Origin: Candidatus Omnitrophota bacterium
GTDB taxonomy: Bacteria > Omnitrophota > Gorgyraeia > JAGLLT01
Length of the DNA stretch: 64,000 nt
NCBI GenBank assembly: GCA_030632085.1
Contig: DAOVJY010000002.1
Coordinates: 13,325 to 77,324 of the forward strand
Direction: 5' to 3'
In this document: positions 1 to 64,000 of the stretch, piece after piece
How the letters are laid out: each line of letters begins with the position of its first letter
Position numbering within the stretch: the first letter of the stretch is position 1
The notes under the pieces: generated by a model
What the model was told of the DNA's origin: nothing
Seen by the model: only the letters and a program-made list of their open reading frames with translations
Databases searched by the model: none
Program-made: the position numbers and the translations under genes

Positions 1-600
1 AGAGATTATAACAGAAAAGGTAAATATAAAGTTGCGGTTATTGATTGTGGAGTTAAATATAATATTTTAAGAGAGTTAGCCCAACGAGATTGTCAACTTA
101 AACTCTTTCCCGCAAAAACTAAAGCCGCGGAAATTCTTAAAATAAAACCGGACGGTGTCTTTTTGTCTAACGGCCCCGGTGACCCTGAGGGGGCAGCCTA
201 TGTGCCTGAAACCGTAAAGCAACTCCTGGGTAAAGTACCGTTATTTGGAATTTGCCTGGGCCAGCAGATGCTGGGCCTGGCCTTAGGCGGCAAGACCTAT
301 AAATTAAAATTCGGTCATCACGGAGCCAATCATCCCGTAAAAGATTTAAAGACTAATAAAATAGCGATAACAGTGCAAAATCATAACTTCTGCGTAGACA
401 TAGATTCACTTAATAAAAACGATATTGAAGTAACCCACATAAATCTAAACGATAATACCTTAGAAGGTATAAAACATAAAAAAATATCCGCCTTTTCTGT
501 GCAATTTCATCCTGAAGCTTCACCAGGGCCGAATGATGCTAAATATATATTTGACGATTTTATAAAATTAATGAGGAAGCATAGTGCCAAAAAGAAATGA
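1..600 (+). CDS. carA: carbamoyl-phosphate synthase small subunit (glutamine amidotransferase), 5' end cut by window edge
   Basis: Frame 1 is open from nt 1 ([36 protein letters not shown]...). The class I GATase motifs [15 protein letters not shown] and HHGANHPV are present, and the gene ends with a stop at 598-600. The ORF-track start at 163 is an internal Met. Confidence 0.9.
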
Positions 601-2224
601 CTTTAAAAAAATATTAATTATAGGAGCCGGCCCGATTATAATCGGCCAGGCATGTGAATTTGATTATTCCGGTTCTCAAGCCTGTAAAGTTTTAAAAAAT
701 GAAGGTTATAAGGTTATTTTATTAAATAGCAACCCGGCGACTATTATGACCGATCCGGATATGGCCGATAGGACTTATATTGAGCCGGTAACAGCTGATA
801 TGGTTGAGGAGATTGTAAAAAAAGAAAGACCGGATGCTATCTTACCTACTTTAGGTGGCCAAACAGGCCTCAATGTAACCGTAGAGGCTGCAAAAAGAGG
901 TATTTTTAAAAAATATAATGTTGAGGTTATAGGTGCCAATATAAAATCTATAAAAAAAGCTGAGGATAGAGAGCTCTTTAGGAGAGCTATGAAAAAAATT
1001 GGCTTGGATATGCCTCAAAGCGGTAAGGCTAATACTTTAAGAGAAGCTGAGGCGGTGGCTGAGAGAATAGGATATCCTTTAATTATTAGACCGGCTTTTA
1101 CTTTAGGCGGGCTCGGTGGCGGAATTGCTAATAATAAAGAAGAATTTAAGGAGCTTGTAAAAAGCGGCATAGAAGCTAGTATGATAAATGAGATTTTAGT
1201 TGAAGAATCTATATGCGGCTGGAAAGAATATGAAATGGAAGTTATGAGAGATGTTAACGATAATGTGGTTATCATCTGTTCTATTGAGAATTTTGATGCC
1301 ATGGGAGTGCATACTGGGGATTCAATAACAGTAGCTCCTATCCAGACCCTAACGGATAAAGAATATCAGAAAATGCGCGATGCTTCTATTGCCTGTATAA
1401 GAGAGATAGGAGTAGAAACAGGTGGTTCAAATATACAGTTTGCGGTTGATCCTGAGAATGGCCGCATGGTGGTTATTGAAATGAATCCCAGAGTTTCGCG
1501 TTCATCGGCCCTGGCTTCTAAGGCGACAGGTTTCCCGATTGCTAAAATTGCCGCCAAGCTGGCTGTGGGTTATACTTTAGATGAGATTCCCAATGATATT
1601 ACTCAAAAAACTCCATCATGCTTTGAGCCCACGATTGATTACTGTGTGGTTAAAATACCTAGATTTACATTTGAGAAGTTTAAGAAAGCTGACGATACTC
1701 TGACTTCATCCATGAAGTCAATTGGGGAGACTATGGCAATTGGCAGGACTTTTAAAGAATCCCTGCAAAAAGCCCTGCGTTCTTTAGAGACCGGCGTCAG
1801 CGGCCTGATAGATATTGAAAATGATATTTCCAAAAAAGAACTCCTTGAATTATTGTCCAGGCCTAACTGCCAGAGAATCTTTTATATTAAAAAAGCCTTG
1901 AAAGAAGGAATATCTTTAGATGAAATTTATAAATATTCAAAAATAGATAAATGGTTTTTGGCCAACATACTTGATATTGTGAAAATGGAAGAAAATATCA
2001 TTAAAAGCAGAAAGAAAAAAGGTAAGGCCTTAATTAAAATAGTAAGAGAAGCCAAAAGGTACGGGTTTTCCGATAAACAACTGGCAGCTTTACTTAAAAA
2101 GACGGAAATCTGGATATATAAATTCAGAAAAGATAACGGTATAACTCCGAAGTTCAAACTGGTTGATACCTGCGCGGCGGAGTTTGAGGCCTATACACCT
2201 TACTATTACTCTACATATGAATAG
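584..2224 (+). CDS. carB: carbamoyl-phosphate synthase large subunit, N-terminal half only (first ATP-grasp plus oligomerisation domain); split or truncated carB
   Basis: 546 aa with [53 protein letters not shown] and a terminal [18 protein letters not shown], then a TAG stop, with purF starting 12 nt later. Full-length CarB is about 1070 aa and continues past this point into a second ATP-grasp half. Confidence 0.85.
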
Positions 2225-2235
2225 GGGAATAAGAT

Positions 2236-3606
2236 ATGTGCGGAATATTCGGCATTGCGAATCATAAAGACGCGGCTAAATTAACCTACTTGGGGCTTTA
2301 TGCCCTGCAGCACCGCGGGGAAGAAAGCGCGGGCATTGTCACCAGGCATTGTAAAAAGCTTCTCAGTTATAAAGGCATGGGTTTAGTCGGTGATATTTTC
2401 AACAAAGATGTTCTTAAAAATCTTAAAGGTGATATTGCCGTCGGCCATACAAGATATTCTACTACCGGCTCAACAACAACTAAAAATATTCAACCATTCT
2501 ATATTAAACACAAGAAAGAAAATCTGACTATTGCTCACAATGGTAATCTCATTAATACAGCTGAACTTCATGGGCAATTAGAGAAGAATGGGGCGATCTT
2601 TCAGACAACAATGGATTCTGAAATTATAGCCCATCTGTTTACTCATAGTAATGAAAAGAACTATAAGAAACTTATCAGTAATATGCTTTGCCAACTTCAA
2701 GGGGCTTATTCTTTAGTTATGCTTTTGAATGATGTTCTAATAGGGGCCAGAGATCCTTTTGGCTGGAGGCCGCTATGTATAGGTAAATTGAATGAGAGTT
2801 ATGTATTAGCCAGCGAAACCTGCGCTCTTGATTTGATTCAGGCTGAGTATATACGCGATGTTGAGCCGGGAGAAATTGTTTTTATCAGTAAAAAAGGCAT
2901 TGAATGCCTGAAGCCTCCCAAAGAGCACAAAAAGTCTTTTTGCGTATTTGAATATATTTATTTTTCAAGGCCGGACAGCAATATCTTTGGTAGTAATGTT
3001 TACTTAACCAGAAAACAGCTCGGCAGGCAATTAGCTAAAGAGCATCCTGTAGATTGTGATCTGGTGATGTCAATTCCAGACTCAGGTAATTACGCTGCCG
3101 TAGGTTATGCCGAGGCCTTAAAGAAACCTTGTGAAGTGGGGATGATTAGGAATCATTATGTTGGCCGTACTTTTATTCAACCCTCACAATTTATAAGAGA
3201 TTTTAAAGTGAAGGTAAAACTCAATCCCATAAAAGAGGTTTTAAAAGGTAAAAAAATCGCGGTTATTGAAGATTCCATTGTAAGAGGTACAACCAGTAGA
3301 GCTAGAATAAAGGCTCTAAGGGATGCCGGAGCTAAAGAAATTCATATGCGGGTAACATGCCCACCGTTAAAATATCCTTGCTTTTTTGGAATAGACTTTC
3401 CAACGAAAAAAGAACTTATTGCCTCAAATCAAACCATAAAAGAAATAGCTAAACACCTGGGCTTGGACTCACTTGAATATATTAGTTTAGAAGGCATGCT
3501 GAAATCAATGAAGCAGCCAGATAACGATTTTTGTACAGCTTGTTTTAATGGAAAGTATCCGGTAAAACTGCCAAAAAAGTTGTCAAAATATATTCTGGAA
3601 AAATAA
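2236..3606 (+). CDS. purF: amidophosphoribosyltransferase
   Basis: N-terminal MCGIFGI (Ntn Cys nucleophile), PRTase motif in VIEDSIVRGTTS, and C-terminal Cys residues (CTACFNG) typical of Fe-S-containing PurF. Confidence 0.93.
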   Translation: MCGIFGIANHKDAAKLTYLGLYALQHRGEESAGIVTRHCKKLLSYKGMGLVGDIFNKDVLKNLKGDIAVGHTRYSTTGSTTTKNIQPFYIKHKKENLTIAHNGNLINTAELHGQLEKNGAIFQTTMDSEIIAHLFTHSNEKNYKKLISNMLCQLQGAYSLVMLLNDVLIGARDPFGWRPLCIGKLNESYVLASETCALDLIQAEYIRDVEPGEIVFISKKGIECLKPPKEHKKSFCVFEYIYFSRPDSNIFGSNVYLTRKQLGRQLAKEHPVDCDLVMSIPDSGNYAAVGYAEALKKPCEVGMIRNHYVGRTFIQPSQFIRDFKVKVKLNPIKEVLKGKKIAVIEDSIVRGTTSRARIKALRDAGAKEIHMRVTCPPLKYPCFFGIDFPTKKELIASNQTIKEIAKHLGLDSLEYISLEGMLKSMKQPDNDFCTACFNGKYPVKLPKKLSKYILEK

Positions 3607-3671
3607 GTTTTTATTTAACAATAGACAAAATAACATTTTTTACCTATAATATAAACACTCAATATAAAAGT

Positions 3672-3703
3672 ACCTTCTGTTATGTTTTGCAGAAGGTTTT
3701 ATT
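3672..3703 (+). terminator. rho-independent terminator after purF
   Basis: Stem accttctg / cagaaggt (8 bp) around the loop ttatgttttg, followed by ttttatt. Confidence 0.5.
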
Positions 3704-3755
3704 GCTTATAAGGAGTTTTAAATATTAAGGTGGAATTTATTACCAGAAGAATAAT

Positions 3756-5594
3756 ATGAAAAATAAAATTAGTTATGATGTTATTGTGGTGGGAGCGGGG
3801 CATGCCGGTTGTGAGGCGGCTTTAGCTTCTGCTCGTCTTAAATTAAATACCGCTCTGGTTACATTTAATATAGATAAAATAGCGCTTTTAAGTTGTAATC
3901 CGGCGGTAGGCGGCCTGGGCAAAGGCCAGCTGGTTAAAGAAATCGACGCCCTGGGCGGTGAAATTGCCAAGGCGGCTGATAGTGCCGGTATTCAGTTTAA
4001 AAAACTTAATGCTTCTAAGGGGCCGGCTGTCTGGTCCAGTCGGGCTCAGGTGGACATGAATGATTACCCCGCGTATATGAGGCGGATAGTTGAGAAGCAA
4101 GATAACCTCACGCTTATTGAAGGGGAGGCTACAGGTTTTATTATTAAGGCGGATAAAATACAAGGCATAAAGCTAGATAAAAATAGAACTCTAAAAGCAA
4201 AAAAGGTTATTTTAGCCTGTGGAACTTTTTTAAACGGCCTGATGCACATTGGTATGGAGAGTTTTGAAGGCGGCAGAATAGAGGAGCCGGTCTCGGCTAA
4301 GAAGATTTCAAAAGAGTTAAAAAAAATCGGCCATAAATTGCTTCGCTTTAAAACCGGCACCTGTGCCAGGTTAGACAGGGCTACTATAGATTTTTCAAAG
4401 TGCACTACTCAGGAAGGTGATAAACCACCCCTGCCATTTTCTTTATCTAATGAAAAATTAATTAAGAAACAAGTTACCTGTTATATAACTTATACTAATG
4501 AAAAAACTCACAAGATAATCAGAAATGATTTAGAGCGTTCGCCTTTATTTTCAGGCAAAATTACCGGAACAGGGGTAAGGTATTGCCCTTCATTAGAAGA
4601 TAAAGTGGTGAAGTTTCCGCATCATAAGCGCCATCAGATTTTTTTAGAGCCGGAGACTAAGGAAAATATTCAGTATTATCCCAACGGTTTGTCAACCAGT
4701 TTGCCCCGGGATGCCCAGGAAGCCTTTATTCGTTCGGTTCCGGGCTTAAAAAATGTAAAGATAAACCGCTATGGTTATGGAATTGAACATGATGCCTTCG
4801 ACTCAACTCAGCTTTACCCAACTCTAGAATCAAAATTAGTTAAGGGGCTTTATTTAGCCGGTCAGATTAATGGGACAACCGGCTATGAAGAAGCTGCCGC
4901 CCAAGGAATTATCGCCGGTATTAACGCTGTTTTATCCATAAGCAAAAAAGAACCCTTGGTATTAGATAGGGCTTCAAGTTATATTGGGGTGTTAATTGAT
5001 GATTTGGTAACTAAAGGTACTAACGAACCTTACAGGATGCTGACTTCAAGAGTAGAATACCGCCTTATTTTAAGGGAAGATAATGCCGACCTGCGCCTTA
5101 GGAAAATAGGTTATAAGGTTGGTTTAATTAGTAAAAATGAATATAGTAAAATTTTAAAAAAAGAAAAAGAAATAATAGCGGTTATAAAATTTTTAAAAAC
5201 AGAGAAAATGCGTCATAGAACCGGCAAAATAACTCTCTATCAGGATTTAAAACGTCCCGAGGTAAAAATAAAAGACATTAAAAAGAAGTATAAACTAACT
5301 TTTTCCGATGCCGCCTTAAGGCAGGTAGAAATCGCTGCTAAATATGAGGGTTTTATTAAGAGGCAGGAGGCACAAGTAAAGGCTTTTGAGGATTTAGAGA
5401 AAATTAAAATACCAACAAATATAAATTATAAAAAAGTACCTTCTTTATCTTTAGAGATTATTGAAAAACTAACATATTTTAAACCCCTAACATTGGGTCA
5501 GGCTAATCGTATCTCAGGGATTACCCCGGCGGCTATTACCGTATTAATGGTTTATTTGAAAAAGAAAAAACATGTTTCCAAAGGCAAGATATAA
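3756..5594 (+). CDS. mnmG: tRNA uridine 5-carboxymethylaminomethyl modification enzyme MnmG/GidA
   Basis: 612 aa with N-terminal YDVIVVGAGHAGCEAA FAD-binding motif and GidA-family similarity throughout (GLYLAGQINGTTGYEEAAAQG). Confidence 0.95.
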   Translation: MKNKISYDVIVVGAGHAGCEAALASARLKLNTALVTFNIDKIALLSCNPAVGGLGKGQLVKEIDALGGEIAKAADSAGIQFKKLNASKGPAVWSSRAQVDMNDYPAYMRRIVEKQDNLTLIEGEATGFIIKADKIQGIKLDKNRTLKAKKVILACGTFLNGLMHIGMESFEGGRIEEPVSAKKISKELKKIGHKLLRFKTGTCARLDRATIDFSKCTTQEGDKPPLPFSLSNEKLIKKQVTCYITYTNEKTHKIIRNDLERSPLFSGKITGTGVRYCPSLEDKVVKFPHHKRHQIFLEPETKENIQYYPNGLSTSLPRDAQEAFIRSVPGLKNVKINRYGYGIEHDAFDSTQLYPTLESKLVKGLYLAGQINGTTGYEEAAAQGIIAGINAVLSISKKEPLVLDRASSYIGVLIDDLVTKGTNEPYRMLTSRVEYRLILREDNADLRLRKIGYKVGLISKNEYSKILKKEKEIIAVIKFLKTEKMRHRTGKITLYQDLKRPEVKIKDIKKKYKLTFSDAALRQVEIAAKYEGFIKRQEAQVKAFEDLEKIKIPTNINYKKVPSLSLEIIEKLTYFKPLTLGQANRISGITPAAITVLMVYLKKKKHVSKGKI

Positions 5595-6495
5595 AAAATT
5601 TTCAGATTATTTAAAGGAGCGTTTTAACGAACGTGTTTATAAGGTGAGTGTGGATGCCGGTTTTTCGTGTCCTAATAAAGATGGCAAGTTTTCAGATGAG
5701 GGTTGTATCTTTTGTGATAATAGAACCTTTAATGCTTATTTCGGAAATCAACGAATACCCATAAAAGAACAAATCTCAAACGGCATAAAGTTTGGCAGTT
5801 CCCGCTATAGAGCAAAAAAGTTTTTAGTTTATTTTCAGGCGAATACTAATACCTATGCTTCAATAGATGAGTTAAAGAAAATATATGATTCTATAAATGA
5901 GTTTGATGATGTCGCGGGCCTTATGATTGGAACCAGGCCTGATTGCATAGATAATGAAATTTTAGATTTAATTGAAAGCTATAGTACTAAATATGAAGTC
6001 TGGCTGGAGTATGGTTTACAGAGCATGCACGACCAGACCTTAAAATTAGTTAACAGAAACCATACCTATAAAGATTTCCTTAAAACTTATAATTTAACAA
6101 AGAATAGAAATATTAAAGTTTGCCCCCATGTTATTTTAGGCTTGCCGCATGAAACAACCGCGGAAATGCTTGAAACTGCCAAAGAGATGGCGCGGCTTAA
6201 ACCGGATGCCATCAAAATACATCCCTTACATATAGTAAAAGATACTAATTTAGAAAAACTCTATAAAGAAGATAAATTTAAAATGTATTCATTGGGTGAA
6301 TACTATGATTTATTAATTAATTTTTTAAGATACCTGCATCCTGAGACTATAATCGCCCGCTTAACCGCGGATTGCCCCAGGAAATTACTAATAGAACCCC
6401 AATGGCTTGAAGAAAAAGCAAGATTTATCCAGCTCTTAGATAAAGAGATGGACGAAAGAGGAATTTTTCAGGGAGATTTATATAAAGGGATGTAG
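5572..6495 (+). CDS. radical SAM protein, TIGR01212 (YhcC-like) family
   Basis: 307 aa. Cys cluster CPNKDGKFSDEGCIFCDN near the N-terminus and overall similarity to the TIGR01212 family. It overlaps the mnmG 3' end by 23 nt. Confidence 0.75.
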   Translation: MFPKARYKKFSDYLKERFNERVYKVSVDAGFSCPNKDGKFSDEGCIFCDNRTFNAYFGNQRIPIKEQISNGIKFGSSRYRAKKFLVYFQANTNTYASIDELKKIYDSINEFDDVAGLMIGTRPDCIDNEILDLIESYSTKYEVWLEYGLQSMHDQTLKLVNRNHTYKDFLKTYNLTKNRNIKVCPHVILGLPHETTAEMLETAKEMARLKPDAIKIHPLHIVKDTNLEKLYKEDKFKMYSLGEYYDLLINFLRYLHPETIIARLTADCPRKLLIEPQWLEEKARFIQLLDKEMDERGIFQGDLYKGM

Positions 6496-6514
6496 AGCAT
6501 ATTTTATAAATTTC

Positions 6515-6543
6515 TTGACTTGCGTGTATTTATAGTATACAAT
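6515..6543 (+). promoter_or_regulatory. sigma70-like promoter of the RHH/RelE operon
   Basis: TTGACT, 17 nt, TACAAT, located 30 nt upstream of the antitoxin start. Confidence 0.4.
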
Positions 6544-6574
6544 GTATTACAAATGAATACAAAGGAGAAAAAAT

Positions 6575-6793
6575 ATGAGCACATCAGTATCAGTAAGAAT
6601 TCCAGAAAAATTAGCTAAAGAGCTGGAGTCAGTAGTTAAAATTACAGAGAGATCCAAGTCTTTTCTTATTCAAAAAGCTCTAGAGACCTACCTCGCGGAA
6701 CAAGCCGACTTGCAGATTGCGTTGGATAGGCTCCACGATACCACTGATTCGATTGTTTCAATCAGTCAAATGAGGAAAGAACTTGAAATATAA
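6575..6793 (+). CDS. ribbon-helix-helix (CopG/RelB-like) type II antitoxin
   Basis: 72 aa. The N-terminal VSVRIPEKLAKELESVV RHH beta-strand/helix pattern is present, and the gene overlaps the downstream RelE/ParE toxin gene. Confidence 0.75.
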   Translation: MSTSVSVRIPEKLAKELESVVKITERSKSFLIQKALETYLAEQADLQIALDRLHDTTDSIVSISQMRKELEI

Positions 6794-7043
6794 AATTGCA
6801 TTTAAGAAATCAGTTAGCAAGGATTTAAAAAATATAGGTAAAGAGCAATCCAAAAGGATACTAAATAAAATAGAAAAAGAGTTGCCTCTTGCGGCTAATA
6901 AATATCCGGAGCTTAAAGGGAGATTTAAGGGATTACGCAAGGTTAGAGTGGGTGATTATAGAATAGTTTATACTGTTATTAAAGATATCGTTTTAATTGT
7001 AAGAGTGGGACATAGAAAAGAAATATATGGGAAAAATAGATAG
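6783..7043 (+). CDS. RelE/ParE family type II toxin
   Basis: 86 aa. KGLRKVRVGDYRIVYTVIKDIVLIVRVGHRKEIY is the classic RelE/ParE C-terminal signature, and the gene overlaps the antitoxin gene. Confidence 0.85.
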   Translation: MKYKIAFKKSVSKDLKNIGKEQSKRILNKIEKELPLAANKYPELKGRFKGLRKVRVGDYRIVYTVIKDIVLIVRVGHRKEIYGKNR

Positions 7044-7110
7044 GTGCATTAGGTGCATTAGTTATTTTATAGTAGTATAATTGTATTAAATATGTTAAAG
7101 CGGAGAATAA

Positions 7111-8688
7111 ATGAAAGATAATAATTCAATTGAAAATGACTGGGTAGCTATACTGGATTTTGGTTCACAGTATACGCATTTAATTGCCAGAAGAGTACGT
7201 GAATTTAAAGTTTACTCTGAGATAATACCCTTTAATATTAAGGCTAGAGACTTAGCGAAACGAAATCCCAAGGCTATTATCCTTTCCGGAGGCCCCGCCA
7301 GTGTTACCGCTAAAAAAAGTCCTATGTGTGATAGAGGAATTTTTGAATTAGGTATTCCCGTCTTAGGTATTTGTTACGGGGCTCAGTTGATGAGTAAGGT
7401 TTTTGGGGGCAAAGTAGTCGGAGCCAAAAAAAGAGAATACGGTAAGGCTATTTTTAAACCTAAAGTTAATAAAAGCCTTTTTAAAACTATCAATAAAAGT
7501 CAAAATGTCTGGATGAGTCACGGGGACAGGATTAAAAAATTACCCCACGGTTTTAAAGTAATAGGTGTTACCGCTAATTCTCCGGTAGCGGCTATGGCTG
7601 ATGAGAAAAAGAAGTTTTATGGACTGCAGTTTCATCCGGAAGTAGTTCATACTCCCAACGGAAAGACTATTATAAAGAATTTTGTAAAAGATATCGCTAA
7701 ATGTAAGCCTAACTGGAGCATGCAGTCTTTTACAAAAGAAACAATCAAGAAAATCAGAGAAGATGTCGGTAAGGATAAGGTTCTCTGCGGTATGTCGGGC
7801 GGAGTTGATTCCTCAGTTTTAGCTTTGTTACTTCATAAGGCTATAGGCAAAAACCTAATCTCCATTTTTATAGATCACGGTTTGGGTAGAAAAGATGAAG
7901 CCAAACAGGTAGAAAAAAGATTTAAAAAATATTACAAGTTAAATTTGAAAGTTGTTAATGCTCAGAATGATTTTTTAAAGGCCCTAAGAAACGTAACTGA
8001 TCCCGAGAAGAAAAGGAAGATTATCGGAAAAATCTTTATTAAGGTTTTCGAGAAAGAGACCAATACGCTTACGGGCACAAGAAAGATGGGTAAAATAAAA
8101 TATCTGGCTCAAGGCACTCTTTATCCTGATGTAATTGAGTCTATCTCACCTACAGGCGGACCCTCAGCCACTATTAAAAGCCATCATAATGTGGGAGGGT
8201 TACCTAAAAAATTAAATTTCAAGTTAATTGAACCTTTGAGGGATTTATTTAAGGATGAAGTTAGATTAGTCGGAAAAGAACTTAAGATGCCGGATGAAAT
8301 AATCCATAGACAGCCTTTTCCGGGGCCCGGCCTGGCAGTTAGAATTGTTGGAGCGGTTACTAAAGAAAGATGTAACATCCTAAGAGAGGCCGACTGGATT
8401 TTAAATGATGAAATAAAAAAAGCGGGATTTTATAGAAAGCTCTGGCAGTCATTTTGTGTTTATCTTCCCGTAAAGTCGGTTGGTGTTATGGGTGATGAAA
8501 GAACGTATGAGGATGCTATCGCTATAAGGGCGGTAGTTAGTGAAGATGCCATGACGGCCAATTGGGCCCATTTGCCATATAGCCTGCTTGAGAAGATATC
8601 TAACAAGATAATAAATGAAGTAAAAGGTATTAACCGCGTAGTTTATGACATTTCCTCTAAACCGCCAAGTACTATAGAGTGGGAGTAA
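7111..8688 (+). CDS. guaA: GMP synthase (glutamine-hydrolysing)
   Basis: 525 aa with GATase domain (GICYGAQLM), ATP-PPase SGGVDSSV P-loop and C-terminal dimerisation domain ending EWE. Confidence 0.95.
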
Positions 8689-8695
8689 GAAGCTG

Positions 8696-8723
8696 GATTA
8701 AGAATTAAGGATTAAGGATTAAG
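8696..8723 (+). repeat. tandem heptad repeat (G/A)ATTAAG x4
   Basis: gattaag aattaag gattaag gattaag sits directly after the guaA stop. The same module recurs at 39310-39337. Confidence 0.8.
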
Positions 8724-9035
8724 TAAAAGCAAAAATAAAGACAAGAGGAAGAATTAAGAGGAGAGCGCAGAGCGTTTAGGAAAAACTAAAAAGATCATTA
8801 TTTGTAAACTTGCTATATGCTATTTGCTAAACGCTAAAAAATAGGGTTATTGTTTTCAATTAAAGTCTTTTTGGGATCGGCTGGTAAAAGAATTGCAATA
8901 TCCACCGTGCTCCATTTCGTAGGTGGTACAGGTTGGTGGTATAGGGTGCATAGAAAATCATTGACAGTCGATAAAAATATAAGTAAACTATTGCTATAGC
9001 TAGTATATTTCGCTTAAGGTACAGAGGTGTTTCTT

Positions 9036-9067
9036 GGGCAGGCAGATAAGTACTGCCTGCTTTTTTA
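9036..9067 (+). terminator. rho-independent terminator
   Basis: gggcaggcag / ctgcctgc stem followed by ttttttatt, about 350 nt downstream of guaA. It may terminate an unannotated small RNA. Confidence 0.55.
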
Positions 9068-9108
9068 TTAACCGGTGATTTTATTTTTGTGAAAAAAGGT
9101 GATAATTA

Positions 9109-9942
9109 ATGAATAAAATAATTGCTAAAAAAAAGATATCAGAAGATATTATTCAGCTTACGTTTGAAAATAAGGAACTGGCTGAGGCCAGAAAGCCGGG
9201 TCAATTCTTAATACTAAGAGTACATGATAAAGGGGAGAGAATCCCCTTAACTATTATGGATTCTGACTCCATTAAAGACACAATAGATATTGTTTTTCAG
9301 GTGGTAGGTAAAACCACTACTCTGCTTTCTGAATTAAAAGTGGATGATAAAATTTTAGATGTTGCCGGCCCATTAGGCAATCCCACTTTAATTAAGAACT
9401 TCGGCCGCTGTGTGCTTATCGGCGGAGGAGTAGGTACGGCGGTTTTATTCCCGGTTTTAAAAGCCTTAAAAGAAGCGGGCAATACGGTAATAGCCATAAT
9501 CGGCGCCCGGAATAAAGATTCTCTTATTTTAATTGAAGAAGTAAAAGCTATTTCTGATGAGTTAATAATTATCACTGATGACGGTACAGCCGGCATTAAA
9601 GGGTTGGTGACCGATGCCCTGAAAGAAGTTATTGCCCGGGGAGATGAGATTAATTATGTTTATGCCGTCGGCCCGGTTATCATGATGAAGTTTGTGGCTT
9701 TAACTACAAAAGAAGACAACATTAAAACAGAAGTAAGTTTAAACCCCATTATGATAGATGGTACAGGCATGTGCGGCGGCTGCCGGGTGCTAATTTCCGG
9801 CAAGGAAAAGTTTGCTTGTGTCCATGGGCCGGATTTTGATGCCCATCAGGTTGATTTTGACCTTTTAATCCAGCGGCTTAAGATGTTTAAAGATAAAGAG
9901 CATAAATCTATGGAATGCCATTGTAAAAACAAGGAAAAATAA
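9109..9942 (+). CDS. nfnA: ferredoxin-NADP(+) reductase-like FAD/NAD-binding subunit with C-terminal 2Fe-2S (NfnA/SudB/PyrK-like)
   Basis: 277 aa. PyrK-like fold with C-terminal GTGMCGGCRV...CVHGP cluster motif. It sits immediately upstream of a GltD-like partner. Confidence 0.7.
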   Translation: MNKIIAKKKISEDIIQLTFENKELAEARKPGQFLILRVHDKGERIPLTIMDSDSIKDTIDIVFQVVGKTTTLLSELKVDDKILDVAGPLGNPTLIKNFGRCVLIGGGVGTAVLFPVLKALKEAGNTVIAIIGARNKDSLILIEEVKAISDELIIITDDGTAGIKGLVTDALKEVIARGDEINYVYAVGPVIMMKFVALTTKEDNIKTEVSLNPIMIDGTGMCGGCRVLISGKEKFACVHGPDFDAHQVDFDLLIQRLKMFKDKEHKSMECHCKNKEK

Positions 9943-9945
9943 GAG

Positions 9946-11370
9946 ATGCCCAAGCCTAACGAAAAAGTTCATATGCTTACTCAGGATGTCCAAAAGAGAA
10001 AGAATAATTTTGATGAAGTAGCTCTCGGCCTTACTGAAGAACTAGCCGTAAATGAAGCTCAAAGATGCTTAAACTGTAAAAAGCCTCTTTGTATGCAAGG
10101 CTGTCCGGTAGGTATTAATATACCTGAGTTTATTATGCTTATTAAAGAGCGTAATTTTTTAGAGGCGGCCAGAGTAATAAAGAAGGAAAACCTGCTTCCG
10201 GCTATATGCGGCAGGGTTTGCCCGCAGGAAGACCAGTGCGAGAAGGCTTGTGTGCTTGATAGGACAGGCAAGGCTATTGCTATCGGCTATCTGGAAAGGT
10301 TTGCAGCCGATTATGAAATGAAAAATAGTCCGCAAAAAAGAGAAAATGGAGCCATCAGCCATCAGCCATCAGCCATCAGCCCACAGCAATGTAAAATTGC
10401 TGTAATCGGTTCCGGCCCATCCGGCCTTACATGTGCCAGCGAACTTAGAAAGAAAGGCTATCAGGTAACACTTTTTGAAGCCTTTCATAAGCCGGGCGGT
10501 GTTTTAATGTATGGTATTCCGTCATTCAGGCTGCCCAAAGATATTGTTAATTATGAAATAGATAATCTGCGAAAAATGGGAGTTGAAATAAAGGTAAACA
10601 GTGTTATAGGCAGGTTGAAAACAGTAGATCAGCTTATTAAGGATGAAGGCTACAGCGCGGTTTATATAGCCACGGGAGCCGGCCATCCTGTTTTTATGGG
10701 TATCGCGGGAGAAGAGCTTAATTATATCTATTCTTCAAATGAATTTTTAACCCGGGTTAATTTAATGGAAGCCTATAAGTTTCCGGAAGTGGATACACCT
10801 GTTGTTTTGGGTAAGAAAGTTGCTGTAATCGGCGGCGGCAATACAGCTATGGATTCAGCCAGGTGCGCGCTGCGCATGGGTACTGAAAAAGTGTACTGTA
10901 TTTACAGGCGTTCTGAGAAAGAGATGCCGGCCAGAGTTGAGGAGATTGAGCATGCCAAGGAAGAGGGTATAGAATTTATGTTTCTTACCGCGCCGGTTAA
11001 ATATATAGGTGATAGCGATAATAATGTTAAAAAAGCAGTTTGCATAAAAATGGAATTAGGCGAGCTGGATGATTCAGGAAGAAGAAGGCCGATTCCCATT
11101 GAAGGCAGCGAATTTGAAATTGAGGTAGATTCGGTAGTTGTTGCCATTGGCACTAATGCTAATCCTCTAATTTCTGATACGACTAAGAATATGGAAGTCA
11201 ATAAATGGGGTTATATTGTGACTGATGAGGCAGGCAGGACTACCAAAAAACGAGTCTACGCCGGAGGGGATATTGTAACCGGTTCAGCCACAGTTATTAA
11301 GGCTATGGGAGCCGGTAAAGAAGCCGCCCATGTAATAGATGAGGATTTGAAAAATCTTGATAGAAAATGA
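9946..11370 (+). CDS. nfnB: glutamate synthase small-chain-like NADPH oxidoreductase subunit (NfnB/SudA/GltD family)
   Basis: 474 aa. Two N-terminal 4Fe-4S Cys clusters (CLNCKKPLCMQGCP, CGRVCPQEDQCEKAC) and FAD/NAD Rossmann motifs (IAVIGSGPSGL, VAVIGGGNTAMD). Confidence 0.85.
   Translation: MPKPNEKVHMLTQDVQKRKNNFDEVALGLTEELAVNEAQRCLNCKKPLCMQGCPVGINIPEFIMLIKERNFLEAARVIKKENLLPAICGRVCPQEDQCEKACVLDRTGKAIAIGYLERFAADYEMKNSPQKRENGAISHQPSAISPQQCKIAVIGSGPSGLTCASELRKKGYQVTLFEAFHKPGGVLMYGIPSFRLPKDIVNYEIDNLRKMGVEIKVNSVIGRLKTVDQLIKDEGYSAVYIATGAGHPVFMGIAGEELNYIYSSNEFLTRVNLMEAYKFPEVDTPVVLGKKVAVIGGGNTAMDSARCALRMGTEKVYCIYRRSEKEMPARVEEIEHAKEEGIEFMFLTAPVKYIGDSDNNVKKAVCIKMELGELDDSGRRRPIPIEGSEFEIEVDSVVVAIGTNANPLISDTTKNMEVNKWGYIVTDEAGRTTKKRVYAGGDIVTGSATVIKAMGAGKEAAHVIDEDLKNLDRK
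10352..10386 (+). repeat. in-frame heptanucleotide tandem repeat (gccatca x3) inside nfnB
   Basis: gccatcagccatcagccatcagcccaca encodes AISHQPSAISPQQ in the linker between the ferredoxin and FAD domains. Confidence 0.7.
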
Positions 11371-11608
11371 TATCAATAAACGGGCGGACACAAGGCCCGC
11401 CCCTACGATATCTGATATTATTTGTGCGTTTAAATCAAAATGTTCCGTCGGATATTTAAAATATATAAAACAAAATAATCTTGATATTTCCGGACAAATA
11501 TGGCAGCGGTCGTTTTATGACCATGTTATCAGAAATGAACGTTCGCTAAATGCTGTAAGAGAATATATTTCGAATAATCCTGAAAACTGGGAAGAGAATA
11601 TCTCATGA
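11357..11608 (+). pseudogene. REP-associated tyrosine transposase (RAYT / IS200-like, COG1943), C-terminal fragment
   Basis: 83 aa ending WQRSFYDHVIRNERSLNAVREYISNNPENWEE, the catalytic-Tyr helix and C-terminus of RAYT/IS200 TnpA. The N-terminal HUH half is missing (full length is about 150-180 aa). Confidence 0.65.
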
Positions 11609-12111
11609 AAGATAACAAATTTGTATTCCAATCAATAGGAATTATTCATTCTCCGCATAAAAAAATTTCCAAAATCCCCATACAACCTGTTTTTTGTAAT
11701 GACATTGAAGGTACAGTTATATTGAATAATAAATATGCTGACGGATTAAAAGATTTGCAAGGATTCTCTCATATCTATTTGTTCTATTATTTCAATCATT
11801 CACAGAAAACGTGTTTACGTTTAAAGCCATATCTGTCAGATCGTGAACATGGTATTTTTGCTACACGCGCTCCACACCGTCCTAATAAATTAGGAATGAG
11901 CCTTGTGCGGTTGGATAGAATTGAAGATAATATTCTTTATGTCAGAGATCTTGATATATTAGATGGCACACCTTTGCTTGACATCAAACCATACATACAA
12001 AGGTTCGATTCAAGGGAAGATGTCAAATCAGGGTGGCAAGATACTATCTTAGATGATGCTGCATCCGTGCGAGGTTTGAGAGACTTTAAGAGACAGAAAG
12101 GAAAAAGTTAA
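11605..12111 (+). CDS. tsaA: tRNA (adenine37-N6)-methyltransferase TrmO/TsaA (YaeB, UPF0066) family
   Basis: 168 aa with IGIIHSP, GFSHIYLFYYF, RAPHRPNKLGMSLVRL and LDGTPLLDIKPY motifs. Confidence 0.8.
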   Translation: MKDNKFVFQSIGIIHSPHKKISKIPIQPVFCNDIEGTVILNNKYADGLKDLQGFSHIYLFYYFNHSQKTCLRLKPYLSDREHGIFATRAPHRPNKLGMSLVRLDRIEDNILYVRDLDILDGTPLLDIKPYIQRFDSREDVKSGWQDTILDDAASVRGLRDFKRQKGKS

Positions 12112-12205
12112 CAAATCGTTTCACCTGACATTTTTCCGCTCCGTAAAAACCGGTGAGTTCAACCACTATAAGTAAATAATAAAAAAAATAATAGAAAGAT
12201 AAAAC

Positions 12206-12234
12206 TTGACATATATGCATAAATAAGGCATAAT
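12206..12234 (+). promoter_or_regulatory. sigma70-like promoter of vapBC with overlapping ATGCAT palindromes
   Basis: TTGACA, 17 nt, CATAAT. tatgcat...atgcata palindromes overlap the -10 and are a plausible autoregulatory operator. Confidence 0.4.
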
Positions 12235-12270
12235 AATGCATATAAATTATATGATGAAAGGAGATCAAAT

Positions 12271-12462
12271 ATGAGAACGACATTAAACATAAAAGATGAT
12301 TTAATTAAAAAAGCCTCTAAACTTACAGGTATAACGGAGAAAACCAATCTGGTTAAATTAGGGTTGGAAGCACTTATCGCGGCAGAAAGCAGAAAAAGGT
12401 TAGCTAAATTAGGTGGGACTGAAAAGAGGTTGAATAATATTTCACGCAGGAGAATCAATTAA
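12271..12462 (+). CDS. vapB: VapB-family type II antitoxin
   Basis: 63 aa. MRTTLNIKDDLIKKA N-terminus is typical of VapB antitoxins. The gene overlaps the PIN toxin gene by 1 nt (TAATG). Confidence 0.8.
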   Translation: MRTTLNIKDDLIKKASKLTGITEKTNLVKLGLEALIAAESRKRLAKLGGTEKRLNNISRRRIN

Positions 12463-12824
12463 TGATCCTTGTTGATACATCCGTGTGGGTTTCCCATTTG
12501 CGCGATGGTAATTCTAAACTTGAACAGTTGTTGAATAATGGAGATGTGCTTTGTCACTCATTTATCGTTGGAGAGCTTGCGTGCGGTAATATTAAAAATA
12601 GAAGCGAGATATTGTCTTTGTTAAATACACTCCCTAAAGCTGATATTTTGGATGACGAGGAGGTTTTGATGTTCATTGAAAAAAATAATTTAATGGGTAA
12701 AGGACTTGGCTTAATTGATATTCATCTTCTCGCATCCACAATGTTAAGTGAAGCTGCCTTATGGACATTAGATACTAAGTTAAAACATAAAGCTCATATA
12801 CTAGGTGTATCCTGCGAATATTAA
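12462..12824 (+). CDS. vapC: PIN-domain toxin VapC
   Basis: 120 aa. MILVDTSVWVSHL with the acidic residues conserved, and IDIHLLAS. Confidence 0.85.
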   Translation: MILVDTSVWVSHLRDGNSKLEQLLNNGDVLCHSFIVGELACGNIKNRSEILSLLNTLPKADILDDEEVLMFIEKNNLMGKGLGLIDIHLLASTMLSEAALWTLDTKLKHKAHILGVSCEY

Positions 12825-12959
12825 TAAATAACAACTCGTTTTAGCGGATCCCGTTTCGCGCCAAAACTTGTACTTGAACGTTTCGCGGCGGCGCGCCGAT
12901 CTCAACGTTATGTTAAGAAATAATAAAAAAATTATTTGTACATTTTTTGTAAAAAAATC

Positions 12960-13013
12960 TTGACAGTATAAATCTGTTATGTTAAGGTCATATTTGCACA
13001 ATGGTGTGCAAAT
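12960..13013 (+). promoter_or_regulatory. TTGACA box plus perfect palindrome ATTTGCACA-N4-TGTGCAAAT upstream of the GltB-domain gene
   Basis: 9-bp perfect inverted repeat with a 4-nt spacer at 12992-13013, 77 nt upstream of the start codon. TTGACA lies at 12960-12965. Confidence 0.35.
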
Positions 13014-13089
13014 AGAGACAAAGTATGTCTTTACCAAGAATGGTAGAGGTATGCTTTTTTTGTTTTTAGGACAAACAAGGAGGTAAGTT

Positions 13090-14730
13090 ATGGTTCAATG
13101 GCGAAAAACAAACGATGCTATTGGCAGTATCAACCGCGGTGATCCTTGCGAATCAGGTCTTTGTACCTTATGCCGCGCAGACTGCATGGGTAAATGTGAG
13201 ACTTGGTTGGCGAGTTTAAGAGGCCGCAAACTTCTTTATCCTAGAGATTTCGGTAGAATTACCTCGGGTAGCTCTAACACCTGCCACGTGGGTGTTTCCT
13301 ATAATTCCCTCAGAATTCAAGGATATCTTTACGGTGCTAATAACCTTCCCGAAGGTATTACTAATAGCGCTGATGATTGTGTTTTTCCAAACGTATCTAT
13401 AGAAACAGAATTTGGTTCTGATGTAAAAACCAAAATTAAAGTTCCTATGATGACAGGTGCTTTAGGTTCTACGTTTATTGCCGCTAAATACTGGGATTCA
13501 TTTGCTATAGGAGCCTCATTGGTGGGTTTTCCTATCGTAGTTGGTGAAAACGTAGTAGGTATTGATAAGCAAGCTGTTATTGAAAACGGTAAAATTGTAA
13601 AAGCCCCTGAGCTTGACAGGCGTGTTGATACTTACCTGCGTTATTATGACGGATATGGCGCCATTATCGTTCAGATGAATGTTGAAGACACAAGAAACGG
13701 TGTGGCTGAATATATTATTAATAAATACGGTGATAAAGTTATCATGGAACTTAAATGGGGCCAGGGAGCCAAAGATATCGGCGGCGAAATCCAGGTAACT
13801 GACTTGGAATACGCCAAATTCCTAAAAGACAGAGGTTATGTTGTTGATCCTGATCCAACTCTGCCGGAAGTACAGGAAGCTTTTAAAAACGGAGCTATAA
13901 AAGCCATAGCCCGGCACAGTCGTTTAGGTTATACGGATAATCCGTCAGTAGATGAAACTAAAAAGACTTTTATGGATTCAGTTAAACAATTAAGAGAGCT
14001 CGGTTATAAGAGAATATCTCTTAAAACCGGTTCTTACGGCATGGAAGCTTTAGCTATGTCTATAAAATACGCCTCAGAAGCTAAACTCGACCTACTTACA
14101 ATTGATGGTTCCGGCGGTGGCACGGGTATGAGTCCTTGGAATATGATGGAGACTTGGGGTGTGCCTTCAATTCTTTTACATTCTAAGGCTTATGAATATG
14201 CTAAACTCTTAGAAGATAAAGGTACGAAAGTAGTTGATATGGCTTTTGCCGGCGGTTTAGCCAGAGAAGACCATATCTTTAAAGCTTTAGCTTTAGGCGC
14301 GCCATACACCAAATTGGTTTGTATGGGTAGATCCTTGATGATTCCCGCTTTCTTGGGTTCAAACATCGAAGGCGTCATAAACCCTGAAAATAAGGAAAAA
14401 TTAAACGGTAACTGGGATAAACTACCCAAGTCAATTGCAGACTTAGGTAACAGCCCAGAGCAGATATTTGCCGGCTATGCGGAGATTGAAAAGAAAGTCG
14501 GTAAAGATGAAATGAAGAATATTCCTTTCGGTGCCATTGCGGTGTGGACTCTGGCTGATAAATTAGGTGCCGGTTTGCAGCAGCTTATGGCTGGTGTCAG
14601 AAAGTTTAAGACCGAAGGTATTAGCCGAGGGGAAATTTTCTCAGCTAACAGAGAAACAGAAGAAGCTACGAAGGTACCTTACATTACTGATGTGGAGGAT
14701 GATAAAGCTAAAAAAATCATCAGTTCATAA
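13090..14730 (+). CDS. glutamate synthase-related FMN-binding domain protein (archaeal-type GltB domain) with N-terminal Cys-rich motif
   Basis: 546 aa. TIDGSGGGTGMSPWNMMETWGVP and VCMGRSLMIPAFLG match the GltS FMN/TIM-barrel domain signature. N-terminal CESGLCTLCRADCMGKCE. Confidence 0.7.
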   Translation: MVQWRKTNDAIGSINRGDPCESGLCTLCRADCMGKCETWLASLRGRKLLYPRDFGRITSGSSNTCHVGVSYNSLRIQGYLYGANNLPEGITNSADDCVFPNVSIETEFGSDVKTKIKVPMMTGALGSTFIAAKYWDSFAIGASLVGFPIVVGENVVGIDKQAVIENGKIVKAPELDRRVDTYLRYYDGYGAIIVQMNVEDTRNGVAEYIINKYGDKVIMELKWGQGAKDIGGEIQVTDLEYAKFLKDRGYVVDPDPTLPEVQEAFKNGAIKAIARHSRLGYTDNPSVDETKKTFMDSVKQLRELGYKRISLKTGSYGMEALAMSIKYASEAKLDLLTIDGSGGGTGMSPWNMMETWGVPSILLHSKAYEYAKLLEDKGTKVVDMAFAGGLAREDHIFKALALGAPYTKLVCMGRSLMIPAFLGSNIEGVINPENKEKLNGNWDKLPKSIADLGNSPEQIFAGYAEIEKKVGKDEMKNIPFGAIAVWTLADKLGAGLQQLMAGVRKFKTEGISRGEIFSANRETEEATKVPYITDVEDDKAKKIISS

Positions 14731-14757
14731 ACACTGTTTCTTAAGTAAATAGATAAG

Positions 14758-14790
14758 AAGGGACGTTTTAGAATGTCCCTTCTTTCTTTA
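14758..14790 (+). terminator. rho-independent terminator
   Basis: aagggac / gtccctt stem, loop gttttagaat, followed by ctttcttta. Confidence 0.6.
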
Positions 14791-14895
14791 TAGACTATGA
14801 ACTTGACGTTTGAAGCTATAAGTAGTAGTATATTTATGAATTAATCGGGTTTAATAATAAAAATAGTAAAAAAATAATTCACATTTAATTTATAT

Positions 14896-15681
14896 ATGAA
14901 AGAATATAGATTTAAACATTTATACGGGCCTGTGTCTTCCTGGAGATTAGGCAGGTCTTTAGGGGTTGATTTACTTCCCGGCGGCTGTAAAACATGTACT
15001 TTTGATTGTGTATATTGTCAATTAGGACAAATTAAAGAATATACCACTCAAAGGCGGGTTTTTGTAAGAACCAAGGGAGTTATTAATGAGATTAAGTCTT
15101 TGCCTGATATCCCTATAGATTATTTTACTTTTTCCGGCCAGGGCGAACCCGCGTTGGCGGCAAACTTGGGTGAAACTGCCCGAGCCATAAAGGAAATTCG
15201 CGGTGAACCGGTGGCGGTTATCAGTAACAGTTCTTTTATTCACGATGCCGGTTTTAGGGAAGAGTTAGCTGTGGTTGATTACGCGTTATTAAAATTCGAT
15301 GCTCATAATCAACAAACTCTGGAAGCTATAAACCGCCCTTGTAAAAATATTAGGTTTGATGATATTTTTAGCGGTATAATAAAATTCAGGCAAATATATA
15401 AAGGCATTTTGGCTCTGCAAATAATGTTTATTGAAAGTAATAAAAATAGCGCCCATGAGTTTGTCAAGCTTTTAGAATTAATTAAACCCGATGAAGTACA
15501 TTTAAATACACCCTTAAGGCCGAGCGCGATTAAACCGTTATCTGAAGATGAAATGAAAGAAATAAAAACGGTTTTTAAGGATTTACCTTATAAAGTAAGC
15601 TCTGTTTATGAAATTGAAAAAATTAAAGTTGAGCCAATTTCCGAAGAAGATACATTAAAAAGAAGGCCGAATAAATTTTAA
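14896..15681 (+). CDS. radical SAM protein (small, about 260 aa)
   Basis: GPVSSWRLGRSLGVDLLPGGCKTCTFDCVYCQ contains CxxxCxxC, followed by a GQGEP glycine-rich SAM motif. Confidence 0.75.
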   Translation: MKEYRFKHLYGPVSSWRLGRSLGVDLLPGGCKTCTFDCVYCQLGQIKEYTTQRRVFVRTKGVINEIKSLPDIPIDYFTFSGQGEPALAANLGETARAIKEIRGEPVAVISNSSFIHDAGFREELAVVDYALLKFDAHNQQTLEAINRPCKNIRFDDIFSGIIKFRQIYKGILALQIMFIESNKNSAHEFVKLLELIKPDEVHLNTPLRPSAIKPLSEDEMKEIKTVFKDLPYKVSSVYEIEKIKVEPISEEDTLKRRPNKF

Positions 15682-15693
15682 GGGAGCGTTGTA

Positions 15694-15906
15694 ATGTTGG
15701 AATGCAGAATTGAAGAAAACAGAAAGAATTGCCCCTGTACTTATGAGCCTTGTTCAAGGAAAGGTATGTGTTGTCAGTGTATCATCTATCATAAAAGGAT
15801 GGGAGAGCTTCCCGCGTGTTATTTTCCGCCTGATGTGGAGAAAACAGGTGAACGTTCTATAAAAAAGTTTGTAGAATTAATTAAAGAAAGAGGCCAGTGG
15901 TGGTAA
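15694..15906 (+). CDS. small Cys-rich protein (7 Cys in 70 aa), function unknown
   Basis: [33 protein letters not shown]. Lies 12 nt downstream of the radical SAM gene and overlaps the next gene start. Confidence 0.45.
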
Positions 15907-16685
15907 GCGATAATAATATTACATTAAGAAAAGATGTAGCTGTAAAAGCAGCCCTTGAAGCCGGAGAAATGCTTAAAAAAAACTTTGGGCATGTAACTGA
16001 TATAAAAACGAAGTCTGATAGAAACCTGGTAAGTGATTTAGATTTAAAAGCGGATGAGATTATCACCCGCGTTATTGAGGAAAAGTTTGAGTCTGATAAT
16101 ATTCTCTCTGAAGAAAAACCTATTCCGGAATTAGAAGCGGGCTTTACCTGGATAATTGACCCCATAGACGGCACTCATAATTATATCCGCAATATTGCTA
16201 TTTTCGGTGTTTCTATCGGTATAGCTTATGATGATAAGGTTGTCGCCGGAGTTATATATATGCCGACAACCAATGAGTTATACTGGGCCCAAAGAGATAA
16301 GGGTGCTTATTGTAATGATAAAAGGATAAGAGTTTCTCAGAGAGATATCAGGCAGGCGACTATATTCTTTGATTCAGGTATCAGGTATGAACCTGATGCT
16401 ATTTTAAAGTCTTTAGGCAGCTTGGCCGATAAAGTGTTTAATGTCAGAATGTTGGGTTCAACCGTTAGAGGCCTAACTTATATAGCCGAAGGAAAAGCCG
16501 AACTGGAAGTTGAATATACCGATCAAGTCTGGGATTATGCCGCCGGGTTACATATTATTGAAGAAGCCGGAGGCAGAGTAACTGATTTTAAAGGTAACGA
16601 ATGGAATATAAACACAAAAGAATATATTGCCTCAAACGGTGTTATTCATGATGAAGTTTTAAATACGCTTAATGATAATAAATAA
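15897..16685 (+). CDS. suhB: inositol monophosphatase family protein (SuhB-like)
   Basis: 262 aa with WIIDPIDGT and the metal-binding motifs of the IMPase family. Confidence 0.9.
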
Positions 16686-16691
16686 CGCTTT

Positions 16692-17372
16692 ATGAATATA
16701 GAAGCTATAAAATCCAATTACGAAGAAATAAAAAGTGAACTACCGGACAACGTAAAAATAGTTGTTGCCGCTAAGACAAGAGGCCTTGATGAGCTTAAAG
16801 CGGTGATTGAAGCCGGAGCCCGTATTATCGGAGAAAATTATGTTCAGGAAGCCCGAGAAATAAAAGAGGCTTTGGGTAAAAAAAGTAATTCGCTAAAGTG
16901 GCACATGATTGGCCATTTGCAAACAAATAAAGTAAAAGCCGCGGTTGAAATTTTTGATATGATTGAAACCCTGGATTCTCTGAAGCTGGCCGCGGAAATA
17001 GATAAAAGGGCTAAAGAGATTAATAAAATAATGCCGGTTTTAATTGAAGTTAATAGCGGCGAGGAAGATCAAAAGACAGGCCTTAAACCGGAAAAAACGG
17101 TTGAATTTATAAAAGATATCAGTCTTCTTAAAAATATAAAGGTTTCAGGGCTTATGACTATGGGCCCCCGTTTTGGTGACCCAGAAGACTCAAGACAATT
17201 TTTTAAGAAAACTAAGAATTTATTTAATGAAATAGCGGCGGAAAAAATAAATAATGTTCAAATGAAATATCTTTCTATGGGAATGAGTAACACATATAAG
17301 ATTGCTATAGAAGAAGGCAGCAATATGATCAGGCCGGGGAGTATTATTTTTGGTGAAAGGGATTATTCCTAA
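16692..17372 (+). CDS. yggS: YggS-family pyridoxal phosphate homeostasis protein
   Basis: 226 aa. N-terminal fold-type III PLP barrel (VAAKTR, GENYVQEA, HMIGHLQTNKVK). Confidence 0.9.
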   Translation: MNIEAIKSNYEEIKSELPDNVKIVVAAKTRGLDELKAVIEAGARIIGENYVQEAREIKEALGKKSNSLKWHMIGHLQTNKVKAAVEIFDMIETLDSLKLAAEIDKRAKEINKIMPVLIEVNSGEEDQKTGLKPEKTVEFIKDISLLKNIKVSGLMTMGPRFGDPEDSRQFFKKTKNLFNEIAAEKINNVQMKYLSMGMSNTYKIAIEEGSNMIRPGSIIFGERDYS

Positions 17373-17399
17373 AGAATTTAAAAACGAGAGGGACAATTT

Positions 17400-19295
17400 A
17401 TGTCAAAGGACGTATTAAAGATTATTCGAGAAAAATGTTCAGAGGAAAACTTAAGTAAGCTTGAAGCATTAAACAACCAAACTCTTTTGGAGTTTATAGC
17501 TGAATATTTAGAACTCTGTAATCCTGATACAATTTTTGTAAGGACGGATTCAGAGGAAGATACAGATTATATTAGAAAAAAAGCATTAGAGCTTAAAGAG
17601 GAATTGCCTTTAACCACCAAAGGCCATACGATTCACTTTGATGGCTATAACGACCAGGCCAGAGATAAAAAGAATACTAAATTCCTGGTTGATGAAAGCA
17701 CGGAGTTATCCAGGGGAATTAATCAGGTAGCTAAAGAAGAAGGTTTAAAAGAAGTTAAATCATATTTAAAAAATCTTATGAGCGGTAAAGAGGCCTATGT
17801 TTGCTTTTATTGTCTGGGCCCGAATGATTCCGAGTTTTCAATATCGGCGGTACAAATAACCGATTCCAGCTATGTAGCCCATTCGGAAGATATACTTTAT
17901 AGAGGTGGTTATGAAGAATTTAAAAAATTAAACGATAAGGATAGTTTTTTTAAATTTGTTCATTCAGCCGGTGCTTTAGAGAATGGTGTTAGTCGCGATA
18001 TAGACAAAAGAAGAGTTTATATTGATTTATCAAATAACATAGTTTACAGCACTAATACCCAGTATGGAGGCAATACCATCGGTTTAAAAAAACTAGCTAT
18101 GAGGTTAGCCATAAAAAAAGCTTCAGATGAAGGTTGGCTAACAGAACATATGTTTGTTATGGGCACTATAGGAAAAAATGGTAGAAAAACATATTTTACC
18201 GGCGCTTTTCCCAGTGCCTGCGGCAAGACATCTACATCCATGCTTGAAGGTGAAAAGATTGTAGGTGATGATATTGCTTACTTAAGAAAAATTGGTAATG
18301 AGATCAGAGCGGTCAATGTTGAAAGAGGTATGTTTGGTATTATCAAGGATGTCAATTCCGAGGATGATCCGCTTATCTGGAGGGCGTTACATGATCCCGG
18401 TGAAATAATTTTCTCAAATATTTTAATGACGCCTGAAAAGACACCTTATTGGCTGGGCAAAGACGGCGATGTGCCTTCTGAGGGCATAAATTATTCCGGT
18501 AAATGGCAGCCGCAGAAAAAAGATGATGCTAATAATGAAATAACACCTTCTCATAAAAATGCCAGGTATACCATCAGGCTGGCTGAATTGGGTAATCGTG
18601 ATGAAAAGGCGGATGCTCCTGAAGGTGTCAAAGTTGAAGGTGTAATTTACGGCGGCAGAGATTCTAATACTTCCGTTCCGATAGAAGAGGCTTTTAATTG
18701 GAAACACGGTATATTAACTAAAGCGGCTACCCTGGAATCTGAGACTACGGCGGCTACCCTGGGACAGGAAGGGGTAAGAGTGTTTAACCCCATGTCTAAC
18801 CTGGATTTTCTTTCTATTCCTTTAGGCAGATACATAGAGAATAATATTAAGTTTGTTAAAGGGTTAAATAATCCTCCAAAAATCTTCTCAGTTAATTATT
18901 TTCTTAAAGATAAAGAGGGTAAATACATAAGCGGCATGCACGATAAGCATGTCTGGCTTAAATGGATGCAACTAAGAGTATACGGTGAAGTTGAAGCTAT
19001 AAAAACTCCATCGGGATATATTCCGTTTTATGAAGATCTTAAGCAACTCTTTAAAGAGGTTTTGAATAAGGAATACGCCCGGGAGGTCTATAATGAACAG
19101 TTTAAAATAAGAGTTCCTGAAAATGTGGCTAAGATTGACAGGATATTGGTTATCTATAAAGAACAGGTGGATGATACGCCTGAAGAGATTATTAAAGAAT
19201 TAGAACTGCAAAGGGAGAGATTCTTTAAGTTAGCCGATGAGCTGGGAGATCATGTAACTCCTGATATTTTAAAAGAAAACCAGAATTTGGTATAA
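17400..19295 (+). CDS. pckG: phosphoenolpyruvate carboxykinase (GTP)
   Basis: 631 aa. Kinase-1a P-loop FPSACGKTS and GTP-type PEPCK similarity throughout. Confidence 0.93.
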   Translation: MSKDVLKIIREKCSEENLSKLEALNNQTLLEFIAEYLELCNPDTIFVRTDSEEDTDYIRKKALELKEELPLTTKGHTIHFDGYNDQARDKKNTKFLVDESTELSRGINQVAKEEGLKEVKSYLKNLMSGKEAYVCFYCLGPNDSEFSISAVQITDSSYVAHSEDILYRGGYEEFKKLNDKDSFFKFVHSAGALENGVSRDIDKRRVYIDLSNNIVYSTNTQYGGNTIGLKKLAMRLAIKKASDEGWLTEHMFVMGTIGKNGRKTYFTGAFPSACGKTSTSMLEGEKIVGDDIAYLRKIGNEIRAVNVERGMFGIIKDVNSEDDPLIWRALHDPGEIIFSNILMTPEKTPYWLGKDGDVPSEGINYSGKWQPQKKDDANNEITPSHKNARYTIRLAELGNRDEKADAPEGVKVEGVIYGGRDSNTSVPIEEAFNWKHGILTKAATLESETTAATLGQEGVRVFNPMSNLDFLSIPLGRYIENNIKFVKGLNNPPKIFSVNYFLKDKEGKYISGMHDKHVWLKWMQLRVYGEVEAIKTPSGYIPFYEDLKQLFKEVLNKEYAREVYNEQFKIRVPENVAKIDRILVIYKEQVDDTPEEIIKELELQRERFFKLADELGDHVTPDILKENQNLV

Positions 19296-19310
19296 ACAAG
19301 GAGATATTTT

Positions 19311-20204
19311 ATGCAGGCTCTTATGAAAGTTGAGCTTGAGGGCCTCAAGCTCTTTAAGAGGGGAAAGGTAAGAGATATTTATGATTTAGATGACGCTCTT
19401 CTATTTGTGGCCAGTGATAGGATATCGGCCTTTGATGTGGTCATGCCTAACGGTATTCCGGATAAAGGCAAGGTTCTTACTCAGATATCAGTGTTCTGGT
19501 TTGAATATACTAAAGATTTAATTGATAATCATATTATCGCGACTGATATTGATAGGATAATTGATTATGATAAACGACTAGAGCCTTACAGAAATATATT
19601 GGACAAGCGGTCAATGTTGGTTAAAAAGACGGAACCTTTGAGTGTTGAGTGTGTAGTTAGAGGTTATTTGGCCGGTTCCGGCTGGAAGGACTATAAGAAG
19701 AGCCGGAGTATTAACGGCATAAAGCTTCCCGAGGGCTTAAAAGAGTCGGATAAATTGCCTGAAGTAATATTTACACCTTCAACTAAAGCGGAAACAGGGC
19801 ATGATGAAGCCATAAACGAAGAACAAACTAAAAAATTAATAGGAGCTGAGTCCTTTGAATTTGTAAGCTCTAAGAGTATTGAGATATATAAAAAAGCGGA
19901 CGACTTTGCGCGCTCTAAAGGGATAATTATCGCGGATACTAAATTTGAATTTGGTAAATTAGGTGATAAATTAATTTTAATAGATGAAATTTTTACTCCT
20001 GATTCATCTCGTTTCTGGCCTCTGGATGATTATGAGCCCGGTAGGAGCCAAAAAAGTTTCGATAAACAATTTACCAGAGATTACCTGGATACGTTAGATT
20101 GGGATAAAATGCCCCCGGGCCCTGTTTTGCCTGAGAAAATAGTTACGAAAACAAGGGAAAAATACCTTTTAATTCTTCAAATGATTACGGGAAAAACCCT
20201 TTAA
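19311..20204 (+). CDS. purC: phosphoribosylaminoimidazole-succinocarboxamide synthase (long form)
   Basis: 297 aa. [25 protein letters not shown] is the SAICAR synthetase signature. Confidence 0.93.
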
Positions 20205-20296
20205 ATTATCACTATCGATTTATTTCAAATAGCAGTTTTTTTATGGTAAACTTATAAAAAGGTTGTTTTGTTGCGAGTTTATTCGGAGGTGAAAAG

Positions 20297-20989
20297 ATGA
20301 GAGTTATTATAGTTGGTATGGGTAGTATTGGCACCCAGTTAGCTAAAGATTTATGCCAGAGAATTAAAATGGAGTTGGTGTTAATAGATGCCAATGAAGA
20401 AAAATGTGAAGATCTTTCAAGGGATTTTGATGCTTTGGTTTTGCATGGTGACGGTACGGAGCTGGAGCTTTTAAATAAAGCTGACGCCAGGAAGGCTGAC
20501 GCTTTAGTAGCTACAACCGAGTCAGATGCCCTTAATACTGTAGTCGGCATGATGGCCAAGAAACTTAATGTGCCCAAAATTGTGGTTAAATTAAATGATA
20601 TTAACTTAAGAACAGCTTGTAAAGAAATAGGTATTGATTATATTATTTCGCCTACTATTTCAGCGGCAACCGAAATATCCAGCATACTGCACGGATATGA
20701 TATATTAGATTTTTCGCTTTTAATCAGAGGCGGGACCAGACTCATAGAATTAAGCCCGGGGGATACAGCCGGTAAAAAAATTAAAGATATTAATTTACCG
20801 GAAGGGTCTCTTATTATTTCTATTATCAGAGAAAATTCAGCTGTGGTTCCTGAAGGTAAATCTGAAATATTGGAAGATGATATACTCCTAATTCTTGCTG
20901 AAAGCGAAAAAGTGCTTGAAGAGCTTAAAGATATTTTCGGTGAATTAAAGAAAGCAAGAAGAACAAAAGAGAATCATCAAAAATTTTAA
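20297..20989 (+). CDS. trkA: Trk potassium uptake NAD-binding subunit
   Basis: 230 aa. N-terminal IIVGMGSIG Rossmann fold plus TrkA-C domain. Confidence 0.85.
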   Translation: MRVIIVGMGSIGTQLAKDLCQRIKMELVLIDANEEKCEDLSRDFDALVLHGDGTELELLNKADARKADALVATTESDALNTVVGMMAKKLNVPKIVVKLNDINLRTACKEIGIDYIISPTISAATEISSILHGYDILDFSLLIRGGTRLIELSPGDTAGKKIKDINLPEGSLIISIIRENSAVVPEGKSEILEDDILLILAESEKVLEELKDIFGELKKARRTKENHQKF

Positions 20990-20995
20990 AGATAT

Positions 20996-22459
20996 ATGCT
21001 AAGAAAATATATTAAGCCCATAGACTTTAAGTTGGTCTTTTTTTATCTGGCGGAGCTGGTAGGTATTTTGGGCTTTATTTTAATCATCCCTTTTGCCGTC
21101 TCTTTATTCTTCAGAGAATTTTCTATGGCTTTTTTGCTGGGCTTTATGATGCTGGTATTTTACGTGATAGGTTTCACGGGCAGGAAATTCCAGCTGGTTT
21201 ATAAAAGAAAACCTATCTTAAGGGACGCTCTTATTGTTACCGCTTTAGTATACCTTGTATATAGCTTTTTGGGCGGCCTGGCTTTTATTCTCGTTCCCGG
21301 GCACGGGTATATGGATGGTGTTTTTGAGGTTATGTCGGGCTTGACGACTACAGGCCTTACTATGTATAATCCGGAAAGCTTACCCAGGACTTTGGTTTTT
21401 TTTCGTTCGTATACGCAGTGGTTGGGCGGTTTGGGAATTATTATCATTTCTTTAGCTCTTCTTTTTAGGCCGGGGGGAGCACCTTTTAAACTTTATACCT
21501 CCGAGTTTGGCGAAGAAAATATTATTGGCAGCGTTGTCAAAACATCGAGAACGGTTATTAAGATATATGCCATATTAACCGCCTGCGGGTTTATAGGGTT
21601 TTTAGCGGCCGGCATGGGTTTATATGACGGGCTTATTCATATCATGAGCGCCATTTCTACCGGCGGGTTTTCTGTTTATAGCGATTCTATAGGCTATTAT
21701 AGCAATCCGGTAATCAGCATGACTGTTTGTTTGGTTATGTTTTTAGGTGCGGTTAGTTTCCCCTTGTATTATAAAGTAATCAAAGGGGGGTTAGGAAACT
21801 TTTTTAAAGATGTCCAGGTAAGAGCTCTTTTTGTAATTATTATTCTTTCCTCTATCTTGTTTTTCTTAAGTTTTGGATTTTATTATAAAAACATAGTTCC
21901 GGCTATATTTCAGAGTGTAACCTCGATTACCCAAACCGGTTTTAATACAGTTGGTACCGCGGCTTTATGTGATAAAAGTAAGTATGTAACTATTCTTTTG
22001 ATGATTGTCGGTGGAAGTACGTGTTCCACTACCGGTGGTATTAAAATTTTAAGGTTTATTATCCTTTTAAGCTCTTTAAGATGGCTGGTCTGGAAGAACT
22101 CTTTACCCGAAGAGTCTAAAATATGCCTTAAGGTGGCCGGTGTTGAAATATCTTCAAATACTCTCAGCGTGGTCATGGGCCTGGTTACGGCTTATATGCT
22201 TATTTTATTTTTCTCAACCATAGCCCTTATGTATATTGAAGATTTCAGCTTTGTAGATTCATTTTTTGAAGTAGCCTCCGCTCAGGGCACCGTTGGCCTC
22301 TCCGTTGGTATTACCAGGCCCAGCATGCATTTTCTTGGTAAAATACTTTTTATCTTTAATATGTGGGTAGGCCGTCTTGAAATTATTCCGGTTTTGATTT
22401 TATTATCTCCTATGACCTGGCTTAAGAGCGCCAAAAAACAAGAGCGCCCCGAAATATAG
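20996..22459 (+). CDS. trkH: Trk/Ktr potassium transporter membrane subunit
   Basis: 487 aa polytopic membrane protein with repeated selectivity-filter-like GLTTTG, STGGFS and TQTGFN motifs. Confidence 0.88.
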   Translation: MLRKYIKPIDFKLVFFYLAELVGILGFILIIPFAVSLFFREFSMAFLLGFMMLVFYVIGFTGRKFQLVYKRKPILRDALIVTALVYLVYSFLGGLAFILVPGHGYMDGVFEVMSGLTTTGLTMYNPESLPRTLVFFRSYTQWLGGLGIIIISLALLFRPGGAPFKLYTSEFGEENIIGSVVKTSRTVIKIYAILTACGFIGFLAAGMGLYDGLIHIMSAISTGGFSVYSDSIGYYSNPVISMTVCLVMFLGAVSFPLYYKVIKGGLGNFFKDVQVRALFVIIILSSILFFLSFGFYYKNIVPAIFQSVTSITQTGFNTVGTAALCDKSKYVTILLMIVGGSTCSTTGGIKILRFIILLSSLRWLVWKNSLPEESKICLKVAGVEISSNTLSVVMGLVTAYMLILFFSTIALMYIEDFSFVDSFFEVASAQGTVGLSVGITRPSMHFLGKILFIFNMWVGRLEIIPVLILLSPMTWLKSAKKQERPEI

Positions 22460-22473
22460 GTAGTTGATATTTT

Positions 22474-23388
22474 ATGAATAATAATAAAACTTCAAATAAT
22501 TTTTACGCTTTAGGCAAGCGCGGGGCCTGGGTAGGTATAATCGGCAATGTTTTCTTATCTTTTATTAAAATTCTAGCCGGTATCTTAGGTAAAAGTTATA
22601 GCCTTGTTTCCGACGGACTTCATTCTTTATCCGACATTACCTCATCTTTAGCTGTTTTATTTGGGATGATTGTAGCCGCTAAGCCTAAGGACAAAAGGCA
22701 TCCATACGGCCACGGCAAAGCTGAGTCAATTACTTCACTTACAATGGCGGTTATGTTAATCATTTTTGGTTTAATGCTCGGCTATAAAGTTATTTTTTCA
22801 TATTTTAGGAGTGCAATATTTATAGAACCCGCTTCTTATACACTCTGGATAGCTGTTTTTTCGGTTGTGGCGAAGGAAACTATGTATCGTTATAAGATAT
22901 GTTTGGGAAAGAGAATAAAAAGTACTTCTTTAATTGCTGATGCCTGGCATCATAGATCAGATGCTTTTTCTTCAGCTGTAGTTGTTATAGCTTTAGTGCT
23001 TACAATTTATGGTGGCGAAAGATGGGCCTTTATGGACCGACTGGGAGCTTTGATTGTCTCCGTCATGATTTTATATATAGGCATTAAAATATATCTAAGA
23101 GCTTCCTCGGAACTTATGGATGAAAGTGTTGACCTTGAGATAAAAAGAGAAGTTAAAAAACTTGCTTCAACTATTAAAGAAGTAAAGTATATAGAAACGC
23201 TTTTAGTTAGAAAGGCGGGATTAGATTTTTTAGTTGATATACATATAGAGGTTGACGCTAATCTCAATGTTTTAGAATCCCACGGTATTGCCAAGCTGGT
23301 AAAAAGTAAAATACTGCAAGAAATGCCGCGAGTAAAATCTGTTTTGGTCCATGTTGAGCCATACGAAGCAAAAGGAGGTAAGAAATGA
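22474..23388 (+). CDS. cation diffusion facilitator family transporter
   Basis: 304 aa. Six TM segments with HSLSD and ADAWHHRSD metal-site motifs and a C-terminal cytoplasmic domain. Confidence 0.88.
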   Translation: MNNNKTSNNFYALGKRGAWVGIIGNVFLSFIKILAGILGKSYSLVSDGLHSLSDITSSLAVLFGMIVAAKPKDKRHPYGHGKAESITSLTMAVMLIIFGLMLGYKVIFSYFRSAIFIEPASYTLWIAVFSVVAKETMYRYKICLGKRIKSTSLIADAWHHRSDAFSSAVVVIALVLTIYGGERWAFMDRLGALIVSVMILYIGIKIYLRASSELMDESVDLEIKREVKKLASTIKEVKYIETLLVRKAGLDFLVDIHIEVDANLNVLESHGIAKLVKSKILQEMPRVKSVLVHVEPYEAKGGKK

Positions 23389-23750
23389 AATTTCTAATTT
23401 TCATGAGCTTATACTTTATAGTGATGGGGGTAATTATGATTTTATTTCCCGGGAAGCTTAAGAAAAAATTCAGCTATTTATTGTCTTGGAAAAGCTATAA
23501 GCCCCTGGGAGCGGTTGCCGCCTTAGTGGGCCTTATCCTTTTTATTGTTAGCGGCAACAGTAAAATGGGGCTTTTTGTAGTCCTGATAGGTATTTTATCA
23601 TTAACTAAAGGTTTATTTTTTATATTTGCCGCTCACGATAAAGCCAAATTTATTATTAATTGGAGCGCGTCATTAACAGATGATTATTATCGCGTCTGGG
23701 GTGTGATTGTTTTTGCTATGGGTATGTTTCTAATTTTCTCCGTTGTATAA
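23385..23750 (+). CDS. small hypothetical membrane protein (3-4 TM helices)
   Basis: 121 aa, hydrophobic. Overlaps the CDF gene stop by 4 nt. Confidence 0.45.
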   Translation: MKFLIFMSLYFIVMGVIMILFPGKLKKKFSYLLSWKSYKPLGAVAALVGLILFIVSGNSKMGLFVVLIGILSLTKGLFFIFAAHDKAKFIINWSASLTDDYYRVWGVIVFAMGMFLIFSVV

Positions 23751-23774
23751 TCTAAAAAAAATTATTAAAAAAAC

Positions 23775-23803
23775 TTGACGGAACTGCTATCTTCGTGTAT
23801 TAT
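23775..23803 (+). promoter_or_regulatory. sigma70-like promoter upstream of the fur-family gene
   Basis: TTGACG, 17 nt, TATTAT. The AT-rich tattattgttaatgg segment overlaps it and is a possible weak Fur-box-like site. Confidence 0.35.
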
Positions 23804-23839
23804 TGTTAATGGAAGTCATTTTCAATAAGGAGATTATTT

Positions 23840-24286
23840 ATGCGTGGGCATGGCAGATGGTTTCATGGAAGAATTAGAGGGTGCGGTTATCGCTTGACGC
23901 TTCCCCGGATGAAAATAATTGAGGTGTTGAATTCATCAAACGGCCATTTAAGCGCTGAAGACGTATTTGTGAAGGTTCACCGGATATATCCGGCTGTAGG
24001 TTTGACAACAGTTTATAGAACGCTGGAAATGTTGGTTGCTTCCGGCATTGTTGTTAAAATAGACGCGGGTGATGGTAAAGCGCGTTATAAGTTTAAAAAA
24101 ACTCTCGAAGAAGAGCCTCATTTTCACTTAATATGTAAAAAGTGCGGCAATATCATTGATGTTAAAGCTGATAAAGAGTTGGAAAAGAATATTCATAGGG
24201 CAAAAGAGGAATATATAAAAAGATATAGATTTAAAGTGGATAATCCGCAACTCCGTTTTTATGGATATTGCGAAAGTTGTAAATAA
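23840..24286 (+). CDS. fur: Fur-family metalloregulator (Fur/Zur/PerR)
   Basis: 148 aa. RLTLPRMKIIEVL...HLSAEDVF...GLTTVYRTLEMLVASGIV is the Fur DNA-binding domain. HFHLICKKCGNIIDV and the C-terminal CESCK are the structural Zn sites. Confidence 0.85.
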   Translation: MRGHGRWFHGRIRGCGYRLTLPRMKIIEVLNSSNGHLSAEDVFVKVHRIYPAVGLTTVYRTLEMLVASGIVVKIDAGDGKARYKFKKTLEEEPHFHLICKKCGNIIDVKADKELEKNIHRAKEEYIKRYRFKVDNPQLRFYGYCESCK

Positions 24287-24301
24287 GAAGGAGGTTTAGT
24301 T

Positions 24302-24634
24302 ATGCCAAGAGGAGATGGAACAGGCCCTAATAATCAGGGTCCGATGACAGGGAGAGGAATGGGTTATTGTGCCGGTTATGCAGTTCCGGGTTATGGTCAG
24401 GGCAGAGGCATGGGTTTAGGCCGTGGTTTTAGAGGTAGATTTTTTAGGGGAGCAATGCCCTATGGAGGCAGAGGCTGGGGTTATAATGCCTGGGTAGATA
24501 CTCCCTATGGCCCTATGATGCAGGCTTCCGCTAATCCTACGCCTGAAGAAGAAAAGGTCTTTTTAAAAGATCAGGCTAAAATGATGGAAGACGAACTAAA
24601 AGCCATAAAACAGCGTTTGTCTGAAATTAAATAA
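24302..24634 (+). CDS. DUF5320-like Gly/Arg/aromatic-rich protein
   Basis: 110 aa. MPRGDGTGPNNQGPMTGRGMGYCAGYAVPGYGQGRG..., with a C-terminal coiled-coil-like segment (EEEKVFLKDQAKMMEDELKAIKQRLSEIK). Confidence 0.6.
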   Translation: MPRGDGTGPNNQGPMTGRGMGYCAGYAVPGYGQGRGMGLGRGFRGRFFRGAMPYGGRGWGYNAWVDTPYGPMMQASANPTPEEEKVFLKDQAKMMEDELKAIKQRLSEIK

Positions 24635-24662
24635 GGCTTTTAATTTAAAGTGGAGAAAAGTT

Positions 24663-25052
24663 ATGAAAACAGTTATTTCAACTGAAGATGGGCAGGTTGC
24701 TGAGCATTTTGGCCGCTGCCCGCAGTTTACTGTTATAGAGTATACTGAGGGTAAATTGATTAAAGAAGAGGTGATTGCTAATCCCGGCCATCATCCGGGA
24801 TATCTACCGGCTTTTTTTAAAAAAATGCAGGTAGATAGTATTATCTGCGGCGGGATGGGCCAAAGAGCTAAAATGCTTTTTGATGAAGCTCAGATAAAAA
24901 CTATTACCGGAATAAGCGGGAGTATTAAAGAAGCAACGGATAGGCTCCTTAAAGGTGAGCTGAAACCATTAGATAATGTTTGTGATCCCGGAGCCGGTAA
25001 AGGCTACGGTGTGGAAAAAACTGAGTGTGAGCATGAAGAGTCGGGGGAATAA
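24663..25052 (+). CDS. NifX/NafY-like dinitrogenase FeMo-cofactor family (DUF134, PF02579) protein
   Basis: 129 aa. MKTVISTEDGQVAEHFGRCPQFTVIEY is the typical N-terminus of PF02579 proteins. Confidence 0.75.
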   Translation: MKTVISTEDGQVAEHFGRCPQFTVIEYTEGKLIKEEVIANPGHHPGYLPAFFKKMQVDSIICGGMGQRAKMLFDEAQIKTITGISGSIKEATDRLLKGELKPLDNVCDPGAGKGYGVEKTECEHEESGE

Positions 25053-25087
25053 AGGGAAGGAAGTTAATTCGGGCAAATAAATTTAAT

Positions 25088-25191
25088 ATCCCGCATTTCG
25101 CTAAAGCTCAAAGTTGCGGGATTTAATTCGGCCATATGATTTATGAGCACTATAGTTCCATAAATCATGGCCTCATTAAAGGAGGAGAAAG
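25088..25191 (+). promoter_or_regulatory. conserved 5' leader module (hairpins, TTAATTC, anti-SD CCTC-ATTAAAGGAGG)
   Basis: Hairpin atcccgca-N19-tgcgggat (25088-25122). ttaattc at 25123-29. Hairpin atgatttatg...cataaatcat (25136-25168). ggcctcattaaaggagg (25169-85) in which CCTC can pair with the SD GAGG. ATG at 25192. Confidence 0.5.
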
Positions 25192-25566
25192 ATGAAAGTA
25201 TGCTTAAGTTCTACGGGTGATAATTTAGATGCCCAAATAGATACACGCTTCGGCCGCTGCCGTTATTTTCTTTTTATCGACACTGATGGCATGGAAGTTG
25301 AGGCGATGGATAATGCTAATATTGCCTCGGCAGGCGGAGCCGGCATCAGGTCAGCCCAGTTGGTAGCTGATAAAGGGGCAGAAGTTCTTATAACCGGTAA
25401 TGTAGGCCCTAACGCCTTTGATGTTTTAAGTGCCGCCGGTATTAAAATTTATAGCGGCGCATCCGGCAGCATTAAAGACGCTTTAGAAAAATTGAAAACA
25501 GGTGGATTGAATGAGACCGGCGGCCCGGATGTAGGAAGTAAATTTGGTTTCGGAGGCGGCAAGTAA
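25192..25566 (+). CDS. second NifX/NafY-like DUF134 (PF02579) protein
   Basis: 124 aa. MKVCLSSTGDNLDAQIDTRFGRCRYFLFIDTDG, with a Gly-rich tail. Confidence 0.75.
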   Translation: MKVCLSSTGDNLDAQIDTRFGRCRYFLFIDTDGMEVEAMDNANIASAGGAGIRSAQLVADKGAEVLITGNVGPNAFDVLSAAGIKIYSGASGSIKDALEKLKTGGLNETGGPDVGSKFGFGGGK

Positions 25567-26169
25567 TTGGATATCAAAGCTGAAGAAAACCATAAGCGAT
25601 ATTTAGAAAGACTGGAGAAATCCAGGAGTTTTGGTTACGACCATTTAAAAATTCGCCATGGGATATTAAAAGAAGTACTGCCTTTAAAAGGAGTTATCGC
25701 AGACGTTGGTGCCGGCAAAGGCCATATGAGTCTGGCTTTAGCCAGCGCCGGTTATAATATTGACAGTATTGATATATCTTCTGAAGAACAGGAATTTGCT
25801 AAATTAAATTTGGCTTATTATAGGGTAATCGAGAGGGTAAAATTTCACATTGCTGATGCTGTGAACCTTTTTTATAAAGATAATTCTGTTGATTATATCT
25901 TCTGTGTTTGTGTAATGCACCATATTCAAAATTATAAAAAAGTAATTAATGAATTTTTTAGAATTATAAAACCAAAAGGAAAAATAATTATATCTGATTT
26001 TTCCATTAAGGGCCTGGAGCTTATCGCTCAAATGCATCAATCAGAAAATAGAGTTCACGAAACTACTATCGATAGCTTGAAGGTTGTTGAAGATTATTTA
26101 AATGAACAAAATAAACAGTTTAAGAAATTAAATCAGGATCATCAAGATACTTTAATAATTACTTCTTAA
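25567..26169 (+). CDS. class I SAM-dependent methyltransferase
   Basis: 200 aa. ADVGAGKGHMSLALASAG (motif I) and VDYIFCVCVMHH (motif II/III). Apparent TTG start. Confidence 0.7.
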   Translation: MDIKAEENHKRYLERLEKSRSFGYDHLKIRHGILKEVLPLKGVIADVGAGKGHMSLALASAGYNIDSIDISSEEQEFAKLNLAYYRVIERVKFHIADAVNLFYKDNSVDYIFCVCVMHHIQNYKKVINEFFRIIKPKGKIIISDFSIKGLELIAQMHQSENRVHETTIDSLKVVEDYLNEQNKQFKKLNQDHQDTLIITS

Positions 26170-26196
26170 GAAAAATATTATAAGGAGGCGATTTAA

Positions 26197-26427
26197 ATGC
26201 CATTTGGAGACGGTACAGGGCCAGGAGGCCAGGGAGCAGGTAGAGGAAGAGGAGCAGGTAGAGGCGGCGGTAGAGGCCGTATGGGTGGTAACAAGCCCGG
26301 CGCGGGGCCGAGCGGATATTGTGTCTGCCCAAATTCTAAATGTGATGGTAAACTTGTTCATCAAGCGGGTATACCATGTTATGAACTAACTTGTCCTAAA
26401 TGCGGGGCACGCATGGTAAGAGGATAA
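26197..26427 (+). CDS. DUF5320-like Gly/Arg-rich protein with C-terminal zinc ribbon
   Basis: 76 aa. MPFGDGTGPGGQGAGRGRGAGRGGGRGR... followed by CVCPNSKC...CPKCG. Confidence 0.5.
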   Translation: MPFGDGTGPGGQGAGRGRGAGRGGGRGRMGGNKPGAGPSGYCVCPNSKCDGKLVHQAGIPCYELTCPKCGARMVRG

Positions 26428-26671
26428 TTTCCGGGACTAAATCTTCGGAATTTCACAGCGTGAAATTCCAGAGGGTCTGACAATTTTGCGACTCTCGGCG
26501 GAATTAATTCATCCTGCCATTATGGAACTCATTAAGGAAATCAATAGACTCCTCGCTTAAATAAAGGTAAATTTTCTTCGACAATTTACCTTTAAGCTTC
26601 GGAGTTAATTCTGGTCTATCATTTACAACAATGAAGTTGGTGTAAATGATGCCCTCATTAAGGAGAGGTAA
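26428..26671 (+). promoter_or_regulatory. long structured leader: degenerate module copy, then palindrome AAAGGTAAATT-N9-AATTTACCTTT, TTAATTC, hairpin and anti-SD/SD
   Basis: Perfect palindrome GGAATTTCAC-AGC-GTGAAATTCC at 26445-26467. 11-bp perfect inverted repeat at 26563-26593 (spacer ttcttcgac). ttaattc at 26605-11. Hairpin 26618-26650. gccctcattaaggag at 26651-65. ATG at 26672. Confidence 0.5.
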
Positions 26672-28015
26672 ATGAAAAAGACGGATGTTTTGGTTGTTGG
26701 AGGAGGCCCGGCTGGCATTATAAGCGCGGTTACAGCCCGCAGGTATTATCCGGAAAAGGAAGTCAAACTGATTAAATCGGTAGATAAAGGAGTTATTCCC
26801 TGCGCCATACCTTATATGTTTTACAGTTTGAAAAGTCTTAAAGAAAATGCCCAGGGCAACGCGCCTCTTGAAAAGAATAATGTTGAAGTAATAGTTGATG
26901 AAGTTACAAAAATATCACCTGATAAAAAGTGTGTTACAACTAAAAAGGGAGAAGAGTATCAGTATGACAAGTTAATAATGGCGATGGGTTCAGAGCCCGT
27001 TATTCCTCCTATCTCCGGAGCGGACAAAGAGAACGTCTTTGCTATCTATAAAGATATGGAATACTTAGAAAAGCTTGCTGAGAAAATAAAAGGGTTTGAG
27101 AATGTGCTTATTGTGGGGGGAGGATTTATCGGAATAGAGTTTGCTGATGAACTGTCCTGCCGTAAAGAGTTTAACGTATCTTTAGTAGAGATGCTGCCTT
27201 CTATTTTGAGCCAGTCTTTTGATGCTGAATTTTCTGCTCCAGTCAAGGAAAGGCTGGAAAAAAAGGGCGTGAAGCTGTTAACAGGTGTAGTTTTAGAGGA
27301 AATTTTGGGTGAAGAAAAAGTTGAGGGAGTTAGATTATCAGGTAATAAAAAAATAGACGTAGATTGCGTTATTTTTGGTATTGGGGCTTCGCCCAACACT
27401 AAAGTAGCTCAGGAAGCTGGAATAGTTATAAATAAAGGCAAGGGAGTATGGGTTGATGAGTATATGAGGACGTCAGAGCCGGATATTTTTGCCGTTGGCG
27501 ACTGTGCCGGCAAAAGAGATTTCTTTACCCGTAAGGGGACGGCGATTTTACTTGCCTCAACAGCTACGGCAGAAGCTAGAATCGCGGGCGCCAGCTTATA
27601 TAAGTTAAAGTTGATTAGGGAGAATAAAGGGACCATTGCCATTTATTCCACCCGTATTGACGGCCTGGTTTTAGGGTCGGCGGGGATGACTGAAGATAGC
27701 GCTAAGAAGGAAGGGTTTGAAGTTGTAACCGGCCTGGTAGAAGGTGTTGATAAACATCCCGGGACTATGCCCGAGGCAAGCAAACTAATGGTTAAGCTTA
27801 TCTTTTCAAAGCAGTCGGGAATTATTTTGGGAGGACAGGTTGCCGGAGGTATGAGCTGCGGTGAGCTGATAAATGTTATCGGGGTTGCTATACAGCAAAG
27901 AGTTTCCTTGAATGAATTTGAAACTTTGCAGATGGCTACTCATCCATGTCTGACCGCGGCTCCCACAAAATATCCTTTAATCATCGCGGCCCAGAATGCT
28001 TCAAGTAAGATGTAA
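26672..28015 (+). CDS. FAD-dependent pyridine nucleotide-disulfide oxidoreductase, NADH oxidase/CoA-disulfide reductase family
   Basis: 447 aa. VLVVGGGPAGI FAD motif, redox Cys in GVIPCAIPY (the Nox/CoADR SxxxC-xxPY region), a second Rossmann fold VLIVGGGFIGIEFA, and GDCAG. Confidence 0.85.
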   Translation: MKKTDVLVVGGGPAGIISAVTARRYYPEKEVKLIKSVDKGVIPCAIPYMFYSLKSLKENAQGNAPLEKNNVEVIVDEVTKISPDKKCVTTKKGEEYQYDKLIMAMGSEPVIPPISGADKENVFAIYKDMEYLEKLAEKIKGFENVLIVGGGFIGIEFADELSCRKEFNVSLVEMLPSILSQSFDAEFSAPVKERLEKKGVKLLTGVVLEEILGEEKVEGVRLSGNKKIDVDCVIFGIGASPNTKVAQEAGIVINKGKGVWVDEYMRTSEPDIFAVGDCAGKRDFFTRKGTAILLASTATAEARIAGASLYKLKLIRENKGTIAIYSTRIDGLVLGSAGMTEDSAKKEGFEVVTGLVEGVDKHPGTMPEASKLMVKLIFSKQSGIILGGQVAGGMSCGELINVIGVAIQQRVSLNEFETLQMATHPCLTAAPTKYPLIIAAQNASSKM

Positions 28016-28021
28016 GTATTT

Positions 28022-29917
28022 TTGCGGCAGAAAATAGAGAGAATTATAAGAAAGCGCCGGATGATTAAGGCCGGTGTGGATAGGAAAGCGTTTATGAATA
28101 TTGCAATTTCAAGCGGCAAAGGCGGCACAGGTAAGACTTTTGTCGCTACCAATTTGGCTATTGTTCTAAAGAAACAGGATAATAAAGTTGCCTATCTGGA
28201 TTGTGACGTTGAAGAGCCCAACGGACATCTTTTTTTAAAGCCGGCAGTAATTACGGCTAAAGATATTCACATTACAGCACCGGCTGGCGTTGATAAAGAG
28301 AAATGCGATAACTGTAAAAAATGTGTTTCTGCCTGCGCCTTTAACGCCATTGCTTCGATTAAAGATAAAATTCTTTTTTTCAGGCAGTTATGTCATGCCT
28401 GCGGCGCTTGCCGAATAGCCTGCCCCAAAGACGCTATTATTTATGAAGAAAGAAAAATAGGTGTTTTAAATTCAGGAACCGCGGATAAAATAAATATTAT
28501 CTATGGGGAACTTCAGACGGGTGAAGGGGCTATGACTCCCCGGTTAATCAGTGAAGTTAAAAAACATATAAATTCTCAGGCCATTAATTTAATTGATACG
28601 GCTCCCGGCACATCCTGCCCCGTGGTTGAAGCTATTTCCGGTATGGATTTAGTGGTTTTAGTTACTGATCCGACTCCATTTGGAGTTAATGATCTTAAGC
28701 TCTCAGTAGATATGTGCCGTATGGTAGGCCATGAGCCTGTAGTTTTGGTCAATAGGGCTGATTATAAAAATAATGATTTAATTGAATATTGCGAAAAAGC
28801 TCAGCTTGATATTATTGGTGAGATACCGGATGACAGGCAGGTGGCTGAACTATATTCTGAGGGCAAGATGGCTGTCAAGTATTTAAAGGCCTATGATGAC
28901 CTATTTTCAAAGATAGGTGAAGAGATTATCCAAAGGGCGTTAAATAAAAAAATACCAAAAGTTTTAAAGAATCCGCAAAAGAGTAGTTTTACAAATAAAC
29001 TTAGCGCCATACCGGCCCAGGCAGAACCCATCCGAAGCAGATATGATGAAATTATAATTATCAGCGGCAAAGGCGGCACCGGCAAAACAACCATAGCCGG
29101 TGGTTTTGCCAGCTTAAGCAAAAACGCGCTTATAACTGATTGTGACGTTGACGCGGCAGACCTGCATATTCTTTTATCTCCTGAGATAAAAGAGGGATAT
29201 CTATTTTCAGGCGGTAAAAAAGCGGCAATTGATCAGGAGAAGTGTACTGCTTGCGGCAGATGTTATGAAGAGTGTCGTTTTGGTGCCGTTAAAAAAGAAG
29301 GCAGCGGTTTTATAATTGATCCTTTAAAATGTGAAGGCTGTAATACCTGTTCTTTGGTTTGTCCTCAAGATGCCATAAAATTAGAAGAGGCGGTTAACGG
29401 AGAGCTTTATGTTTCCGAAAGCCGTTTTGGTCCTATGGTGCACGCTAAACTCTACGCGGCTGAAGAAAATTCAGGTAAATTAGTCAGTCTTATCAGGCAG
29501 ATGGCCAGAGACAAAGTTGCAAATGTTTCCACCGCTATTTCTCTCAATGACGGCGCGCCCGGAACCGGTTGTCCGGTAATTGCCTCAATTAGCGGCGCGG
29601 ATTACGCGGTTGTGGTTACAGAGCCGACGGTTTCCGGAATTCATGATGCCGGCAGAGTTTTTGAACTCTGTACTTTTTTTAATATCAAGGCAGGTTTAAT
29701 TGTAAATAAGAGTGATATAAATTTAAACAAGGCTGAAGAATTGAAAGCTATAGCTTTGAAATCCAATGTGGACTTTTTAGGTATGGTGCCTTATGATAAA
29801 AGTACAACAGAGGCTCAAATGTTAAATAAAAGCGTAATTGAATATGATCAGGAATGCCCGGCGTCAAAACGCATTAGAGATATTTGGCAGGATTTAATTG
29901 AGAAGGTGAAAGTATGA
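28022..29917 (+). CDS. tandem-duplicated MinD/Mrp-type P-loop ATPase with inserted 2x[4Fe-4S] ferredoxin domains (COG1149-like)
   Basis: Two modules, each with a deviant Walker A (AISSGKGGTGKT, IIISGKGGTGKTT) and two CxxCxxCxxxCP ferredoxin motifs. The true start is probably Met-25 (MNIAISS at 28094). Confidence 0.8.
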   Translation: MRQKIERIIRKRRMIKAGVDRKAFMNIAISSGKGGTGKTFVATNLAIVLKKQDNKVAYLDCDVEEPNGHLFLKPAVITAKDIHITAPAGVDKEKCDNCKKCVSACAFNAIASIKDKILFFRQLCHACGACRIACPKDAIIYEERKIGVLNSGTADKINIIYGELQTGEGAMTPRLISEVKKHINSQAINLIDTAPGTSCPVVEAISGMDLVVLVTDPTPFGVNDLKLSVDMCRMVGHEPVVLVNRADYKNNDLIEYCEKAQLDIIGEIPDDRQVAELYSEGKMAVKYLKAYDDLFSKIGEEIIQRALNKKIPKVLKNPQKSSFTNKLSAIPAQAEPIRSRYDEIIIISGKGGTGKTTIAGGFASLSKNALITDCDVDAADLHILLSPEIKEGYLFSGGKKAAIDQEKCTACGRCYEECRFGAVKKEGSGFIIDPLKCEGCNTCSLVCPQDAIKLEEAVNGELYVSESRFGPMVHAKLYAAEENSGKLVSLIRQMARDKVANVSTAISLNDGAPGTGCPVIASISGADYAVVVTEPTVSGIHDAGRVFELCTFFNIKAGLIVNKSDINLNKAEELKAIALKSNVDFLGMVPYDKSTTEAQMLNKSVIEYDQECPASKRIRDIWQDLIEKVKV

Positions 29918-30768
29918 AAACCAATACTCATTGCATTCCATGTTTTTTAAGGCAGGCCAATGAAACCCTGGATAGAATTAGTGTTCCTGAAAACAAAAAA
30001 AGAGAAATCCTAAAAGCTGTCTCAGATGCTATTTTTAAAGTCCCCTTCGAGAAAAGTCCGCCGCATGTTGCCAGGAAGGTATATGAGGTTATAAGTGAAT
30101 TAACAGGCATTGAAGACGCCTATAAAAAAGAAAAAAAGCATGCCAATGAACTGGTTTTAAAGCTTTATCCTGAATTAAAAAAGAGAATAAATAATTCCGG
30201 CAACCCTCTATTTGAAGCTGTTCGCTTAGCGGCCATTGGAAATATAATAGACTTAGGCGTTAAATCAACTTTCAACCTGGAAGAAGAGTTAAAAGAAGAT
30301 TCAAATACAGAGTTTAAAATTTTTGACTTTGAAATATTTAAAGATAAATTAAGCAAAGCTAAAAATATTCTCTATATAGCTGATAATACCGGTGAAATTG
30401 TTTTTGATAAACTTCTAATTGAAGAGATCAAAAAACCGGTAACTATTGCCGTGCGGGGAAAACCTATAATCAACGACGCTACTTTGGAAGATGCTCTTAA
30501 TTGCGGCTTGGATAAAGTGGCTCATGTTATTTCCAGTGGTTCTGACGGCCCGGCTGCCATATTGGACAGTTGTAGCCGGGAATTTTTGGATATATTTGAT
30601 AAAGCCGATTTTATTATAAGCAAAGGACAGGGTAATTTTGAAGAATTATGCGATAGAGATGAACCCATTTTTTTTATTTTTAAAGCTAAATGCCCGGCTG
30701 TGGCCGATGATTTGCGAGTTAATGTAGGTGATATGATATTAAGTTACAAAACCCACCGGAAAAAATGA
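29914..30768 (+). CDS. DUF89 (ARMT1-like damage-control phosphatase) family protein
   Basis: 284 aa. N-terminal CIPCFLRQ motif and the DUF89 core. Confidence 0.7.
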   Translation: MKTNTHCIPCFLRQANETLDRISVPENKKREILKAVSDAIFKVPFEKSPPHVARKVYEVISELTGIEDAYKKEKKHANELVLKLYPELKKRINNSGNPLFEAVRLAAIGNIIDLGVKSTFNLEEELKEDSNTEFKIFDFEIFKDKLSKAKNILYIADNTGEIVFDKLLIEEIKKPVTIAVRGKPIINDATLEDALNCGLDKVAHVISSGSDGPAAILDSCSREFLDIFDKADFIISKGQGNFEELCDRDEPIFFIFKAKCPAVADDLRVNVGDMILSYKTHRKK

Positions 30769-31481
30769 AAATCAGAATTATAGCTGATAACTATACGCAG
30801 GATAGTAGATTTAAAGAGTGCTGGGGATTCTCAGTGCTTATAAATGATGATATTTTATTTGATACGGCTGATAGTGCTGAAACTTTTCTATATAACGCGA
30901 AACAGTTAGATGTTGACCTTTCAGCCATAAAAAAAGTAGTTATTTCACATGACCACTGGGATCATATTGGTGGGTTGGAATCTTTATTTAAAAAAAATCC
31001 TAACGTTGAACTTTATGGTTTAAAGGATTTTTCCGAAGATTTCAAAAATTTAGCCGATAAATATAACATAAAATTAATTGAATGTGAAGATTTTAAGGAA
31101 ATTGATCCAGGCGCTTATGTAAGCGGTTCATTTAAAACTATATATAAACAGAAAAAGCTTGTTGAACAAGCACTAATATTAAAAACTGTAAAAGGCCTTA
31201 TAATCATATTAGGTTGTTCCCACCCGGGAGTAGTTGAGATGGTAGAGGTTATAAAGAAGCATTTCAATGAGAAAATATACTACGTTATGGGAGGATATCA
31301 TTTAGGCTCAAAAACAGAGAATGAAATTGAAAATATAGCGTTAAAGCTGCAAAAACTGGGTGTTAATAAAGTTGCTCCTACACATTGTACGGGCCAAAAG
31401 GCAATTGATATTTTTAGTAAAATGTATAGCGATAATTTTTTACGCCTTAAAACAGGCCTGGAAATTGAATTTGATTTTTAA
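30765..31481 (+). CDS. MBL-fold metallo-hydrolase (COG1237-like)
   Basis: 238 aa. VISHDHWDHIGG metal-binding motif and GCSHPG. Confidence 0.75.
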   Translation: MKIRIIADNYTQDSRFKECWGFSVLINDDILFDTADSAETFLYNAKQLDVDLSAIKKVVISHDHWDHIGGLESLFKKNPNVELYGLKDFSEDFKNLADKYNIKLIECEDFKEIDPGAYVSGSFKTIYKQKKLVEQALILKTVKGLIIILGCSHPGVVEMVEVIKKHFNEKIYYVMGGYHLGSKTENEIENIALKLQKLGVNKVAPTHCTGQKAIDIFSKMYSDNFLRLKTGLEIEFDF

Positions 31482-31496
31482 GTGAAGACACAACTT

Positions 31497-31625
31497 ATAG
31501 AGCGGGAGCGAACATAAGTTGTATGTCTGAACTTACCCCGCAACTTTCTATTTCGGAGAAGTTCTTCGTAGCAAAAAAGTGCGGGGTTTAATTCGCACAG
31601 AAACTTACGCTCACTTTGTTTCGTA
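31497..31625 (+). promoter_or_regulatory. hairpin-rich intergenic region (three stable stem-loops), a candidate structured RNA or regulatory region
   Basis: agacacaacttat...ataagttgtatgtct (about 14 bp stem). ccccgca-N34-tgcgggg followed by tttaattcg (same architecture as 25088-25129). aaacttacg...cgtaagttt. Confidence 0.3.
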
Positions 31626-31689
31626 AGTTTAGCGCTCATTTAAAAAATAGCTTGAAATAACCCCCTATTTCTGTAACAATGTACTCTAA

Positions 31690-32256
31690 ATGAAAAAAGA
31701 ACGTATAGTTTTAGATACAAGTGTGTTTGTGAATCCGGAGTCAAAATATAAGTTCGGGCGCAAACCGACGACCGCGTTTTTGAATTTTCTTAAGCTCGCG
31801 GAGGGATCAAAGAAGTGCATTTTTTATATGCCCCCCTCAATATATGCTGAGCTTATGAATTTTATTGATTCAAGTAAAATACCGGCGAAACTTTTGTTAT
31901 TTATTCATAAAAAAGCTCCTAAAAAATATGAGTTGAGCATGCCGGCTATGTTCTTTTATGAACTGGTTGATGATATGAGAAAAAGGGTTGATAAAGGGTT
32001 GCGTCTGGCTGAGAAGGGGATACGTCAGGCTAAAGACGCGAAAAAGATAGATGAGGTTATAAAAAGAATAAGGCATGATTATCGGACGGCTTTAAGAACA
32101 GATACTATAGATTCCAAGGAAGATGTAGACCTGATTCTTTTGGCTAAAGAACTAAAGGCAACTTTGATTAGTGTTGATAATGGAGCTATCTTGTGGGCCC
32201 ATAAACTAGGCATTAAATGCCGTGAGGCTAAAGAGCTTAAAAGCTTATTAAAATAA
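31690..32256 (+). CDS. PIN-like domain protein, HARP (homolog of Aquifex protein-only RNase P) / MJ0950 RNA-ligase-partner family candidate
   Basis: 188 aa. N-terminal RIVLDTSVFVNPES and C-terminal LILLAKELKATLISVDNGAILWAHKLG acidic clusters resemble PIN_5/HARP proteins of about 190 aa. Confidence 0.5.
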   Translation: MKKERIVLDTSVFVNPESKYKFGRKPTTAFLNFLKLAEGSKKCIFYMPPSIYAELMNFIDSSKIPAKLLLFIHKKAPKKYELSMPAMFFYELVDDMRKRVDKGLRLAEKGIRQAKDAKKIDEVIKRIRHDYRTALRTDTIDSKEDVDLILLAKELKATLISVDNGAILWAHKLGIKCREAKELKSLLK

Positions 32257-32273
32257 CGTATAAGGAGTAAGTC

Positions 32274-32678
32274 ATGAGTGAAGAGAAAAAGGACGAACAG
32301 CAAAACATTGAGAATCAACCGGAAGTAAAAGAAGAGGTAAAGACGGAACAGTCAAAAGAAGAGGTAGCTAAAGAACCGCAAAAGCCGGAAGTAAAAAAAG
32401 AGGAAGTAAAACAAGAAGAAAAAGCTCCTGAAGTTGAGGTAAAACCGGCCGCGGAAGAAAAAATTGAGGAAAAGCCTCAGGAAGCAAAAGAGGCAGCTCC
32501 GGCAGTTCCGGTAGCTCCAACTGAAAGCAAAGAGAAGAAGAAAAAGAAAATAAACAATATGAGTTTGGATGAGCTGGATAAAAAGATCAAAGAAACAGAA
32601 GATAAAATGGGTAATCTAAATTCGAAGTACGCTCAATCCCTAAAAGAACAGAGAGAAAAACTTTCTAATAAAAGTTAA
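32274..32678 (+). CDS. Lys/Glu-rich low-complexity (probably disordered) protein
   Basis: 134 aa made of EVKxEE/KPE repeats. Good SD (aaggag) upstream. No recognisable domain. Confidence 0.45.
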   Translation: MSEEKKDEQQNIENQPEVKEEVKTEQSKEEVAKEPQKPEVKKEEVKQEEKAPEVEVKPAAEEKIEEKPQEAKEAAPAVPVAPTESKEKKKKKINNMSLDELDKKIKETEDKMGNLNSKYAQSLKEQREKLSNKS

Positions 32679-32774
32679 AAGTAAAACTAAAATTTTATCG
32701 CGGCAGAAGAAGGGTTAGAATAAAAATATTTACAGATAGATTGATTTCCGTGAATTATACCTAAAAAAAAGCAA

Positions 32775-32805
32775 AAGGGAGATATGGTTTTTATCTCCCT
32801 TTTTC
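32775..32805 (+). terminator. rho-independent terminator
   Basis: aagggagata / tatctccctt stem followed by ttttc. Confidence 0.6.
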
Positions 32806-32952
32806 ATTGAAAATAATAGTTAAATTTTGTATACTAATGATAGGCAAAACAAGAAATATTAAAAAACGCGGTTGGTTATATTTTGGCTCTTGCTCTATAG
32901 GTTTCTCACGGGAGCAAATTCACAAACTTAATAAAGATAAGAAGAAATATTT

Positions 32953-33753
32953 TTGAAAAAAAAGCAGGTTTTTTTTGAAAAGTTTGAAAATAACTTGTGG
33001 AAAGCGGGCTCAAGCCATATTGCCGGAATTGATGAAGCCGGGCTGGGCGCGTTAGCGGGGCCGGTTGTAGCCGCGGCAGTTATTTTTAAACCCGGTGAAG
33101 TAATCTTGGGAGTAAACGACTCCAAGCAGTTAACTCCCTTAAAAAGAGAAAAACTTTTTAAGGAGATTAAAAATAAAGCTCTTTGTTATTCAATAGGTAT
33201 TATTGATATTGAACTTATTAATAAAATAGACAATATTTTTACGGTTGGGCTTGAGGCCATGAAGAAATCTGTAATCAATCTTAGGGTTAAACCCGACCAT
33301 TTATTGGTTGACGGCAGACATATCCCTTCTGTAGAAATACCCCAAACCAGTATAGTCAGGGGTGACAGTAGAAGTTTTTCAATAGCTGCCGCTTCTATTT
33401 TAGCTAAGGTTTCCAGAGATAATTTGATGGCCGCGTATTCTAAAAAATTTAGGGATTATCAATTTTGTGAGCACAAAGGTTACGCTACGGCCGGGCACAT
33501 AAAGGCCATAAGGAATCTTGGCCCCTCTCCCATACACAGAACTTCCTATGATTTTGTGAAGGGCCTTTGCGGGGAGTTTTCCAAAGCATATTATTTTTAT
33601 GAACAGATTATTAAAGATAGTGGTGATTTATCAGAGTTAAACAGGGTAGTAATTAAAATTAAAGACAATAAACGGTTTTTAGGGATTGAAATAGCAAGGC
33701 TTAAAAAAAGAGTTAAAACCAAAATGAAATACCTAAAAGACAGGAGAGGTTGA
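32953..33753 (+). CDS. rnhB: ribonuclease HII with C-terminal extension
   Basis: 266 aa. GIDEAGLGALAGPVVAAAV plus the DSK and SIAAASILAK motifs. TTG start. About 60 aa extra at the C-terminus. Confidence 0.88.
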   Translation: MKKKQVFFEKFENNLWKAGSSHIAGIDEAGLGALAGPVVAAAVIFKPGEVILGVNDSKQLTPLKREKLFKEIKNKALCYSIGIIDIELINKIDNIFTVGLEAMKKSVINLRVKPDHLLVDGRHIPSVEIPQTSIVRGDSRSFSIAAASILAKVSRDNLMAAYSKKFRDYQFCEHKGYATAGHIKAIRNLGPSPIHRTSYDFVKGLCGEFSKAYYFYEQIIKDSGDLSELNRVVIKIKDNKRFLGIEIARLKKRVKTKMKYLKDRRG

Positions 33754-33754
33754 T

Positions 33755-34075
33755 ATGGCGGAAAATATAAGTGCTGACCAATTTGAAAGCGAAGTTTTAA
33801 AATCTGATAAACCGGTTTTGGTCGATTTTTGGGCCGAATGGTGCGGTCCTTGTAAAATGATGGATCCGGTGATTGATGAATTATCCCGGGAATTATTAGG
33901 CAAAGTCAAAGTTGTAAAGGTAAACGTTGATGAAGCCCGGACGATCGCGTCAGATTATGGAATCATGAGTATTCCCACTATTGCTCTTTTTAATGATTCT
34001 AAAGAAATCGCCCGTTTATCAGGAGCTATGCCAAAAGATCCTATTATCCATTGGCTTGAGTCTAATCTTAAATAA
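33755..34075 (+). CDS. trxA: thioredoxin
   Basis: 106 aa with WAEWCGPCK. Confidence 0.93.
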   Translation: MAENISADQFESEVLKSDKPVLVDFWAEWCGPCKMMDPVIDELSRELLGKVKVVKVNVDEARTIASDYGIMSIPTIALFNDSKEIARLSGAMPKDPIIHWLESNLK

Positions 34076-34080
34076 AAAAT

Positions 34081-34752
34081 ATGAAATCACTTTTTTTTAG
34101 GCCTCAAGCTGTTATTTTTGATATGGACGGGGTAGTCACCGATACTATGGGATTTCATTATAAAGCCTGGAAAAAGGCTCTGGCCGCATATGGGATTAAA
34201 GTTGGCCATTGTGATATCTATTTACGGGAAGGCCAGAAAGGTTTGGATACGGCTCTTGAAATGATGCAAGAGCAGAATATTGACTTTTCAGATGATAAGG
34301 CCCGGGAGATATTAAAGCTTAAAGAAGATATTTTTAAACAAATATCTCATCCAAAGTTAATGAGAGGTGCACCGGAGCTTTTAACGGATTTAAAAAAAGA
34401 GGGTTATAAGATGGCTTTGGTAACCGGAACAGCCAGAAGAGAAGTAGGCCATATATTACCTTCTAAGTTATTGAAACTATTTGATTTTACTCTTACGGGC
34501 AATGAAGTCAAAGCGGGTAAGCCCGATCCGGAGCCTTATAATCGGGCATTAGAGGTTCTTAAGTTACAACCCCGGGAAGCGGTTGTTATTGAAAATGCTC
34601 CCTTTGGTATTACTTCGGCTAAAGGTGCGGGTATATATTGTATAGCTGTTTGTACCTATTTAGAAGCAAAGTATCTTCAGGATGCCGATTTAATTTTAAA
34701 AAACCTCAAAGAAGTTGATAAAGTCCTCCTAAAAGCTCATCGCCATCATTAA
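34081..34752 (+). CDS. HAD-superfamily hydrolase (beta-phosphoglucomutase-like subfamily IA)
   Basis: 223 aa. VIFDMDGVVTDT motif I, later Lys and the DD motif. Confidence 0.85.
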   Translation: MKSLFFRPQAVIFDMDGVVTDTMGFHYKAWKKALAAYGIKVGHCDIYLREGQKGLDTALEMMQEQNIDFSDDKAREILKLKEDIFKQISHPKLMRGAPELLTDLKKEGYKMALVTGTARREVGHILPSKLLKLFDFTLTGNEVKAGKPDPEPYNRALEVLKLQPREAVVIENAPFGITSAKGAGIYCIAVCTYLEAKYLQDADLILKNLKEVDKVLLKAHRHH

Positions 34753-34879
34753 AATATTTAGTTTGGGTTTAAAAATAAATCATACTTGACTTTTAGGCGT
34801 CTTGGCTTTAAAATGATATCTTACCTTAATTATAGAAAAAAATACACATAATAAAATAGTAGCCGTTATATGTCATGGA

Positions 34880-35074
34880 TTGTGGGTGGCAGTATCAGCT
34901 GATGTCTTAAAAGGTAAGAAATGTACTTGTTTTTTTGCGATTAAAGATGATGTTATAAATGCCGGGGCTACATATCTGGATGAAGAGGTTGTTGTAGATG
35001 GTAATTTAATTTCATCCCGCAAACCTGAAGATTTGCCCGCTTTCTTAAGGGCTATTATTGATAAATTATCTTAA
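34880..35074 (+). pseudogene. DJ-1/PfpI family C-terminal fragment
   Basis: 64 aa. VLKGKKCTCFFAIKDDVINAGATYLDEEVVVDGNLISSRKPEDLPAF matches only the last third of DJ-1/PfpI. The N-terminal about 100 aa, including the nucleophile Cys, is missing, and the fragment starts with TTG. Confidence 0.6.
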
Positions 35075-35117
35075 TTTACGATGTGATTGATTAAGCTGCA
35101 AACGAAAGGAGACTGCA

Positions 35118-35600
35118 GTGGAGCTCAATAAAGCGATGGTAAGATTGCTCTCGAAACATAAAATTGTAATGGTTTCGAGCGCCTCAAAAGACGGCAAACC
35201 CAACGCTTCACTTAAAGGGATTGTAGAAGTCCTACCGGAGAAAGGGATAATATATTTTCTTGATTTGTATTCCCAAAAAACCAGGAATAATCTTTTGGAA
35301 AATCCGCAGGTTTCTATATCTATCGCGGATATTGATGGATTTGAAGGATATCAGTTTAAGGGTGTAGTTGAGCTGATGAATGACGGAGAGATGTTTAAAA
35401 AATATATTAAGAGATGGGAAAGGCAGAGAACGGTTTTATTAATCGAAAGAATGATAAAAAATGTTCAAAAAGGTTCCAGCCACGGACGCCATGAATTGTT
35501 TCTGCCTGAACCGAAATATCTGGTAAAAGTGCGCGTAACTGAAATTTATGATTTGTTACCCCACAGTGGTTCTCAGAGTAATAATAAAAAGAAAACTTGA
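35118..35600 (+). CDS. pyridoxamine 5'-phosphate oxidase-like FMN-binding split-barrel protein
   Basis: 160 aa. GTG start. KIVMVSSASKDGKPNASLKGIVEV is typical of the PNPOx-like family. Confidence 0.65.
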   Translation: MELNKAMVRLLSKHKIVMVSSASKDGKPNASLKGIVEVLPEKGIIYFLDLYSQKTRNNLLENPQVSISIADIDGFEGYQFKGVVELMNDGEMFKKYIKRWERQRTVLLIERMIKNVQKGSSHGRHELFLPEPKYLVKVRVTEIYDLLPHSGSQSNNKKKT

Positions 35601-35623
35601 AATATAAACGGAGATTTTTTGAG

Positions 35624-38600
35624 ATGGCAAGTAAAATGAAAACCATGGATGGTAACACAGCGGCCGCCTATATAGGCCATGCCACAAATGAAGTAATCGC
35701 AATATATCCCATAACTCCTTCATCCGGAGTGGGGGAAATGGCTGACGCGAAATCCGCCAAGGGAGAAGTTAATATTTGGGGCCAGGTACCAACTGTATCC
35801 GAGCTTCAGTCGGAAGCGGGTGCTGCGGGAACTGTACACGGCGCCTTGACAGCCGGCAGCATGACTACAACATTTACCGCTTCTCAAGGCCTGCTTTTAA
35901 TGATTCCTAACATGCATAAAATAGCAGGTGAACTTACACCTGCTGTTTTTTATGTGACCGCTAGAACTGTGGCCTCACATGCTTTATCCATTTTTTGTGA
36001 CCACTCTGATATTATGGCAGTGCGCTCGACCGGTTTTGCCATTCTTTCCGGTTCCAGTGTTCAAGAGGTTATGGATTTAGCCTTAGTGGCTCAAGCGGCT
36101 ACATTGGAATCCAGAGTTCCGTTTGTTTTTACCTATGACGGCTTCAGGACTTCACATGAAATTCAAAAGATAGAAGAAATTGATTTTGCGAGCATGAAAT
36201 CTCTTATAAAAAATGAATACTTAAGAAGCCATAGGCTCAGGGGACTTAATCCTGAAAGGCCGGTTTTAAGGGGTACTTCTCAGAATCCGGATGTTTTTTT
36301 TCAGGAAAGGGAAACCGTAAACGCGTATTATGATAAATGCCCTCAGATAGTTGAGGATGTAATGAAGAGATTTAAAGAAGTTGTCGGTAGGGAATATAAA
36401 CTTTTTGAGTATGTCGGAGCCCCGGACGCCGAGCGCGTCATTTTGATTATGGGTTCTGCCGCCGAGACGGTTCACGAGGCAGTTGATTATCTGGTTGCTC
36501 AAGGTGAAAAAGTAGGCGTTCTAAAGGTAAAATTGTTCAGGCCTTTCTCGATAGAGCATTTTATTAAGGCTTTACCTGCCAGCGTTAAGAAAATTGCTGT
36601 TTTGGATAGGACTAAAGAGCCTGGAGCTTTAGGCGAACCACTTTACCTTGACGCGCGCTCAGCTATTGGTGAAGCTATGGAAAAAGGTATAGCTACGCTT
36701 AAGGAGTATCCGGTAATTGTTGGCGGCAGGTATGGCTTGGGTTCTAAAGAGTTTACGCCGGCTATGGTAAGAGGTGTTTTTGATAACCTTTCTTTAGATA
36801 AAAACAAAATAAAGAATCATTTTACTGTTGGTATCAATGACGATTTAACTCATACAAGCTTGGAATATAATGCTGAATTCTCAACTGAAGACCCTGATAC
36901 TTTCAGGGGTATTTTTTACGGTTTGGGTTCAGATGGTACTGTGGGAGCTAATAAGAATTCAATTAAAATAATCGGTGAGTTGACTGATAATTATGTCCAA
37001 GGTTATTTTGTTTATGATTCCAAGAAAGCCGGTTCAAAAACAGTTTCACATTTAAGATTCGGCAAACATCTCATCAGAGGAACTTATCTGATAAGTAAAG
37101 CTAACTTTGTAGCTTGTCACAATTTTTCGTTTTTAGAGAAATATGATGTTTTAGGAGCAGCTGAAGATAAGGCTACTTTTCTTTTAGCCAGTCCTTTTTC
37201 AAAAGATGAGGTCTGGGATAAAATGCCTATAGAGGTGCAGAAACAGATAATTGATAAGAAATTAAAATTTTATGTAATTCAAGCTTATAAACTAGCCGGG
37301 GAAATCGGTCTTGGAGTGAGAATAAATGTAATAATGCAGACCGCTTTTTTTGCTATTAGTGAAGTAATTGATAAAAATAAAGCTGTTGAGGCTATTAAGG
37401 ACGCGATTATAAAGTCCTATGGGAAAAAGGGTGAAAGCGTGGTTAATATGAATAACCAGGCTGTAGATAAAGCCCTTGAAGCTATTGAAGAAGTTATTGT
37501 TCCCAAGGAAGCAACCAGTAAAATAAAAATACCGGCTGCGGTACCCGATGAGGCTCCTGAATTTGTAAAGAATGTAACAGCAAAAATAATCGTGGATAAA
37601 GGTGATGAGCTTCCGGTTTCCGCCTTTCCGAAGGATGGGACTTTTCCGACAGCGACATCGCAGTATGAAAAACGAAACATTGCTATAAACATTCCTGAAT
37701 GGGATCCTGAAATATGTATCCAGTGTGGCCAGTGTTCATTAGTTTGTCCGCACGCGGCTATCAGGATGAAGATGTATGATAAAAAGCTTTTAGATAAAGC
37801 TCCTGTTACTTTTAAGCATATGCAGGCAAAAGGAAAAGATTTAGAAGGCAAGGCATTAACTATACAAGTGGCTCCCGAGGATTGTACCGGTTGCGGTGCT
37901 TGTGTTAATATCTGTCCAATTACGCGAAAAGATAAAGACAATAAGCCTACAGGCAGAAAAGCGCTTAATATGGTACCTCAAATTGACAGGCGTCTAAAAG
38001 AAAAAGATAATTTCACATTTTTCTTATCGCTTCCGGATATGAAAGCTGAAGATTTACCAGTTGGTATAGGGACTTTAAAAGGTTCTCAGTTAATGAGGCC
38101 TTTATTTGAGTTTTCCGGTGCTTGTGCCGGTTGCGGTGAAACACCCTATGTAAAACTACTTTCTCAACTTTTTGGAGACAGGGCTTTAATTGCCAACGCG
38201 ACCGGCTGTACTTCAATTTACGGTGGTAATTTACCGACAACACCCTATTGCGTTAGAAATGATGGCAGGGGCCCCGCTTGGTCAAACTCTTTATTCGAGG
38301 ATAACGCTGAGTTTGGTTTTGGTATGCGCCTGGCTGTTGAACAGTTATCGGAAAAAGCCAAACTTCTTTTAAAAGATGTAGCTGAAAAAATATCTGATAA
38401 AAAATCGCTTATTGATGAAATTATAACAACCAGCCAGATAACTCATGATGAGATAGATAAACAAAGATTTAGAATTGAAGAATTAAGAGAAGCCCTAAAA
38501 AAATTCAGTAGTGAGGCGAAGGTAGCTGAGTTACTTGAAATACTGGATTACCTGGTGAAAAAATCAGTTTGGATTTTAGGTGGTGACGGCTGGGCTTATG

Positions 38601-39283
38601 ATATCGGCTATGGCGGTTTGGATCATGTGCTGGCTTGCGGAAAAAATGTAAATGTTCTGGTGCTGGATACGGAAGTATATTCAAATACAGGCGGGCAGAT
38701 GTCTAAAGCTACTCCTATGGGAGCTGTTGCTAAGTTCGCGGCTGCCGGCAAGCCGATATTTAAAAAAGACCTGGGTTTACTGGCTATGGCTTACGGTAAT
38801 ATTTATGTGGCCAGGATAGCTATGGGTGCTAATCCGGCTCAAGCGATAAAGGCTTTTGTTGAGGCTGAAAGTTACGACGGCCCTTCGATTATTATAGCTT
38901 ACAGTCACTGTATAGCCCACGGAATTAATATGACTAAAGGTATGGAGCAGCAGAAAAAAGCTGTCGCTTGCGGTTGCTGGCCGTTAATAAGATTTAACCC
39001 TGATCTTTTAAAAGAAGGTAAGAATCCTCTACAGCTTGATTCGAGGGAACCTAGTATACCTCTGGAGGATTACATTTATAATGAAAACAGATTTAAAACT
39101 CTTAAGAAATCCAACCCTCAAAGGGCTAAAGAATTATTAGACTTGGCTCAGCATGAGGTTAATTGCAGATTCAAGAGATATCAATATATGGCTAAGATGG
39201 ATTGTTCTCAAGAAACAAGTATAAAGTCATCAGTCATACCCTTTCGGGCACAGGCAAGTCACAAGCAAGAAGCAAATAGCTAA
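35624..39283 (+). CDS. nifJ: pyruvate:ferredoxin (flavodoxin) oxidoreductase, single-polypeptide NifJ/Por type
   Basis: About 1219 aa from the ATG at 35624 (the ORF-track start at 35597 is an upstream TTG). Ferredoxin-domain Cys motifs (CIQCGQCSLVCP, CTGCGACVNICP), TPP domain GGDGWAYDIGYGGLDH. The last about 20 codons are derived from the intergenic repeat module. Confidence 0.93.
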   Translation: MASKMKTMDGNTAAAYIGHATNEVIAIYPITPSSGVGEMADAKSAKGEVNIWGQVPTVSELQSEAGAAGTVHGALTAGSMTTTFTASQGLLLMIPNMHKIAGELTPAVFYVTARTVASHALSIFCDHSDIMAVRSTGFAILSGSSVQEVMDLALVAQAATLESRVPFVFTYDGFRTSHEIQKIEEIDFASMKSLIKNEYLRSHRLRGLNPERPVLRGTSQNPDVFFQERETVNAYYDKCPQIVEDVMKRFKEVVGREYKLFEYVGAPDAERVILIMGSAAETVHEAVDYLVAQGEKVGVLKVKLFRPFSIEHFIKALPASVKKIAVLDRTKEPGALGEPLYLDARSAIGEAMEKGIATLKEYPVIVGGRYGLGSKEFTPAMVRGVFDNLSLDKNKIKNHFTVGINDDLTHTSLEYNAEFSTEDPDTFRGIFYGLGSDGTVGANKNSIKIIGELTDNYVQGYFVYDSKKAGSKTVSHLRFGKHLIRGTYLISKANFVACHNFSFLEKYDVLGAAEDKATFLLASPFSKDEVWDKMPIEVQKQIIDKKLKFYVIQAYKLAGEIGLGVRINVIMQTAFFAISEVIDKNKAVEAIKDAIIKSYGKKGESVVNMNNQAVDKALEAIEEVIVPKEATSKIKIPAAVPDEAPEFVKNVTAKIIVDKGDELPVSAFPKDGTFPTATSQYEKRNIAINIPEWDPEICIQCGQCSLVCPHAAIRMKMYDKKLLDKAPVTFKHMQAKGKDLEGKALTIQVAPEDCTGCGACVNICPITRKDKDNKPTGRKALNMVPQIDRRLKEKDNFTFFLSLPDMKAEDLPVGIGTLKGSQLMRPLFEFSGACAGCGETPYVKLLSQLFGDRALIANATGCTSIYGGNLPTTPYCVRNDGRGPAWSNSLFEDNAEFGFGMRLAVEQLSEKAKLLLKDVAEKISDKKSLIDEIITTSQITHDEIDKQRFRIEELREALKKFSSEAKVAELLEILDYLVKKSVWILGGDGWAYDIGYGGLDHVLACGKNVNVLVLDTEVYSNTGGQMSKATPMGAVAKFAAAGKPIFKKDLGLLAMAYGNIYVARIAMGANPAQAIKAFVEAESYDGPSIIIAYSHCIAHGINMTKGMEQQKKAVACGCWPLIRFNPDLLKEGKNPLQLDSREPSIPLEDYIYNENRFKTLKKSNPQRAKELLDLAQHEVNCRFKRYQYMAKMDCSQETSIKSSVIPFRAQASHKQEANS

Positions 39284-39500
39284 TAGCTAAGAGCAAAGGG
39301 CAAACACAGGATTAAGGATTAAGAATTAAGGATTAAGTAAAAAACAAGATACAAAAAACAAGTACAAAGTCACAAGACACAAGTTGTAAGTCACATGACA
39401 TAAGTCACAAGTAAAAAACAAAAACAAAAGAACAAAAAGATAAGACACAAGAAATAAGTTATAAGTCATACCCTTTCGGGCACAGGCAAGACACAGGTCA
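39232..39500 (+). repeat. modular A/C-rich intergenic repeat locus 2 (modules D, A heptads, B decamers, C A/C tracts, D)
   Basis: agtcataccctttcgggcacaggcaag at 39232-58 (inside the PFOR 3' end) and again at 39464-90. Heptads gattaag/aattaag at 39310-37. aagtcacaag / aagacacaag decamers. caaaaacaaaagaacaaaaaga tracts. Almost T-free on the + strand. Confidence 0.8.
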
Positions 39501-39526
39501 CAAGAAACAAAAAAGTAAAGATGTCC

Positions 39527-39649
39527 CTTGCTTAAACAAAGGTAAATTCTCTTTGACAATTTACCTTTAAGCTTCGGGATTAATTCGGGCTTATCATTTA
39601 CGACAGCGAAGCTGACGTAAATGATGCCCTCATTAAGAGGAGGGTTTGT
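39527..39649 (+). promoter_or_regulatory. conserved cis-module copy 2: palindrome AAAGGTAAATT-N9-AATTTACCTTT, TTAATTC, hairpin, anti-SD/SD
   Basis: Inverted repeat at 39538-39568 with spacer ctctttgac (contains TTGACA). ttaattc at 39580-86. Hairpin 39593-39625 with compensatory changes relative to copy 1. gccctcattaagaggagg. ATG at 39650. Confidence 0.55.
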
Positions 39650-39838
39650 ATGAAAGCTGTAGTAATTAAAGATTTATGTACCGGTTGCGGCCTTTGTGTC
39701 AGCACCTGTCCTGATGTTTTTGAAATGGTTGGTGATGTAGCGGAAGTTAAAGGAGATGTTGTACCTGAAGCCGCCGAGGATACCGCGAAAGAGGCTACTC
39801 AGAATTGTCCTGTAGAGGCCATAACCATCGAAGAATAG
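39650..39838 (+). CDS. fdx: 4Fe-4S ferredoxin (single-cluster type)
   Basis: 62 aa. CTGCGLCVSTCP plus the distal Cys in NCPVEA. Confidence 0.85.
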   Translation: MKAVVIKDLCTGCGLCVSTCPDVFEMVGDVAEVKGDVVPEAAEDTAKEATQNCPVEAITIEE

Positions 39839-39845
39839 TTTATAT

Positions 39846-40174
39846 ATGTTAGAAGAGCTTCAATCAACTTTAAAGGATTACATTCAAGCCGGTCAGGTAC
39901 TTTCTTACCTGACCGCTTTTGTTAGCGGTTTTTTCCTGAGTTTTACCTCGTGCATATATTCTCTAATTCCGGTAACTTTAGGCTATATAGGGGCGACGGA
40001 TACGAATTGTCATCGAGCTTTTATGTTATCTCTAACTTATGTTTTAGGGATAAGCGCTATGGGGTTAGGGGCGTGCCGTACATGGTTATAATTGATAAAA
40101 CCGGGAAAATTAAATGGACGGGCCATATATTGGATAATACTGCCAGAACTATACTAAGAGAACTTTTTAGTTAG
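39846..40174 (+). pseudogene. remnant of a CcdA/DsbD-type thiol-disulfide transporter fused out of frame to a TlpA/ResA-like thioredoxin C-terminus
   Basis: Frame A (39846-40091) gives the CcdA TM1-2 signature FLSFTSCIYSLIPVTLGYIGA and then a stop. A different frame (to 40174) gives RGVPYMVIIDKTGKIKWTGHIL, the C-terminal GVP-T-F-ID-GKI motif of TlpA-like thioredoxins. TM3-6 and the CxxC region are missing. Confidence 0.6.
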
Positions 40175-40183
40175 GGGAATGAT

Positions 40184-41311
40184 ATGATAAAACCAAATCC
40201 TTTTACTCCGCAGTCGGGCTGGGAACCGAGATTTTTTGGAGGCCGGGAGGAAGAGCTGAATTTTTTTGAAAAGGTACTCTCTCAAAGCATAAGAGACCAG
40301 GCCAATCATGTGGTCATTTTAGGAGAGTGGGGTACGGGAAAGACCTCACTATCTAAACAACTGAAGAAGATAGCTCAATCTCAGGGGTACCCGACGGCTT
40401 TTTGTCCTTTAAGTAACATAAGTTCCAAGTCGGCCTTAAAAGACACTATCAACCTTATAGCTCAGGAGATGCTTCTAGGCCTTCCTAAGGACTCAACAGC
40501 CATAGGTATGGAAAACATTTTAAATGAGTTAGGTAAATTACAGCCACAGGTTAAGTTTACTAAGTTTTTGGTAAATTTATGGCAAGTCATAGAAGCTAAG
40601 ATGGCGGTGGTGTTTATTGATGATGTGCAGAATTTAGATATTAATTCCGGGGTTATTGATACCCTGCGTTCTGTTTTAAGCAGGGATGAAGTAATAAAAA
40701 GTACTAATTATTTGTTTGTTTTATTGTCAACGCCCAGGGGCTGGCAGGATTTTATAGATAAACATAATCCGGTAGGCCGTTTTTTTAGAAAAAGAATATA
40801 TTTGGAGAACCTCAATCAGACGGAAACAAGTGAAATAATTGATAAAACATTAAATGAAACCGAAATTAGTTTCGGTGAAAACATTAAAAAGGATGTTTAT
40901 GATAATACTAAAGGACATCCTTATGAATTACAGCTTTTATGCAGTAATCTATATGATGATCAGCTCCAAGATACTATTACTAATGAGATTTTTAACAAGG
41001 CTTTAAAAAATACTTTACGGGAATTAGGTAAAGATTATTTTGAAGCTCTTTACAGAAGAGCGAGTGATAGAGAGAAAGAGGTCTTGTCTATTTTAGTGGA
41101 AAAAAATAAACCTCTTAGTATATCAGACATTCGCTCAATAATGATAATCGAGAAAAGAAAGGCCGGCTTTCCTATCGCGAATATTAAAAATTTTCTCTAT
41201 CGTCTCTACGAAAAAGAGATTATAAAAAGAAGAGATACGGGTGAGTTTGAAATAATAGATCCTATGTTTACTAAATACCTGGAGATTTTTGAATTGAAAA
41301 AAGGAGTATAA
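40184..41311 (+). CDS. AAA+ ATPase of the archaeal-ATPase (PF01637-like) family, orphan
   Basis: 375 aa. NPFTPQ...FFGGREEELNFF N-terminus, Walker A ILGEWGTGKTSL, Walker B VVFIDDVQNL, and a C-terminal winged-helix-like region. Confidence 0.65.
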   Translation: MIKPNPFTPQSGWEPRFFGGREEELNFFEKVLSQSIRDQANHVVILGEWGTGKTSLSKQLKKIAQSQGYPTAFCPLSNISSKSALKDTINLIAQEMLLGLPKDSTAIGMENILNELGKLQPQVKFTKFLVNLWQVIEAKMAVVFIDDVQNLDINSGVIDTLRSVLSRDEVIKSTNYLFVLLSTPRGWQDFIDKHNPVGRFFRKRIYLENLNQTETSEIIDKTLNETEISFGENIKKDVYDNTKGHPYELQLLCSNLYDDQLQDTITNEIFNKALKNTLRELGKDYFEALYRRASDREKEVLSILVEKNKPLSISDIRSIMIIEKRKAGFPIANIKNFLYRLYEKEIIKRRDTGEFEIIDPMFTKYLEIFELKKGV

Positions 41312-41315
41312 AAGC

Positions 41316-41771
41316 ATGACTGACCTTGAAGATAAAATTAAAAAAGATACAATAGAAGCCTTGAAAAATAAGGACGGAGTAAAAGTGACAACTTTAAGAA
41401 TGCTCCAAGCGGCTATCCAGCGCAAAGCTATTGAAAACAGGAAAGAAGAATTAAAAGAAGAAGATGTTTTACAGGTTTTAAAAAAGCAAGTGAAGCAAAT
41501 TAAAGATTCTATTGAAGCTTTTACTAACGGTAACAGAAATGATTTGGTTGAAAAAGAAAAAGTGTCCTTAAGCATCCTTAAGGATTATTTGCCTCCTCAG
41601 GCAAGCCTTGAAGAAATAAAAGAGGTAGTTTTAAAAATTAAAGATGAAATAAATCCTCAGTTGCCCGCTGATTTCGGCAAGGTTATGAAAGAAGCTATGG
41701 CTGTTTTAAAAGGAAAAGCAGACGGCAAAGATGTAAGTGTGATAATAAAACAACTTCTTTTAAAAAAATAA
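41316..41771 (+). CDS. yqeY: GatB/YqeY domain protein
   Basis: 151 aa. Helical GatB_Yqey family (LKNKDGVKVTTLRMLQAAIQ...ISILKDYLPPQAS). Confidence 0.85.
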   Translation: MTDLEDKIKKDTIEALKNKDGVKVTTLRMLQAAIQRKAIENRKEELKEEDVLQVLKKQVKQIKDSIEAFTNGNRNDLVEKEKVSLSILKDYLPPQASLEEIKEVVLKIKDEINPQLPADFGKVMKEAMAVLKGKADGKDVSVIIKQLLLKK

Positions 41772-41775
41772 ATAG

Positions 41776-42546
41776 ATGAAAACGCTCAAATTTATAGGCA
41801 CAGCCGGTGCCAGATTCGCAATGCTGAGACAGTTGAGGGCTTCAGGTGGTTTGTGGCTTAAGTGGGAGGAGACTAATTTGTTAATAGATCCGGGGCCCGG
41901 CTCTCTCGTGGGATGTTTAAAGTCGCGTCCTAAATTAAATCCTCTGGATTTAGATGGTATTATTTTAACCCATCGCCATCTGGATCATTCAGGAGATATT
42001 AATGTGATGATAGAAGCTATGACCGAAGGGGGTCATAAAAAAAAGGGTATAGTTGTTGCTCCTTATGATGCTCTGGAGATTGATCCGGTAATCTTAAGGT
42101 ATAACCGTAATTATGTTGACAAGATAGAAATTTTAAAGGAAAATGAGACCTATAAAATTAAAGAGGTTTCATTTCAGGCCGCGATAGAGCATGTTCATGG
42201 CTGTGAGACTTACGGCCTTAATTTTAAGGCTGGTAAAAAAGTCCTTCTTTCTATCATAACTGATACTCAGTATTTTGAAGGTATTGAAAAATATTACCCG
42301 GGGGATATCCTGGTGGTAAATATTTTGTTATTTAATGAAAAAAATCATGTAAAGCATCTTAGCTTAGCTGATGCCAGATTAATTTTAAAAAATAGTAATT
42401 GCCGGGTTTTTATCATGACTCATTTTGGTATGAAGATGCTTAAGAATAAACCCCATGAAATCGCCCGTGAGCTTCAAGATGAATTTAAAGATAAACAAAT
42501 TATCGCCGCCTATGACGGCATGACTTTTGATTTAGAAAAGCGTTAA
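41776..42546 (+). CDS. MBL-fold metallo-hydrolase
   Basis: 256 aa. THRHLDHSGD metal-binding motif. Confidence 0.7.
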   Translation: MKTLKFIGTAGARFAMLRQLRASGGLWLKWEETNLLIDPGPGSLVGCLKSRPKLNPLDLDGIILTHRHLDHSGDINVMIEAMTEGGHKKKGIVVAPYDALEIDPVILRYNRNYVDKIEILKENETYKIKEVSFQAAIEHVHGCETYGLNFKAGKKVLLSIITDTQYFEGIEKYYPGDILVVNILLFNEKNHVKHLSLADARLILKNSNCRVFIMTHFGMKMLKNKPHEIARELQDEFKDKQIIAAYDGMTFDLEKR

Positions 42547-42667
42547 AAATAAGTCACAAAAGATAAGTCATAAGTCACATGACACAAGTCACAAGACAAA
42601 TAGCTAAGAGCAAAAAACAAAAGAACGAAAAACAAAAAACTAAAAAAAACAAGAAATTGAACTACTC
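42547..42667 (+). repeat. modular A/C-rich intergenic repeat locus 3
   Basis: aagtcacaaaagataagtcataagtcacatgacacaagtcacaagac, then aaatagctaagagc, then caaaaaacaaaagaacgaaaaacaaaaaactaaaaaaaacaag. Same modules and order as locus 2. Confidence 0.8.
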
Positions 42668-42760
42668 CTTGCTTAAACAAAGGTAAATTATCAAAGAGAA
42701 TTTACCTTTAAGCTTCGGAGTTAATTCTCCGCCTAAGGCGGATCATTAAGGAGTATAACA
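42668..42760 (+). promoter_or_regulatory. conserved cis-module copy 3 (palindrome with inverted spacer, TTAATTC, GC hairpin, ATCATTAAGGAG)
   Basis: aaaggtaaatt (42679-89), atcaaagag, aatttaccttt (42699-709). The spacer is the reverse complement of copy 2's. ttaattc at 42721-27. Hairpin tccgcctaaggcgga. tcattaaggag. ATG at 42761. Confidence 0.55.
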
Positions 42761-43921
42761 ATGGAATTTTCCAAAAGAGCGCAAGTCATAATGGCCTCTC
42801 CGACTTTAGCCATTACTTCCAAGGCTAAAAAAATGAAGGCGGATGGAGAAGATGTGGTAAATTTTGCCGCCGGGGAACCGTTTTTTGATACACCCGATCA
42901 AATCAAACAGGCAGCTATCGAGGCCATTCAAGAAGGTTTTACTAAATATACGCCGGCAGCCGGAGCACCATTTTTAAAGAGGGCTATTTGTCAGAAGTTT
43001 AGGAATGATAACGGTATTGATTATGATGAAAATCAAATTGTTGTTTCCTGCGGAGCTAAACATTCTTTGTTTAACATTATGGAAATTCTCTGCGATGAAA
43101 AGGATGAGGTTATTTTTTCCGCTCCTTACTGGGTAAGTTACCCGGAGATGGTAAGGTTTGCGGGGGGCCAACCCATAATAATAAAGACATTAGAAAAAAA
43201 CGATTTTAAATTTAAAGCGGATACCTTAAGAAAATATATTACTAATAAAACTAAAATACTTATTTTAAACAGTCCTTCCAACCCCACGGGAGCGATGTAT
43301 ACTCGAGACGAATTAGAGGAAATTGCCGAAGTGGCTGTAAAGAATAATCTTTATGTTATCAGTGATGAAATATATGAAAAGATAATTTATGGTAGCAAAA
43401 AACATGTTTCTATCGCTTCTTTAGGTAAGGACATTTATAAGCGAACTATTACGGTAAATGGTGTTTCAAAGACTTATTCTATGACAGGATGGCGTATTGG
43501 TTATTTAGGGGCACCTGAAGCTATAGCTTCCAAGATTAAGAATTTGCAGAGTCATTCAACTTCAAATCCCGCTTCTATCAGCCAGAAAGCGGCTTACGCG
43601 GCTTTAAGTTGTGATGAGTCTATAATCGGAAATATGGTTTCTGAATTTAATGTAAGGCGCAAGTTAATGGTTAAAGGCCTTAATTCGGTTAAGGGATTTT
43701 CATGTAAATCACCCGACGGGGCTTTTTATTGTTTTTGCAATACAAGAGAAACTAATATGAATTCTATGGATTTGGCTAATAAGCTTTTAAAGGAACAAAA
43801 AATAGCGGTTATTCCCGGTATAGCTTTTGGCCAGGAGTATTATTTAAGATTCAGTTTTTCGTGTGACACTGAACAGATTGAAAAAGGGATATCCAGATTG
43901 AGGGAGGCATTCGCGAGCTAA
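42761..43921 (+). CDS. aspC: aspartate/aromatic aminotransferase (class I PLP)
   Basis: 386 aa. Overall AAT-like similarity with PLP-Lys in the NGVSKTYSMTGWRIGY region and NSPSNPTG. Confidence 0.88.
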   Translation: MEFSKRAQVIMASPTLAITSKAKKMKADGEDVVNFAAGEPFFDTPDQIKQAAIEAIQEGFTKYTPAAGAPFLKRAICQKFRNDNGIDYDENQIVVSCGAKHSLFNIMEILCDEKDEVIFSAPYWVSYPEMVRFAGGQPIIIKTLEKNDFKFKADTLRKYITNKTKILILNSPSNPTGAMYTRDELEEIAEVAVKNNLYVISDEIYEKIIYGSKKHVSIASLGKDIYKRTITVNGVSKTYSMTGWRIGYLGAPEAIASKIKNLQSHSTSNPASISQKAAYAALSCDESIIGNMVSEFNVRRKLMVKGLNSVKGFSCKSPDGAFYCFCNTRETNMNSMDLANKLLKEQKIAVIPGIAFGQEYYLRFSFSCDTEQIEKGISRLREAFAS

Positions 43922-43922
43922 G

Positions 43923-45179
43923 ATGGGAAAAACTATTGCTGAGAAAATTTTAAGTAATCACGCGGAGAGGGATTTGAAGGCCGGCGATTTGGCTATATGC
44001 AAGGTTGATTTTTGTTTTGGCCAGGATGGTACAAGCGGGCTTATAATTGATTCATTTAGTGAGCTTAAAAATAGTAAAGTGGCGGAGAAAGATAATTTTT
44101 GCATGGTTATTGACCACTCGGCACCGAGTCCGAACGAAAGGGTCTCGGAAATTCATAATAAGATGCGCAGCTTTGCTCAAAAGCACAAGATTAATATGTA
44201 TGATATCGGTTGCGGCGTTTGTCATCAGGTAATTCCCGAGGGGGGCCATGTTACATGCGGCGATCTAATTGTTGGAGCTGATTCTCATACCTGTACCTAC
44301 GGAGCTTTGAACGCGTTTTCAACGGGTATGGGCTCAACTGATTTAAGCATTATTGTTGCCAGCGGTAAAACCTGGTTCAAGGTGCCCGAAACGGTTAAAA
44401 TGATGATTGACGGTGAGCTTGCCAAAGGAGTTTACTCCAAGGATATAATTTTACATATCACAGGAGATGTTAAATCCGATGGCTGCACTTATAAAGCTAT
44501 TGAATTTTCCGGAGAAACTATCAAAAACTTAAGTATGGACGCGCGCTTTACCATATCCAATATGGCTATTGAAGTAGGAGCTAAAGCGGGTATTATGGGG
44601 GCCGATGAGAAGACTTTTGACTGGCTGGAGAAGCATTGCCGGAAACCTTGTAAGCCGGTGAGAAGCGATGATGACGCGATTTATAGCCAGATAAAAGTAT
44701 ACGATGCTTCAAAGATAGTTCCGATGGTAGCTAAACCACACACAGTCGATAATACGGCTACAGTTGAAGAAGTTAGCGGCCTAAAAATTAATCAGGGTTA
44801 TATTGGCACTTGTACTAATGGCCGCCTGGAAGACTTAAGGATCGCGGTTTCCATATTAAAAAATAAAAAGGTGCATCCTGATGTAAGATTTTTGGTCGCG
44901 CCGGCATCGAATAATATATATTTGGAGGCTCTTGCCGAAGGCCTGATTTCATGCTTAATTGAGTCCGGAGCCACGATTCTACCCCCGGGTTGCGGTCCCT
45001 GCGTGGGAACCCATCAGGGGGTTCCTTCCGATGGTGAGGTGGTTATTTCAACGGCTAACAGAAATTTTAAAGGCCGCATGGGTAATCCCAAAGCCTTTAT
45101 ATATTTAGCTTCACCGGCGACTGTGGCTGTGAGTGTAATTAATGGAAAGATAACGGATCCCAGGGGTTATGTAAAATGA
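43923..45179 (+). CDS. aconitase-family hydro-lyase large subunit (archaeal-type LeuC/HacA, about 420 aa)
   Basis: 418 aa. [22 protein letters not shown] and the Fe-S Cys ligands GTCTNGR and PGCGPCVG. Confidence 0.85.
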
Positions 45180-45679
45180 GATTAAAAAGCCGGGCCATTA
45201 GACTCAAACAGGATAATGATGTTAATACTGATTATATAATTTCAGGCCGGTATAAATTCCAAATTCAGGATCCTAAGGAATTAGCTAAATATGTTTTTAA
45301 TGATCTGGAACCGGATTTTTTAAAAAGAACCGGCGGCAGAAGTATTATTATAGCCGGTTCTAATTTCGGCTGCGGTTCATCAAGAGAACAAGCACCTTTG
45401 GCTCTAAAATACGCGGGCATAAAAGCGATTATTGCCAAAAGTTTTGCTCGTATTTTTTATCGTAACGCTTTCAATCTGGGTATTATACTTATTGAAGCTG
45501 AGACTGACGATATTGCCGATATGGACGAACTGGAATTAGATTTAGACGCGGGTACATTAAAAAATACAACTAAAGACTTTGAAGTTAAATTTAACCCTTT
45601 ACCTGAATTTATGGAAGAGGTTATCAGAGACGGTTCAATAGTAAAGTACTTTAATAAACATGGAGGATTTCAGTTTTGA
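45176..45679 (+). CDS. aconitase-family small subunit (LeuD/HacB-like)
   Basis: 167 aa. Swivel-domain motifs [17 protein letters not shown] and [17 protein letters not shown]. Overlaps the large-subunit gene by 4 nt. Confidence 0.85.
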
Positions 45680-46758
45680 GTAAATATAAAATTACACTTA
45701 TACCGGGAGACGGCATAGGGCCTGAAGTCAGTGAAGCCGCTAAAAGATGTATTGACGCGACTAAAGTAGATATTGAATGGGAAATTGTTGAAGCGGGCAG
45801 CGCGGTTATTGAAAAAGAAGGAACTCCTTTGCCGGATAGTGTTATTGAGTCGATAAAGAAAAATAAAATTGCTCTAAAAGGGCCAATAGTAACCCCGGTG
45901 GGTACCGGTTTTCGTTCGGTTAATGTGGCGTTGAGACAGAGGCTTGATTTATACAGTTGTCTCAGGCCATGCAAAAGTTATGCAGGGCTTAATATACCCT
46001 ATAGTGACGTTGATTTAGTGATTGTAAGAGAAAATACGGAAGACCTCTATGCCGGTATAGAGTTTGAAGAAGGCCGGAAGGAAACTTTGGAGCTTATTGA
46101 AAAAATAGAGCAATTATCATCTAAGAAAATACTCAAAGATTCCGGTGTAAGCATAAAGCCCATTTCAGAGACGGCAACAAAGAGAATCGTAAAGTTCGCT
46201 TTTGAATATGCCCTAAAAAATAACAGAAAGAAAGTGACGGCTGTTCATAAGGCCAACATTATGAAATTTTCCGACGGTTTATTCTTAAGAGTGGCCCAAG
46301 AGGTTGCCGGGGAATATGAAGGCCGTGTGGAATTCACTGAAAATATAGTTGACAATTTATGCATGCAGCTTGTTTTGAGGCCGCATAATTTTGATGTTTT
46401 GGTTTTACCTAATCTTTACGGAGACATTATTTCCGATTTATGCGCCGGCTTAGTGGGAGGCTTAGGTTTAGCTCCGGGGGCAAATATCGGTGACGATTGT
46501 GCTGTTTTTGAGGCTACGCATGGCTCAGCTCCGAAATATACGGGTTTAAATAAAGTTAATCCTGTGGCCATGATTCTCTCCGGTGTTTTAATGCTAAAGT
46601 ATCTTAAAGAAGACGCGGCGGCAGATAAGCTTGAGAACGCGGTTAAAGAGATTATCTCTGAGGGTAAATCAGTTACTTATGACTTAAAAAAAGATAGGAA
46701 TGATCCTTCGGCTGTCGGAACCAGCCAAATGGCGGATGCGATAATTGAGAAGTTATAA
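45676..46758 (+). CDS. isocitrate/isopropylmalate dehydrogenase family NAD(P)-dependent beta-decarboxylating dehydrogenase
   Basis: 360 aa. The [13 protein letters not shown] region and the [10 protein letters not shown] motif. Confidence 0.85.
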
Positions 46759-47024
46759 GGCTATCAGCTGGCAGCTAAACAAGTCACAAGTCATACCCTG
46801 GTGGGCACAGGCAAGACATAAGTCACAAGTAAAAAAATAAAAACAAACAAATAAGATGCAAGAAACAAGTGCAAAGTCATACCCTGGTGGGCACAGGCAA
46901 GACATAAGTCACAAGATAAATAGCTAAGAGCCAAGAGCTTAGAGCTAAGAGCAAAAAACAAAAACAAAAGAACAAAAAGACAAAAAGCTGAAGGCTAATA
47001 GCTGAAAGCAGAGAGCTGATAATT
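46759..47024 (+). repeat. modular A/C-rich intergenic repeat locus 4 with two identical 41-nt direct repeats
   Basis: agtcataccctggtgggcacaggcaagacataagtcacaag at 46789-46829 and again at 46875-46915 (100% identical). aaatagctaagagc. caaaaacaaaagaacaaaaaga. It runs up to the mdh ATG, with no palindrome or leader module. Confidence 0.85.
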
Positions 47025-47948
47025 ATGAAAATTGGCATTATTGGAGCGGGAAATGTTGGCTCGACTTTAGCTTTTAAAATTTTAAATGATAATCTGGCTG
47101 ATGTAGCTTTAGTTGATATAAACGCTGATTTAGCCATAGGCAAAGCCCTTGATTTAAATGATGCGTCAGGCGTTTTCGGGTTAGACAAAAAAGCTGTTGG
47201 CAGTGACTCTTATCAAGTAATTGAAGACGCGGATTTGATTGTTGTTACCGCCGGCTTTCCCAGAAAACCGGGAATGAGCCGGGAAGACCTGCTTCTGAAG
47301 AACGCGGGTATAATTAAAGAGGTTATAACCAAAATAAAAAAAGTTAATTCGAAGGCTATAATTATCATGGTGACTAATCCTTTGGATGTAACAACTTACC
47401 TGGCTTATAAGGTAAGCGGTTTTGATAGAAAAAGGGTTTTTGGGATGGCTGGCGTTCTTGATTCAGCCAGGCTGGCAGTTATCCTTTCGGAAGAACTAAA
47501 AAAAGATTTAGCCGATATAAATTCAATGATTTTAGGTACTCACGGTGATTCTATGGTGCCCTTAAAAAGTAAAATTATTATTGAAGATAAAAATGTTCTG
47601 GAAATAATCGACGAACCCGCGGTTGACGCTCTCCTGGAAAAAGCCAAAACTCAGGGCGGCAGGATAGTTGCTCATCTTAAAGGCGGCAGTGCTTACTACG
47701 CTCCGGCTACGAGCGTTTATAAAATGATTGATGTAATTGTAAATGACAAAAAAGAAATTCTTCCTGTTTCGGTTTATTTAGAAGGTGAATACGGCCTTAG
47801 CGATGTTTGCCTGGGTGTGCCGGTGAGACTTTCAAAAAATGGAATAGAGGAAATAATCGAGGTTGACTTGACGCAGGCGGAAAATAACAAGCTAAAAAGC
47901 GCCAATGAGGTTATAAAATCCGGAATAGCTAAAGTTATGAATGTTTAA
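47025..47948 (+). CDS. mdh: malate dehydrogenase (LDH-like MDH family)
   Basis: 307 aa. KIGIIGAGNVGS Rossmann fold, GFPRKPGMSR, NPLDV, and the HGDSMVP catalytic His region. Confidence 0.9.
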   Translation: MKIGIIGAGNVGSTLAFKILNDNLADVALVDINADLAIGKALDLNDASGVFGLDKKAVGSDSYQVIEDADLIVVTAGFPRKPGMSREDLLLKNAGIIKEVITKIKKVNSKAIIIMVTNPLDVTTYLAYKVSGFDRKRVFGMAGVLDSARLAVILSEELKKDLADINSMILGTHGDSMVPLKSKIIIEDKNVLEIIDEPAVDALLEKAKTQGGRIVAHLKGGSAYYAPATSVYKMIDVIVNDKKEILPVSVYLEGEYGLSDVCLGVPVRLSKNGIEEIIEVDLTQAENNKLKSANEVIKSGIAKVMNV

Positions 47949-47950
47949 AA

Positions 47951-48880
47951 GTGCATATAAAAAAACATTTTTTTAATTTTATATTAAAAGCGCCGCTGAT
48001 AATCCTGGCGCTTTTATTGTCGAGTTGCCGGGGCGCAAATTATATTACTCAAAGCCAATTGCTTTTAGGTACGACGGTTTCCATTAGTGTTGGGGCTCAT
48101 GATGTTGTTTTGGCAGATAAAGCGTTGATTGCCGCTTTTGGTGAAATAAAGCGTATAGAAAATGTTATGAGCTATTTTAAAAAAGACAACTTGCTTAATA
48201 AATTGAATTCTCAAGCTTCAATTAAGCCCGTTGAAATATCAGATGAACTTTTTTATTTAATTGAAACTTGTCAGAAGTTTTCAGAATTTACCGGTGGCGC
48301 TTTTGATATAACGGCAACTTCATTAGATGAAGCTGATGGATATAAACAAATTGTTTTAGATATAGACAAAAAAACAGTATTTTTTAAAAACAAAAAGGCG
48401 CGAATAGATTTAGGAGCGGCTGCCAAAGGTTATGCCGTTGATAGAGCCATAACGGTTTTGCGTTCATACGGGTTTAATAATGCCTTAGTAAATGCCGGCG
48501 GGGATATATATGCTTCAGGTAATTATAAGGGCGGCAAATGGGCCATAGGAATAAGAAATCCTTCAAAAAAAGATAAAATAAAGGATAAAATATATTTAAC
48601 TAATATGGCTGTGGCAACTTCGGGTAATTACCTGAGAGCGCATATTATTAGAACAAAAGATAAAAATTTAAAATCAAATGTGGTATCAGCCACTGTTATA
48701 GCCTCAAGTTGTCTTGAGGCCGATATCTTGGCGACTGCTGTGTTTGTAGATCCCGATGCGGCTTTAAAAACCGCGGAAAGCCTCAAGGGTATAGAAATTT
48801 TACTTATTAAAAATATGGATCAAAAGCTTAAAGAAACAAAAACCAGCGGATTCATGAAATATAAAGTTAATAAAAGGTAA
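47951..48880 (+). CDS. apbE: FAD:protein FMN transferase (ApbE family lipoprotein)
   Basis: 309 aa. Signal/lipobox-like N-terminus (LALLLSSC), DLGAAAKGYAVD and ATSGNY motifs. Confidence 0.85.
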   Translation: MHIKKHFFNFILKAPLIILALLLSSCRGANYITQSQLLLGTTVSISVGAHDVVLADKALIAAFGEIKRIENVMSYFKKDNLLNKLNSQASIKPVEISDELFYLIETCQKFSEFTGGAFDITATSLDEADGYKQIVLDIDKKTVFFKNKKARIDLGAAAKGYAVDRAITVLRSYGFNNALVNAGGDIYASGNYKGGKWAIGIRNPSKKDKIKDKIYLTNMAVATSGNYLRAHIIRTKDKNLKSNVVSATVIASSCLEADILATAVFVDPDAALKTAESLKGIEILLIKNMDQKLKETKTSGFMKYKVNKR

Positions 48881-48882
48881 GT

Positions 48883-49263
48883 ATGTTTGAGTCATTTAAA
48901 ATTTATAAAGATAATCGGATCAATGGCCGCGTGGGAAGACTTAATCGTCAAGCCTACTGTTATTTATTATTGCCAGCTGATAAAGCCATTGACGAAAAAG
49001 CAAAAAAACGATTAAATGTAATTAGTAAGTTTACAAATTTAGGTTCCGGGTTTAAAATAGCTATGGAAGATTTAGAGATAAGAGGTGCCGGTAGTCTTTT
49101 GGGCCGGCAACAGCATGGATATATATCTTTAATAGGTTTCGATCTTTATTGCCGCCTTTTAAAAGATTCGATTAAAAAGTTAACCAAAAATGAAAATTTG
49201 AAAAATAGAGATAAACTAATTCGGACATATGTTAATTCTCCCCGCCGCGGCGGGGATCATTAA
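48883..49263 (+). pseudogene. mfd: internal fragment of transcription-repair coupling factor Mfd (helicase C-terminal region)
   Basis: 126 aa. NLGSGFKIAMEDLEIRGAGSLLGRQQHGYISLIGFDLYCRLLKDSI matches the DLGAGF-IA-DLEIRGAG-LLG-QSG-I-GF-LY-LL block of Mfd at about residues 900-960 of 1150. Both the N-terminal 900 aa and the C-terminal D7 domain are absent. Confidence 0.65.
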
Positions 49264-49275
49264 GGAGAAAACTCT
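49232..49275 (+). promoter_or_regulatory. conserved leader module copy (TTAATTCTCC, GC hairpin, GGATCATTAAGGAG) upstream of the surA-like gene
   Basis: ttaattctcc, then ccccgccgcggcgggg (49240-55), then atcattaaggag. Nearly identical in architecture to 42721-42753. Confidence 0.5.
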
Positions 49276-50232
49276 ATGAAGAAGATTGTAATACTTATAC
49301 TGTTAGGCATAGTTTTATTTTATTCCGTTTGCCTTAAGGCTGAGATTGTTGATGGTATAGTAGCGGTGGTAAATAATGAAGTAATTACCCAAACAGAGCT
49401 AAATGATATCCTGCTGCCCGTATATACCCAGTATAAATCTACCTACAGCGATGAAGAGCTTTTAAAAAAAATAGATGAAGCCAAGAAAAATATTCTTTAT
49501 CAGTTAATCGAAGATAGGCTTATTTTGCAGGAAGCTCGGAAGATAGGTATGCCGGCAACGGATGAAGAAGTTAATGAAAGGCTGCAGCAGATTAAGTCAC
49601 AGTTTGCTAATAGCGAAGAGTTTAAAAGTATCCTGGCTTCTCAGGGGTTAACTGTAGCCGATTTAAAAGAAAAATATAAAGAGCAAATCATGATCAAGAA
49701 GATGATTAATAGGGAAGTCCGTTCAAGAGTAAATGTTACTCCTATAGAAGTCGCTCTTTTTTATGAAAAAAATAAAAATGATTTTAATGTTTCGGCTCAA
49801 GCGAAAGTGATGACCATTATGATTCGTAAGAATGAAGAAAGCCCGGAAACCAATAGCGATAGTCTCAAGAAGATTAAAATGATTGAGTTTAAGATAGCGG
49901 AAGGTGAAGATTTTTCTAAATTGGCCAGAGAATATTCTCAAGATCCTTCAGCGGTAGAAGGGGGAGATATGGGATATATTAACAAGGGCCAGATGATGAA
50001 GAAAATTAATGAGGTAATTTTTAGTTTAGAACCCGGTGAAATTTCAGAAACCATAGAAACTCCCGTAGGCTATCATATTTTTAAGATTATTGAGGTTAAA
50101 GAAGCGGGCATTGAAAGTTTTGACGAAGCCAGGCCGCAGATTGAAAATTATCTTTTTCAAGAAAAAGCCAAAGAACGTTTTGATGAATGGATGAACGGTT
50201 TAAAAGAAAATGCCTATATCTCGGTTAAATAA
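49276..50232 (+). CDS. surA: periplasmic chaperone/peptidyl-prolyl isomerase, SurA-like (SurA_N plus parvulin domain)
   Basis: 318 aa. Signal peptide, N-terminal SurA-type chaperone region, parvulin PPIase domain (GDMGYINKGQM...GYHIFKI). Confidence 0.8.
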   Translation: MKKIVILILLGIVLFYSVCLKAEIVDGIVAVVNNEVITQTELNDILLPVYTQYKSTYSDEELLKKIDEAKKNILYQLIEDRLILQEARKIGMPATDEEVNERLQQIKSQFANSEEFKSILASQGLTVADLKEKYKEQIMIKKMINREVRSRVNVTPIEVALFYEKNKNDFNVSAQAKVMTIMIRKNEESPETNSDSLKKIKMIEFKIAEGEDFSKLAREYSQDPSAVEGGDMGYINKGQMMKKINEVIFSLEPGEISETIETPVGYHIFKIIEVKEAGIESFDEARPQIENYLFQEKAKERFDEWMNGLKENAYISVK

Positions 50233-51235
50233 TAAAGTTATTGCTATTACTTCGGGTGACCCGGCGGGTATCGGGCCGGAATTAATATTGAGGAGTTTAT
50301 CCTCCATTAAGGCGAGAGGAATAAAATTCATAATTATCGGTGATAAAATTGTTTTCGATAATGCCGGAAATAAATTAAAAAACAAAATTAGGCATCTGTG
50401 TAAGTATGAAACAGTTAGCAAAAGTGATTTAAAAAATCTAAGAAAAAGTGTTAATCTTTTTGATTTAAATATTATTGGCAAGAAGAAATACTTCCTTGGA
50501 AAAGCCACTAAACTTTGCGGTACAGCCGCGGCTGAATACGTTTTAGAAGCTGATCGGCTAATTAAGGAAAATCTTGTTCACGCCCTGGTAACAGCTCCCA
50601 TAAATAAAAACGCCGTAAATTTAGCCGGATACAATTGGAGGGGGCATACAGAAATTCTAGCCCGGCTTTCCGGAACTAAAAACTTCGCGATGAGTTTTAT
50701 CGCCGGGCAGTTTAAAGTTGTTCTCATGACGACGCACATACCCCTTTCTAAAGTAGCACAAAACCTAAAAAGTACGGATATATGCGAGAAGATTGAACTA
50801 ACCGAAAAATATCTTAAGAAGTATTTTAGAATAAAGAACCCTACTATTGGTGTCTGCGGGCTTAATCCGCACGCTTCAGATAACGGTCTTTTTGGAGATG
50901 AGGAGAAAATGATTATAAAGCCGGCAGTAGCCGCGGCTCGCAGGAAGAAAATAAACGTCCTGGGCCCGACTTCCGCTGAGAAACTTTTTTATGATGCCTA
51001 CAATGGAAAAATTGATGCCTTGATTGCGATGTACCATGATCAAGCCTTGATTGCTTTAAAGATGATTTTACGTGATCAGGCCGTAAATTTAACTCTGGGA
51101 TTACCTTACATAAGGACTTCCTGTTCTTCGGGTACGGCTTATGATATCGCTTCAAAATTCATCGCTAAAGAAACTACGATGACAGCGGCTATAAAATTAG
51201 CTATTGAATTGTCCGCCGCAAATAAGAAGGCATAA
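50210..51235 (+). CDS. pdxA: 4-hydroxythreonine-4-phosphate dehydrogenase
   Basis: 341 aa. ITSGDPAGIGPEL and GLNPHASDNG with HD..L metal-site motifs. Confidence 0.9.
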   Translation: MPISRLNNKVIAITSGDPAGIGPELILRSLSSIKARGIKFIIIGDKIVFDNAGNKLKNKIRHLCKYETVSKSDLKNLRKSVNLFDLNIIGKKKYFLGKATKLCGTAAAEYVLEADRLIKENLVHALVTAPINKNAVNLAGYNWRGHTEILARLSGTKNFAMSFIAGQFKVVLMTTHIPLSKVAQNLKSTDICEKIELTEKYLKKYFRIKNPTIGVCGLNPHASDNGLFGDEEKMIIKPAVAAARRKKINVLGPTSAEKLFYDAYNGKIDALIAMYHDQALIALKMILRDQAVNLTLGLPYIRTSCSSGTAYDIASKFIAKETTMTAAIKLAIELSAANKKA

Positions 51236-51236
51236 T

Positions 51237-52094
51237 ATGGCAGGTCGTAAAGCTACAGTTGATTTACTTAATGAATATAAGATTAGGCCCCGGAAATCAT
51301 TGGGCCAGAATTTTTTAATTGATGATAATATAAACAGATTTATTGTTAAAACTTTACAGCTGCAAAAGAAAGATTTGGTATTGGAAATTGGCGCCGGCTT
51401 AGGTGAGTTGGTGAATCTTATGAAAGACGAAGCCGGTTTAATTCTTGCTCTTGAAATCGACAGAGGCTTGAATGTTCTTCTGAAAGAAAGATTTGAAGCC
51501 GAGAAGACAGTCAGGGTTCTTGATAAAGATATACTTAAATGTAATTTGGACGATTTAATTAAGAAGTATAATTTTAAACAATTAATTGTCGTGGGAAATT
51601 TACCTTACTATATAAGTAGTCCTATAATTTTTCAGCTCATAAAATACCGGCAAGTAATTAAAAAAACAATTATTATGCTTCAAAAAGAGGTAGCTGAACG
51701 CCTGGTAGCCAAGGTGGGCGGAAAAGATTATGGTATATTAAGTTGTTTTTTGAATTATTATGGTGAGCAAAAAATTATTAAAAAAGTCAAAAATAGTTGT
51801 TTTTTTCCAAGACCAAAGGTGGATTCGGCAATAATTGAACTTTCTTTTTACAAGAAACCCTTGATTGAGGTGGAGAACGAGGATTTTTTTAAAAAAATTG
51901 TTAAAACGGCATTTTCCCAACGTAGAAAAACTATAACGAATACGCTTAGCCTGCTTAATAAACCGTCTTTATCTAAGCCGGAGTTATCCTCTATGCTGGA
52001 AGATATGAAAATCAACCCCGCTCACCGGCCCGAGCGGTTATCAGCCGCTGAATTTGCCCGGATAGCTAACCGGCTCTACTCAGCCTGCCTTTAA
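51237..52094 (+). CDS. rsmA: 16S rRNA (adenine1518/1519-N6)-dimethyltransferase RsmA/KsgA
   Basis: ATG at 51237 directly after the pdxA stop (the ORF-track start at 51204 is an upstream TTG). LGQNFLID, EIGAGLGEL, VVGNLPYYISSPI. Confidence 0.9.
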   Translation: MAGRKATVDLLNEYKIRPRKSLGQNFLIDDNINRFIVKTLQLQKKDLVLEIGAGLGELVNLMKDEAGLILALEIDRGLNVLLKERFEAEKTVRVLDKDILKCNLDDLIKKYNFKQLIVVGNLPYYISSPIIFQLIKYRQVIKKTIIMLQKEVAERLVAKVGGKDYGILSCFLNYYGEQKIIKKVKNSCFFPRPKVDSAIIELSFYKKPLIEVENEDFFKKIVKTAFSQRRKTITNTLSLLNKPSLSKPELSSMLEDMKINPAHRPERLSAAEFARIANRLYSACL

Positions 52095-52206
52095 AAGCTT
52101 ATTTTTACCTTCCTTAGCCTATAGAGCTTATTAAAAGCGTATAAAGTATATAGATATTGACTTTATAGAGTTAGTGTGTTATTTTACTAAAAAAAGGTTA
52201 TAAAAT

Positions 52207-52479
52207 ATGGACGTAAAATATGTTGCCGAACTTGCCAAGATTAAATTGACCCCTGAAGAAGCTGAGAAGCTTCAGCTTCAACTGGATAACATTCTATGTT
52301 TCTTTAAGGATTTGGAAAATTTAAATACTGAAAATATTGAACCGCTTAGCCATGTTTTGGATGTTAAGAATGTTTTTAGAGAAGATGTTCCCAGGGATTC
52401 GATTAGTAAGCAGGATATTCTTAATTTAGCTCCCCAAAAAGATGATGATTTCATCAAAGTACCCAAGGTAGTAGGTTAA
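52207..52479 (+). CDS. gatC: Asp/Glu-tRNA amidotransferase subunit C
   Basis: 90 aa. [14 protein letters not shown]...[15 protein letters not shown]. Confidence 0.9.
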
Positions 52480-53921
52480 TGGAACTTTATAAACTATCAA
52501 CTGTAGAACTTTCCGAGAAGTTAAAAAATAAAGAGATTGATTCCGCTGTTTTATATACTCGTCTTGTTGAGCGTATAAAGAGTGTTGAAGGTAAAATGAA
52601 CGCCTTCGCGCGCTATTATGAAAAACCCTGCCATTTAATAAAAAATAAAGATAATTACGCGGTTAATAAAGGACTTTACGGCTTGCCTGTAGCTATTAAA
52701 GATAATATTTGCATTAAAGGTAAAGAAACCACTTGTTCTTCAAAAATATTACAGGGCTTTAAAGCACCTTATGATGCTACAGTTATATCCAGGCTTAAAG
52801 GCGCCGGGGCGAGTTTTATTGGCCAGACCAATATGGATGAATTTGCTTTTGGTTCTTCAACGGAAACTTCTTTTTATGGGCCAACCCATAATCCTTGGGA
52901 TTTAGAAAGAGTTCCCGGAGGTTCCAGCGGCGGCTCCGCGGCCGCGGTGGCTGCCGATGAGGCAATAGTTGCCTTGGGCTCTGATACGGGCGGTTCCATC
53001 AGGCAACCGGCTGCCATGTGCGGTATTGTAGGTTTAAAACCCACTTATGGACGCGTTTCCCGATACGGACTTATCGCCTTCGCATCCAGCCTGGATCAGA
53101 TAGGAACTTTAAGTAAAACGGTAGAAGATGCCGCTCTTATTATGAATATTATTTCAGGTAAAGATGAACTTGATTCTACAAGTTGTGACGTAGAAGTGCC
53201 TGATTTCTTAGAAGTTATAAAAGGTGATATTAAAGGCCTTAAAGCGGGTATTCCTAAAGAGTATTTTATTGAAGGCTTGGATGATGAAGTTAAAACGATA
53301 GTTAAAGAAGCTATCGAGACTCTTAAAAAACTGGGCGTGGAAGTTGAGGAAATTTCATTGCCTCACACTAAATACGCGGTTAGTACATATTATCTGATTG
53401 CTCCGGCGGAAGCCAGCTCTAACTTAGCGCGTTTTGACGGTGTGCAGTACGGTATCAGGCAGAGCGCTTCTGACTTGGCGGATATGTATAAAAATACGAG
53501 AGCCGAAGGTTTTGGTCAGGAGGCTATAAGAAGAATAATTCTGGGAACATATTCCTTGAGTAGCGGATATTATGAGGCTTATTATCTTAAAGCACTCAAA
53601 GCTCGAGCGGTTATAGCCAATGATTTTAAGGAAGCTTTTAAGAAAGTTGATTTCATCTTAACTCCGACTGCTCCTACGACCGCTTTTAAGATAAATGAGA
53701 AAATTAATGATTCGCTTCAGATGTATTTGTCTGATATTTATACGATACCGGTTAATTTAGCCGGCATTCCGGCTATGTCGGTTCCTTGCGGATTTGATTC
53801 AAAGAAATTGCCGGTCGGCTTGCAGATAATAACTAAAGCCTTTGATGAAGCAACCATATTTAAAGTAGCCTATAGTTATCAGCAAAATACTTTATGGCAT
53901 AAAGAAAAACCCAAATTATGA
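52479..53921 (+). CDS. gatA: Asp/Glu-tRNA amidotransferase subunit A (amidase)
   Basis: 480 aa. Amidase signature [13 protein letters not shown]...[12 protein letters not shown]. Confidence 0.95.
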
Positions 53922-55345
53922 AATATAAAACGGTTATCGGACTTGAAGTTCATGTGCAGCTGGCCTCAAAGACTAAAATATTTTGCGGCTGCAGGACCAA
54001 CTTTGGAGCTGAGGCGAATACACAGATTTGCCCTGTTTGTTTAGGGCTTCCCGGTTCTTTGCCTGTTTTCAATAGAAAGGTTTTGGAATTAAGCCTGAAG
54101 GCCGCCATAACTTTAAATTGCACGATAGCTGAGACTATGAAGTTTGATAGGAAGAACTATTTTTATCCCGACTTGCCCAAGGCTTATCAGATCTCTCAAT
54201 TTGATATGCCCTTGGCGGTAAAAGGTTACTTGGATATCGAATTAAATGGTGGGAATAAAAGAATAGAGATTACCAGGGTTCATTTGGAAGAAGATGCCGG
54301 CAAGCTTATTCATACCCAAAAAGAAAGCCTGGTTGATTTTAATCGTTGCGGCACACCGCTGATAGAAATAGTTTCAGAACCGGATTTAAATAATCCCGAA
54401 GAAGCTTACAGCTATCTGAAGAAATTAAAAAGTATTCTTAATTACCTGGAAGTTTCAGACTGCAATATGCAGGAAGGTTCTTTGAGGTGTGATGCCAATA
54501 TTTCTTTAATGCCCCAAGGTAGTAATAAGTTGGGTACTAGAGCGGAAGTTAAAAATTTAAATTCTTTTAAAGCGGTTAAAGACGCCTTAACGTATGAAGT
54601 TACACGCCAACAAGCCGAGCTTGAAGAGGGGCGGAAAATTTTTCAAGAGACAAGATTGTGGGATGATACCGCCAAAAAGACAATTTCTATGCGCTCAAAA
54701 GAAGAAGCGCACGACTACCGCTATTTTCCCGAACCTGACTTGCCGAAATTTTTAATACAAACATCAATGATAAATGATATAAAAAAAAGCTTACCTGAAT
54801 TGGGGCACGAAAAGAAAGATAGGTTTGTAAAAGATTATTCTTTATCCGAATACGACGCTGACATTTTAACATCCTCAAAGGCTATGGCTGAGTATTATGA
54901 AAGGTGCCTTAAGATTCTAAATGAACCTAAAGAGGTGGCTAACTGGTTAATCGGCCCGGTGCTTTCTGAGCTTAAGAATCTTAATGAAGCCTTTGATTCC
55001 ATAAAACTTGATCCGCGAGAATTAATAGAAATGATTAAATTAATAAAAGAAAATAAAGTTAATGTTAACACTGCCAAAGAAGAAATATTACCGGAAATAA
55101 TTGAAAATTATAAAAAGACAGCCGATGTCCTTAAAGAAAAAGATATCTTACAGGTATCTGATGAGGCAGAGTTAAGTGCTTTTATAAAGCAGGTAATTAG
55201 TGAAAACGAAAAATCAATCAACGATTACCAACAAGGCAAAAAAAGTGCTATAATGTATCTAGTGGGACAGGTAATGCGGCTTTCAAAAGGTAAAGCCAAT
55301 CCCAAAAAAGTAAAAGAAATGTTAGAAAAAAAATTGGAGAACTAA
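53918..55345 (+). CDS. gatB: Asp/Glu-tRNA amidotransferase subunit B
   Basis: 475 aa. [10 protein letters not shown] and CDANISL motifs plus a C-terminal YqeY-like domain. Confidence 0.95.
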
Positions 55346-55349
55346 AATC

Positions 55350-56654
55350 ATGCCCAGGCGCAGGTCTATAATTTGGATAGTCATCTTTTCGTTAATATTT
55401 TTTGCAGTAGGGCTTAAGGGAGGTATATGTCTGGATGAAACTCAAAAAACACAAGTTGATGGTAGCCAGGAAGAGCTTTTTAAATGTTTAGAGCTTTTTT
55501 CAGGTGCCATTTCGTTAATTCAATCTAAATATGTTGACGAGGTTGATTCCAGAGAACTTATTTACGGTGCTTTAAAAGGTATGCTTTATTCACTCGACCC
55601 ATACAGTCAATTTTTAGATCCGGACGCGTACAATGACATGCAGGTGCAAACTGAAGGGGAGTTTGGCGGTTTGGGCATAGAGATTGCCATAAAGGATAAT
55701 ATTCTTACGATTATCAGCCCTATTCATGGCACCCCGGCTGAGAGAGCCGGAGTTATGGCGGGAGATAGGATAATTAAAATTGACAACGAAAGTACGGAAT
55801 CGATAACCCTACATGAAGCTGTCAAGAAATTGCGCGGTAAGCCTAAGACAGAAGTGACTCTCAGCGTTTTCAGGGAAAAGACAGGTAAGATATACGATAT
55901 TCCAATAATAAGGGATATTATTAAGATAGACAGCATAAAAGATGTACAGATGGTGGATGAGAAAATAGGTTATATAAGACTGGTTGAATTTCAGGAGAAT
56001 TCACCCGCCGAGTTTAAAAAAGCAATTATAAAGTTGAAAAAAGAAAACATGGATTCTTTGGTACTTGATTTAAGGAATAATCCCGGAGGCCTTTTAGATA
56101 GCGCCGTTCAGATTGCTGATATGCTTTTGCCGGCAGATGTAGTTATCGTTAGCACTAAAGGCAGAGACAGCGAAAAGGGATATGTTTTTAGTTCCAAAGA
56201 AAAATCTTTATTGGCTGATAATCAACCTATCGTTGTTCTAATCAATGAAGGTTCGGCCAGTGGTTCGGAGATTTTAGCCGGCGCCCTACAGGATTATAAT
56301 CGAGCTGTCCTTTTAGGCCAGAAGACATTCGGCAAGGGGTCTGTTCAGAGTGTTATCCCTATGAGCGATGGTTCAGCCGTAAGAATTACCACCAGTAAAT
56401 ATTATCTACCCAGCGGGCGCTCTATTCATGAAGAGGGTGTTAGCCCCGATATAGAAGTGGAAGAAATAACTATGGAGTTAAGCTCTGAAGAAAAATCGAA
56501 ACGCCTTTTTGATGAAATAGAAAAAGAAAACGATGAAGAACTTTCCGCGGAAAAATTGCAAGAATATGATTATCAACTTAAAAGAGCTATAGATTTAATT
56601 AAAGGCTTAAAAGTTTACGGCAAGAGAAATACAGAAATTGAAAAACAAAACTAA
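55350..56654 (+). CDS. ctpA: carboxy-terminal processing protease (S41)
   Basis: 434 aa. Signal-anchor N-terminus, PDZ domain, and the S41 catalytic region GSASGSEI...GQKTFGKGSVQ. Confidence 0.9.
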   Translation: MPRRRSIIWIVIFSLIFFAVGLKGGICLDETQKTQVDGSQEELFKCLELFSGAISLIQSKYVDEVDSRELIYGALKGMLYSLDPYSQFLDPDAYNDMQVQTEGEFGGLGIEIAIKDNILTIISPIHGTPAERAGVMAGDRIIKIDNESTESITLHEAVKKLRGKPKTEVTLSVFREKTGKIYDIPIIRDIIKIDSIKDVQMVDEKIGYIRLVEFQENSPAEFKKAIIKLKKENMDSLVLDLRNNPGGLLDSAVQIADMLLPADVVIVSTKGRDSEKGYVFSSKEKSLLADNQPIVVLINEGSASGSEILAGALQDYNRAVLLGQKTFGKGSVQSVIPMSDGSAVRITTSKYYLPSGRSIHEEGVSPDIEVEEITMELSSEEKSKRLFDEIEKENDEELSAEKLQEYDYQLKRAIDLIKGLKVYGKRNTEIEKQN

Positions 56655-57429
56655 TAAAATATTTTTTTGGATAATTTTAGTTTGTTTATTGCCTCTTTTT
56701 TTGATAGGTTGCCGGGATAAGCAGCCTGAACAACAGGCAAAGACTAAACAAAAAGAAGAAAAGGTTGAGTTTAAAGCAAGGGTTGCCATTGTAATTGATG
56801 ACTGGGGTTACAGTAAAAAATTATTCAATAAAACAGTTGCGCTGAAAACACCGGTAACTTTTTCCGTTTTGCCAAATTTAGATTATTCTTCTTATATTGC
56901 TTCAAAGGCGCATCTGGCGGGGTATGAAGTTATACTTCATTTGCCTATGGAGTCTTATAGCTTAATTGCCGCAGAGGAAGAATATCTTAAAGCCGGCATG
57001 AGTGACCGGGAAATATCTGATTATTTGGATAAATCTTTAGCAAGCGTGCCTTACGCTGATGGTGTTTCAAATCACCAGGGTTCAAAGGCAACCGAAGATA
57101 AAGAGCTTATGCGGCAGTTTTTTGATATTTTATCCAAGAAGGATTTATTTTTTCTGGATAGCTTTGTAACTTGTAATTCTCACGCTCTGGAAGTTGCTCT
57201 AAGTAAGGGAATTAAAAGTTTAGAACGCGCGGTTTTTCTTGATAATGAAAGCGATTTTGATTACATTAAAGGCCAGTTTAAACAGCTTCAGGAAATAGCT
57301 TTGGAAGAGAGCCGGGCAGTTGGCATTTGTCACGCCAGAAAGGCAACTATTGAAGTCCTGGAAAAACTTATTCCTGAAGCTAAAGAGAATAATATTGAGT
57401 TCGTTTTTTTATCCGAATTATTAAAATAG
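56638..57429 (+). CDS. divergent polysaccharide deacetylase family protein (YibQ-like, PF04748)
   Basis: 263 aa. Lipoprotein-like N-terminus (LIGC) and VAIVIDDWGY motif. Confidence 0.8.
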   Translation: MKNKTNKIFFWIILVCLLPLFLIGCRDKQPEQQAKTKQKEEKVEFKARVAIVIDDWGYSKKLFNKTVALKTPVTFSVLPNLDYSSYIASKAHLAGYEVILHLPMESYSLIAAEEEYLKAGMSDREISDYLDKSLASVPYADGVSNHQGSKATEDKELMRQFFDILSKKDLFFLDSFVTCNSHALEVALSKGIKSLERAVFLDNESDFDYIKGQFKQLQEIALEESRAVGICHARKATIEVLEKLIPEAKENNIEFVFLSELLK

Positions 57430-57441
57430 GATAACAAGTTA

Positions 57442-58455
57442 ATGAAAATACTTGGAATTGAAACTTCATGCGATGAGACGGCAGCCGCGGTTGTTTCCAA
57501 TGGTAAAATAGTTCTTTCTAATACGGTTTTATCCAGTCTGGATTTTCATAAGGAGTTCGGTGGAGTCATACCGGAGATTGCCCAGCGTTTTCATATGAAG
57601 TTTATTGATAAGGTGGCTCTCAAGGCGCTTAAGGCAGCTAAAATAAAAACAGACGAACTGGATGCTATAGCTGTTACTTATGGCCCCGGTTTAGTGGGGG
57701 CCTTGTTGGTGGGCGTATCTTTTGCTAAGAGCTTAAGTTATTCATTAAATAAGCCTTTAGTTGGAATTAATCATCTGCAGGCTCATATTTATTCCGTTTT
57801 AATGAGTCATAAAGGAATAAAATTACCTTGTGTGGGGTTAGTGGTTTCCGGGGGGCATACTAACCTGGTTTTAGTGAAAGATTTTTTAAATTACAAAACC
57901 TTGGGCCAGACACAGGATGATGCCGCCGGGGAAGCATTTGATAAGGTGGCCAAGATTTTAGGCCTGGGTTATCCGGGAGGCCCGATAATAAATAAACTAT
58001 CACGGAAAAAAAGAAAAGAAAAAATTTATTTTCCCAGGGCTTATCTTTCTAAAGACTCTTTGGATTTCAGTTTTTCAGGACTTAAAACCGCTGTTTTGTA
58101 TTACAGAAAAAAGATAAGAAATAAAAAGCTGAGCAAGCAGCAGCAGATAGATATCGCGGGTGCTTTTCAGGACGCGGTAGTTGATGTATTAGTTGATAAG
58201 GCGGTTTTAGCCGCGAAAAAATATAAAGTTAAAAATATAGTTGTTGGAGGCGGGGTAAGCCGAAACAGTTCATTGAGGGAGAAGCTAGCGGAAAAAGCCG
58301 CTTTAGAAGGATGTAAGGCTTATTTTCCGTTAGATGTTTATTGTCAGGATAACGCGGCTATGATTGCCGGCTTAGCCTATCATAAAGTAATAAGAAAAGA
58401 AGTTTCTGATTTGGATTTACAGGCCGAAACTTCTTTAGCGATAGATAAAAAATAG
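57442..58455 (+). CDS. tsaD: tRNA N6-adenosine threonylcarbamoyltransferase
   Basis: 337 aa. ILGIETSCDETAAAV, HLQAHI and VVSGGHT motifs of Kae1/TsaD. Confidence 0.93.
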   Translation: MKILGIETSCDETAAAVVSNGKIVLSNTVLSSLDFHKEFGGVIPEIAQRFHMKFIDKVALKALKAAKIKTDELDAIAVTYGPGLVGALLVGVSFAKSLSYSLNKPLVGINHLQAHIYSVLMSHKGIKLPCVGLVVSGGHTNLVLVKDFLNYKTLGQTQDDAAGEAFDKVAKILGLGYPGGPIINKLSRKKRKEKIYFPRAYLSKDSLDFSFSGLKTAVLYYRKKIRNKKLSKQQQIDIAGAFQDAVVDVLVDKAVLAAKKYKVKNIVVGGGVSRNSSLREKLAEKAALEGCKAYFPLDVYCQDNAAMIAGLAYHKVIRKEVSDLDLQAETSLAIDKK

Positions 58456-58463
58456 GAAATGAG

Positions 58464-59153
58464 GTGATGCTTATGAGTACCTTAGATTATCTTTGCCCAC
58501 TTGTTTTTTCGTTGATTTTATGCGGTTGTATCGGGCTTGAAAGAGAGTCTCACGGTAGAGCGGCCGGACTTAGAACGCACATACTTGTGGGCATAAGTTC
58601 GACTTTGATTGTCTTATCATCTATTTACATGGCCCAATCCCGTACGTATGGCATTGCCATTGATCCGGGCAGGGTAGCGGCCGGAGTTGTAACCGGTATT
58701 GGTTTTATCGGTGCCGGCACAATCATAAGGTTCAGGGCTTCAATTAAGGGGCTTACAACCGCCGCCAGCATATGGGCCGCGGCCGCGGTAGGCCTGGCCA
58801 TTGGTTCCGGATTTTATTTAGGCGCCCTGGTAACTACAGCCTTAATTCTCTTTTCCCTGGTCTTTTTAGGAAAAATTGAGAAAATGTTTATTAAGAAAAC
58901 TTATTATAAAAGTTTAGTTGTCATAAGTTCCGCGGAGGTTGGCAATCTTAAACTGATCAAGCAGGTTCTAGATAGTTATGAAGCTGATATAAAAGATTTT
59001 GAAATTTCCGTATCGAAAAAAAATGAACAGGTAAACCTATGTTTTGATTTAAAAATTGATGATAATATTGAAGAAGAATTGGTTACCGCTGTCGCGAGAA
59101 TTAAAGGTGTTGTTAGCGCCAGCTGGTTTAATAAACAAGAGGAGGTGAATTAA
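58464..59153 (+). CDS. mgtC: MgtC/SapB family membrane protein with C-terminal ACT-like domain
   Basis: 229 aa. ERESHGRAAGLRTHILVGISS and GIGFIGAGTII are MgtC hallmarks. Confidence 0.8.
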   Translation: MMLMSTLDYLCPLVFSLILCGCIGLERESHGRAAGLRTHILVGISSTLIVLSSIYMAQSRTYGIAIDPGRVAAGVVTGIGFIGAGTIIRFRASIKGLTTAASIWAAAAVGLAIGSGFYLGALVTTALILFSLVFLGKIEKMFIKKTYYKSLVVISSAEVGNLKLIKQVLDSYEADIKDFEISVSKKNEQVNLCFDLKIDDNIEEELVTAVARIKGVVSASWFNKQEEVN

Positions 59154-59155
59154 AA

Positions 59156-59698
59156 ATGTTTAAGGGTTCTAGAGAGAACGCCGAAGGCAAAAAATCTAAG
59201 GTCCTCGACGTTGATGCCAGCATGCAAGGGAGCCTTGTTTTCAAAGATGCTGTGGATTTGAAAATTAGCGGTCAATTTGAAGGCAGCCTGGATGTAAAGG
59301 GGAATCTTACCGTTGGGGAAAATGCTTCGGTAAATGCCGAAGTTAAAGGCGAGAATATAACCGTCTCAGGTAAGATAGTCGGTGATATAATTACCAGCTC
59401 TAAACTTACTCTCACCAGAACGGCGAGAATAATAGGGGATATTAAAACGCCGGTTTTAAAAGTAGAAGAAGGGGCTGTTTTGCAGGGGAACTGCCAGATG
59501 ATTTCCAATGAGGAACCGTCAGGTAAAAAAAAAGAAATTCTAAACACTGAGCAGCTCGCGGAATATCTTGAAGTCGAATTTGACGAGGTTGATGAGTGGA
59601 TAAAAAATCGAAAGATACCGGCCTTTAAGGAAAATAACGAATGGAAGTTTGATAAGGCAAAAATTGATGCCTGGGTTGTCTCGGAGAAAATAAAGTAA
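59156..59698 (+). CDS. bactofilin (DUF583) fused to a C-terminal excisionase-family HTH_17 DNA-binding domain
   Basis: Residues about 25-120 form bactofilin beta-helix repeats (KISGQFEGSLDVKGNLTVGENASVNAEVKGENITVSGKIVGDI...). The C-terminus LNTEQLAEYLEVEFDEVDEWIKNRKIPAFKENNEWKFDKAKIDAWV matches the excisionase-type HTH (TIGR01764/PF12728) consensus. Confidence 0.75.
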   Translation: MFKGSRENAEGKKSKVLDVDASMQGSLVFKDAVDLKISGQFEGSLDVKGNLTVGENASVNAEVKGENITVSGKIVGDIITSSKLTLTRTARIIGDIKTPVLKVEEGAVLQGNCQMISNEEPSGKKKEILNTEQLAEYLEVEFDEVDEWIKNRKIPAFKENNEWKFDKAKIDAWVVSEKIK

Positions 59699-59775
59699 TT
59701 AAATTGAGGGCAATTATTAGTAATTAAGCAAAGAAATAGTTAAGCTGATAATAAAAAGAAAAATATAATTAGATT

Positions 59776-60120
59776 ATGTTTGAAGAAAAACTTTTAAGTT
59801 TAAAAGCGGCGGCGGAATATCTAGGTATCACCGAGAAACGCCTCAAAGAACTTTCAGACCACGGAGTTATTCCCGCATATAGGATTGCCGGTTTATATTT
59901 ACGTTTTAAAAAGAGCCAGCTTGGGAAGTTAAAAGGGAAAATGAGTAATATTCAGAATCAGTATTCTCAATATCAGCAGACCAGAAGTTCATTTACCAGA
60001 GATGTAGTCTATACAACCAAGGATAGGTTAAGGGATTTCTGGCATTTTTATGATTTTTACATTATCAGTGTGGTATTGATAGCCGGGATTTTATTTATTA
60101 TTTTTAGACATACTTTATAA
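59776..60120 (+). CDS. membrane-anchored excisionase-family HTH_17 protein
   Basis: 114 aa. N-terminal LSLKAAAEYLGITEKRLKELSDHGVIPAYRIAGLYLRFKKSQL (HTH_17) and a C-terminal TM helix (IISVVLIAGILFIIF). Confidence 0.55.
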   Translation: MFEEKLLSLKAAAEYLGITEKRLKELSDHGVIPAYRIAGLYLRFKKSQLGKLKGKMSNIQNQYSQYQQTRSSFTRDVVYTTKDRLRDFWHFYDFYIISVVLIAGILFIIFRHTL

Positions 60121-60141
60121 AAGGTAAATTTTATACTAACG

Positions 60142-61365
60142 TTGATGGATTATCAAAATATCTATTTTATTAGCGCGATAATATTGGGCTTCTATATGGC
60201 CTGGAACATCGGTGCCAACGATATGGCGAACGCGATGGCCAGCTGTGTTGGAGCTAAAGCGGTTACTTTAAAACAGGCCGTTTTTATAGGGGCTATTCTA
60301 TGTTTTTTTGGAGCTACCTTAGTGGGTGGCCATGTAGCTGATACAATAAAAAAAGGTATTGTCGATACTTCCGCCATCGCTGATTTAGACATTATAATAA
60401 AAGGTTTATTGGCTACGTTATTAGCCGCCGGCATTTGGATTACTTTTGCTACCTGGTTTGCCTGGCCGGTTTCCACTACGCATTCTATCATAGGAGCTTT
60501 AGTCGGTTTTGGTTTATTCGCGATTGGGCCTCAGTCGATTAATTGGAGTAAGCTTATCGGAGTTGTGATTAGCTGGGTTAGCTCCCCTGTTTTTGCCGGA
60601 CTGACGGCTTTTGTTTTTTTTAAAATTATTCATAGGTTTATTTTATCCGTTGATGAGAGCGAAAAAGCGACAGTTAAAATCGGGCCTATCTTTATAGGCA
60701 TGACTTTTTTTCTGGTGGTAATGTCTTTATTATTAAAGAGCCCATTGGGTAAACTTTTGGAAATTGGGTTAGCTGACGGATTATTGTATGCTTTGACGGC
60801 GGCCGTTATAAGCGGAGCCCTCGGGTTTTTGTTTATCAGGAAAGTGGTCGCGAAAGGTTACAAAGTAGAAGATGTCTTTAGGGTTTTACAAATTATGACA
60901 TCATGCTATATCGCGTTTTCTATAGGAGCTAACGATGTTGCTAATGCTGTTGGCCCGGTAGCCGGTATCCTGGGTATTATAAAAGACCAGAGCCTTCAAT
61001 GTAAAGTGCAGGTACCTGTAAATCTTTTGGCTATGGGAGGAGTTGGTATTATTTTAGGTATGGCTACATGGGGTTACAAGGTTATCGGTACTGTGGGCAG
61101 TAAAATTACAGAGTTGACTAATTCAAGAGGATTTTCTATTGATTTTTCGGCGGCTACCAGTGTGCTTATAGCTTCAAAAATGGGTATGCCGGTTTCAACC
61201 ACACACGCGGTGATCGGGGCGGTTTGCGGTGTGGGGCTGGCCCGCGGTTTAGACGCGGTTGATTTTAGAATTGTGAAGAAGATTTTTGTCTCGTGGATAG
61301 CCACCATACCGGCGGCGGCAATTACATGTATACTGCTATATAAATTGTTTATGTGGCTTTTTTAA
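60142..61365 (+). CDS. pit: inorganic phosphate transporter, PiT family
   Basis: 407 aa. Duplicated GANDMANA / GANDVANA signatures. Confidence 0.9.
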   Translation: MMDYQNIYFISAIILGFYMAWNIGANDMANAMASCVGAKAVTLKQAVFIGAILCFFGATLVGGHVADTIKKGIVDTSAIADLDIIIKGLLATLLAAGIWITFATWFAWPVSTTHSIIGALVGFGLFAIGPQSINWSKLIGVVISWVSSPVFAGLTAFVFFKIIHRFILSVDESEKATVKIGPIFIGMTFFLVVMSLLLKSPLGKLLEIGLADGLLYALTAAVISGALGFLFIRKVVAKGYKVEDVFRVLQIMTSCYIAFSIGANDVANAVGPVAGILGIIKDQSLQCKVQVPVNLLAMGGVGIILGMATWGYKVIGTVGSKITELTNSRGFSIDFSAATSVLIASKMGMPVSTTHAVIGAVCGVGLARGLDAVDFRIVKKIFVSWIATIPAAAITCILLYKLFMWLF

Positions 61366-61427
61366 ATGAACACGCAATTTATGAAAGCAATAAACATAAA
61401 TTGCTTATTAAACGGAGGTGATGGTTT

Positions 61428-62096
61428 ATGTTTGGAAGAATTCCAATTTTATCTGTTCTAAGAAAATCTCCCTTTGATGATTTTGTTGAACACGCTTCTA
61501 AGGTTAATGAATGTATTCATATCTGGAAACAAGCGGTCAGTGCCTATTTAGAAAAGAAATATGATATCTTCGGGGAACTTTCCAATAAGGTCCAGCTCTT
61601 AGAACATGAAGCTGATTTAATAAAAGGTAAAATAAGCGCCCATTTGCCTAAAGGTATTTATATGCCTGTTTTTAAATCCGATTTCATGATGTGCCTTAAG
61701 GAACAGGATGCCGTTTTGGATCACGCGGAAGATACGGTTATCTGGCTCAGTTTCAAAAAGGTGGACATGTCTTTTATTAAAGATGAGTTACTGCAGCACA
61801 CCCAGAAAGTTACCGAGACCGTAGAAACGCTGGAAAAAGTAGCCCTAAGGCTAAAAGAGTTTTTTAGAACCTATAAAAACGCCACCAGAGAAGAAATGAA
61901 AGAACTCATTAAGGAGGTTCACCGTCAAGAGTGGGAATCTGACAGGATAGAAAAAGCGCTCACTAAAAAAGTTTTTAACTCCGGCAAAGACACTCTTTCA
62001 ATTTACTTTATGGTTAAAGCTATAAGTTTATCCGCCAGTATCGCGAACCACGCGGAAAACGCGGGTGATAGAATTAGAGCTATGATAGCTAAGTAA
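61428..62096 (+). CDS. DUF47/TIGR00153 (PhoU-like) Pit accessory protein
   Basis: 222 aa helical protein. Adjacent to pit, as is conserved for this family. Confidence 0.85.
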   Translation: MFGRIPILSVLRKSPFDDFVEHASKVNECIHIWKQAVSAYLEKKYDIFGELSNKVQLLEHEADLIKGKISAHLPKGIYMPVFKSDFMMCLKEQDAVLDHAEDTVIWLSFKKVDMSFIKDELLQHTQKVTETVETLEKVALRLKEFFRTYKNATREEMKELIKEVHRQEWESDRIEKALTKKVFNSGKDTLSIYFMVKAISLSASIANHAENAGDRIRAMIAK

Positions 62097-62165
62097 AGTA
62101 CGCATAGCCTTTCTTGACGTTATCTTTAATTGGCTGTATAATATAACCTAAAAGGGTTAGAAAAA

Positions 62166-63878
62166 TTGATTGATAACAGTAGACTCATAAAAGACAGTAT
62201 TCGCAACACAGGCTTGCTTACTGATGACCAGATTAGACAAGCCCTTGAATTTCAACTTAAAAGTAAAGATTGCTTTAGTCATATATTGGCTAAAATGGGG
62301 TTTATCGTTAATGAAGATGTGGTTAGCAGCCTACCTGATCAAATTGGACTTGTGCCCGTTTCTTTAAAAGATATAAAAGTTGATAATAAGGCCGTAAAAA
62401 AAGTTTCTTCATCTTTTGCTTATCAACATAGAATCCTACCTATAAATTTTCAAGACGACGTTTTAACCATAGTCACAGATGACCCGCTTAATTTTTTAGC
62501 TTTGGAGAATTTAAATAAAATATTAGGGTTAAAGATGAAAGCTATCCTTGTGACGGAAAGCGAACTCAAGGAGAAACAGAATTTATATTACGGAGATAAG
62601 AAAGAAGAAGAGAAGGCCTTAGATAATGTTGTCCAAACTATTGATACTGAAAAGGAATATTATGGCAAGGGCGAAGAAGCTGGATTTGCTTATGCTACCG
62701 GTGAAGAAGACGCTCCTATTATTCGTTTAGTAGGTTTAATACTAAGTGAGGCTGTAAAAAATAGGGCCAGTGATATTCATGTTGAACCCCTGGAGAAAGA
62801 ATTTAGGGTTCGCTATAGAATAGACGGCCTTTTGCATGAAGTACCCGCTCCGCCAAAACATTTACAAGGTTCAGTTATTAGTCGAATAAAACTTATGGCC
62901 GGCATAGATATTGCTGAGAAACGGCTGCCCCAGGACGGGCGTATCCGAGTTCGGCTTTTAGATAAAGATTTGGATTTGCGCGTTTCAACCTTGCCCGGAA
63001 TTTACGGCGAATCGGTAGTTATGAGAATTCTTGATAAGGCGAGTTTACTTATCGGTTTGGAAGAAATCGGTTTTCTTACTGAAGATAGAAAGAAATTTGA
63101 AGAGTTAATTGAACTGCCCAACGGTACACTCTTGGTTACCGGCCCTACGGGGTCGGGGAAAACCACTACCCTTTATGCCGCGCTTAATTATCTTAATAAA
63201 CCTAATAAAAAAATAATTACTATTGAAGATCCGGTTGAATATCAGATAAAAGGTATTAATCAGGTTCAAATAAGGCCCCAAATTGGTTTGACCTTTTCCT
63301 CGGGATTAAGAGCCATGCTTAGGCAGGCCCCCGATGTGATTCTTGTGGGTGAAATTCGCGACAAAGAGACGGCTTCAATTGCTATTCAGGCGGCGCTTAC
63401 CGGCCACCTGGTATTTTCTACACTGCATACTAATGATGCTCCGGGAGCGGTTACCCGATTGATTGATATGGGCATAAAAGGCTACCTGGTAGCTTCGACT
63501 CTGCAGGCGGTATTAGCTCAGAGATTAGTCAGGAGGATATGTCCCAACTGCAAAAAACCTTACACTCCAAAACCGGAAGAAATCAAGGCTATGGGATTAA
63601 AGGAAAAGGATTTGGTGGGAGCTGAATTCATGATGGGTGAGGGTTGTCCGGAATGCAGTAATACAGGCTTTAGGGGAAGGCAGGCAATTTTTGAAATGCT
63701 GATTGTAAACGACACAATAAGAGAAATGATTTTTGAGAAAAAATCAAGTTCTGAGATAAAAAATAAAGCCGTTCAACTGGGTATGAAAACTTTAAAAGAA
63801 AACGGCAAGATAAAAGCCCTTAAGGGTGTGACAACCATTTCAGAGGTTATACGTGTGGCCCAGATGGATGAATTATAA
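62166..63878 (+). CDS. pilB: type IV pilus assembly ATPase PilB / GspE-family secretion ATPase
   Basis: 570 aa. T2SE_Nter domain, Walker A LVTGPTGSGKTTT, His/Asp boxes, and tetracysteine CPNCKK...CPEC. TTG start. Confidence 0.82.
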   Translation: MIDNSRLIKDSIRNTGLLTDDQIRQALEFQLKSKDCFSHILAKMGFIVNEDVVSSLPDQIGLVPVSLKDIKVDNKAVKKVSSSFAYQHRILPINFQDDVLTIVTDDPLNFLALENLNKILGLKMKAILVTESELKEKQNLYYGDKKEEEKALDNVVQTIDTEKEYYGKGEEAGFAYATGEEDAPIIRLVGLILSEAVKNRASDIHVEPLEKEFRVRYRIDGLLHEVPAPPKHLQGSVISRIKLMAGIDIAEKRLPQDGRIRVRLLDKDLDLRVSTLPGIYGESVVMRILDKASLLIGLEEIGFLTEDRKKFEELIELPNGTLLVTGPTGSGKTTTLYAALNYLNKPNKKIITIEDPVEYQIKGINQVQIRPQIGLTFSSGLRAMLRQAPDVILVGEIRDKETASIAIQAALTGHLVFSTLHTNDAPGAVTRLIDMGIKGYLVASTLQAVLAQRLVRRICPNCKKPYTPKPEEIKAMGLKEKDLVGAEFMMGEGCPECSNTGFRGRQAIFEMLIVNDTIREMIFEKKSSSEIKNKAVQLGMKTLKENGKIKALKGVTTISEVIRVAQMDEL

Positions 63879-63890
63879 AGAAAGGTACAT

Positions 63891-64000
63891 ATGCTAGCGG
63901 TTAATAATCTTCTTTCAGAGTGCATTAATAAAAACGCGTCAGATCTTCATATCACTTTAGGTAAACCTCCGATTTTACGTCTTAACGGCGGTTTAATTCC
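63891..64000 (+). CDS. pilT: twitching motility ATPase PilT, N-terminus (runs off the window)
   Basis: MLAVNNLLSECINKNASDLHITLGKPPILRLNGGLI is the canonical PilT N-terminus. Confidence 0.8.
   Translation, partial: MLAVNNLLSECINKNASDLHITLGKPPILRLNGGLI

Follow-up and report, generated by a model that had tools for sequence, protein, structure and literature searches.

A member of the HARP family of protein-only RNase P in the Omnitrophota and the dispersed hairpin repeat upstream of its gene

Introduction

HARP is a small protein-only RNase P, an enzyme that matures the 5′ ends of pre-tRNAs without any RNA component. The founding member of the family, Aq_880 of Aquifex aeolicus (7F3E, 8KD9), is the sole RNase P of its host. 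For PbHARP, the protein of ‘Planctomycetes bacterium GWF2_40_8’, the apo form (7E8K) and the complex with pre-tRNA-His (7E8O) have been solved (Li et al. 2022, PMC9051087); its residues R116, R123, R138 and R142 touch the T-loop of the tRNA, and cleavage is abolished by the substitutions R108A and R146A (PMC9051087). Of five HARPs assayed it was also the weakest, its cleavage reaching about 6% in 20 min (PMC9051087). Most HARP-bearing bacteria retain both rnpA and rnpB, and the exceptions, which have HARP and lack RNP components, are the Aquificaceae, a few genera of Nitrospirae and some ‘unclassified’ bacteria (PMC6380272, PMC10941002). A survey from 2025 describes HARP mostly in organisms of hot, saline or alkaline environments and its gene mostly beside that of the Rnl3 ligase (PMC12153264). 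Of the HARP genomes, 89% encode this ligase, and in about 80% of the bacterial cases with a ligase the two genes are no more than 5 kb apart, usually in convergent orientation (PMC12153264). This proximity is typical of the family and does not define it. Table S1 of the survey has no Omnitrophota entry (PMC12153264).

Here we describe a HARP gene on an Omnitrophota metagenome contig. We refer to the whole 64-kb stretch of DNA that was analysed as the window. What is new is the example of HARP in the Omnitrophota; the family is already known both structurally and biochemically, and is so well characterised that the gene itself adds little. The lineage departs from the picture drawn by the survey, in that its HARP appears to be constrained and vertically inherited and has no ligase nearby. 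The features of the locus are listed in Table 1.

Table 1. Features at the HARP locus, in window coordinates
Feature	Position	Strand	Remarks
Three-hairpin repeat element, 157 nt	31482..31638	.	arm A, central hairpin B, inverted arm A′; TTTAA flanks both sides
Candidate sigma-70-like promoter	31652..31680	+	TTGAAA, 17 nt, (TG)T-AACAAT; predicted from sequence
HARP (PIN_5) CDS	31690..32256	+	ATG to TAA, 188 aa, stop codon within the coordinates
Catalytic Asp codons	D9 31714-31716; D141 32110-32112; D145 32122-32124; D147 32128-32130; D163 32176-32178
Glu/Lys-rich protein, 134 aa	32274..32678	+	17 nt past the HARP stop; own AAGGAG 7 nt upstream of the start
G+C-rich hairpin with flanking A run and T run	32776..32808	both	terminator-like
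Promoter-like site for RNase HII	32807-32835		3′ of the terminator-like hairpin

Results and discussion

Family membership, active site and fold

The ORF is a genuine gene and clearly belongs to HARP, a known family. Its product is a basic protein of 21.7 kDa (pI 9.7), and independent gene calls on ENA ERZ23498525 scaffold_7 (286 kb) and on a Logan contig gave the identical protein. The first-pass annotation had proposed a HARP / MJ0950-family PIN protein from the motif VLDTSVF, the C-terminal acidic clusters and the size of about 190 aa. All three are present, with VLDTSVF at residues 7–13 and the clusters DSKEDVD and SVDNG at residues 141–147 and 161–165, and the proposed identity is borne out by profiles, solved structures and the predicted fold. 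The Pfam profile PIN_5 (PF08745) matches residues 5–188 far beyond chance (E=3.3e-53, 180.6 bits vs a cut-off of 27), and NCBIfam TIGR03875, the MJ_0950 family, also scores above its curated cut-off (179.3 vs 95.3 bits). TIGR03875 carries the name ‘RNA ligase partner’, which is the old name for the HARP family, and the annotation had been right about this label too. With the NCBIfam PRK04358 equivalog models, none of the six scores reached the cut-off (the best was NF003344, 206.6 vs 241 bits), and the window HARP thus belongs to a subgroup outside the coverage of these models. When the PDB was searched by sequence, the best seven matches were all ‘RNA-free ribonuclease P’, aligned over approximately the full length; they comprise all seven solved HARP chains, among them PbHARP (7e8k, E=2e-58, 53% identity) and those of T. 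celer, A. aeolicus (41%), Hydrogenobacter thermophilus and Halorhodospira halophila (E=3e-37).

The closest characterised relative is PbHARP, with its 53% identity extending over the full length. All catalytic aspartates and all of the mutated arginines of PbHARP (D151/D155/D173 and R108/R110/R116/R123/R138/R142/R146) are identical in the alignment. Among them, the arginines at the tRNA elbow and the cleavage site, R108, R116, R123, R138, R142 and R146, correspond to R97, R105, R112, R128, R132 and R136 of the window protein, and the strand M93/V95/A97 at the dimer interface of PbHARP corresponds to L82/M84/A86. Unlike PbHARP, the window HARP lacks the basic N-terminal extension of 14 residues (helix alpha-0), which adds affinity for tRNA, and has K125 in place of T135. 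Aq_880 is equal in length to the window HARP and has the same set of arginines, and its tetrad D7/D138/D142/D160 aligns with D9/D141/D145/D163; its host is a hyperthermophile, unlike the low-GC metagenomic Omnitrophota bacterium from which the window comes. In alignments of 30 and of 40 homologues, the published catalytic and arginine positions show little or no variation, and across the 40 homologues D9, D141, D145, D147 and D163 as well as R97/R99/R105/R128/R132/R136 do not vary.

An AlphaFold2 model of the monomer (pLDDT 86.3) shows a PIN core with an arm of two helices at residues 86–136 (86–116 and 120–136); the protein of about 190 aa has no separate RNA-binding domain. The top 34 matches of this model in Foldseek were all HARPs. 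When it was superposed on tRNA-bound PbHARP (7e8o) and on the cryo-EM complexes of the Aquifex and Hydrogenobacter proteins (8kd9, 8kda), the TM scores were 0.89–0.93 with an rmsd of 1.5–2.0 Å; the values were 0.9–0.93 for the tRNA-bound form of PbHARP and 0.85–0.89 for Aq_880.

Could the protein instead be a VapC-like PIN toxin of a toxin–antitoxin pair? Within the PIN superfamily HARPs are grouped with VapC, and it has been proposed that they originated as toxins (PMC6380272), the PIN core and the acidic active site are common to both, and a small acidic protein is encoded immediately downstream of the gene. Nevertheless we regard a toxin as highly improbable here, since the generic PIN model PF01850, to which VapC toxins belong, stays under its threshold (17.1 vs 23.6 bits), there is no antitoxin gene upstream, and no ORF fits the 50-nt spacer between the upstream gene for an MBL-fold hydrolase and HARP in the relatives. 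The best non-HARP PIN structures (Nob1, VapC4 and PAE2754) reach a TM of at most 0.42 to the model, and the two-helix arm (about residues 86–136) is an addition that VapC does not have. Stable synteny and low dN, which are described below, are atypical of toxin–antitoxin modules as well. A genuine VapB/VapC pair in the window looks different, its PIN protein of 120 aa passing PF01850 (31 bits) and its VapB gene lying upstream (12271–12824). A second toxin–antitoxin pair of the window, an RHH antitoxin and a ParE toxin, is found at about 6575–7043. A toxin–antitoxin identity of the window HARP was rejected on profile and gene context. Both tests named beforehand for the HARP reading, the profile comparison with an unrelated PIN subfamily such as VapC and the alignment of the catalytic aspartates, favour it, because the profiles are PIN_5 and TIGR03875, and not PF01850, and the aspartates match those of Aq_880 and PbHARP perfectly. 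We thus return to HARP, and consider that the gene very probably encodes this minimal protein-only RNase P of bacteria and archaea, with pre-tRNA cleavage and oligomeric state carried over from its homologues.

Lineage, synteny and selection

Relatives of the gene were found by scanning one genome per GTDB species. By HARP, the nearest named relative of the source contig is Ca. Kappaea frigidicola (JAVCCI01, 94% identity), followed within the Omnitrophota by two more MAGs (94% and 89%), another MAG (73%) and the complete 1.28-Mb chromosome CP070684.1, whose HARP is 50% identical. Beyond this group the nearest homologues belong to the Thermodesulfovibrionia/Nitrospirota (52–60%). The order of the genes, namely MBL-fold hydrolase, HARP, Glu/Lys-rich protein, RNase HII, thioredoxin, HAD, PNPOx and PFOR, is conserved in the relatives with 89–94% identity. 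The 73% relative has the same order from HARP onward to PFOR, and in a 71% relative HARP, the small protein, RNase HII and thioredoxin are still together. Compared with Ca. Kappaea, HARP is 94% identical at the amino acid level and the neighbouring genes 70–87%. The dN of HARP is 0.03–0.06 (0.031 vs Ca. Kappaea), the lowest of the neighbourhood, where the other genes range from 0.06 to 0.21, and its dN/dS is 0.03–0.07 in three comparisons. Its GC content (0.37 vs 0.38 for the window) and its GC3 fit the surroundings. Synteny, low dN and matching GC together point to vertical inheritance and very strong purifying selection; HARP would then be a tightly constrained gene of a housekeeping type and neighbourhood, and not a recent accessory acquisition.

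In contrast to typical bacterial TIGR03875/PF08745 loci with their convergent ligase, no Rnl3 gene is adjacent to the window HARP or within about 30 kb of it, and no ligase domain was found among the called genes in the approximately 84 kb around it. Neither was a ligase found within 8–10 kb on either side of HARP in the 71% and 57% relatives (L055 and L056); in the 50% relative (L007) the ORFs flanking HARP were read for a ligase by eye only.

Proposed mode of action and physiological role

By homology, HARP would be a PIN-type metallonuclease of about 22 kDa with an inserted two-helix arm, whose dimers would assemble into tetramers or larger rings as in the related proteins, which form tetramers or dodecamers. 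One dimer would grip the tRNA elbow (the T and D loops) through R105, R112, R128 and R132 of the helical arm, and the active site of a neighbouring dimer, with D9, D141, D145 and D163 together with R97 and R136, would cut off the 5′ leader at +1 in a Mg2+-dependent manner. Removal of the pre-tRNA 5′ leader by the window HARP is what we infer from the sequence. Some caution is appropriate: four HARPs from bacteria that also carry the RNP enzyme did not cleave pre-tRNA in vitro (PMC9945441, as cited in PMC12153264), and together with the weakness of PbHARP this means that membership of the family is no guarantee of a physiological RNase P function.

It may be that the protein has the HARP fold and that its main job is not pre-tRNA 5′ cleavage, but the processing of other structured RNAs, or a role next to that of the RNP enzyme as a nuclease for stress or back-up. 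Such a role would accord with the observations that HARP knock-outs in two archaea had no phenotype and that several bacterial HARPs were inactive on pre-tRNA in vitro, and C/D box RNA precursors and 5′-adenylated pre-tRNAs have been proposed as substrates (PMC12153264). We nevertheless hold it to be rather unlikely, as the window protein keeps every residue with which PbHARP touches the elbow of the tRNA and the site of cleavage, and Rnl3, the proposed partner, is not nearby. A dN as low as that of HARP also speaks for a function that is constant and important, and against a dispensable one.

Is HARP the only RNase P of this organism, the Kappaea-like Omnitrophota having lost rnpA and rnpB in the manner of the Aquificaceae? 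A HARP-only genome of the Aquificaceae type is one without rnpB (RF00010/RF00011) and rnpA (PF00825), in which A is enriched at position −1 of the tRNAs and the acceptor stem has no G-C extension. Neither rnpA nor rnpB was found in about 84 kb (the window and 10 kb at each end) of the 286-kb contig. Rfam at gathering thresholds gave no RNase P RNA in the window and 47 loci, and altogether RNase P RNA, RnpA and L34 were absent from the window, the 20 kb of extension, the related loci and 249 kb of repeat-bearing contigs. A tblastn search of 492 kb with RnpA of E. coli, B. subtilis and T. maritima and with L34 returned nothing below E=2. Since the search covered no more than about 84 kb of a single genome, the absence of rnpA and rnpB there is almost uninformative.

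Several observations would nonetheless suit a HARP-only organism: HARP is the most constrained gene locally, it has a conserved promoter-like site of its own and synteny down to 71–73% identity, there is no compositional sign of recent transfer, and the lack of a nearby Rnl3 partner is compatible with it. HARP without RnpA is reported for a few genera of Nitrospirae and for some ‘unclassified’ bacteria (Daniels et al. 2019, PMC6380272). All the same, rnpA and rnpB are kept by most HARP-bearing bacteria, and PbHARP is a weak enzyme. ARAGORN found no tRNA gene in the window or in the loci of the Kappaea lineage; on distant contigs which share the repeat described below, and which are not known to carry HARP, four distinct tRNAs have A, A, T and T at −1, few in number and of uncertain provenance, and CCA is encoded in five of the six tRNA genes with a complete 3′ end. 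This is unlike Aquifex, where 38 of the 44 tRNAs have A at −1 (PMC12439589). We consider a HARP-only state unlikely. HARP probably works alongside an RNA-based RNase P, as in most bacteria that possess it. A literature search for Omnitrophota or Omnitrophica together with RNase P gave nothing relevant. The presence or absence of rnpA and rnpB in the Omnitrophota bears on why the two types of RNase P coexist or exclude each other, and if the Kappaea-like Omnitrophota were HARP-only, they would be a second, apparently non-thermophilic, bacterial lineage with ribozyme-free maturation of tRNA 5′ ends.

Predicted expression of HARP and the gene downstream

The −10 of the candidate promoter ends 9 nt 5′ of the HARP ATG and there is no Shine-Dalgarno sequence. 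The −35, the −10 and their spacing are kept in four relatives (L003–L006), and equivalent sites are present in L055 (7962–8003, TTGAAA-17-CAGAAT) and in the distant L007 (9959–9997, TTGCCT-17-TAAAAT). In all Omnitrophota HARP genes compared, the −10 ends 8–10 nt before the ATG and a Shine-Dalgarno sequence is missing. Because the −10 lies this close to the ATG, we infer a leaderless or near-leaderless HARP mRNA, with a predicted start at about 31687–31690, and the comparison suggests that HARP may be translated from leaderless messages across Omnitrophota relatives down to 50% identity. The predicted transcript, made from HARP’s own promoter, would be a bicistron, as the gene for the Glu/Lys-rich protein is probably co-transcribed with HARP and the terminator-like hairpin probably ends the unit.

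A small protein is encoded directly after HARP throughout the Kappaea-like lineage (for instance at 8586–8948 in L055 and 2546–3031 in L006). Its acidic N-terminal part of low complexity (pI 4.7), which is rich in Glu, Lys and Pro and variable in length, precedes a basic C-terminal helix segment, KKINKMTLDExDKKIKETEDKMGNLNSKYAQ; it is the C-terminal residues, about 40 of them, that are conserved beside HARP in the relatives. No Pfam family matched the protein. It might be a partner or modulator of HARP.

A dispersed repeat upstream of HARP

The spacer of 208 nt upstream of HARP folds into three hairpins, with z=−3.2 on the (+) strand and −4.5 on the (−) strand relative to shuffled sequences, and the gene had been described as sitting behind a hairpin-rich leader. 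This description has to be abandoned. The hairpins are those of the 157-nt element, which is inserted past the stop codon of the MBL-fold gene and ahead of the HARP promoter and is not a part of the HARP gene. It is missing from the three closest relatives (L003, L004 and L005), in which the distance from the MBL stop to the HARP ATG is about 50 nt, and the empty site in them, GATTTTTAAAAAAT, corresponds to the TTTAA found on either side of the insert. The element is mobile, as the empty site indicates. A riboswitch or attenuator leader for HARP was also considered and rejected, the hairpins being absent from the closest relatives and located upstream of the conserved promoter. A permissive Rfam scan of 31300–32400 gave matches at chance level only.

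The structured repeat family to which the element belongs was what we had expected least in this analysis. Metagenome contigs were searched with a pattern of the left hairpin (26 fixed bases and a variable loop), and this pattern was found in 43 stretches (L012–L054) with many unrelated flanks, some of which contain two copies. The repeat is built from a conserved hairpin of about 55 nt (arm A) and a diverged version of it in inverted orientation (arm A′), with a central hairpin in between. The central hairpin varies freely in sequence and length and its loop occurs in either orientation. When 15 diverse copies are compared, compensatory changes affect 10 of the 14 base pairs of the outer hairpin, and 94% of the cells of the alignment are paired, compared with at most 41% when the partners are slid. 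A covariance model of the outer hairpin recovered six copies from the window and 101 from the metagenome loci, which identifies the hairpins upstream of HARP as one copy of a dispersed repeat. This repeat is MITE/REP-like and has no specific tie to HARP. No Rfam family corresponds to it.

Other window copies of the hairpin lie at 25124–25178, 26606–26660 and 39581–39635, with a weak one at 61364–61415. The central hairpins group into sequence families that are common to several loci, and some arms contain nested palindromic inserts (L029 and L045). The carriers of the repeat are distant from one another, and their RNase HII is only 44% identical to that of the window.

Three of the hairpins in the window occur alone and close 5′ UTRs (25124–25194, 26606–26674 and 39581–39653). 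In each case the solo hairpin is followed by CTCATTAA, a Shine-Dalgarno sequence of the GGAGG type, 5–7 nt and an ATG, and the three genes behind are different, with starts at 25192 and 26672 and, at 39651, a small ferredoxin ORF. Such a hairpin could serve as a stabiliser of the mRNA 5′ end, a processing site or a protein-binding site. The full repeat occupies another kind of position in L016, L026, L035, L043, L013 and L028, where it comes after an FMN riboswitch and its terminator hairpin and before the start codon of ribB; it ends there with ...CTCACTT-ATG and has no Shine-Dalgarno sequence. It abuts the ATG of tgt-like, queD-like and metallophosphoesterase-like genes in the same way. Since the repeat adjoins the ATG with no Shine-Dalgarno sequence between them, it might possibly be processed to give leaderless mRNAs. 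Finally, just 5′ of one repeat hairpin, in the spacer of 370 nt that follows the PFOR gene, there is an A-rich, purine-skewed stretch of low complexity (39290–39520), which is made up of short degenerate repeats (GGATTAAG..., ACAAG/ATAAGTCACAAG...).

Follow-up and report, generated by a model that had tools for sequence, protein, structure and literature searches.

Heptanucleotide arrays and a dispersed hairpin module at the PFOR-ferredoxin junction of an Omnitrophota genome

Repeats at the end of the PFOR gene

The PFOR gene (ORF 35597-39283) of the window, by which is meant the whole 64,000-nucleotide stretch of Candidatus Omnitrophota DNA analysed here, ends in ...MAKMDCS-QETSIKSSVIPFRAQASHKQEANS*, and the last part of this sequence belongs to repetitive DNA that continues beyond the stop codon towards the ferredoxin gene. 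This raises the question of what these repeats are, how they came to be translated and whether they serve the genes that they adjoin. A reading made from the sequence alone had assigned about the last 20 codons of PFOR to the repeat, with a start at 39232. The assignment holds and includes the stop codon, but the heptad register already begins at 39209, which makes the entire 24-codon tail array sequence, and the TAA sits within AGCTAAT heptads. The comparison with orthologues that had been proposed as a check shows that the conserved part of 60 PFOR sequences ends at the equivalent of MDCS or MDYS and is followed by short, unrelated tails. On this sequence evidence, the PFOR tail and its stop are repeat-derived.

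The closest relative (L040), in which the C-terminal region of PFOR is 78% identical and the ferredoxin 73% identical, shares the gene order with the window. There no spacer separates the two genes, the stop of PFOR and the ATG of ferredoxin overlapping in AGTAAATGA, and the repeat segment is absent. As the relative has no spacer, the ~420 nt found in the window represent a lineage-specific insertion. Two other Omnitrophota PFOR genes are followed by an ordinary terminator or a 6-nt gap, and by no array. The inserted segment also holds a promoter/leader-like cassette in front of ferredoxin, which is missing from the relative as well. Its parts are an inverted repeat AAGGTAAATT-N9-AATTTACCTT (39539-39567), a TTAATTC motif, a hairpin and CTCATTAAGAGGAGG; the inverted repeat has three matches in the window where 0.01 are expected, and copies of the cassette at 26537 and 42653 (families D5/D6) are conserved in alignment.

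Table 1. Coordinates of the repeat features and of the RAYT fragment in the window
Feature	Position	Strand	Description and basis
Fourth array	8695-8760	+	GGATTAA x4 and A-rich heptads; begins 7 nt past the guaA stop; family D11, TRF
AGCCATC x4.6	10348-10390	+	In frame as GAISHQPSAISPQQ in the inter-domain linker of an NfnB-like gene; TRF
RAYT C-terminal fragment	11357-11608	+	Pfam Y1_Tnp E 1.7e-4, profile 59-121/121
Repeat-derived 3' end of PFOR	39209-39283	+	24 codons (QETSIKSSVIPFRAQASHKQEANS) and TAA stop at 39281-39283
Module D copy 1	39233-39258	+	Loop TTTC; translated as VIPFRAQAS; exact pattern match and translation
Stop-containing heptads	39271-39337	+	AGCTAAT/AGCTAAG/AGCAAAG, then GGATTAA x4; TRF, stop counts
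NNNNAAG array	39339-39464	+	AAGTCAC and AAGACAC-like units; TRF, families D1-D3 and D7
Module D copy 2	39465-39490	+	Loop TTTC; intergenic; exact pattern match
Last heptads	39491-39511	+	AGACACA GGTCACA AGAAACA; heptad register
Promoter/leader-like cassette 5' of ferredoxin	39512-39649	+	Inside the inserted segment; distinct repeat family; promoter role predicted
Third array, without module D	42547-42652	+	AAGTCAC heptads, AGCTAAG, CAAAAAC tracts; families D1-D3, TRF
Second array, icd-mdh spacer	46776-47024	+	Heptads and module D copies 3 and 4
Module D copy 3	46790-46815	+	Loop TGGT; between icd and mdh
Module D copy 4	46876-46901	+	Loop TGGT; between icd and mdh

The arrays consist of degenerate NNNNAAG heptanucleotide units, in which a second type of repeat, module D, is embedded (Table 1). 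Period-7 arrays of at least three copies occur six times in the window (0.4 expected), as does the pattern (AAG-N4)x4 (0.07 expected), while arrays of any other period from 5 to 13 are not found in it. TRF rows of period 7 start at 8695, 10350, 39271, 39308, 39344, 42565, 42611 and 46922, and the units seen are GGATTAA, AGCTAAG (AGCTAAK), AAGTCAC/AAGACAC, CAAAAAC and AGCCATC. Behind the PFOR stop, TAA falls in all three frames within ~21 nt of the stop-containing heptads; AAG then recurs every 7 nt over 39346-39409 and 39442-39463, with a CAAAAAC/CAAAAGA tract at 39414-39440. The heptads had been called identical to those after guaA, and GGATTAA x4 is indeed present at both 39308-39337 and 8695-8723. 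The array between icd and mdh includes AGCTAAG x4 (46922-46952) and a CAAAAAC tract (46952-46990) and reaches the mdh ATG; an independent Logan assembly breaks within it. The third array starts directly after the stop of a gene for a metallo-beta-lactamase-fold protein and ends at a leader cassette, and the translated AGCCATC array has no sense-frame stops and corresponds to a variable linker in the alignment to NfnI 5jca_L.

The + strand of these tracts had been described as almost devoid of T. It is T-poor, with 10-15% against 29% in the window, but the sole sub-tract that comes near to being T-free is 46953-46990 (T 3%). A makes up ~50%, G 11-21% against 22% in the window, and C 16-18% against an average of 15.7%, with C at least equal to G locally. 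Stop codons are present in every sense frame of the intergenic arrays, at 4-7 per frame, which rules out that these arrays are stop-free by design; what is stop-free is module D, with loop-dependent exceptions, and some of the heptads, such as AAGTCAC, CAAAAAC and AGCCATC. A minus-strand ORF at 39326-39559 (77 aa, TTG start) lies wholly inside low-complexity repeat DNA and is considered spurious. A scan of 38900-39900 gave no intrinsic terminator or sigma-70 promoter on the + strand of 39209-39511. Searches with Rfam 15 gave no match at the gathering score in the whole window and none at E<=1 in 39150-39700, and no tRNA or tmRNA was found in the window.

Module D has the consensus GTCATACCC-NNNN-GGGCACAGGCAAG and a length of 25-26 nt. 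The pattern GTCATACCCNNNNGGGCACAGGCAAG matches four times with no mismatches, against zero expected from 100 shuffles of the window, and no additional match with up to three mismatches exists there, so that the window holds no decayed copies. This agrees with the sequence-only reading, which had placed a second copy about 230 nt downstream of the first (the distance is 232 nt) and two more, as a ccctggtggg variant, at 46789 and 46875; the latter are 86 nt apart, and all four copies are exact. One of the four is coding, and all are confined to two spacers or array loci. Repeat similarity around the copies reaches 66 nt (39210-39275 for copy 1; family D4), and an identity of 82% between the surroundings of copies 1 and 2 over this length suggests a local duplication. 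At its centre the module reads CCC-N4-GGG, with AAGTCAC heptads at the flanks. The CCC/GGG stem and a 3-bp outer stem are predicted to form a weak hairpin (RNA -7.1 kcal/mol, z -1.3; DNA -3 kcal/mol). Invariant arms around a variable loop fit such a hairpin, and as the stem never varies among copies, it offers no covariation to be scored.

Module D in other Omnitrophota genomes

The exact 20-base core of the module was found in 21 genome and 16 metagenome stretches in scans of sequence collections, against about one expected by chance from the collection size and 4^20. Nearly all of these stretches are Omnitrophota MAGs, which come from independent projects and diverse habitats, range in GC from 34% to 51% and, beside metagenome contigs, represent about ten species. 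The absence of the module from the rest of the genome had been named as evidence against a repeat family; it recurs in the window and far beyond it. Matches in a Solirubrobacteraceae genome (L020) and in a stretch with 71% GC (L035) are probably due to chance, as heptads are missing from both and chance alone should yield about one match per scan. Among 34 distinct copies compared, variation is limited to the loop, of which there are 12 variants, and the first and last loop bases are kept as T...C. The flanking AAG...G-TCA is conserved although it lay outside the search pattern.

Both the conservation of module D across the phylum and its in-frame translation inside genes go beyond what the sequence-only reading had considered. 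At least 16 copies lie within long ORFs and have conserved protein sequence on either side. The hosts include RpoC, AdoHcyase, PdxA, a Mur-ligase/FolC-like protein, PrmC and fumarase, which were confirmed with Pfam, as well as HisF and CarA, which were aligned to PDB homologues. A special tie to highly expressed energy genes, suggested by the neighbours in the window, is lost once rpoC, hisF, folC-like, prmC and pdxA genes are counted among the hosts. In HisF, the copy forms part of a loop that is 6 aa longer than in HisF-LUCA, in CarA it falls in an inter-domain linker and in PrmC in a linker, while two further copies, in an M50 peptidase and a 7TM-HD protein, make C-terminal tails like that of PFOR. 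Copies are read in any of the three frames (SYPxGHRQ, SHTLxGTGK and VIPxRAQA), which implies that the module is not a protein motif. Two distant genomes carry it at the same HisF loop in different frames. For PdxA, the comparison of the window with L012 shows a variable loop at the module region, at an overall identity of 42% that gives no precise insertion boundaries. All copies in ORFs are sense-oriented, with none antisense, and copies next to genes are mostly sense. Removal of the segment, be it by programmed bypass or as a mini-intron, is rejected as an explanation: all copies in ORFs are in the frame of their host and free of stops, neither of which would be necessary if the segment were removed, and excising 25 nt would break the frame.

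The surroundings of the module vary from locus to locus. Tandem 25-nt copies occur in three stretches (L006, L011 and L037), neighbouring copies share loops, as in both pairs of the window, and in loci outside the window decayed or truncated copies adjoin exact ones. A nested insertion beside the module distinguishes L012 from L032. Heptad arrays are inverted in some other genomes, but the modules there are not. In two stretches, parts of different genes are joined exactly at the module: the 5' part of hisF with the 3' part of a fumarase gene (L036) and a GATase with the C-terminus of CysS (L038). Viral contigs gave no match to the module and therefore no sign of a phage vehicle. When a synthetic translation of the heptads with two modules was compared with 5.8 billion proteins, none of the 88 word candidates reached E<=1, the query being too short for such a search.

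Possible origin of the repeats

Taken together, these features somewhat favour selfish or neutral repetitive DNA over a regulatory device, in the form of a REP/SDR-type mini-element combined with slippage-born heptads, both tolerated when translated. Such an account would cover 39209-39511 and the sister arrays at 46776, 42547 and 8695 and has two layers. In the first, NNNNAAG arrays would grow, shrink and drift through replication slippage and through local duplication of larger blocks. Heptanucleotides are the commonest long simple repeats in most surveyed genomes, for which polymerase slippage has been blamed (Mrazek 2007, as cited in PMC4679880). The second layer would be the dispersed 25-26-nt module, (A)AG-TCATACCC-TNNC-GGGCACAGGC-AAG. 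With its small hairpin, its unchanging flanks and a loop free to vary, it may have spread through Omnitrophota as a non-autonomous, strand-specific REP/SDR-type mini-element and seems to prefer a position inside AAGTCAC-type heptads. Because neither the module nor the commonest heptads contain sense-strand stops, sense copies in loops, linkers and 3' ends would not be purged and are translated; the exception is one reading frame of the module when its loop starts with TAA, TAG or TGA. At the locus studied here, an insertion would have hit the extreme end of PFOR in an ancestor in which the PFOR stop overlapped the ferredoxin start. It would have parted the two genes by ~420 nt and swapped the native last codons of PFOR for 24 repeat-encoded residues, with a TAA-containing heptad providing the new stop.

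Mobilisation of the module probably depends on an enzyme of the host that acts in trans and recognises the hairpin in single-stranded DNA, and the leading candidate is a HUH/Y1 transposase of the RAYT type. The RAYT remnant that had been noticed at 11357 is real, being a C-terminal fragment that matches NCBIfam NF047646 at E 3e-10 (40 bits against a cut-off of 80; profile 71-131/146). The proposed check on whether module copies flank an intact RAYT came out negative: this fragment is a truncated one with no modules at its sides, and 28 kb separate it from the nearest copy. An intact RAYT in L017 is situated 950 nt from a module copy, with another gene between them and again no module flanks. 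It was also the one match, and a weak one, in a tblastn search with the fragment over 333 kb of fetched loci, in which neither an autonomous partner nor a flanking transposase of module D was found. The RAYT link is circumstantial. Among the three mechanisms offered earlier, a REP/MITE-like element fits best; module D is no MITE in the narrow sense, however, as the 34-copy consensus lacks terminal inverted repeats and shows no regular duplication of the target. Its flanking AAG/AAGTCA-like heptads may belong to the element.

Of the 70 ORFs of the window, 68 lie on the + strand, in which G (22.4%) exceeds C (15.7%). By the standard skew argument, the sense strand of the module then serves as template for the lagging strand, on which HUH transposases act. 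With nearly all genes co-oriented, the orientation of the module is inseparable from the direction of genes or of replication. An exact identity over 20 nt in genomes whose proteins are 60-78% identical is unusual for neutral selfish DNA. Together with the lack of decayed copies in the window and the shared HisF loop, it could reflect selection for a function or strong concerted evolution. It is conceivable, if rather unlikely, that the hairpin of module D is recognised by a trans-acting system conserved throughout the phylum, whose protein would bind or process RNA or else be a HUH/RAYT-type enzyme that has been domesticated. Such a system would hold the copies identical by selection or by continual re-copying, even in essential genes. 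It would amount to a coding-compatible REP system, always on the sense/lagging-template strand and in any frame, by which protein termini, surface loops and operon junctions would be actively remodelled in the streamlined genomes of Omnitrophota.

Part of this evidence could also be read as a sign of function in RNA. The arrays, unstructured, A/C-rich and AAG-periodic, would then be 3'-UTR or intercistronic platforms that bind S1, Csp, Hfq or a CsrA-like protein, and module D would be a protein-binding or RNase-blocking hairpin, with stability or translation tuned and the sequence fixed by selection. This would account for the sense bias in and beside genes, for a 20-nt core in which the loop alone is free, for loops that keep T...C even though an initial T can create stops in one frame, for a 7-nt spacing of AAG far above chance and for the mdh array that adjoins a start codon. 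There is also analogy with heptamer arrays upstream of start codons, which have been proposed as sites for post-transcriptional regulators (PMC4679880), and with heptamer repeats that altered reporter expression in Nostoc (bioRxiv 10.1101/2022.06.06.494920). An RNA function is unlikely given a choice of hosts and positions that looks haphazard, ranging from loops of rpoC, hisF, carA, folC-like and fumarase products to C-termini and intergenic DNA. Tandem duplicates, truncated or decayed copies, the weak fold, the lack of Rfam matches, the inverted heptad arrays of some genomes and the direct PFOR-ferredoxin overlap in the relative without an array argue in the same direction. In the case of ferredoxin, position speaks against the CA-rich translational enhancer in the 5'-UTR that had been among the earlier proposals: the arrays are upstream of the promoter/leader-like cassette and would lie outside the leader if the cassette is the promoter.

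Termination by Rho, with the G-poor tract as a rut site that insulates or ends the PFOR, guaA and icd transcripts, would be in keeping with arrays that start 0-7 nt from stop codons, with a PFOR gene that has no intrinsic terminator and with a ferredoxin gene that has a promoter-like cassette of its own. A rut site would extend over at least 70 nt and be C-rich, G-poor, unstructured and untranslated. The tract after the PFOR stop has little predicted structure, a G content of 11-17% and locally at least as much C as G on a G-rich strand; it is A-rich rather than C-rich, with C just at the genome average. This role is very unlikely, since Rho could not load onto the same sequences where they belong to translated ORFs, since the mdh array leaves no room for a promoter before its start codon and since the conserved hairpin would go unexplained. 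A chromosome-level signal, in which drive or selection maintains module D as an oriented architectural or uptake-type motif after the logic of KOPS, Chi or DNA uptake sequences, would explain its presence in many species, in coding and non-coding DNA and in any frame, with one orientation that matches genes and, by GC skew, replication. It appears highly improbable given the tight pairs and tandem duplicates in place of even spacing, a density of only four copies per 64 kb in two spacers, and a length of 24 nt plus hairpin far beyond that of known oriented motifs. Uptake sequences, moreover, occur in both orientations, unlike module D. The suspicion that the PFOR tail and spacer arose from mis-joining at repeats in a metagenome scaffold is not groundless, as repeats of this kind do break or mis-join assemblies, with the Logan contig end and the two gene joins as examples. 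It is barely credible for this locus: the gene order is that of the relative, so that nothing foreign has been joined, the family comes from independent projects and habitats and always from Omnitrophota, and in more than 16 genes the reading frame runs through the module from one conserved stretch of protein to the next.

Significance and likeness to known repeat systems

For annotation, it matters that the C-terminus of PFOR, the NfnB-like linker and many insertions in Omnitrophota proteins are encoded by repeats and do not represent functional domains, and that a gene pair that is translationally coupled in a relative is split in the window. For MAGs, the repeats are a hazard, as they break contigs and make chimeric or recombinant joins at the module like those of hisF with fumarase and GATase with CysS. 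As selfish DNA within coding sequence, an element of 25 nt that is identical over a whole uncultured phylum whose cells are very small, and that rpoC, hisF and carA tolerate, would be unusual for its small size and wide distribution; it looks able to reshape protein ends and loops. Its insertions would map, in a natural way, the sites at which proteins tolerate extra sequence and could lead to the mobilising enzyme, and the motif could serve as a near-diagnostic tag for Omnitrophota contigs.

With the Rickettsia palindromic elements (RPE; Ogata et al. 2000/2002, summarised in PMC10969869), module D shares in-frame insertion at tolerant sites of unrelated ORFs. As that summary presents them, RPE are short dispersed repeats that are translated within unrelated housekeeping genes and also occur between genes, but they are about 100-150 bp long, clearly palindromic, restricted to one conserved peptide per family and known from Rickettsia. 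Compared by description, module D is a minimal hairpin, uses three frames, is embedded in heptads and belongs to another phylum.

REP/REPIN elements with their RAYT transposases (PMC3116915) are likewise 20-40-nt dispersed hairpin repeats of high copy number, non-autonomous and presumably mobilised in trans by a single-copy HUH/Y1 enzyme, and RAYT genes or fragments are present in genomes that bear the module. REPs lie outside genes, mostly as inverted doublets, and border their RAYT, whereas many copies of module D are intragenic, those in the window are all direct, tandem direct copies occur in other stretches, no RAYT is flanked by modules and the stem has only 3+3 bp. REP sequences are usually species-specific, and module D differs from them in being constant across many species.

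The arrays can be compared with the TAACTGA intergenic heptamer direct repeats of marine Beggiatoaceae, cyanobacteria and Bacteroidetes (MacGregor 2015, PMC4679880). Those are tandem 7-nt units, sometimes placed over an upstream stop (the unit carries stops in all frames) and occasionally in frame at protein termini, for which polymerase slippage has been proposed as the origin. In the window, too, 7-nt units are repeated head to tail in at least three copies above chance, as in the repeats known as LSSR, STRR or TAACTGA. Its units are heterogeneous and not TAACTGA, however, and form long degenerate arrays that host a separate hairpin module; they also lie mostly just downstream of genes, whereas TAACTGA arrays directly precede start codons.

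The cyanobacterial SDR and STRR repeats, again by description, come closest both in size and in combining a mini-element with heptamers. Elhai et al. reportedly described SDR4-6 in 2008 as dispersed elements of 21-27 nt with a central hairpin that are considered mobile and belong to genomes rich in tandem heptanucleotide repeats, and heptamer STRR repeats are said to have been described in cyanobacteria by Mazel et al. in 1990. In size, hairpin and heptamer company, module D agrees with the SDR definition. Systematic in-frame translation in essential genes and strict sense orientation are not known to be part of the SDR description. The family described here stands apart from SDRs in its phylum and apparently also in its sequences, SDRs having been reported, in a statement in PMC5861425, as restricted to Nostocaceae.

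Module D and heptad arrays in the window

The window belongs to the 286-kb ENA metagenome scaffold ZHAN22-2_SAMN18200499_METAG-scaffold_7. Module D, of the form GTCATACCC-NNNN-GGGCACAGGCAAG (26 nt), was found by pattern scan at four sites of the window, all of them exact and on the + strand, and allowing up to three mismatches added no further match in the window (0 expected by chance). The modules are surrounded by tandem heptads of the types GGATTAA, AGCTAAK, AAGTCAC/AAGACAC and CAAAAAC, and most of 39209-39511 reads as a single degenerate NNNNAAG array when set in a 7-nt register, with AAG at 7-nt spacing over 39346-39409 and 39442-39463. Four repeats of AAG-N4 are matched six times in the window against 0.07 expected, and period-7 tandem arrays number six against 0.4, while arrays of period 5, 6 and 9-13 are absent from it. 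The exact copies and this excess over chance confirm the modules and heptads described in the sequence-only reading, which had also called the + strand of the arrays almost devoid of T; the arrays are indeed T-poor (10-15% vs 29% window-wide), to a lesser degree than claimed. In the intergenic arrays, stops are present in every sense frame.

Coordinates of repeats, leaders and gene remnants (window positions unless a contig is named)
Feature	Position	Strand	Remark
Module D	39233, 39465	+	loop TTTC
Module D	46790, 46876	+	loop TGGT
Similar heptad arrays 3' of genes	guaA (8695); gene ending at 42546; icd (46776)		
AGCCATC x4.6 array	10348-10390		in frame within linker of NfnB-like gene
Inserted segment	39209 to ~39630		heptad arrays, two modules, promoter/leader-like cassette copy
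55-nt cassette CCYYGCTTAAAYAAAGGTAAATT-N9-AATTTACCTTTAAGCTTCGGRRTTAATTC	26551-26605, 39526-39580, 42667-42721		conserved
Related leaders	25053-25191, 31482-31689		
Truncated gene remnant	34880-35074		DJ-1/PfpI C-terminal third
Truncated gene remnant	39846-40091		first ~55 residues of DsbD-type membrane domain, right after ferredoxin
Truncated gene remnant	11357-11608		RAYT C-terminal half
Palindromic inserts, CCTTCGAC...GTCGAAGG type	L032 ~1776-1865	-	
	L037 ~2200-2268		
	L008 ~5100-5226	-	

The segment between PFOR and ferredoxin

The PFOR reading frame ends in ...RYQYMAKMDCS-QETSIKSSVIPFRAQASHKQEANS*, and the best protein matches of its C-terminal region are from Omnitrophica/Omnitrophota. 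In the best 60 orthologues the conserved part stops at the equivalent of MDCS/MDYS and the tails beyond it are short and have nothing in common with one another, which upholds the proposal that the window's tail is repeat-derived. The closest relative, P0002 on contig L040 (78% identity over the C-terminal region), ends in ...HMADVDYSLERGDSK*, with its TGA overlapping the start codon (ATG) of a ferredoxin of 62 aa, which shares 73% identity with the ferredoxin of the window. Because of this overlap, and because of two other Omnitrophota PFOR genes one precedes an ordinary hairpin-plus-T-run terminator and the other a 6-nt gap, the ~420 nt from 39209 to ~39630 are an insertion in the window's lineage, by which the native last codons and stop of PFOR were replaced. 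The new stop is the TAA at 39281 within AGCTAAT heptads; whichever frame is read, a heptad containing TAA supplies a stop within 21 nt, a logic that has been pointed out for the TAACTGA repeats of Beggiatoaceae (PMC4679880). The PFOR locus is a by-product of repeat insertion. Its neighbourhood, with truncated gene remnants, has been rearranged or decayed.

Also inside the insertion is a cassette distinct from the module D family (39512-39643, with copies at 26537 and 42653), whose inverted repeat is matched three times in the window against 0.01 expected. The copies precede a CoA-disulfide-reductase-like gene, the ferredoxin gene and an aminotransferase gene; those at 26551 and 39526 have a stable hairpin and CTCATTAAGGAG behind them, directly ahead of the start codon, while that at 42667 has a different, shorter hairpin and ATCATTAAGGAG. 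The cassette looks like either a common operator/promoter with a 5'-stabiliser leader or a cis-regulatory RNA of a new type. The combination of GTTAATTC with a hairpin is also found in front of two further genes, one with a Nitro_FeMo-Co domain and one of the PIN_5 type. Elsewhere, just upstream of nfnA, 8961-9070 holds a good sigma-70-like promoter (TTGACA-17-TAAACT) and, ~47 nt later, a strong intrinsic terminator (GGGCAGGCAG...CTGCCTGC plus T-run); this stretch may encode a small RNA or act as a transcription attenuator, and its sole Rfam match is a weak one to DUF2815 RNA (E 0.3).

Module D across Omnitrophota

Scanning GTDB (one genome per species) with TCATACCC-N4-GGGCACAGGCAA returned 21 stretches with the module core, against ~1 estimated by chance, nearly all in ~10 different Omnitrophota MAGs, whose habitats are Guaymas sediment, groundwater, the Black Sea and a deep mine. 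JGI metagenomes added 16 more stretches; the viral contigs scanned gave none. Among 34 distinct copies, variation is confined to the four loop bases (12 variants, mostly T-N-N-C) and conservation extends to bases beyond the search pattern, with the consensus (AAGTCAC)n-AAG-TCATACCC-TNNC-GGGCACAGGC-AAG-TCAC, which has neither terminal inverted repeats nor a regular target duplication.

Many copies are embedded in long ORFs without disturbing the reading frame of the host gene. The module occupies a loop of HisF (+6 residues vs a solved HisF), the inter-domain linker of CarA, a linker of PrmC and a site after the domain of a DUF4954 protein; it is found within RpoC, AdoHcyase, PdxA, a Mur-ligase/FolC-like enzyme and class I fumarase, and in the C-terminal tails of an M50 peptidase and a 7TM-HD protein, which mirror the PFOR tail. 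All three frames are used (SYPxGHRQ, SHTLxGTGK and VIPxRAQA), which excludes selection at the peptide level; what is conserved is the nucleic acid. Antisense copies are absent from long ORFs on Omnitrophota-like contigs, two of the three antisense frames of the core are open, and loops of copies in the VIPxRAQA frame avoid TAA, TAG and TGA. Survival of the module in genes is attributed to its being translatable in the sense orientation. Such a phylum-wide, always-sense, three-frame-translated 25-nt element represents a family that is noteworthy and apparently undescribed; the literature searched contained no paper connecting Omnitrophota with repeats of this kind.

Signs of turnover are seen in several contigs: tandem 25-26-nt copies (L006, L011, L037), a truncated second copy (L013) and decayed copies beside exact ones (L008, L011, L014, L016). 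Neighbouring copies have common loops, including both pairs in the window. Long palindromes of the CCTTCGAC...GTCGAAGG type replace the 4-nt loop between CCC/GGG(A)C arms in L032, L037 and L008 and are read in-frame; the pdxA copy of L032 carries a 69-nt nested palindromic insertion, and L012 lacks it at the same site. This type is widespread, in-frame in some cases (e.g. in pdxA), with FD..R/..ELVEG-like peptides and arms (GTCATCCC and GGGAC) that resemble module D. In L003, L009, L018, L021, L024, L029 (MAG 4484_171 and related) and L033, the module sits in ~200-nt composite repeats, whose sense heptad/decamer arrays (CACAGATTAA..., GGTCACAA) to one side recur as reverse complement on the opposite side; these MITE/REPIN-like long palindromes lie in spacers, where contig ends are frequent. 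Assembly, too, is disturbed by the repeats: a Logan contig breaks off inside the mdh array. Two joins of unrelated genes fall exactly at module D, one of the hisF 5' half to the fumarase 3' part (L036, vs L030 and L039), the other of GATase to CysS C-terminal domains (L038, 3-893), and are either repeat-caused assembly chimeras or real ectopic recombinants. The module family has practical consequences for the annotation and assembly of Omnitrophota genomes.

Origin of the elements and known systems

The best-supported reading has two layers, slippage-born heptad arrays and a REP/SDR-like mini-element. The arrays would arise and be remodelled through replication slippage; heptanucleotides are reported to be the most frequent long simple repeats in the majority of genomes surveyed, with polymerase slippage given as the cause (Mrazek 2007, as cited in PMC4679880). 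Module D would be a non-autonomous mini-element that has spread within Omnitrophota. An intact REP-associated tyrosine transposase (RAYT; NF047646, 85 bits, above cut-off) is encoded at 582-1262 (-) of L017, an Omnitrophota MAG contig, 950 nt from a module copy; modules flank neither it nor the C-terminal fragment in the window, and no further RAYT was found near module copies. Just downstream of the L017 gene is a palindromic GTAGCTAC-GTTT-GTAGCTAC. The single module orientation is that of the genes (68/70 long ORFs on the + strand in the window) and, judging by the strong GC skew of this AT-rich DNA (+ strand G 22.4% vs C 15.7%), the module strand is the lagging-strand template, on which HUH transposases act. 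This fits a single-stranded-DNA mechanism, from which an RNA-level explanation is not separable on present data. One-directional gene order is also seen in most Omnitrophota loci fetched. The earlier interpretation holds in part: the REP-like nature of the elements and the repeat-derived PFOR tail are supported, and the ideas of a translational enhancer or a protein-binding array find no support.

A purely neutral view of the repeat sits uncomfortably with an exact 20-nt core common to genomes with a protein identity of only 60-78%, with the lack of decayed copies in the window and with the occurrence of the module in the same HisF loop, in different frames, in two distant genomes. For these reasons a functional RNA is kept as an unlikely alternative. 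Neither module D nor the array matches an Rfam family, a tRNA or a tmRNA, no intrinsic terminator or sigma-70 promoter lies in the array, and the module hairpin is not strong (RNA fold -7 kcal/mol, z -1.3; DNA fold -3 kcal/mol). Lesser alternatives are that the arrays form a rut site, that module D is an oriented chromosomal motif, or that the arrangement is an assembly artefact.

The closest systems in size and context are the small dispersed repeats that Elhai reportedly described in 2008 from heptamer-rich cyanobacterial genomes. Closest in behaviour are the Rickettsia palindromic elements, in-frame selfish DNA as portrayed in PMC10969869, from which module D differs in size and in having no single peptide. 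The arrays resemble the heptanucleotide LSSR/TAACTGA repeats as these are outlined in PMC4679880. In presumed mobilisation, REP/RAYT systems, in the outline of PMC3116915, are closest; module D departs from REPs in the defining extragenic location, doublets and flanked RAYT, and from MITEs in terminal inverted repeats and target duplication. Module D is therefore placed no more narrowly than among the small non-autonomous dispersed repeats, a broad class.

Follow-up and report, generated by a model that had tools for sequence, protein, structure and literature searches.

Copies of a dispersed 25-nt repeat unit within heptamer arrays in a lineage-specific spacer upstream of mdh in Candidatus Omnitrophota

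Cyanobacteria and giant sulfur bacteria have been known for decades to carry heptamer arrays and very small dispersed repeats, and we know of no mechanism or function for these. The repeats SDR1-8 of Nostoc punctiforme and relatives reportedly measure 21–27 nt, form small hairpins, are embedded in heptamers and lie near miniature transposon-like elements, with copies inside genes and copies that are nested or head-to-tail; to our knowledge, no enzyme is known to move them. The Rickettsia palindromic elements (RPE) are selfish repeats tolerated in frame in protein genes, and the mycobacterial MIRUs lie between operon cistrons in the sense orientation. Both are 40–150 nt long, are lineage-specific and are not known to be tied to heptamer arrays. 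The PF05635/TIGR02436 proteins, the four-helix-bundle "23S rRNA intervening-sequence" protein family, are also relevant to the locus described here.

In PMC5861425, SDRs are reported only in Nostocaceae. MacGregor 2015 (PMC4679880) describes TAACTGA heptamers in Beggiatoaceae, Cyanobacteria and Bacteroidetes, with "forward" arrays directly upstream of start codons that carry stops in all frames and "reverse" arrays inside ORFs or at ORF ends. The distribution is given there as patchy across phyla, with horizontal transfer suspected and no mechanism known; the terms "four helix", "intervening sequence" and "S23" are absent from that paper, and no hairpin unit is described in the parts consulted. 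The intervening sequences of 23S rRNA, for example in Coxiella burnetii, carry an S23p/PF05635 ORF, a terminal stem of 20–30 bp or longer and strain-variable heptamers, and their origin and mobility are unexplained (PMC4990558). REP and REPIN sequences, which are mobilised by RAYT transposases, are 20–40 nt, extragenic, hairpin-forming, highly repeated and non-autonomous (PMC3116915, PMC3733652).

We analysed a 64-kb stretch of Candidatus Omnitrophota DNA (hereafter, the window) in which a first-pass annotation had noted a pair of repeats between genes for isocitrate dehydrogenase and malate dehydrogenase. The mdh gene (47025–47948) passes the malate dehydrogenase model NF004863. In regards to the upstream gene (45676–46758), the best matches were isocitrate dehydrogenase models, but below their curated cut-offs, and the name is kept here only at the level of the Iso_dh family. 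The spacer between the two genes was divided into the following features, in which L038 is the orthologous locus of a sister species (about 90% identical).

46759–47024, + strand: whole Iso_dh–mdh spacer, a 266-nt lineage-specific insertion with 47% A and 14% T
46759–46776, + strand: left arm GGCTATCAGCTGGCAGCT, TCAGCTA-type heptamers, common to the left end of the L038 insert
46788–46829, + strand: copy 1 of the 42-nt identical tract, exact match
46830–46873, + strand: single-copy A-rich stretch separating the two tracts; homologous, with copy 2 included, to 39402–39505
46874–46915, + strand: copy 2 of the 42-nt identical tract, exact match
46916–46952, + strand: AGCTAAG-type heptamer array (Tandem repeats finder: period 7, 4.4 copies at 46922–46952)
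46953–46980, + strand: 28-nt A-rich module AAAAAACAAAAACAAAAGAACAAAAAGA, identical to 39413–39440
46986–47024, + strand: right arm AGCTGAAGGCTAATAGCTGAAAGCAGAGAGCTGATAATT, TAGCTGA-type heptamers, abutting the mdh ATG and common to the right end of the L038 insert

The 41-mer AGTCATACCCTGGTGGGCACAGGCAAGACATAAGTCACAAG was found exactly at 46789–46829 and 46875–46915 on the + strand, as the first-pass annotation had claimed, and nowhere else in the 64-kb window with up to 3 mismatches allowed; the number of matches expected in shuffled sequence is 0. The identity extends one base leftwards, so that the maximal identical tract is 42 nt (46788–46829 = 46874–46915). The distance of 86 nt given earlier is the start-to-start period and not the gap between the copies, which is 45 nt. 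The 5' contexts of the two copies (AAACAAGTCACAAG vs AAACAAGTGCAAAG) are as had been described. The 3' context that had been assigned to both is correct for copy 2, which is followed by aaatagctaagagc, but not for copy 1, which runs into TAAAAAAATAAAAAC. The wider repeat spans 58 nt with 91% identity (46777–46834 vs 46863–46920), and none of its 5 mismatches falls within the 42-nt tract (P about 0.001 for random mismatch placement). The copy number of two at 46.8 kb is known from one short-read assembly.

Each tract contains a 25-nt unit, TCATACCC-N4-GGGCACAGGCAAG. The window holds four copies, all on the + strand and all embedded in 7-nt tandem arrays, and one related array without the unit.

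46791–46815, + strand: unit copy 1, TCATACCC-TGGT-GGGCACAGGCAAG, core match
46877–46901, + strand: unit copy 2, loop TGGT, core match
39234–39258, + strand: sister unit, loop TTTC, in a heptamer array that replaces the 3' end of a pyruvate:ferredoxin oxidoreductase gene
39466–39490, + strand: sister unit, loop TTTC, core match
42547–42660, + strand: related heptamer/A-rich array without the 25-nt unit, with modules common to 46918–46973

The hairpin element with the TGGT loop and its TTTC variant, which had both been proposed from the letters, are real, and the variant core ACCCTTTCGGGCACAGG is found at 39238 and 39470, about 7.5 kb upstream of the spacer pair. The loops pair by locus: TGGT is present in both spacer copies and TTTC in both copies at 39.2–39.5 kb. 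A module composed of the A-rich stretch and a unit (family D6) aligns without gaps between 46813–46916 and 39402–39505 (104 nt, 79% identity). The AGCTAAG-type array at 46916–46952 has exact stretches of 14–21 nt in common with 42598–42622. A structured element of about 120 nt adjoins two of the heptamer arrays of the window. The predicted hairpin stem of the unit is only 3–4 bp, and the unit alone folds no better than its shuffles (z -0.3 to -1.2). No covariation was seen in the CCC/GGG stem, which is invariant in the collected copies and was demanded by the scan pattern itself.

We scanned public sequences with a pattern of the 24-nt core, in which 20 bases are specified. The core was found at 33 loci in 185,579 species genomes, where about 1 is expected by chance (our estimate, 2 x 596e9 / 4^20), and at 26 further loci in metagenomes, which gives 59 public loci altogether. 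The hosts include Omnitrophota, Solirubrobacterales, Clostridia and Planctomycetia, and the 24-nt core is identical between Omnitrophota and GC-rich Actinomycetota. The public matches have variable loops and host-like flanks, and the TGGT loop occurs in 0 of the 59. Most Omnitrophota copies are flanked by AAGTCAC-type heptamers, and the GC-rich Solirubrobacterales copies lie within arrays of related units. Head-to-tail doublets are present in L006 and L066. Relaxed searches added few copies. Units and arrays are mostly in the sense orientation, and the same combination of unit and array is found again in many independent assemblies, some of which are long-read chromosomes (e.g., OY969791.1). 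The genome scan gave no exact core match in records named cyanobacterial, viral contigs gave 0 hits, and searches of the published literature with the motif strings returned chance primer matches only. Judged by these matches, the unit is a member of a dispersed repeat family of about 25 nt that spans several phyla, and the two identical tracts are two copies of this dispersed unit, not a private duplication.

The two copies in the spacer are supported as recent local copies of each other, because their common loop TGGT was seen nowhere else. The first-pass annotation had proposed recent duplication or gene conversion, and the 42-nt identity, together with the absence of this loop from the 59 other loci, bears it out. 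The copied unit is probably a core of 25–27 nt, and the remaining 14 nt of the 41-mer are the heptamer repeats ACATAAG TCACAAG, which are also present at 39397–39411, there without the upstream unit.

Several copies indicate how the units sit in their hosts. At several loci, in silico excision of the unit restores a perfect AAGTCAC heptamer array, and AAG(N)CA on both sides of the unit resembles a target duplication. In hisF of L020, the unit coincides exactly with 6 extra residues relative to solved HisF structures, which implies an insertion relative to the solved homologues. In-frame units are also present in hisF of L054, a folC-like ORF of L014, a transaldolase-like ORF of L063 and an rpoC-like ORF of L005 (these four gene names were read from translations only), and other units follow the stop codons of unrelated genes. 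The high-GC hits L001, L004 and L024 represent one orthologous coding site, which could be either coincidental or an old copy within the gene; they were excluded as evidence.

Known identities were examined for the motif and set aside. Nothing relevant came out of Rfam searches of L017 and L033 with a threshold of E <= 1. The sequence AAAGTCCGGGC that precedes the motif in these two loci is similar to the RNase P P4 region, which was not confirmed; both loci are cut near the motif. No tRNA or tmRNA origin was found, and by eye GGGCAC-N5-AG misfits the -24/-12 spacing of a sigma-54 promoter. A phage origin was rejected on the viral-contig result. All-against-all ORF clustering over the 59 loci recovered only target genes (hisF) or orthologous neighbourhoods beside the motif, and no mobilising gene. 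An HMM search of the same 59 loci found PF05635 near the motif only in L053, 9 kb off.

We compared the spacer with its orthologous sites in relatives. In L037, a strain belonging to the same species as the window (98.5% identical in mdh and about 98% identical in DNA), about 20 nt separate the two genes. The corresponding spacer of L039–L046 is 21–25 nt, and the insert of the 266-nt type is absent from all relatives at 78–82% identity, while the order Iso_dh then mdh is constant in all relatives. The sequence upstream of mdh is AAAGGTAAAATAATTATG in L037 vs GCAGAGAGCTGATAATTATG in the window, i.e., the native ribosome-binding region has been replaced by the insert. Since the spacer is absent from the relative at about 98% and from all those at 78–82%, mdh by this comparison does not need it. 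In L038, a 471-nt insert occupies the orthologous site, with left and right ends as in the window. Its protein matches PF05635 with 128 bits (cut-off 33.8) and TIGR02436 with 124 (cut-off 24). The site is filled in the window and in L038 and empty in the closer L037, a pattern that calls for transfer, for more than one insertion at the site or for a long-standing polymorphism.

Three further loci (L073, L074 and L075) contain PF05635 genes between co-directional genes, with inverted heptamer arms on both sides and duplex energies of -41 to -66 kcal/mol. The arms of L038, L073, L074 and L075 form 26–38 pairs. In the window, the right-arm heptamer type is the reverse complement of the left-arm type, with the variants AGCTGAA/GGCTAAT/AGCTGAT. 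The left arm begins at the stop codon of the upstream gene; the right arm stops 4 nt before the mdh ATG and carries stop codons in all frames just before it, with few sense-strand stops before that. The arm–arm duplex is predicted at -24.5 kcal/mol vs -10.2 +/- 2.9 in 500 shuffles, of which none was as good, although the stem is imperfect (22 pairs, internal loops). For the spacer as a whole, the fold has z = -2.9, owing to the pairing of its ends. The sense RNA stem was stronger than the antisense stem in all 5 of the cassettes. Neither a promoter-like (sigma-70) nor an intrinsic-terminator-like site was found in 46500–47200. At the gathering threshold, Rfam gave no hit in the window and nothing relevant in 15 loci, and no PF05635 gene was found in the window by tblastn or the family HMM. 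The spacer can accordingly be read as a putative gene-less derivative of an intervening-sequence-like cassette, because it has the same ends as the sister-species PF05635 cassette at the same site. The link between unit and cassette is suggested by the shared heptamer arms and by this one orthologous site.

The locus combines traits of several of the described systems. The unit (25–27 nt) matches SDR1-8 (21–27 nt) in size, and both have many dispersed copies: 4 of the 25-nt unit in the window and 59 public loci. Like SDRs, it has a small predicted hairpin, is embedded in heptamers (AAGTCAC-type, at 4 of 4 copies in the window and most Omnitrophota copies), with the element of about 120 nt beside two of the arrays, occurs in genes and head-to-tail, and has no known mover enzyme. 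In regards to recent mobility, empty sites are seen for the whole spacer and an insertion is implied in HisF, and close relatives gave no filled and empty sites for one unit by itself. In contrast, its sequence probably differs from the SDRs, with no exact core match in records named cyanobacterial in the genome scan, its hosts are Omnitrophota, Solirubrobacterales, Clostridia, Planctomycetia and others, and its 3–4-bp stem is invariant in the collected copies, so that compensatory changes lend no support to the structure. In regards to the TAACTGA arrays, the right-arm heptamer TAGCTGA/AAGCTGA is 1–2 bases apart, and the arms are of the TAGCTGA type and not TAACTGA. The placement agrees with forward and reverse arrays: the right arm is near the mdh ATG, the left arm is at a stop codon, and (ATCAGCC)x4 lies in frame in the ORF at 9946–11370. 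The distribution is likewise patchy over the phyla. Unlike the TAACTGA arrays, the forward and reverse arrays of the window are paired as inverted arms around a cargo.

The likeness to 23S rRNA intervening sequences lies in the PF05635 ORF carried as cargo in L038, L073, L074 and L075, in the terminal inverted repeats, complementary also in the window, and in the tandem heptamers. The cassette differs in that it lies between protein genes of an operon and not in helix 25 or 45 of 23S rRNA, the window having no rRNA or other Rfam hit, and in that the copy in the window has lost, or never had, the PF05635 ORF that is present in the orthologous insert of L038. The unit differs from REP and REPIN in having no GTAG/CGTC tag, a stem of 3–4 bp rather than a long imperfect palindrome, and no inverted doublets; it has in-frame copies inside genes, and all 4 copies in the window are direct.

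We hold with moderate confidence that dispersed units of about 25 nt, set in heptamer arrays, fill a gene-less intervening-sequence-like cassette and that this cassette is selfish filler rather than a regulator. The repeats themselves are most likely selfish filler DNA and not a regulator. The second unit would be a copy of its neighbour, made by gene conversion or during slipped or template-switch replication, with the identical flanking heptamers guiding the copying. Local copying of this kind would account for both the perfect identity and the private loop. The cassette, in which no terminator-like site was found, may be tolerated as a part of the operon that transcription passes through. 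Its arms could form an RNA stem of about 20 bp that RNase III could cut, by analogy with the rRNA intervening sequences (PMC4990558). The spacer DNA would be selfish or neutral, and not a regulator that mdh requires.

A different origin of the two copies can be considered, in which the unit is a mobile, non-autonomous micro-element that a dedicated trans-acting enzyme or ribonucleoprotein inserts into AAG^TCA-like heptamers, the pair being two insertions from a neighbouring donor. The constancy of 20 bases across phyla around a 4-nt loop that is free to vary, the AAGTCAC array restored by unit removal, the duplication-like AAG(N)CA flanks, the doublets of L006 and L066 and the in-frame copies inside unrelated genes are all consistent with it. 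There is also a precedent, as PMC4390886 (citing Elhai 2008) describes a precise insertion of SDR5 in Nostocaceae, between bases 3 and 4 of HIP1. However, copying guided by homology from one heptamer array to another would be equally expected to leave the flanking "duplication". The search for a candidate enzyme found none, no gene family other than target genes recurs beside the motif at the 59 loci, viral contigs gave 0 hits, and no pair of filled and empty sites turned up for a unit by itself. We regard separate insertions as unlikely. Somewhat less likely still is a cis-acting RNA for mdh or the operon, i.e., a processing site separating the two cistrons, a hairpin for mRNA stability, or an A-rich heptamer leader to which the ribosome would be recruited instead of to a Shine-Dalgarno sequence. 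The insert did displace the native ribosome-binding region, its right arm abuts the mdh start codon, the units and arrays are mostly sense with the stronger sense stem in 5 of 5 cassettes, and heptamer repeats alter recF and recO expression in Nostoc (bioRxiv 10.1101/2022.06.06.494920). Against these points, close and more distant relatives lack the spacer, units also lie within coding regions and after the stop codons of unrelated genes, the fold of the unit is insignificant with a CCC/GGG stem too invariant to offer covariation support, and no Rfam match was obtained.

An assembly artefact, in which the two-copy structure was created by collapsed or falsely duplicated sequence or by chimeric joining at the repeats, is highly improbable. 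The record is a short-read metagenome scaffold, the Logan contig L035 of an independent assembly (SRR13892601, presumed to be the same sample) breaks inside the spacer at 46954, and at least one public contig with the motif, L064, looks chimeric at the repeat, joining the 5' part of hisF of L054 to the downstream sequence of L071. The Logan break, however, is not in the 41-mer but in the 28-nt A-rich module, which has its second copy at 39413. The two copies differ in their flanks on both sides and enclose a unique 45-nt stretch, and together they span 127 nt, a distance within the reach of single reads if these are 150 nt long. The gene order in all relatives and the recurrence of the architecture in independent assemblies, long-read OY969791.1 among them, also argue against an artefact. 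We give next to no weight to a minimal or degenerate CRISPR array of two repeats and one spacer. The sizes of the repeat (41–42 nt) and of the gap (45 nt) would suit a CRISPR, but there are two copies only with no third within 64 kb, the core elsewhere is single or head-to-tail without spacers, inside genes and in many genomes, the flanks are heptamer arrays, and no recognised cas family is among the Pfam families of genes within about 6 kb on either side.

Among these readings, units filling a gene-less cassette remain the one that we prefer. Passive slippage or gene conversion alone can hardly account for 20 bases that stay nearly invariant in distant phyla, and this constancy suggests sequence-specific recognition. 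We offer, as a tentative and rather doubtful extension, a previously undescribed, cross-phylum class of mobile modules of about 25 nt, which would home to heptamer arrays and also enter protein genes in frame. They would be carried along by cassettes of the intervening-sequence type, whose arms would let the transcript be processed around them, and would be moved by machinery that reads the invariant 20 bases. This machinery might be linked to PF05635 (Avd-like) proteins or to an RNA intermediate, the latter of which would fit the sense-strand bias.

The locus offers a defined 24-nt core with 20 specified bases, common to Omnitrophota and GC-rich Actinomycetota, and clear filled and empty sites among near-identical strains. 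At one orthologous site, the same inverted heptamer arms enclose either a PF05635 "intervening-sequence protein" gene or repeats alone. If these links hold genome-wide, they would tie together the small dispersed repeats, the start-codon heptamers and the origin of rRNA intervening sequences, and would supply a defined sequence with which to search for the responsible enzyme. The units also interrupt metagenome assemblies or cause wrong joins in them, and they give rise to false ORFs and to false C-terminal extensions of real genes. One such ORF is present at the spacer.

46877–47188, - strand: 103-aa ORF, a by-product of repeat composition and no gene

The first-pass annotation had already called this ORF an artefact, and we agree: it has no Pfam/NCBIfam match, its translation is of low complexity, and it overlaps the start of mdh.

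The 41-mer was recovered exactly at 46789-46829 and 46875-46915, both on the plus strand, and the maximal identical tract extended it by one base on the left, to 42 nt. The distance of 86 nt given by the first-pass annotation is correct as the start-to-start period but not as a gap, which is 45 nt. The tract lies within a wider repeat of 58 nt with 91% identity, and all 5 mismatches fall outside it (P ~0.001 under random mismatch placement). The 3' context claimed for both copies, aaatagctaagagc..., follows copy 2 but not copy 1. No third copy was found in the window at ≤3 mismatches; shuffled sequence also gave 0. The gene downstream of the spacer passed the malate dehydrogenase model, in agreement with its naming as mdh, whereas the upstream gene, which had been called IDH, is an Iso_dh family member, nearest to isocitrate dehydrogenase models but scoring under their curated cut-offs. 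Minus-strand ORFs across the spacer had no family match. Copy number and arrangement come from one short-read assembly (ENA scaffold ZHAN22-2_SAMN18200499 scaffold_7, which is the window); an independent Logan assembly breaks within the spacer at a repeated 28-nt module. The analysis drew on 64 kb of this genome and on 8-kb pieces of the others.

Each copy holds a 25-nt unit, TCATACCC-N4-GGGCACAGGCAAG, which occurs four times in the window. The features are as follows.

46788-46829 and 46874-46915, plus strand: 42-nt identical tract
46791 and 46877: unit with loop TGGT (n = 2)
39234 and 39466: unit with loop TTTC (n = 2)
8695-8723, 39249-39458, 42549-42655 and 46779-46987: spacers filled with 7-nt tandem repeats

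The small TGGT hairpin and the TTTC form noted in the first reading are both present as unit loops. The 7-nt tandem repeats were AAGTCAC, AGCTAAG, AGGATTA and A-rich AAAAAC-type runs. AAGTCACAAG-like decamers numbered 18 in the window (2.6 expected), which has a G+C content of 38% and carries all of its non-nested ORFs ≥100 aa on the plus strand. The remainder of the 41-mer consists of two heptamers, ACATAAG TCACAAG, which also occur at 39397-39411 without a preceding unit. Furthermore, 39402-39505 matches the 104-nt block 46813-46916 at 79% identity, and 39413-39440 is an exact copy of the 28-nt A-rich module 46953-46980. Since such modules are common to several loci, the window spacers are mosaics of shared modules. 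GGA-rich AGGATTA/GGATTAA arrays stand at 8695-8723 and 39308-39337, both followed by the same AAGTAAAA... module; one of them begins 7 nt past a stop codon. An (AGCCATC)x4.6 array of the reverse-arm heptamer type lies on the sense strand at 10350-10387 within ORF 9946-11370, which it leaves unbroken.

We compared the site with those of relatives. In a Logan contig from another sample (L037), the flanking genes are 97.4-99% identical to those of the window, only ~20 nt separate the Iso_dh-family gene from mdh, and the C-terminus of the upstream protein is different. Other relatives (L039-L046; 78-82% DNA identity) have 21-25 nt between the same two genes. A further relative, L038 (~90% identity), carries a 471-nt insert at the same site, the ends of which match the window (left, gagaagttataaRgctatcag...; right, aaaaagctgaagg...gRgctgataaWtATG); this insert encodes a 119-aa PF05635/TIGR02436 four-helix-bundle protein, a "23S rRNA intervening-sequence protein". 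The site is therefore filled in the window and in the more distant L038 and empty in the closer L037. The relatives also lack the window's two other arrays.

Three further homologues of the L038 protein, with flanks, were taken from long Omnitrophota contigs (L073, L074 and L075). Each gene is wedged between two co-directional genes, with (AGCTATC/AGTCGTC/AGCCATC)n on the left and the reverse-complement type, (AGCTGAT/AGCTGAA/GGCTGAG)n, on the right, stopping just before the next start codon. The arms of the PF05635 cassettes are predicted to pair over 26-38 bp, and those of the window over 22 bp (-24.5 kcal/mol vs -10.2 ± 2.9 for shuffles); the whole-spacer fold z-score of -2.9 arises because the spacer ends pair. 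The sense RNA duplex was more stable than the antisense duplex in all five cassettes, and these predicted stabilities give a weak hint that the arm stem has a role in the RNA. The predicted fold of the unit, alone or with its flanks, was not better than that of shuffled sequence (z -0.3 to -1.2), and its 3-4-bp CCC/GGG stem did not vary in the copies collected, so that covariation cannot support it. Searches for Rfam families, tRNAs, promoter-like sites and terminator-like sites were all negative, and nothing pointed to a function for the units by themselves.

To survey the unit, we used the pattern CATACCCNNNNGGGCACAGGCAAG (20 specified bases), which matched 33 loci in 185,579 species, one genome each (chance estimate ~1); metagenome contigs added 26 loci, and viral contigs gave no match. 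At least 11 MAGs among the matches are Omnitrophota; in these, the heptamers bordering the unit are AAGTCAC, AAGCCAC or AAGGTCAC, and taking out the 25 nt restores the heptamer array. Solirubrobacterales (~70% G+C) also carry the unit, some on megabase long-read contigs, within arrays of related 12-14-nt units (GCAYACCC-N4-GGG, GCACAGGCAAG). The remaining hosts include Clostridia, Syntrophomonadaceae, Planctomycetia, Auribacterota and UBP3. Between loci, the four-base loop is free to vary. In low-GC loci the unit lies on the sense strand of surrounding genes in ~4/5 of cases, a figure partly inflated because stop-free sense arrays lengthen stop-to-stop ORFs.

On the best-supported reading, the spacer derives from an intervening-sequence-like heptamer cassette but has no gene, and its interior would have been assembled from array modules common to other spacers of the same genome. 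The freshly copied piece is probably the 25-27-nt unit, one of which would have been copied recently from its neighbour; copies at each locus have a common loop, private to that locus. Identical heptamers would have guided this copying by their homology, either in gene conversion or in slipped or template-switch replication. The unit may also move by an active mechanism specific to its sequence, as passive copying does not explain 20 bases near-invariant across phyla, but no enzyme for such movement was found in the motif loci. In regards to the derived cassette, it is probably tolerated through read-through in the operon transcript, and its RNA may be processed at the arm stem, both by analogy with rRNA intervening sequences. 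Because the spacer is missing from a near-identical strain, it is unlikely to be essential as a regulator of mdh. The insert replaced the native ribosome-binding region of mdh, and therefore an effect on translation is possible.

The small dispersed repeats of Nostocaceae described by Elhai are reportedly 21-27 nt long, embedded in heptamer repeats and also found inside genes; the window unit differs in sequence and host, and its hairpin is without compensatory support. In 23S rRNA intervening sequences of the ORF-bearing class, RNase III cuts the terminal inverted repeats, and the element holds an S23p ORF and tandem heptamers whose number differs from strain to strain (PMC4990558). The PF05635 cassettes share this architecture, whereas the window element lies outside rRNA and has no ORF. 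MacGregor (PMC4679880) described TAACTGA repeats in Beggiatoaceae, Cyanobacteria and Bacteroidetes, placed immediately ahead of start codons or, in reverse orientation, inside ORFs, and suspected horizontal transfer with no evident mechanism. The right-arm heptamer is one or two bases away from TAACTGA; the heptamer of the window element is thus not the same. Each of the three families has at least one defining feature that the window element lacks, and the element is better described as a variant of such repeats than as a member. In the searchable literature, the motif strings gave only chance primer matches.

Several unit copies are in frame within genes. In the hisF of L020, the unit coincides exactly with six residues that solved HisF structures lack; others, named from translation only, are in hisF (L054), a folC-like ORF (L014), a transaldolase-like ORF (L063) and an rpoC-like ORF (L005). 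At ~2950-3080 of L005 (minus-strand orientation), an apparent RNA polymerase beta-prime gene (...ITTTVGRVLFNQVLPEGF...) carries an in-frame insertion of heptamers, the unit and an AAAACCG array. MacGregor reported a parallel case, a beta-prime-like ORF in which a variable loop holds TAACTGA-derived repeats. In the window, the array at 39215-39283 takes the place of the final codons of the pyruvate:ferredoxin oxidoreductase gene, whose ORF runs into the array (1228 aa vs 1200-1201 aa in relatives), so that the C-terminus is false or altered.

Other loci gave separate observations. In two Solirubrobacteraceae species (L012 and L018), the unit occupies an orthologous gene junction with loops TGAC and CGAC, which indicates that the copy was retained through speciation while the loop drifted; the upstream ORF, whose last residues are ...CACAGGCAAGTGA, overlaps the start ATG of the next gene, an apparent aroE. 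In an Auribacterota MAG (L017 59-82, minus) and a UBP3 MAG (L033 4028-4051, plus), the 24-mer lies in an orthologous conserved non-coding stretch and is preceded by GGTTAAAGTCCGGGC, which recalls the P4 region of RNase P RNA; neither locus, each ending within ~90 nt of the motif, had an Rfam match to RNase P. At least one public contig with the motif looks chimeric, through assembly or real recombination at the repeat: as far as the unit, L064 matches the 5' part of hisF in L054, and beyond it the downstream sequence of L071.

The window also contains a second, unrelated repeat of ~100-130 nt, CCTTGCTTAAACAAAGGTAAATT-loop-AATTTACCTTTAAGCTTCGG..TTAATTCGGG..hairpin..GCCCTCATT, located directly upstream of the ribosome-binding site of plus-strand genes.

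Window: 26548-26674, 39523-39653 and 42664-42763
L039 (relative): 1938-2053, 5856-5981 and 13800-13928
L043 (relative): 1938-2047 and 5848-5975

The repeat is missing at the same sites of L040, the MDH protein of which is identical to that of L039. Both sides change with pairing kept in 9 of the 29 predicted pairs, and no Rfam match was found; the repeat resembles a mobile, structured 5'-leader module. An unannotated small ORF at 26198-26427, in a 502-nt "spacer", encodes a four-cysteine motif (CVCP...CPKC) after an N-terminus rich in Gly and Arg (GPGGQGAGRGRGAGRGGGRGR), and the 18-nt tandem repeat reported in that spacer is its coding low-complexity region.
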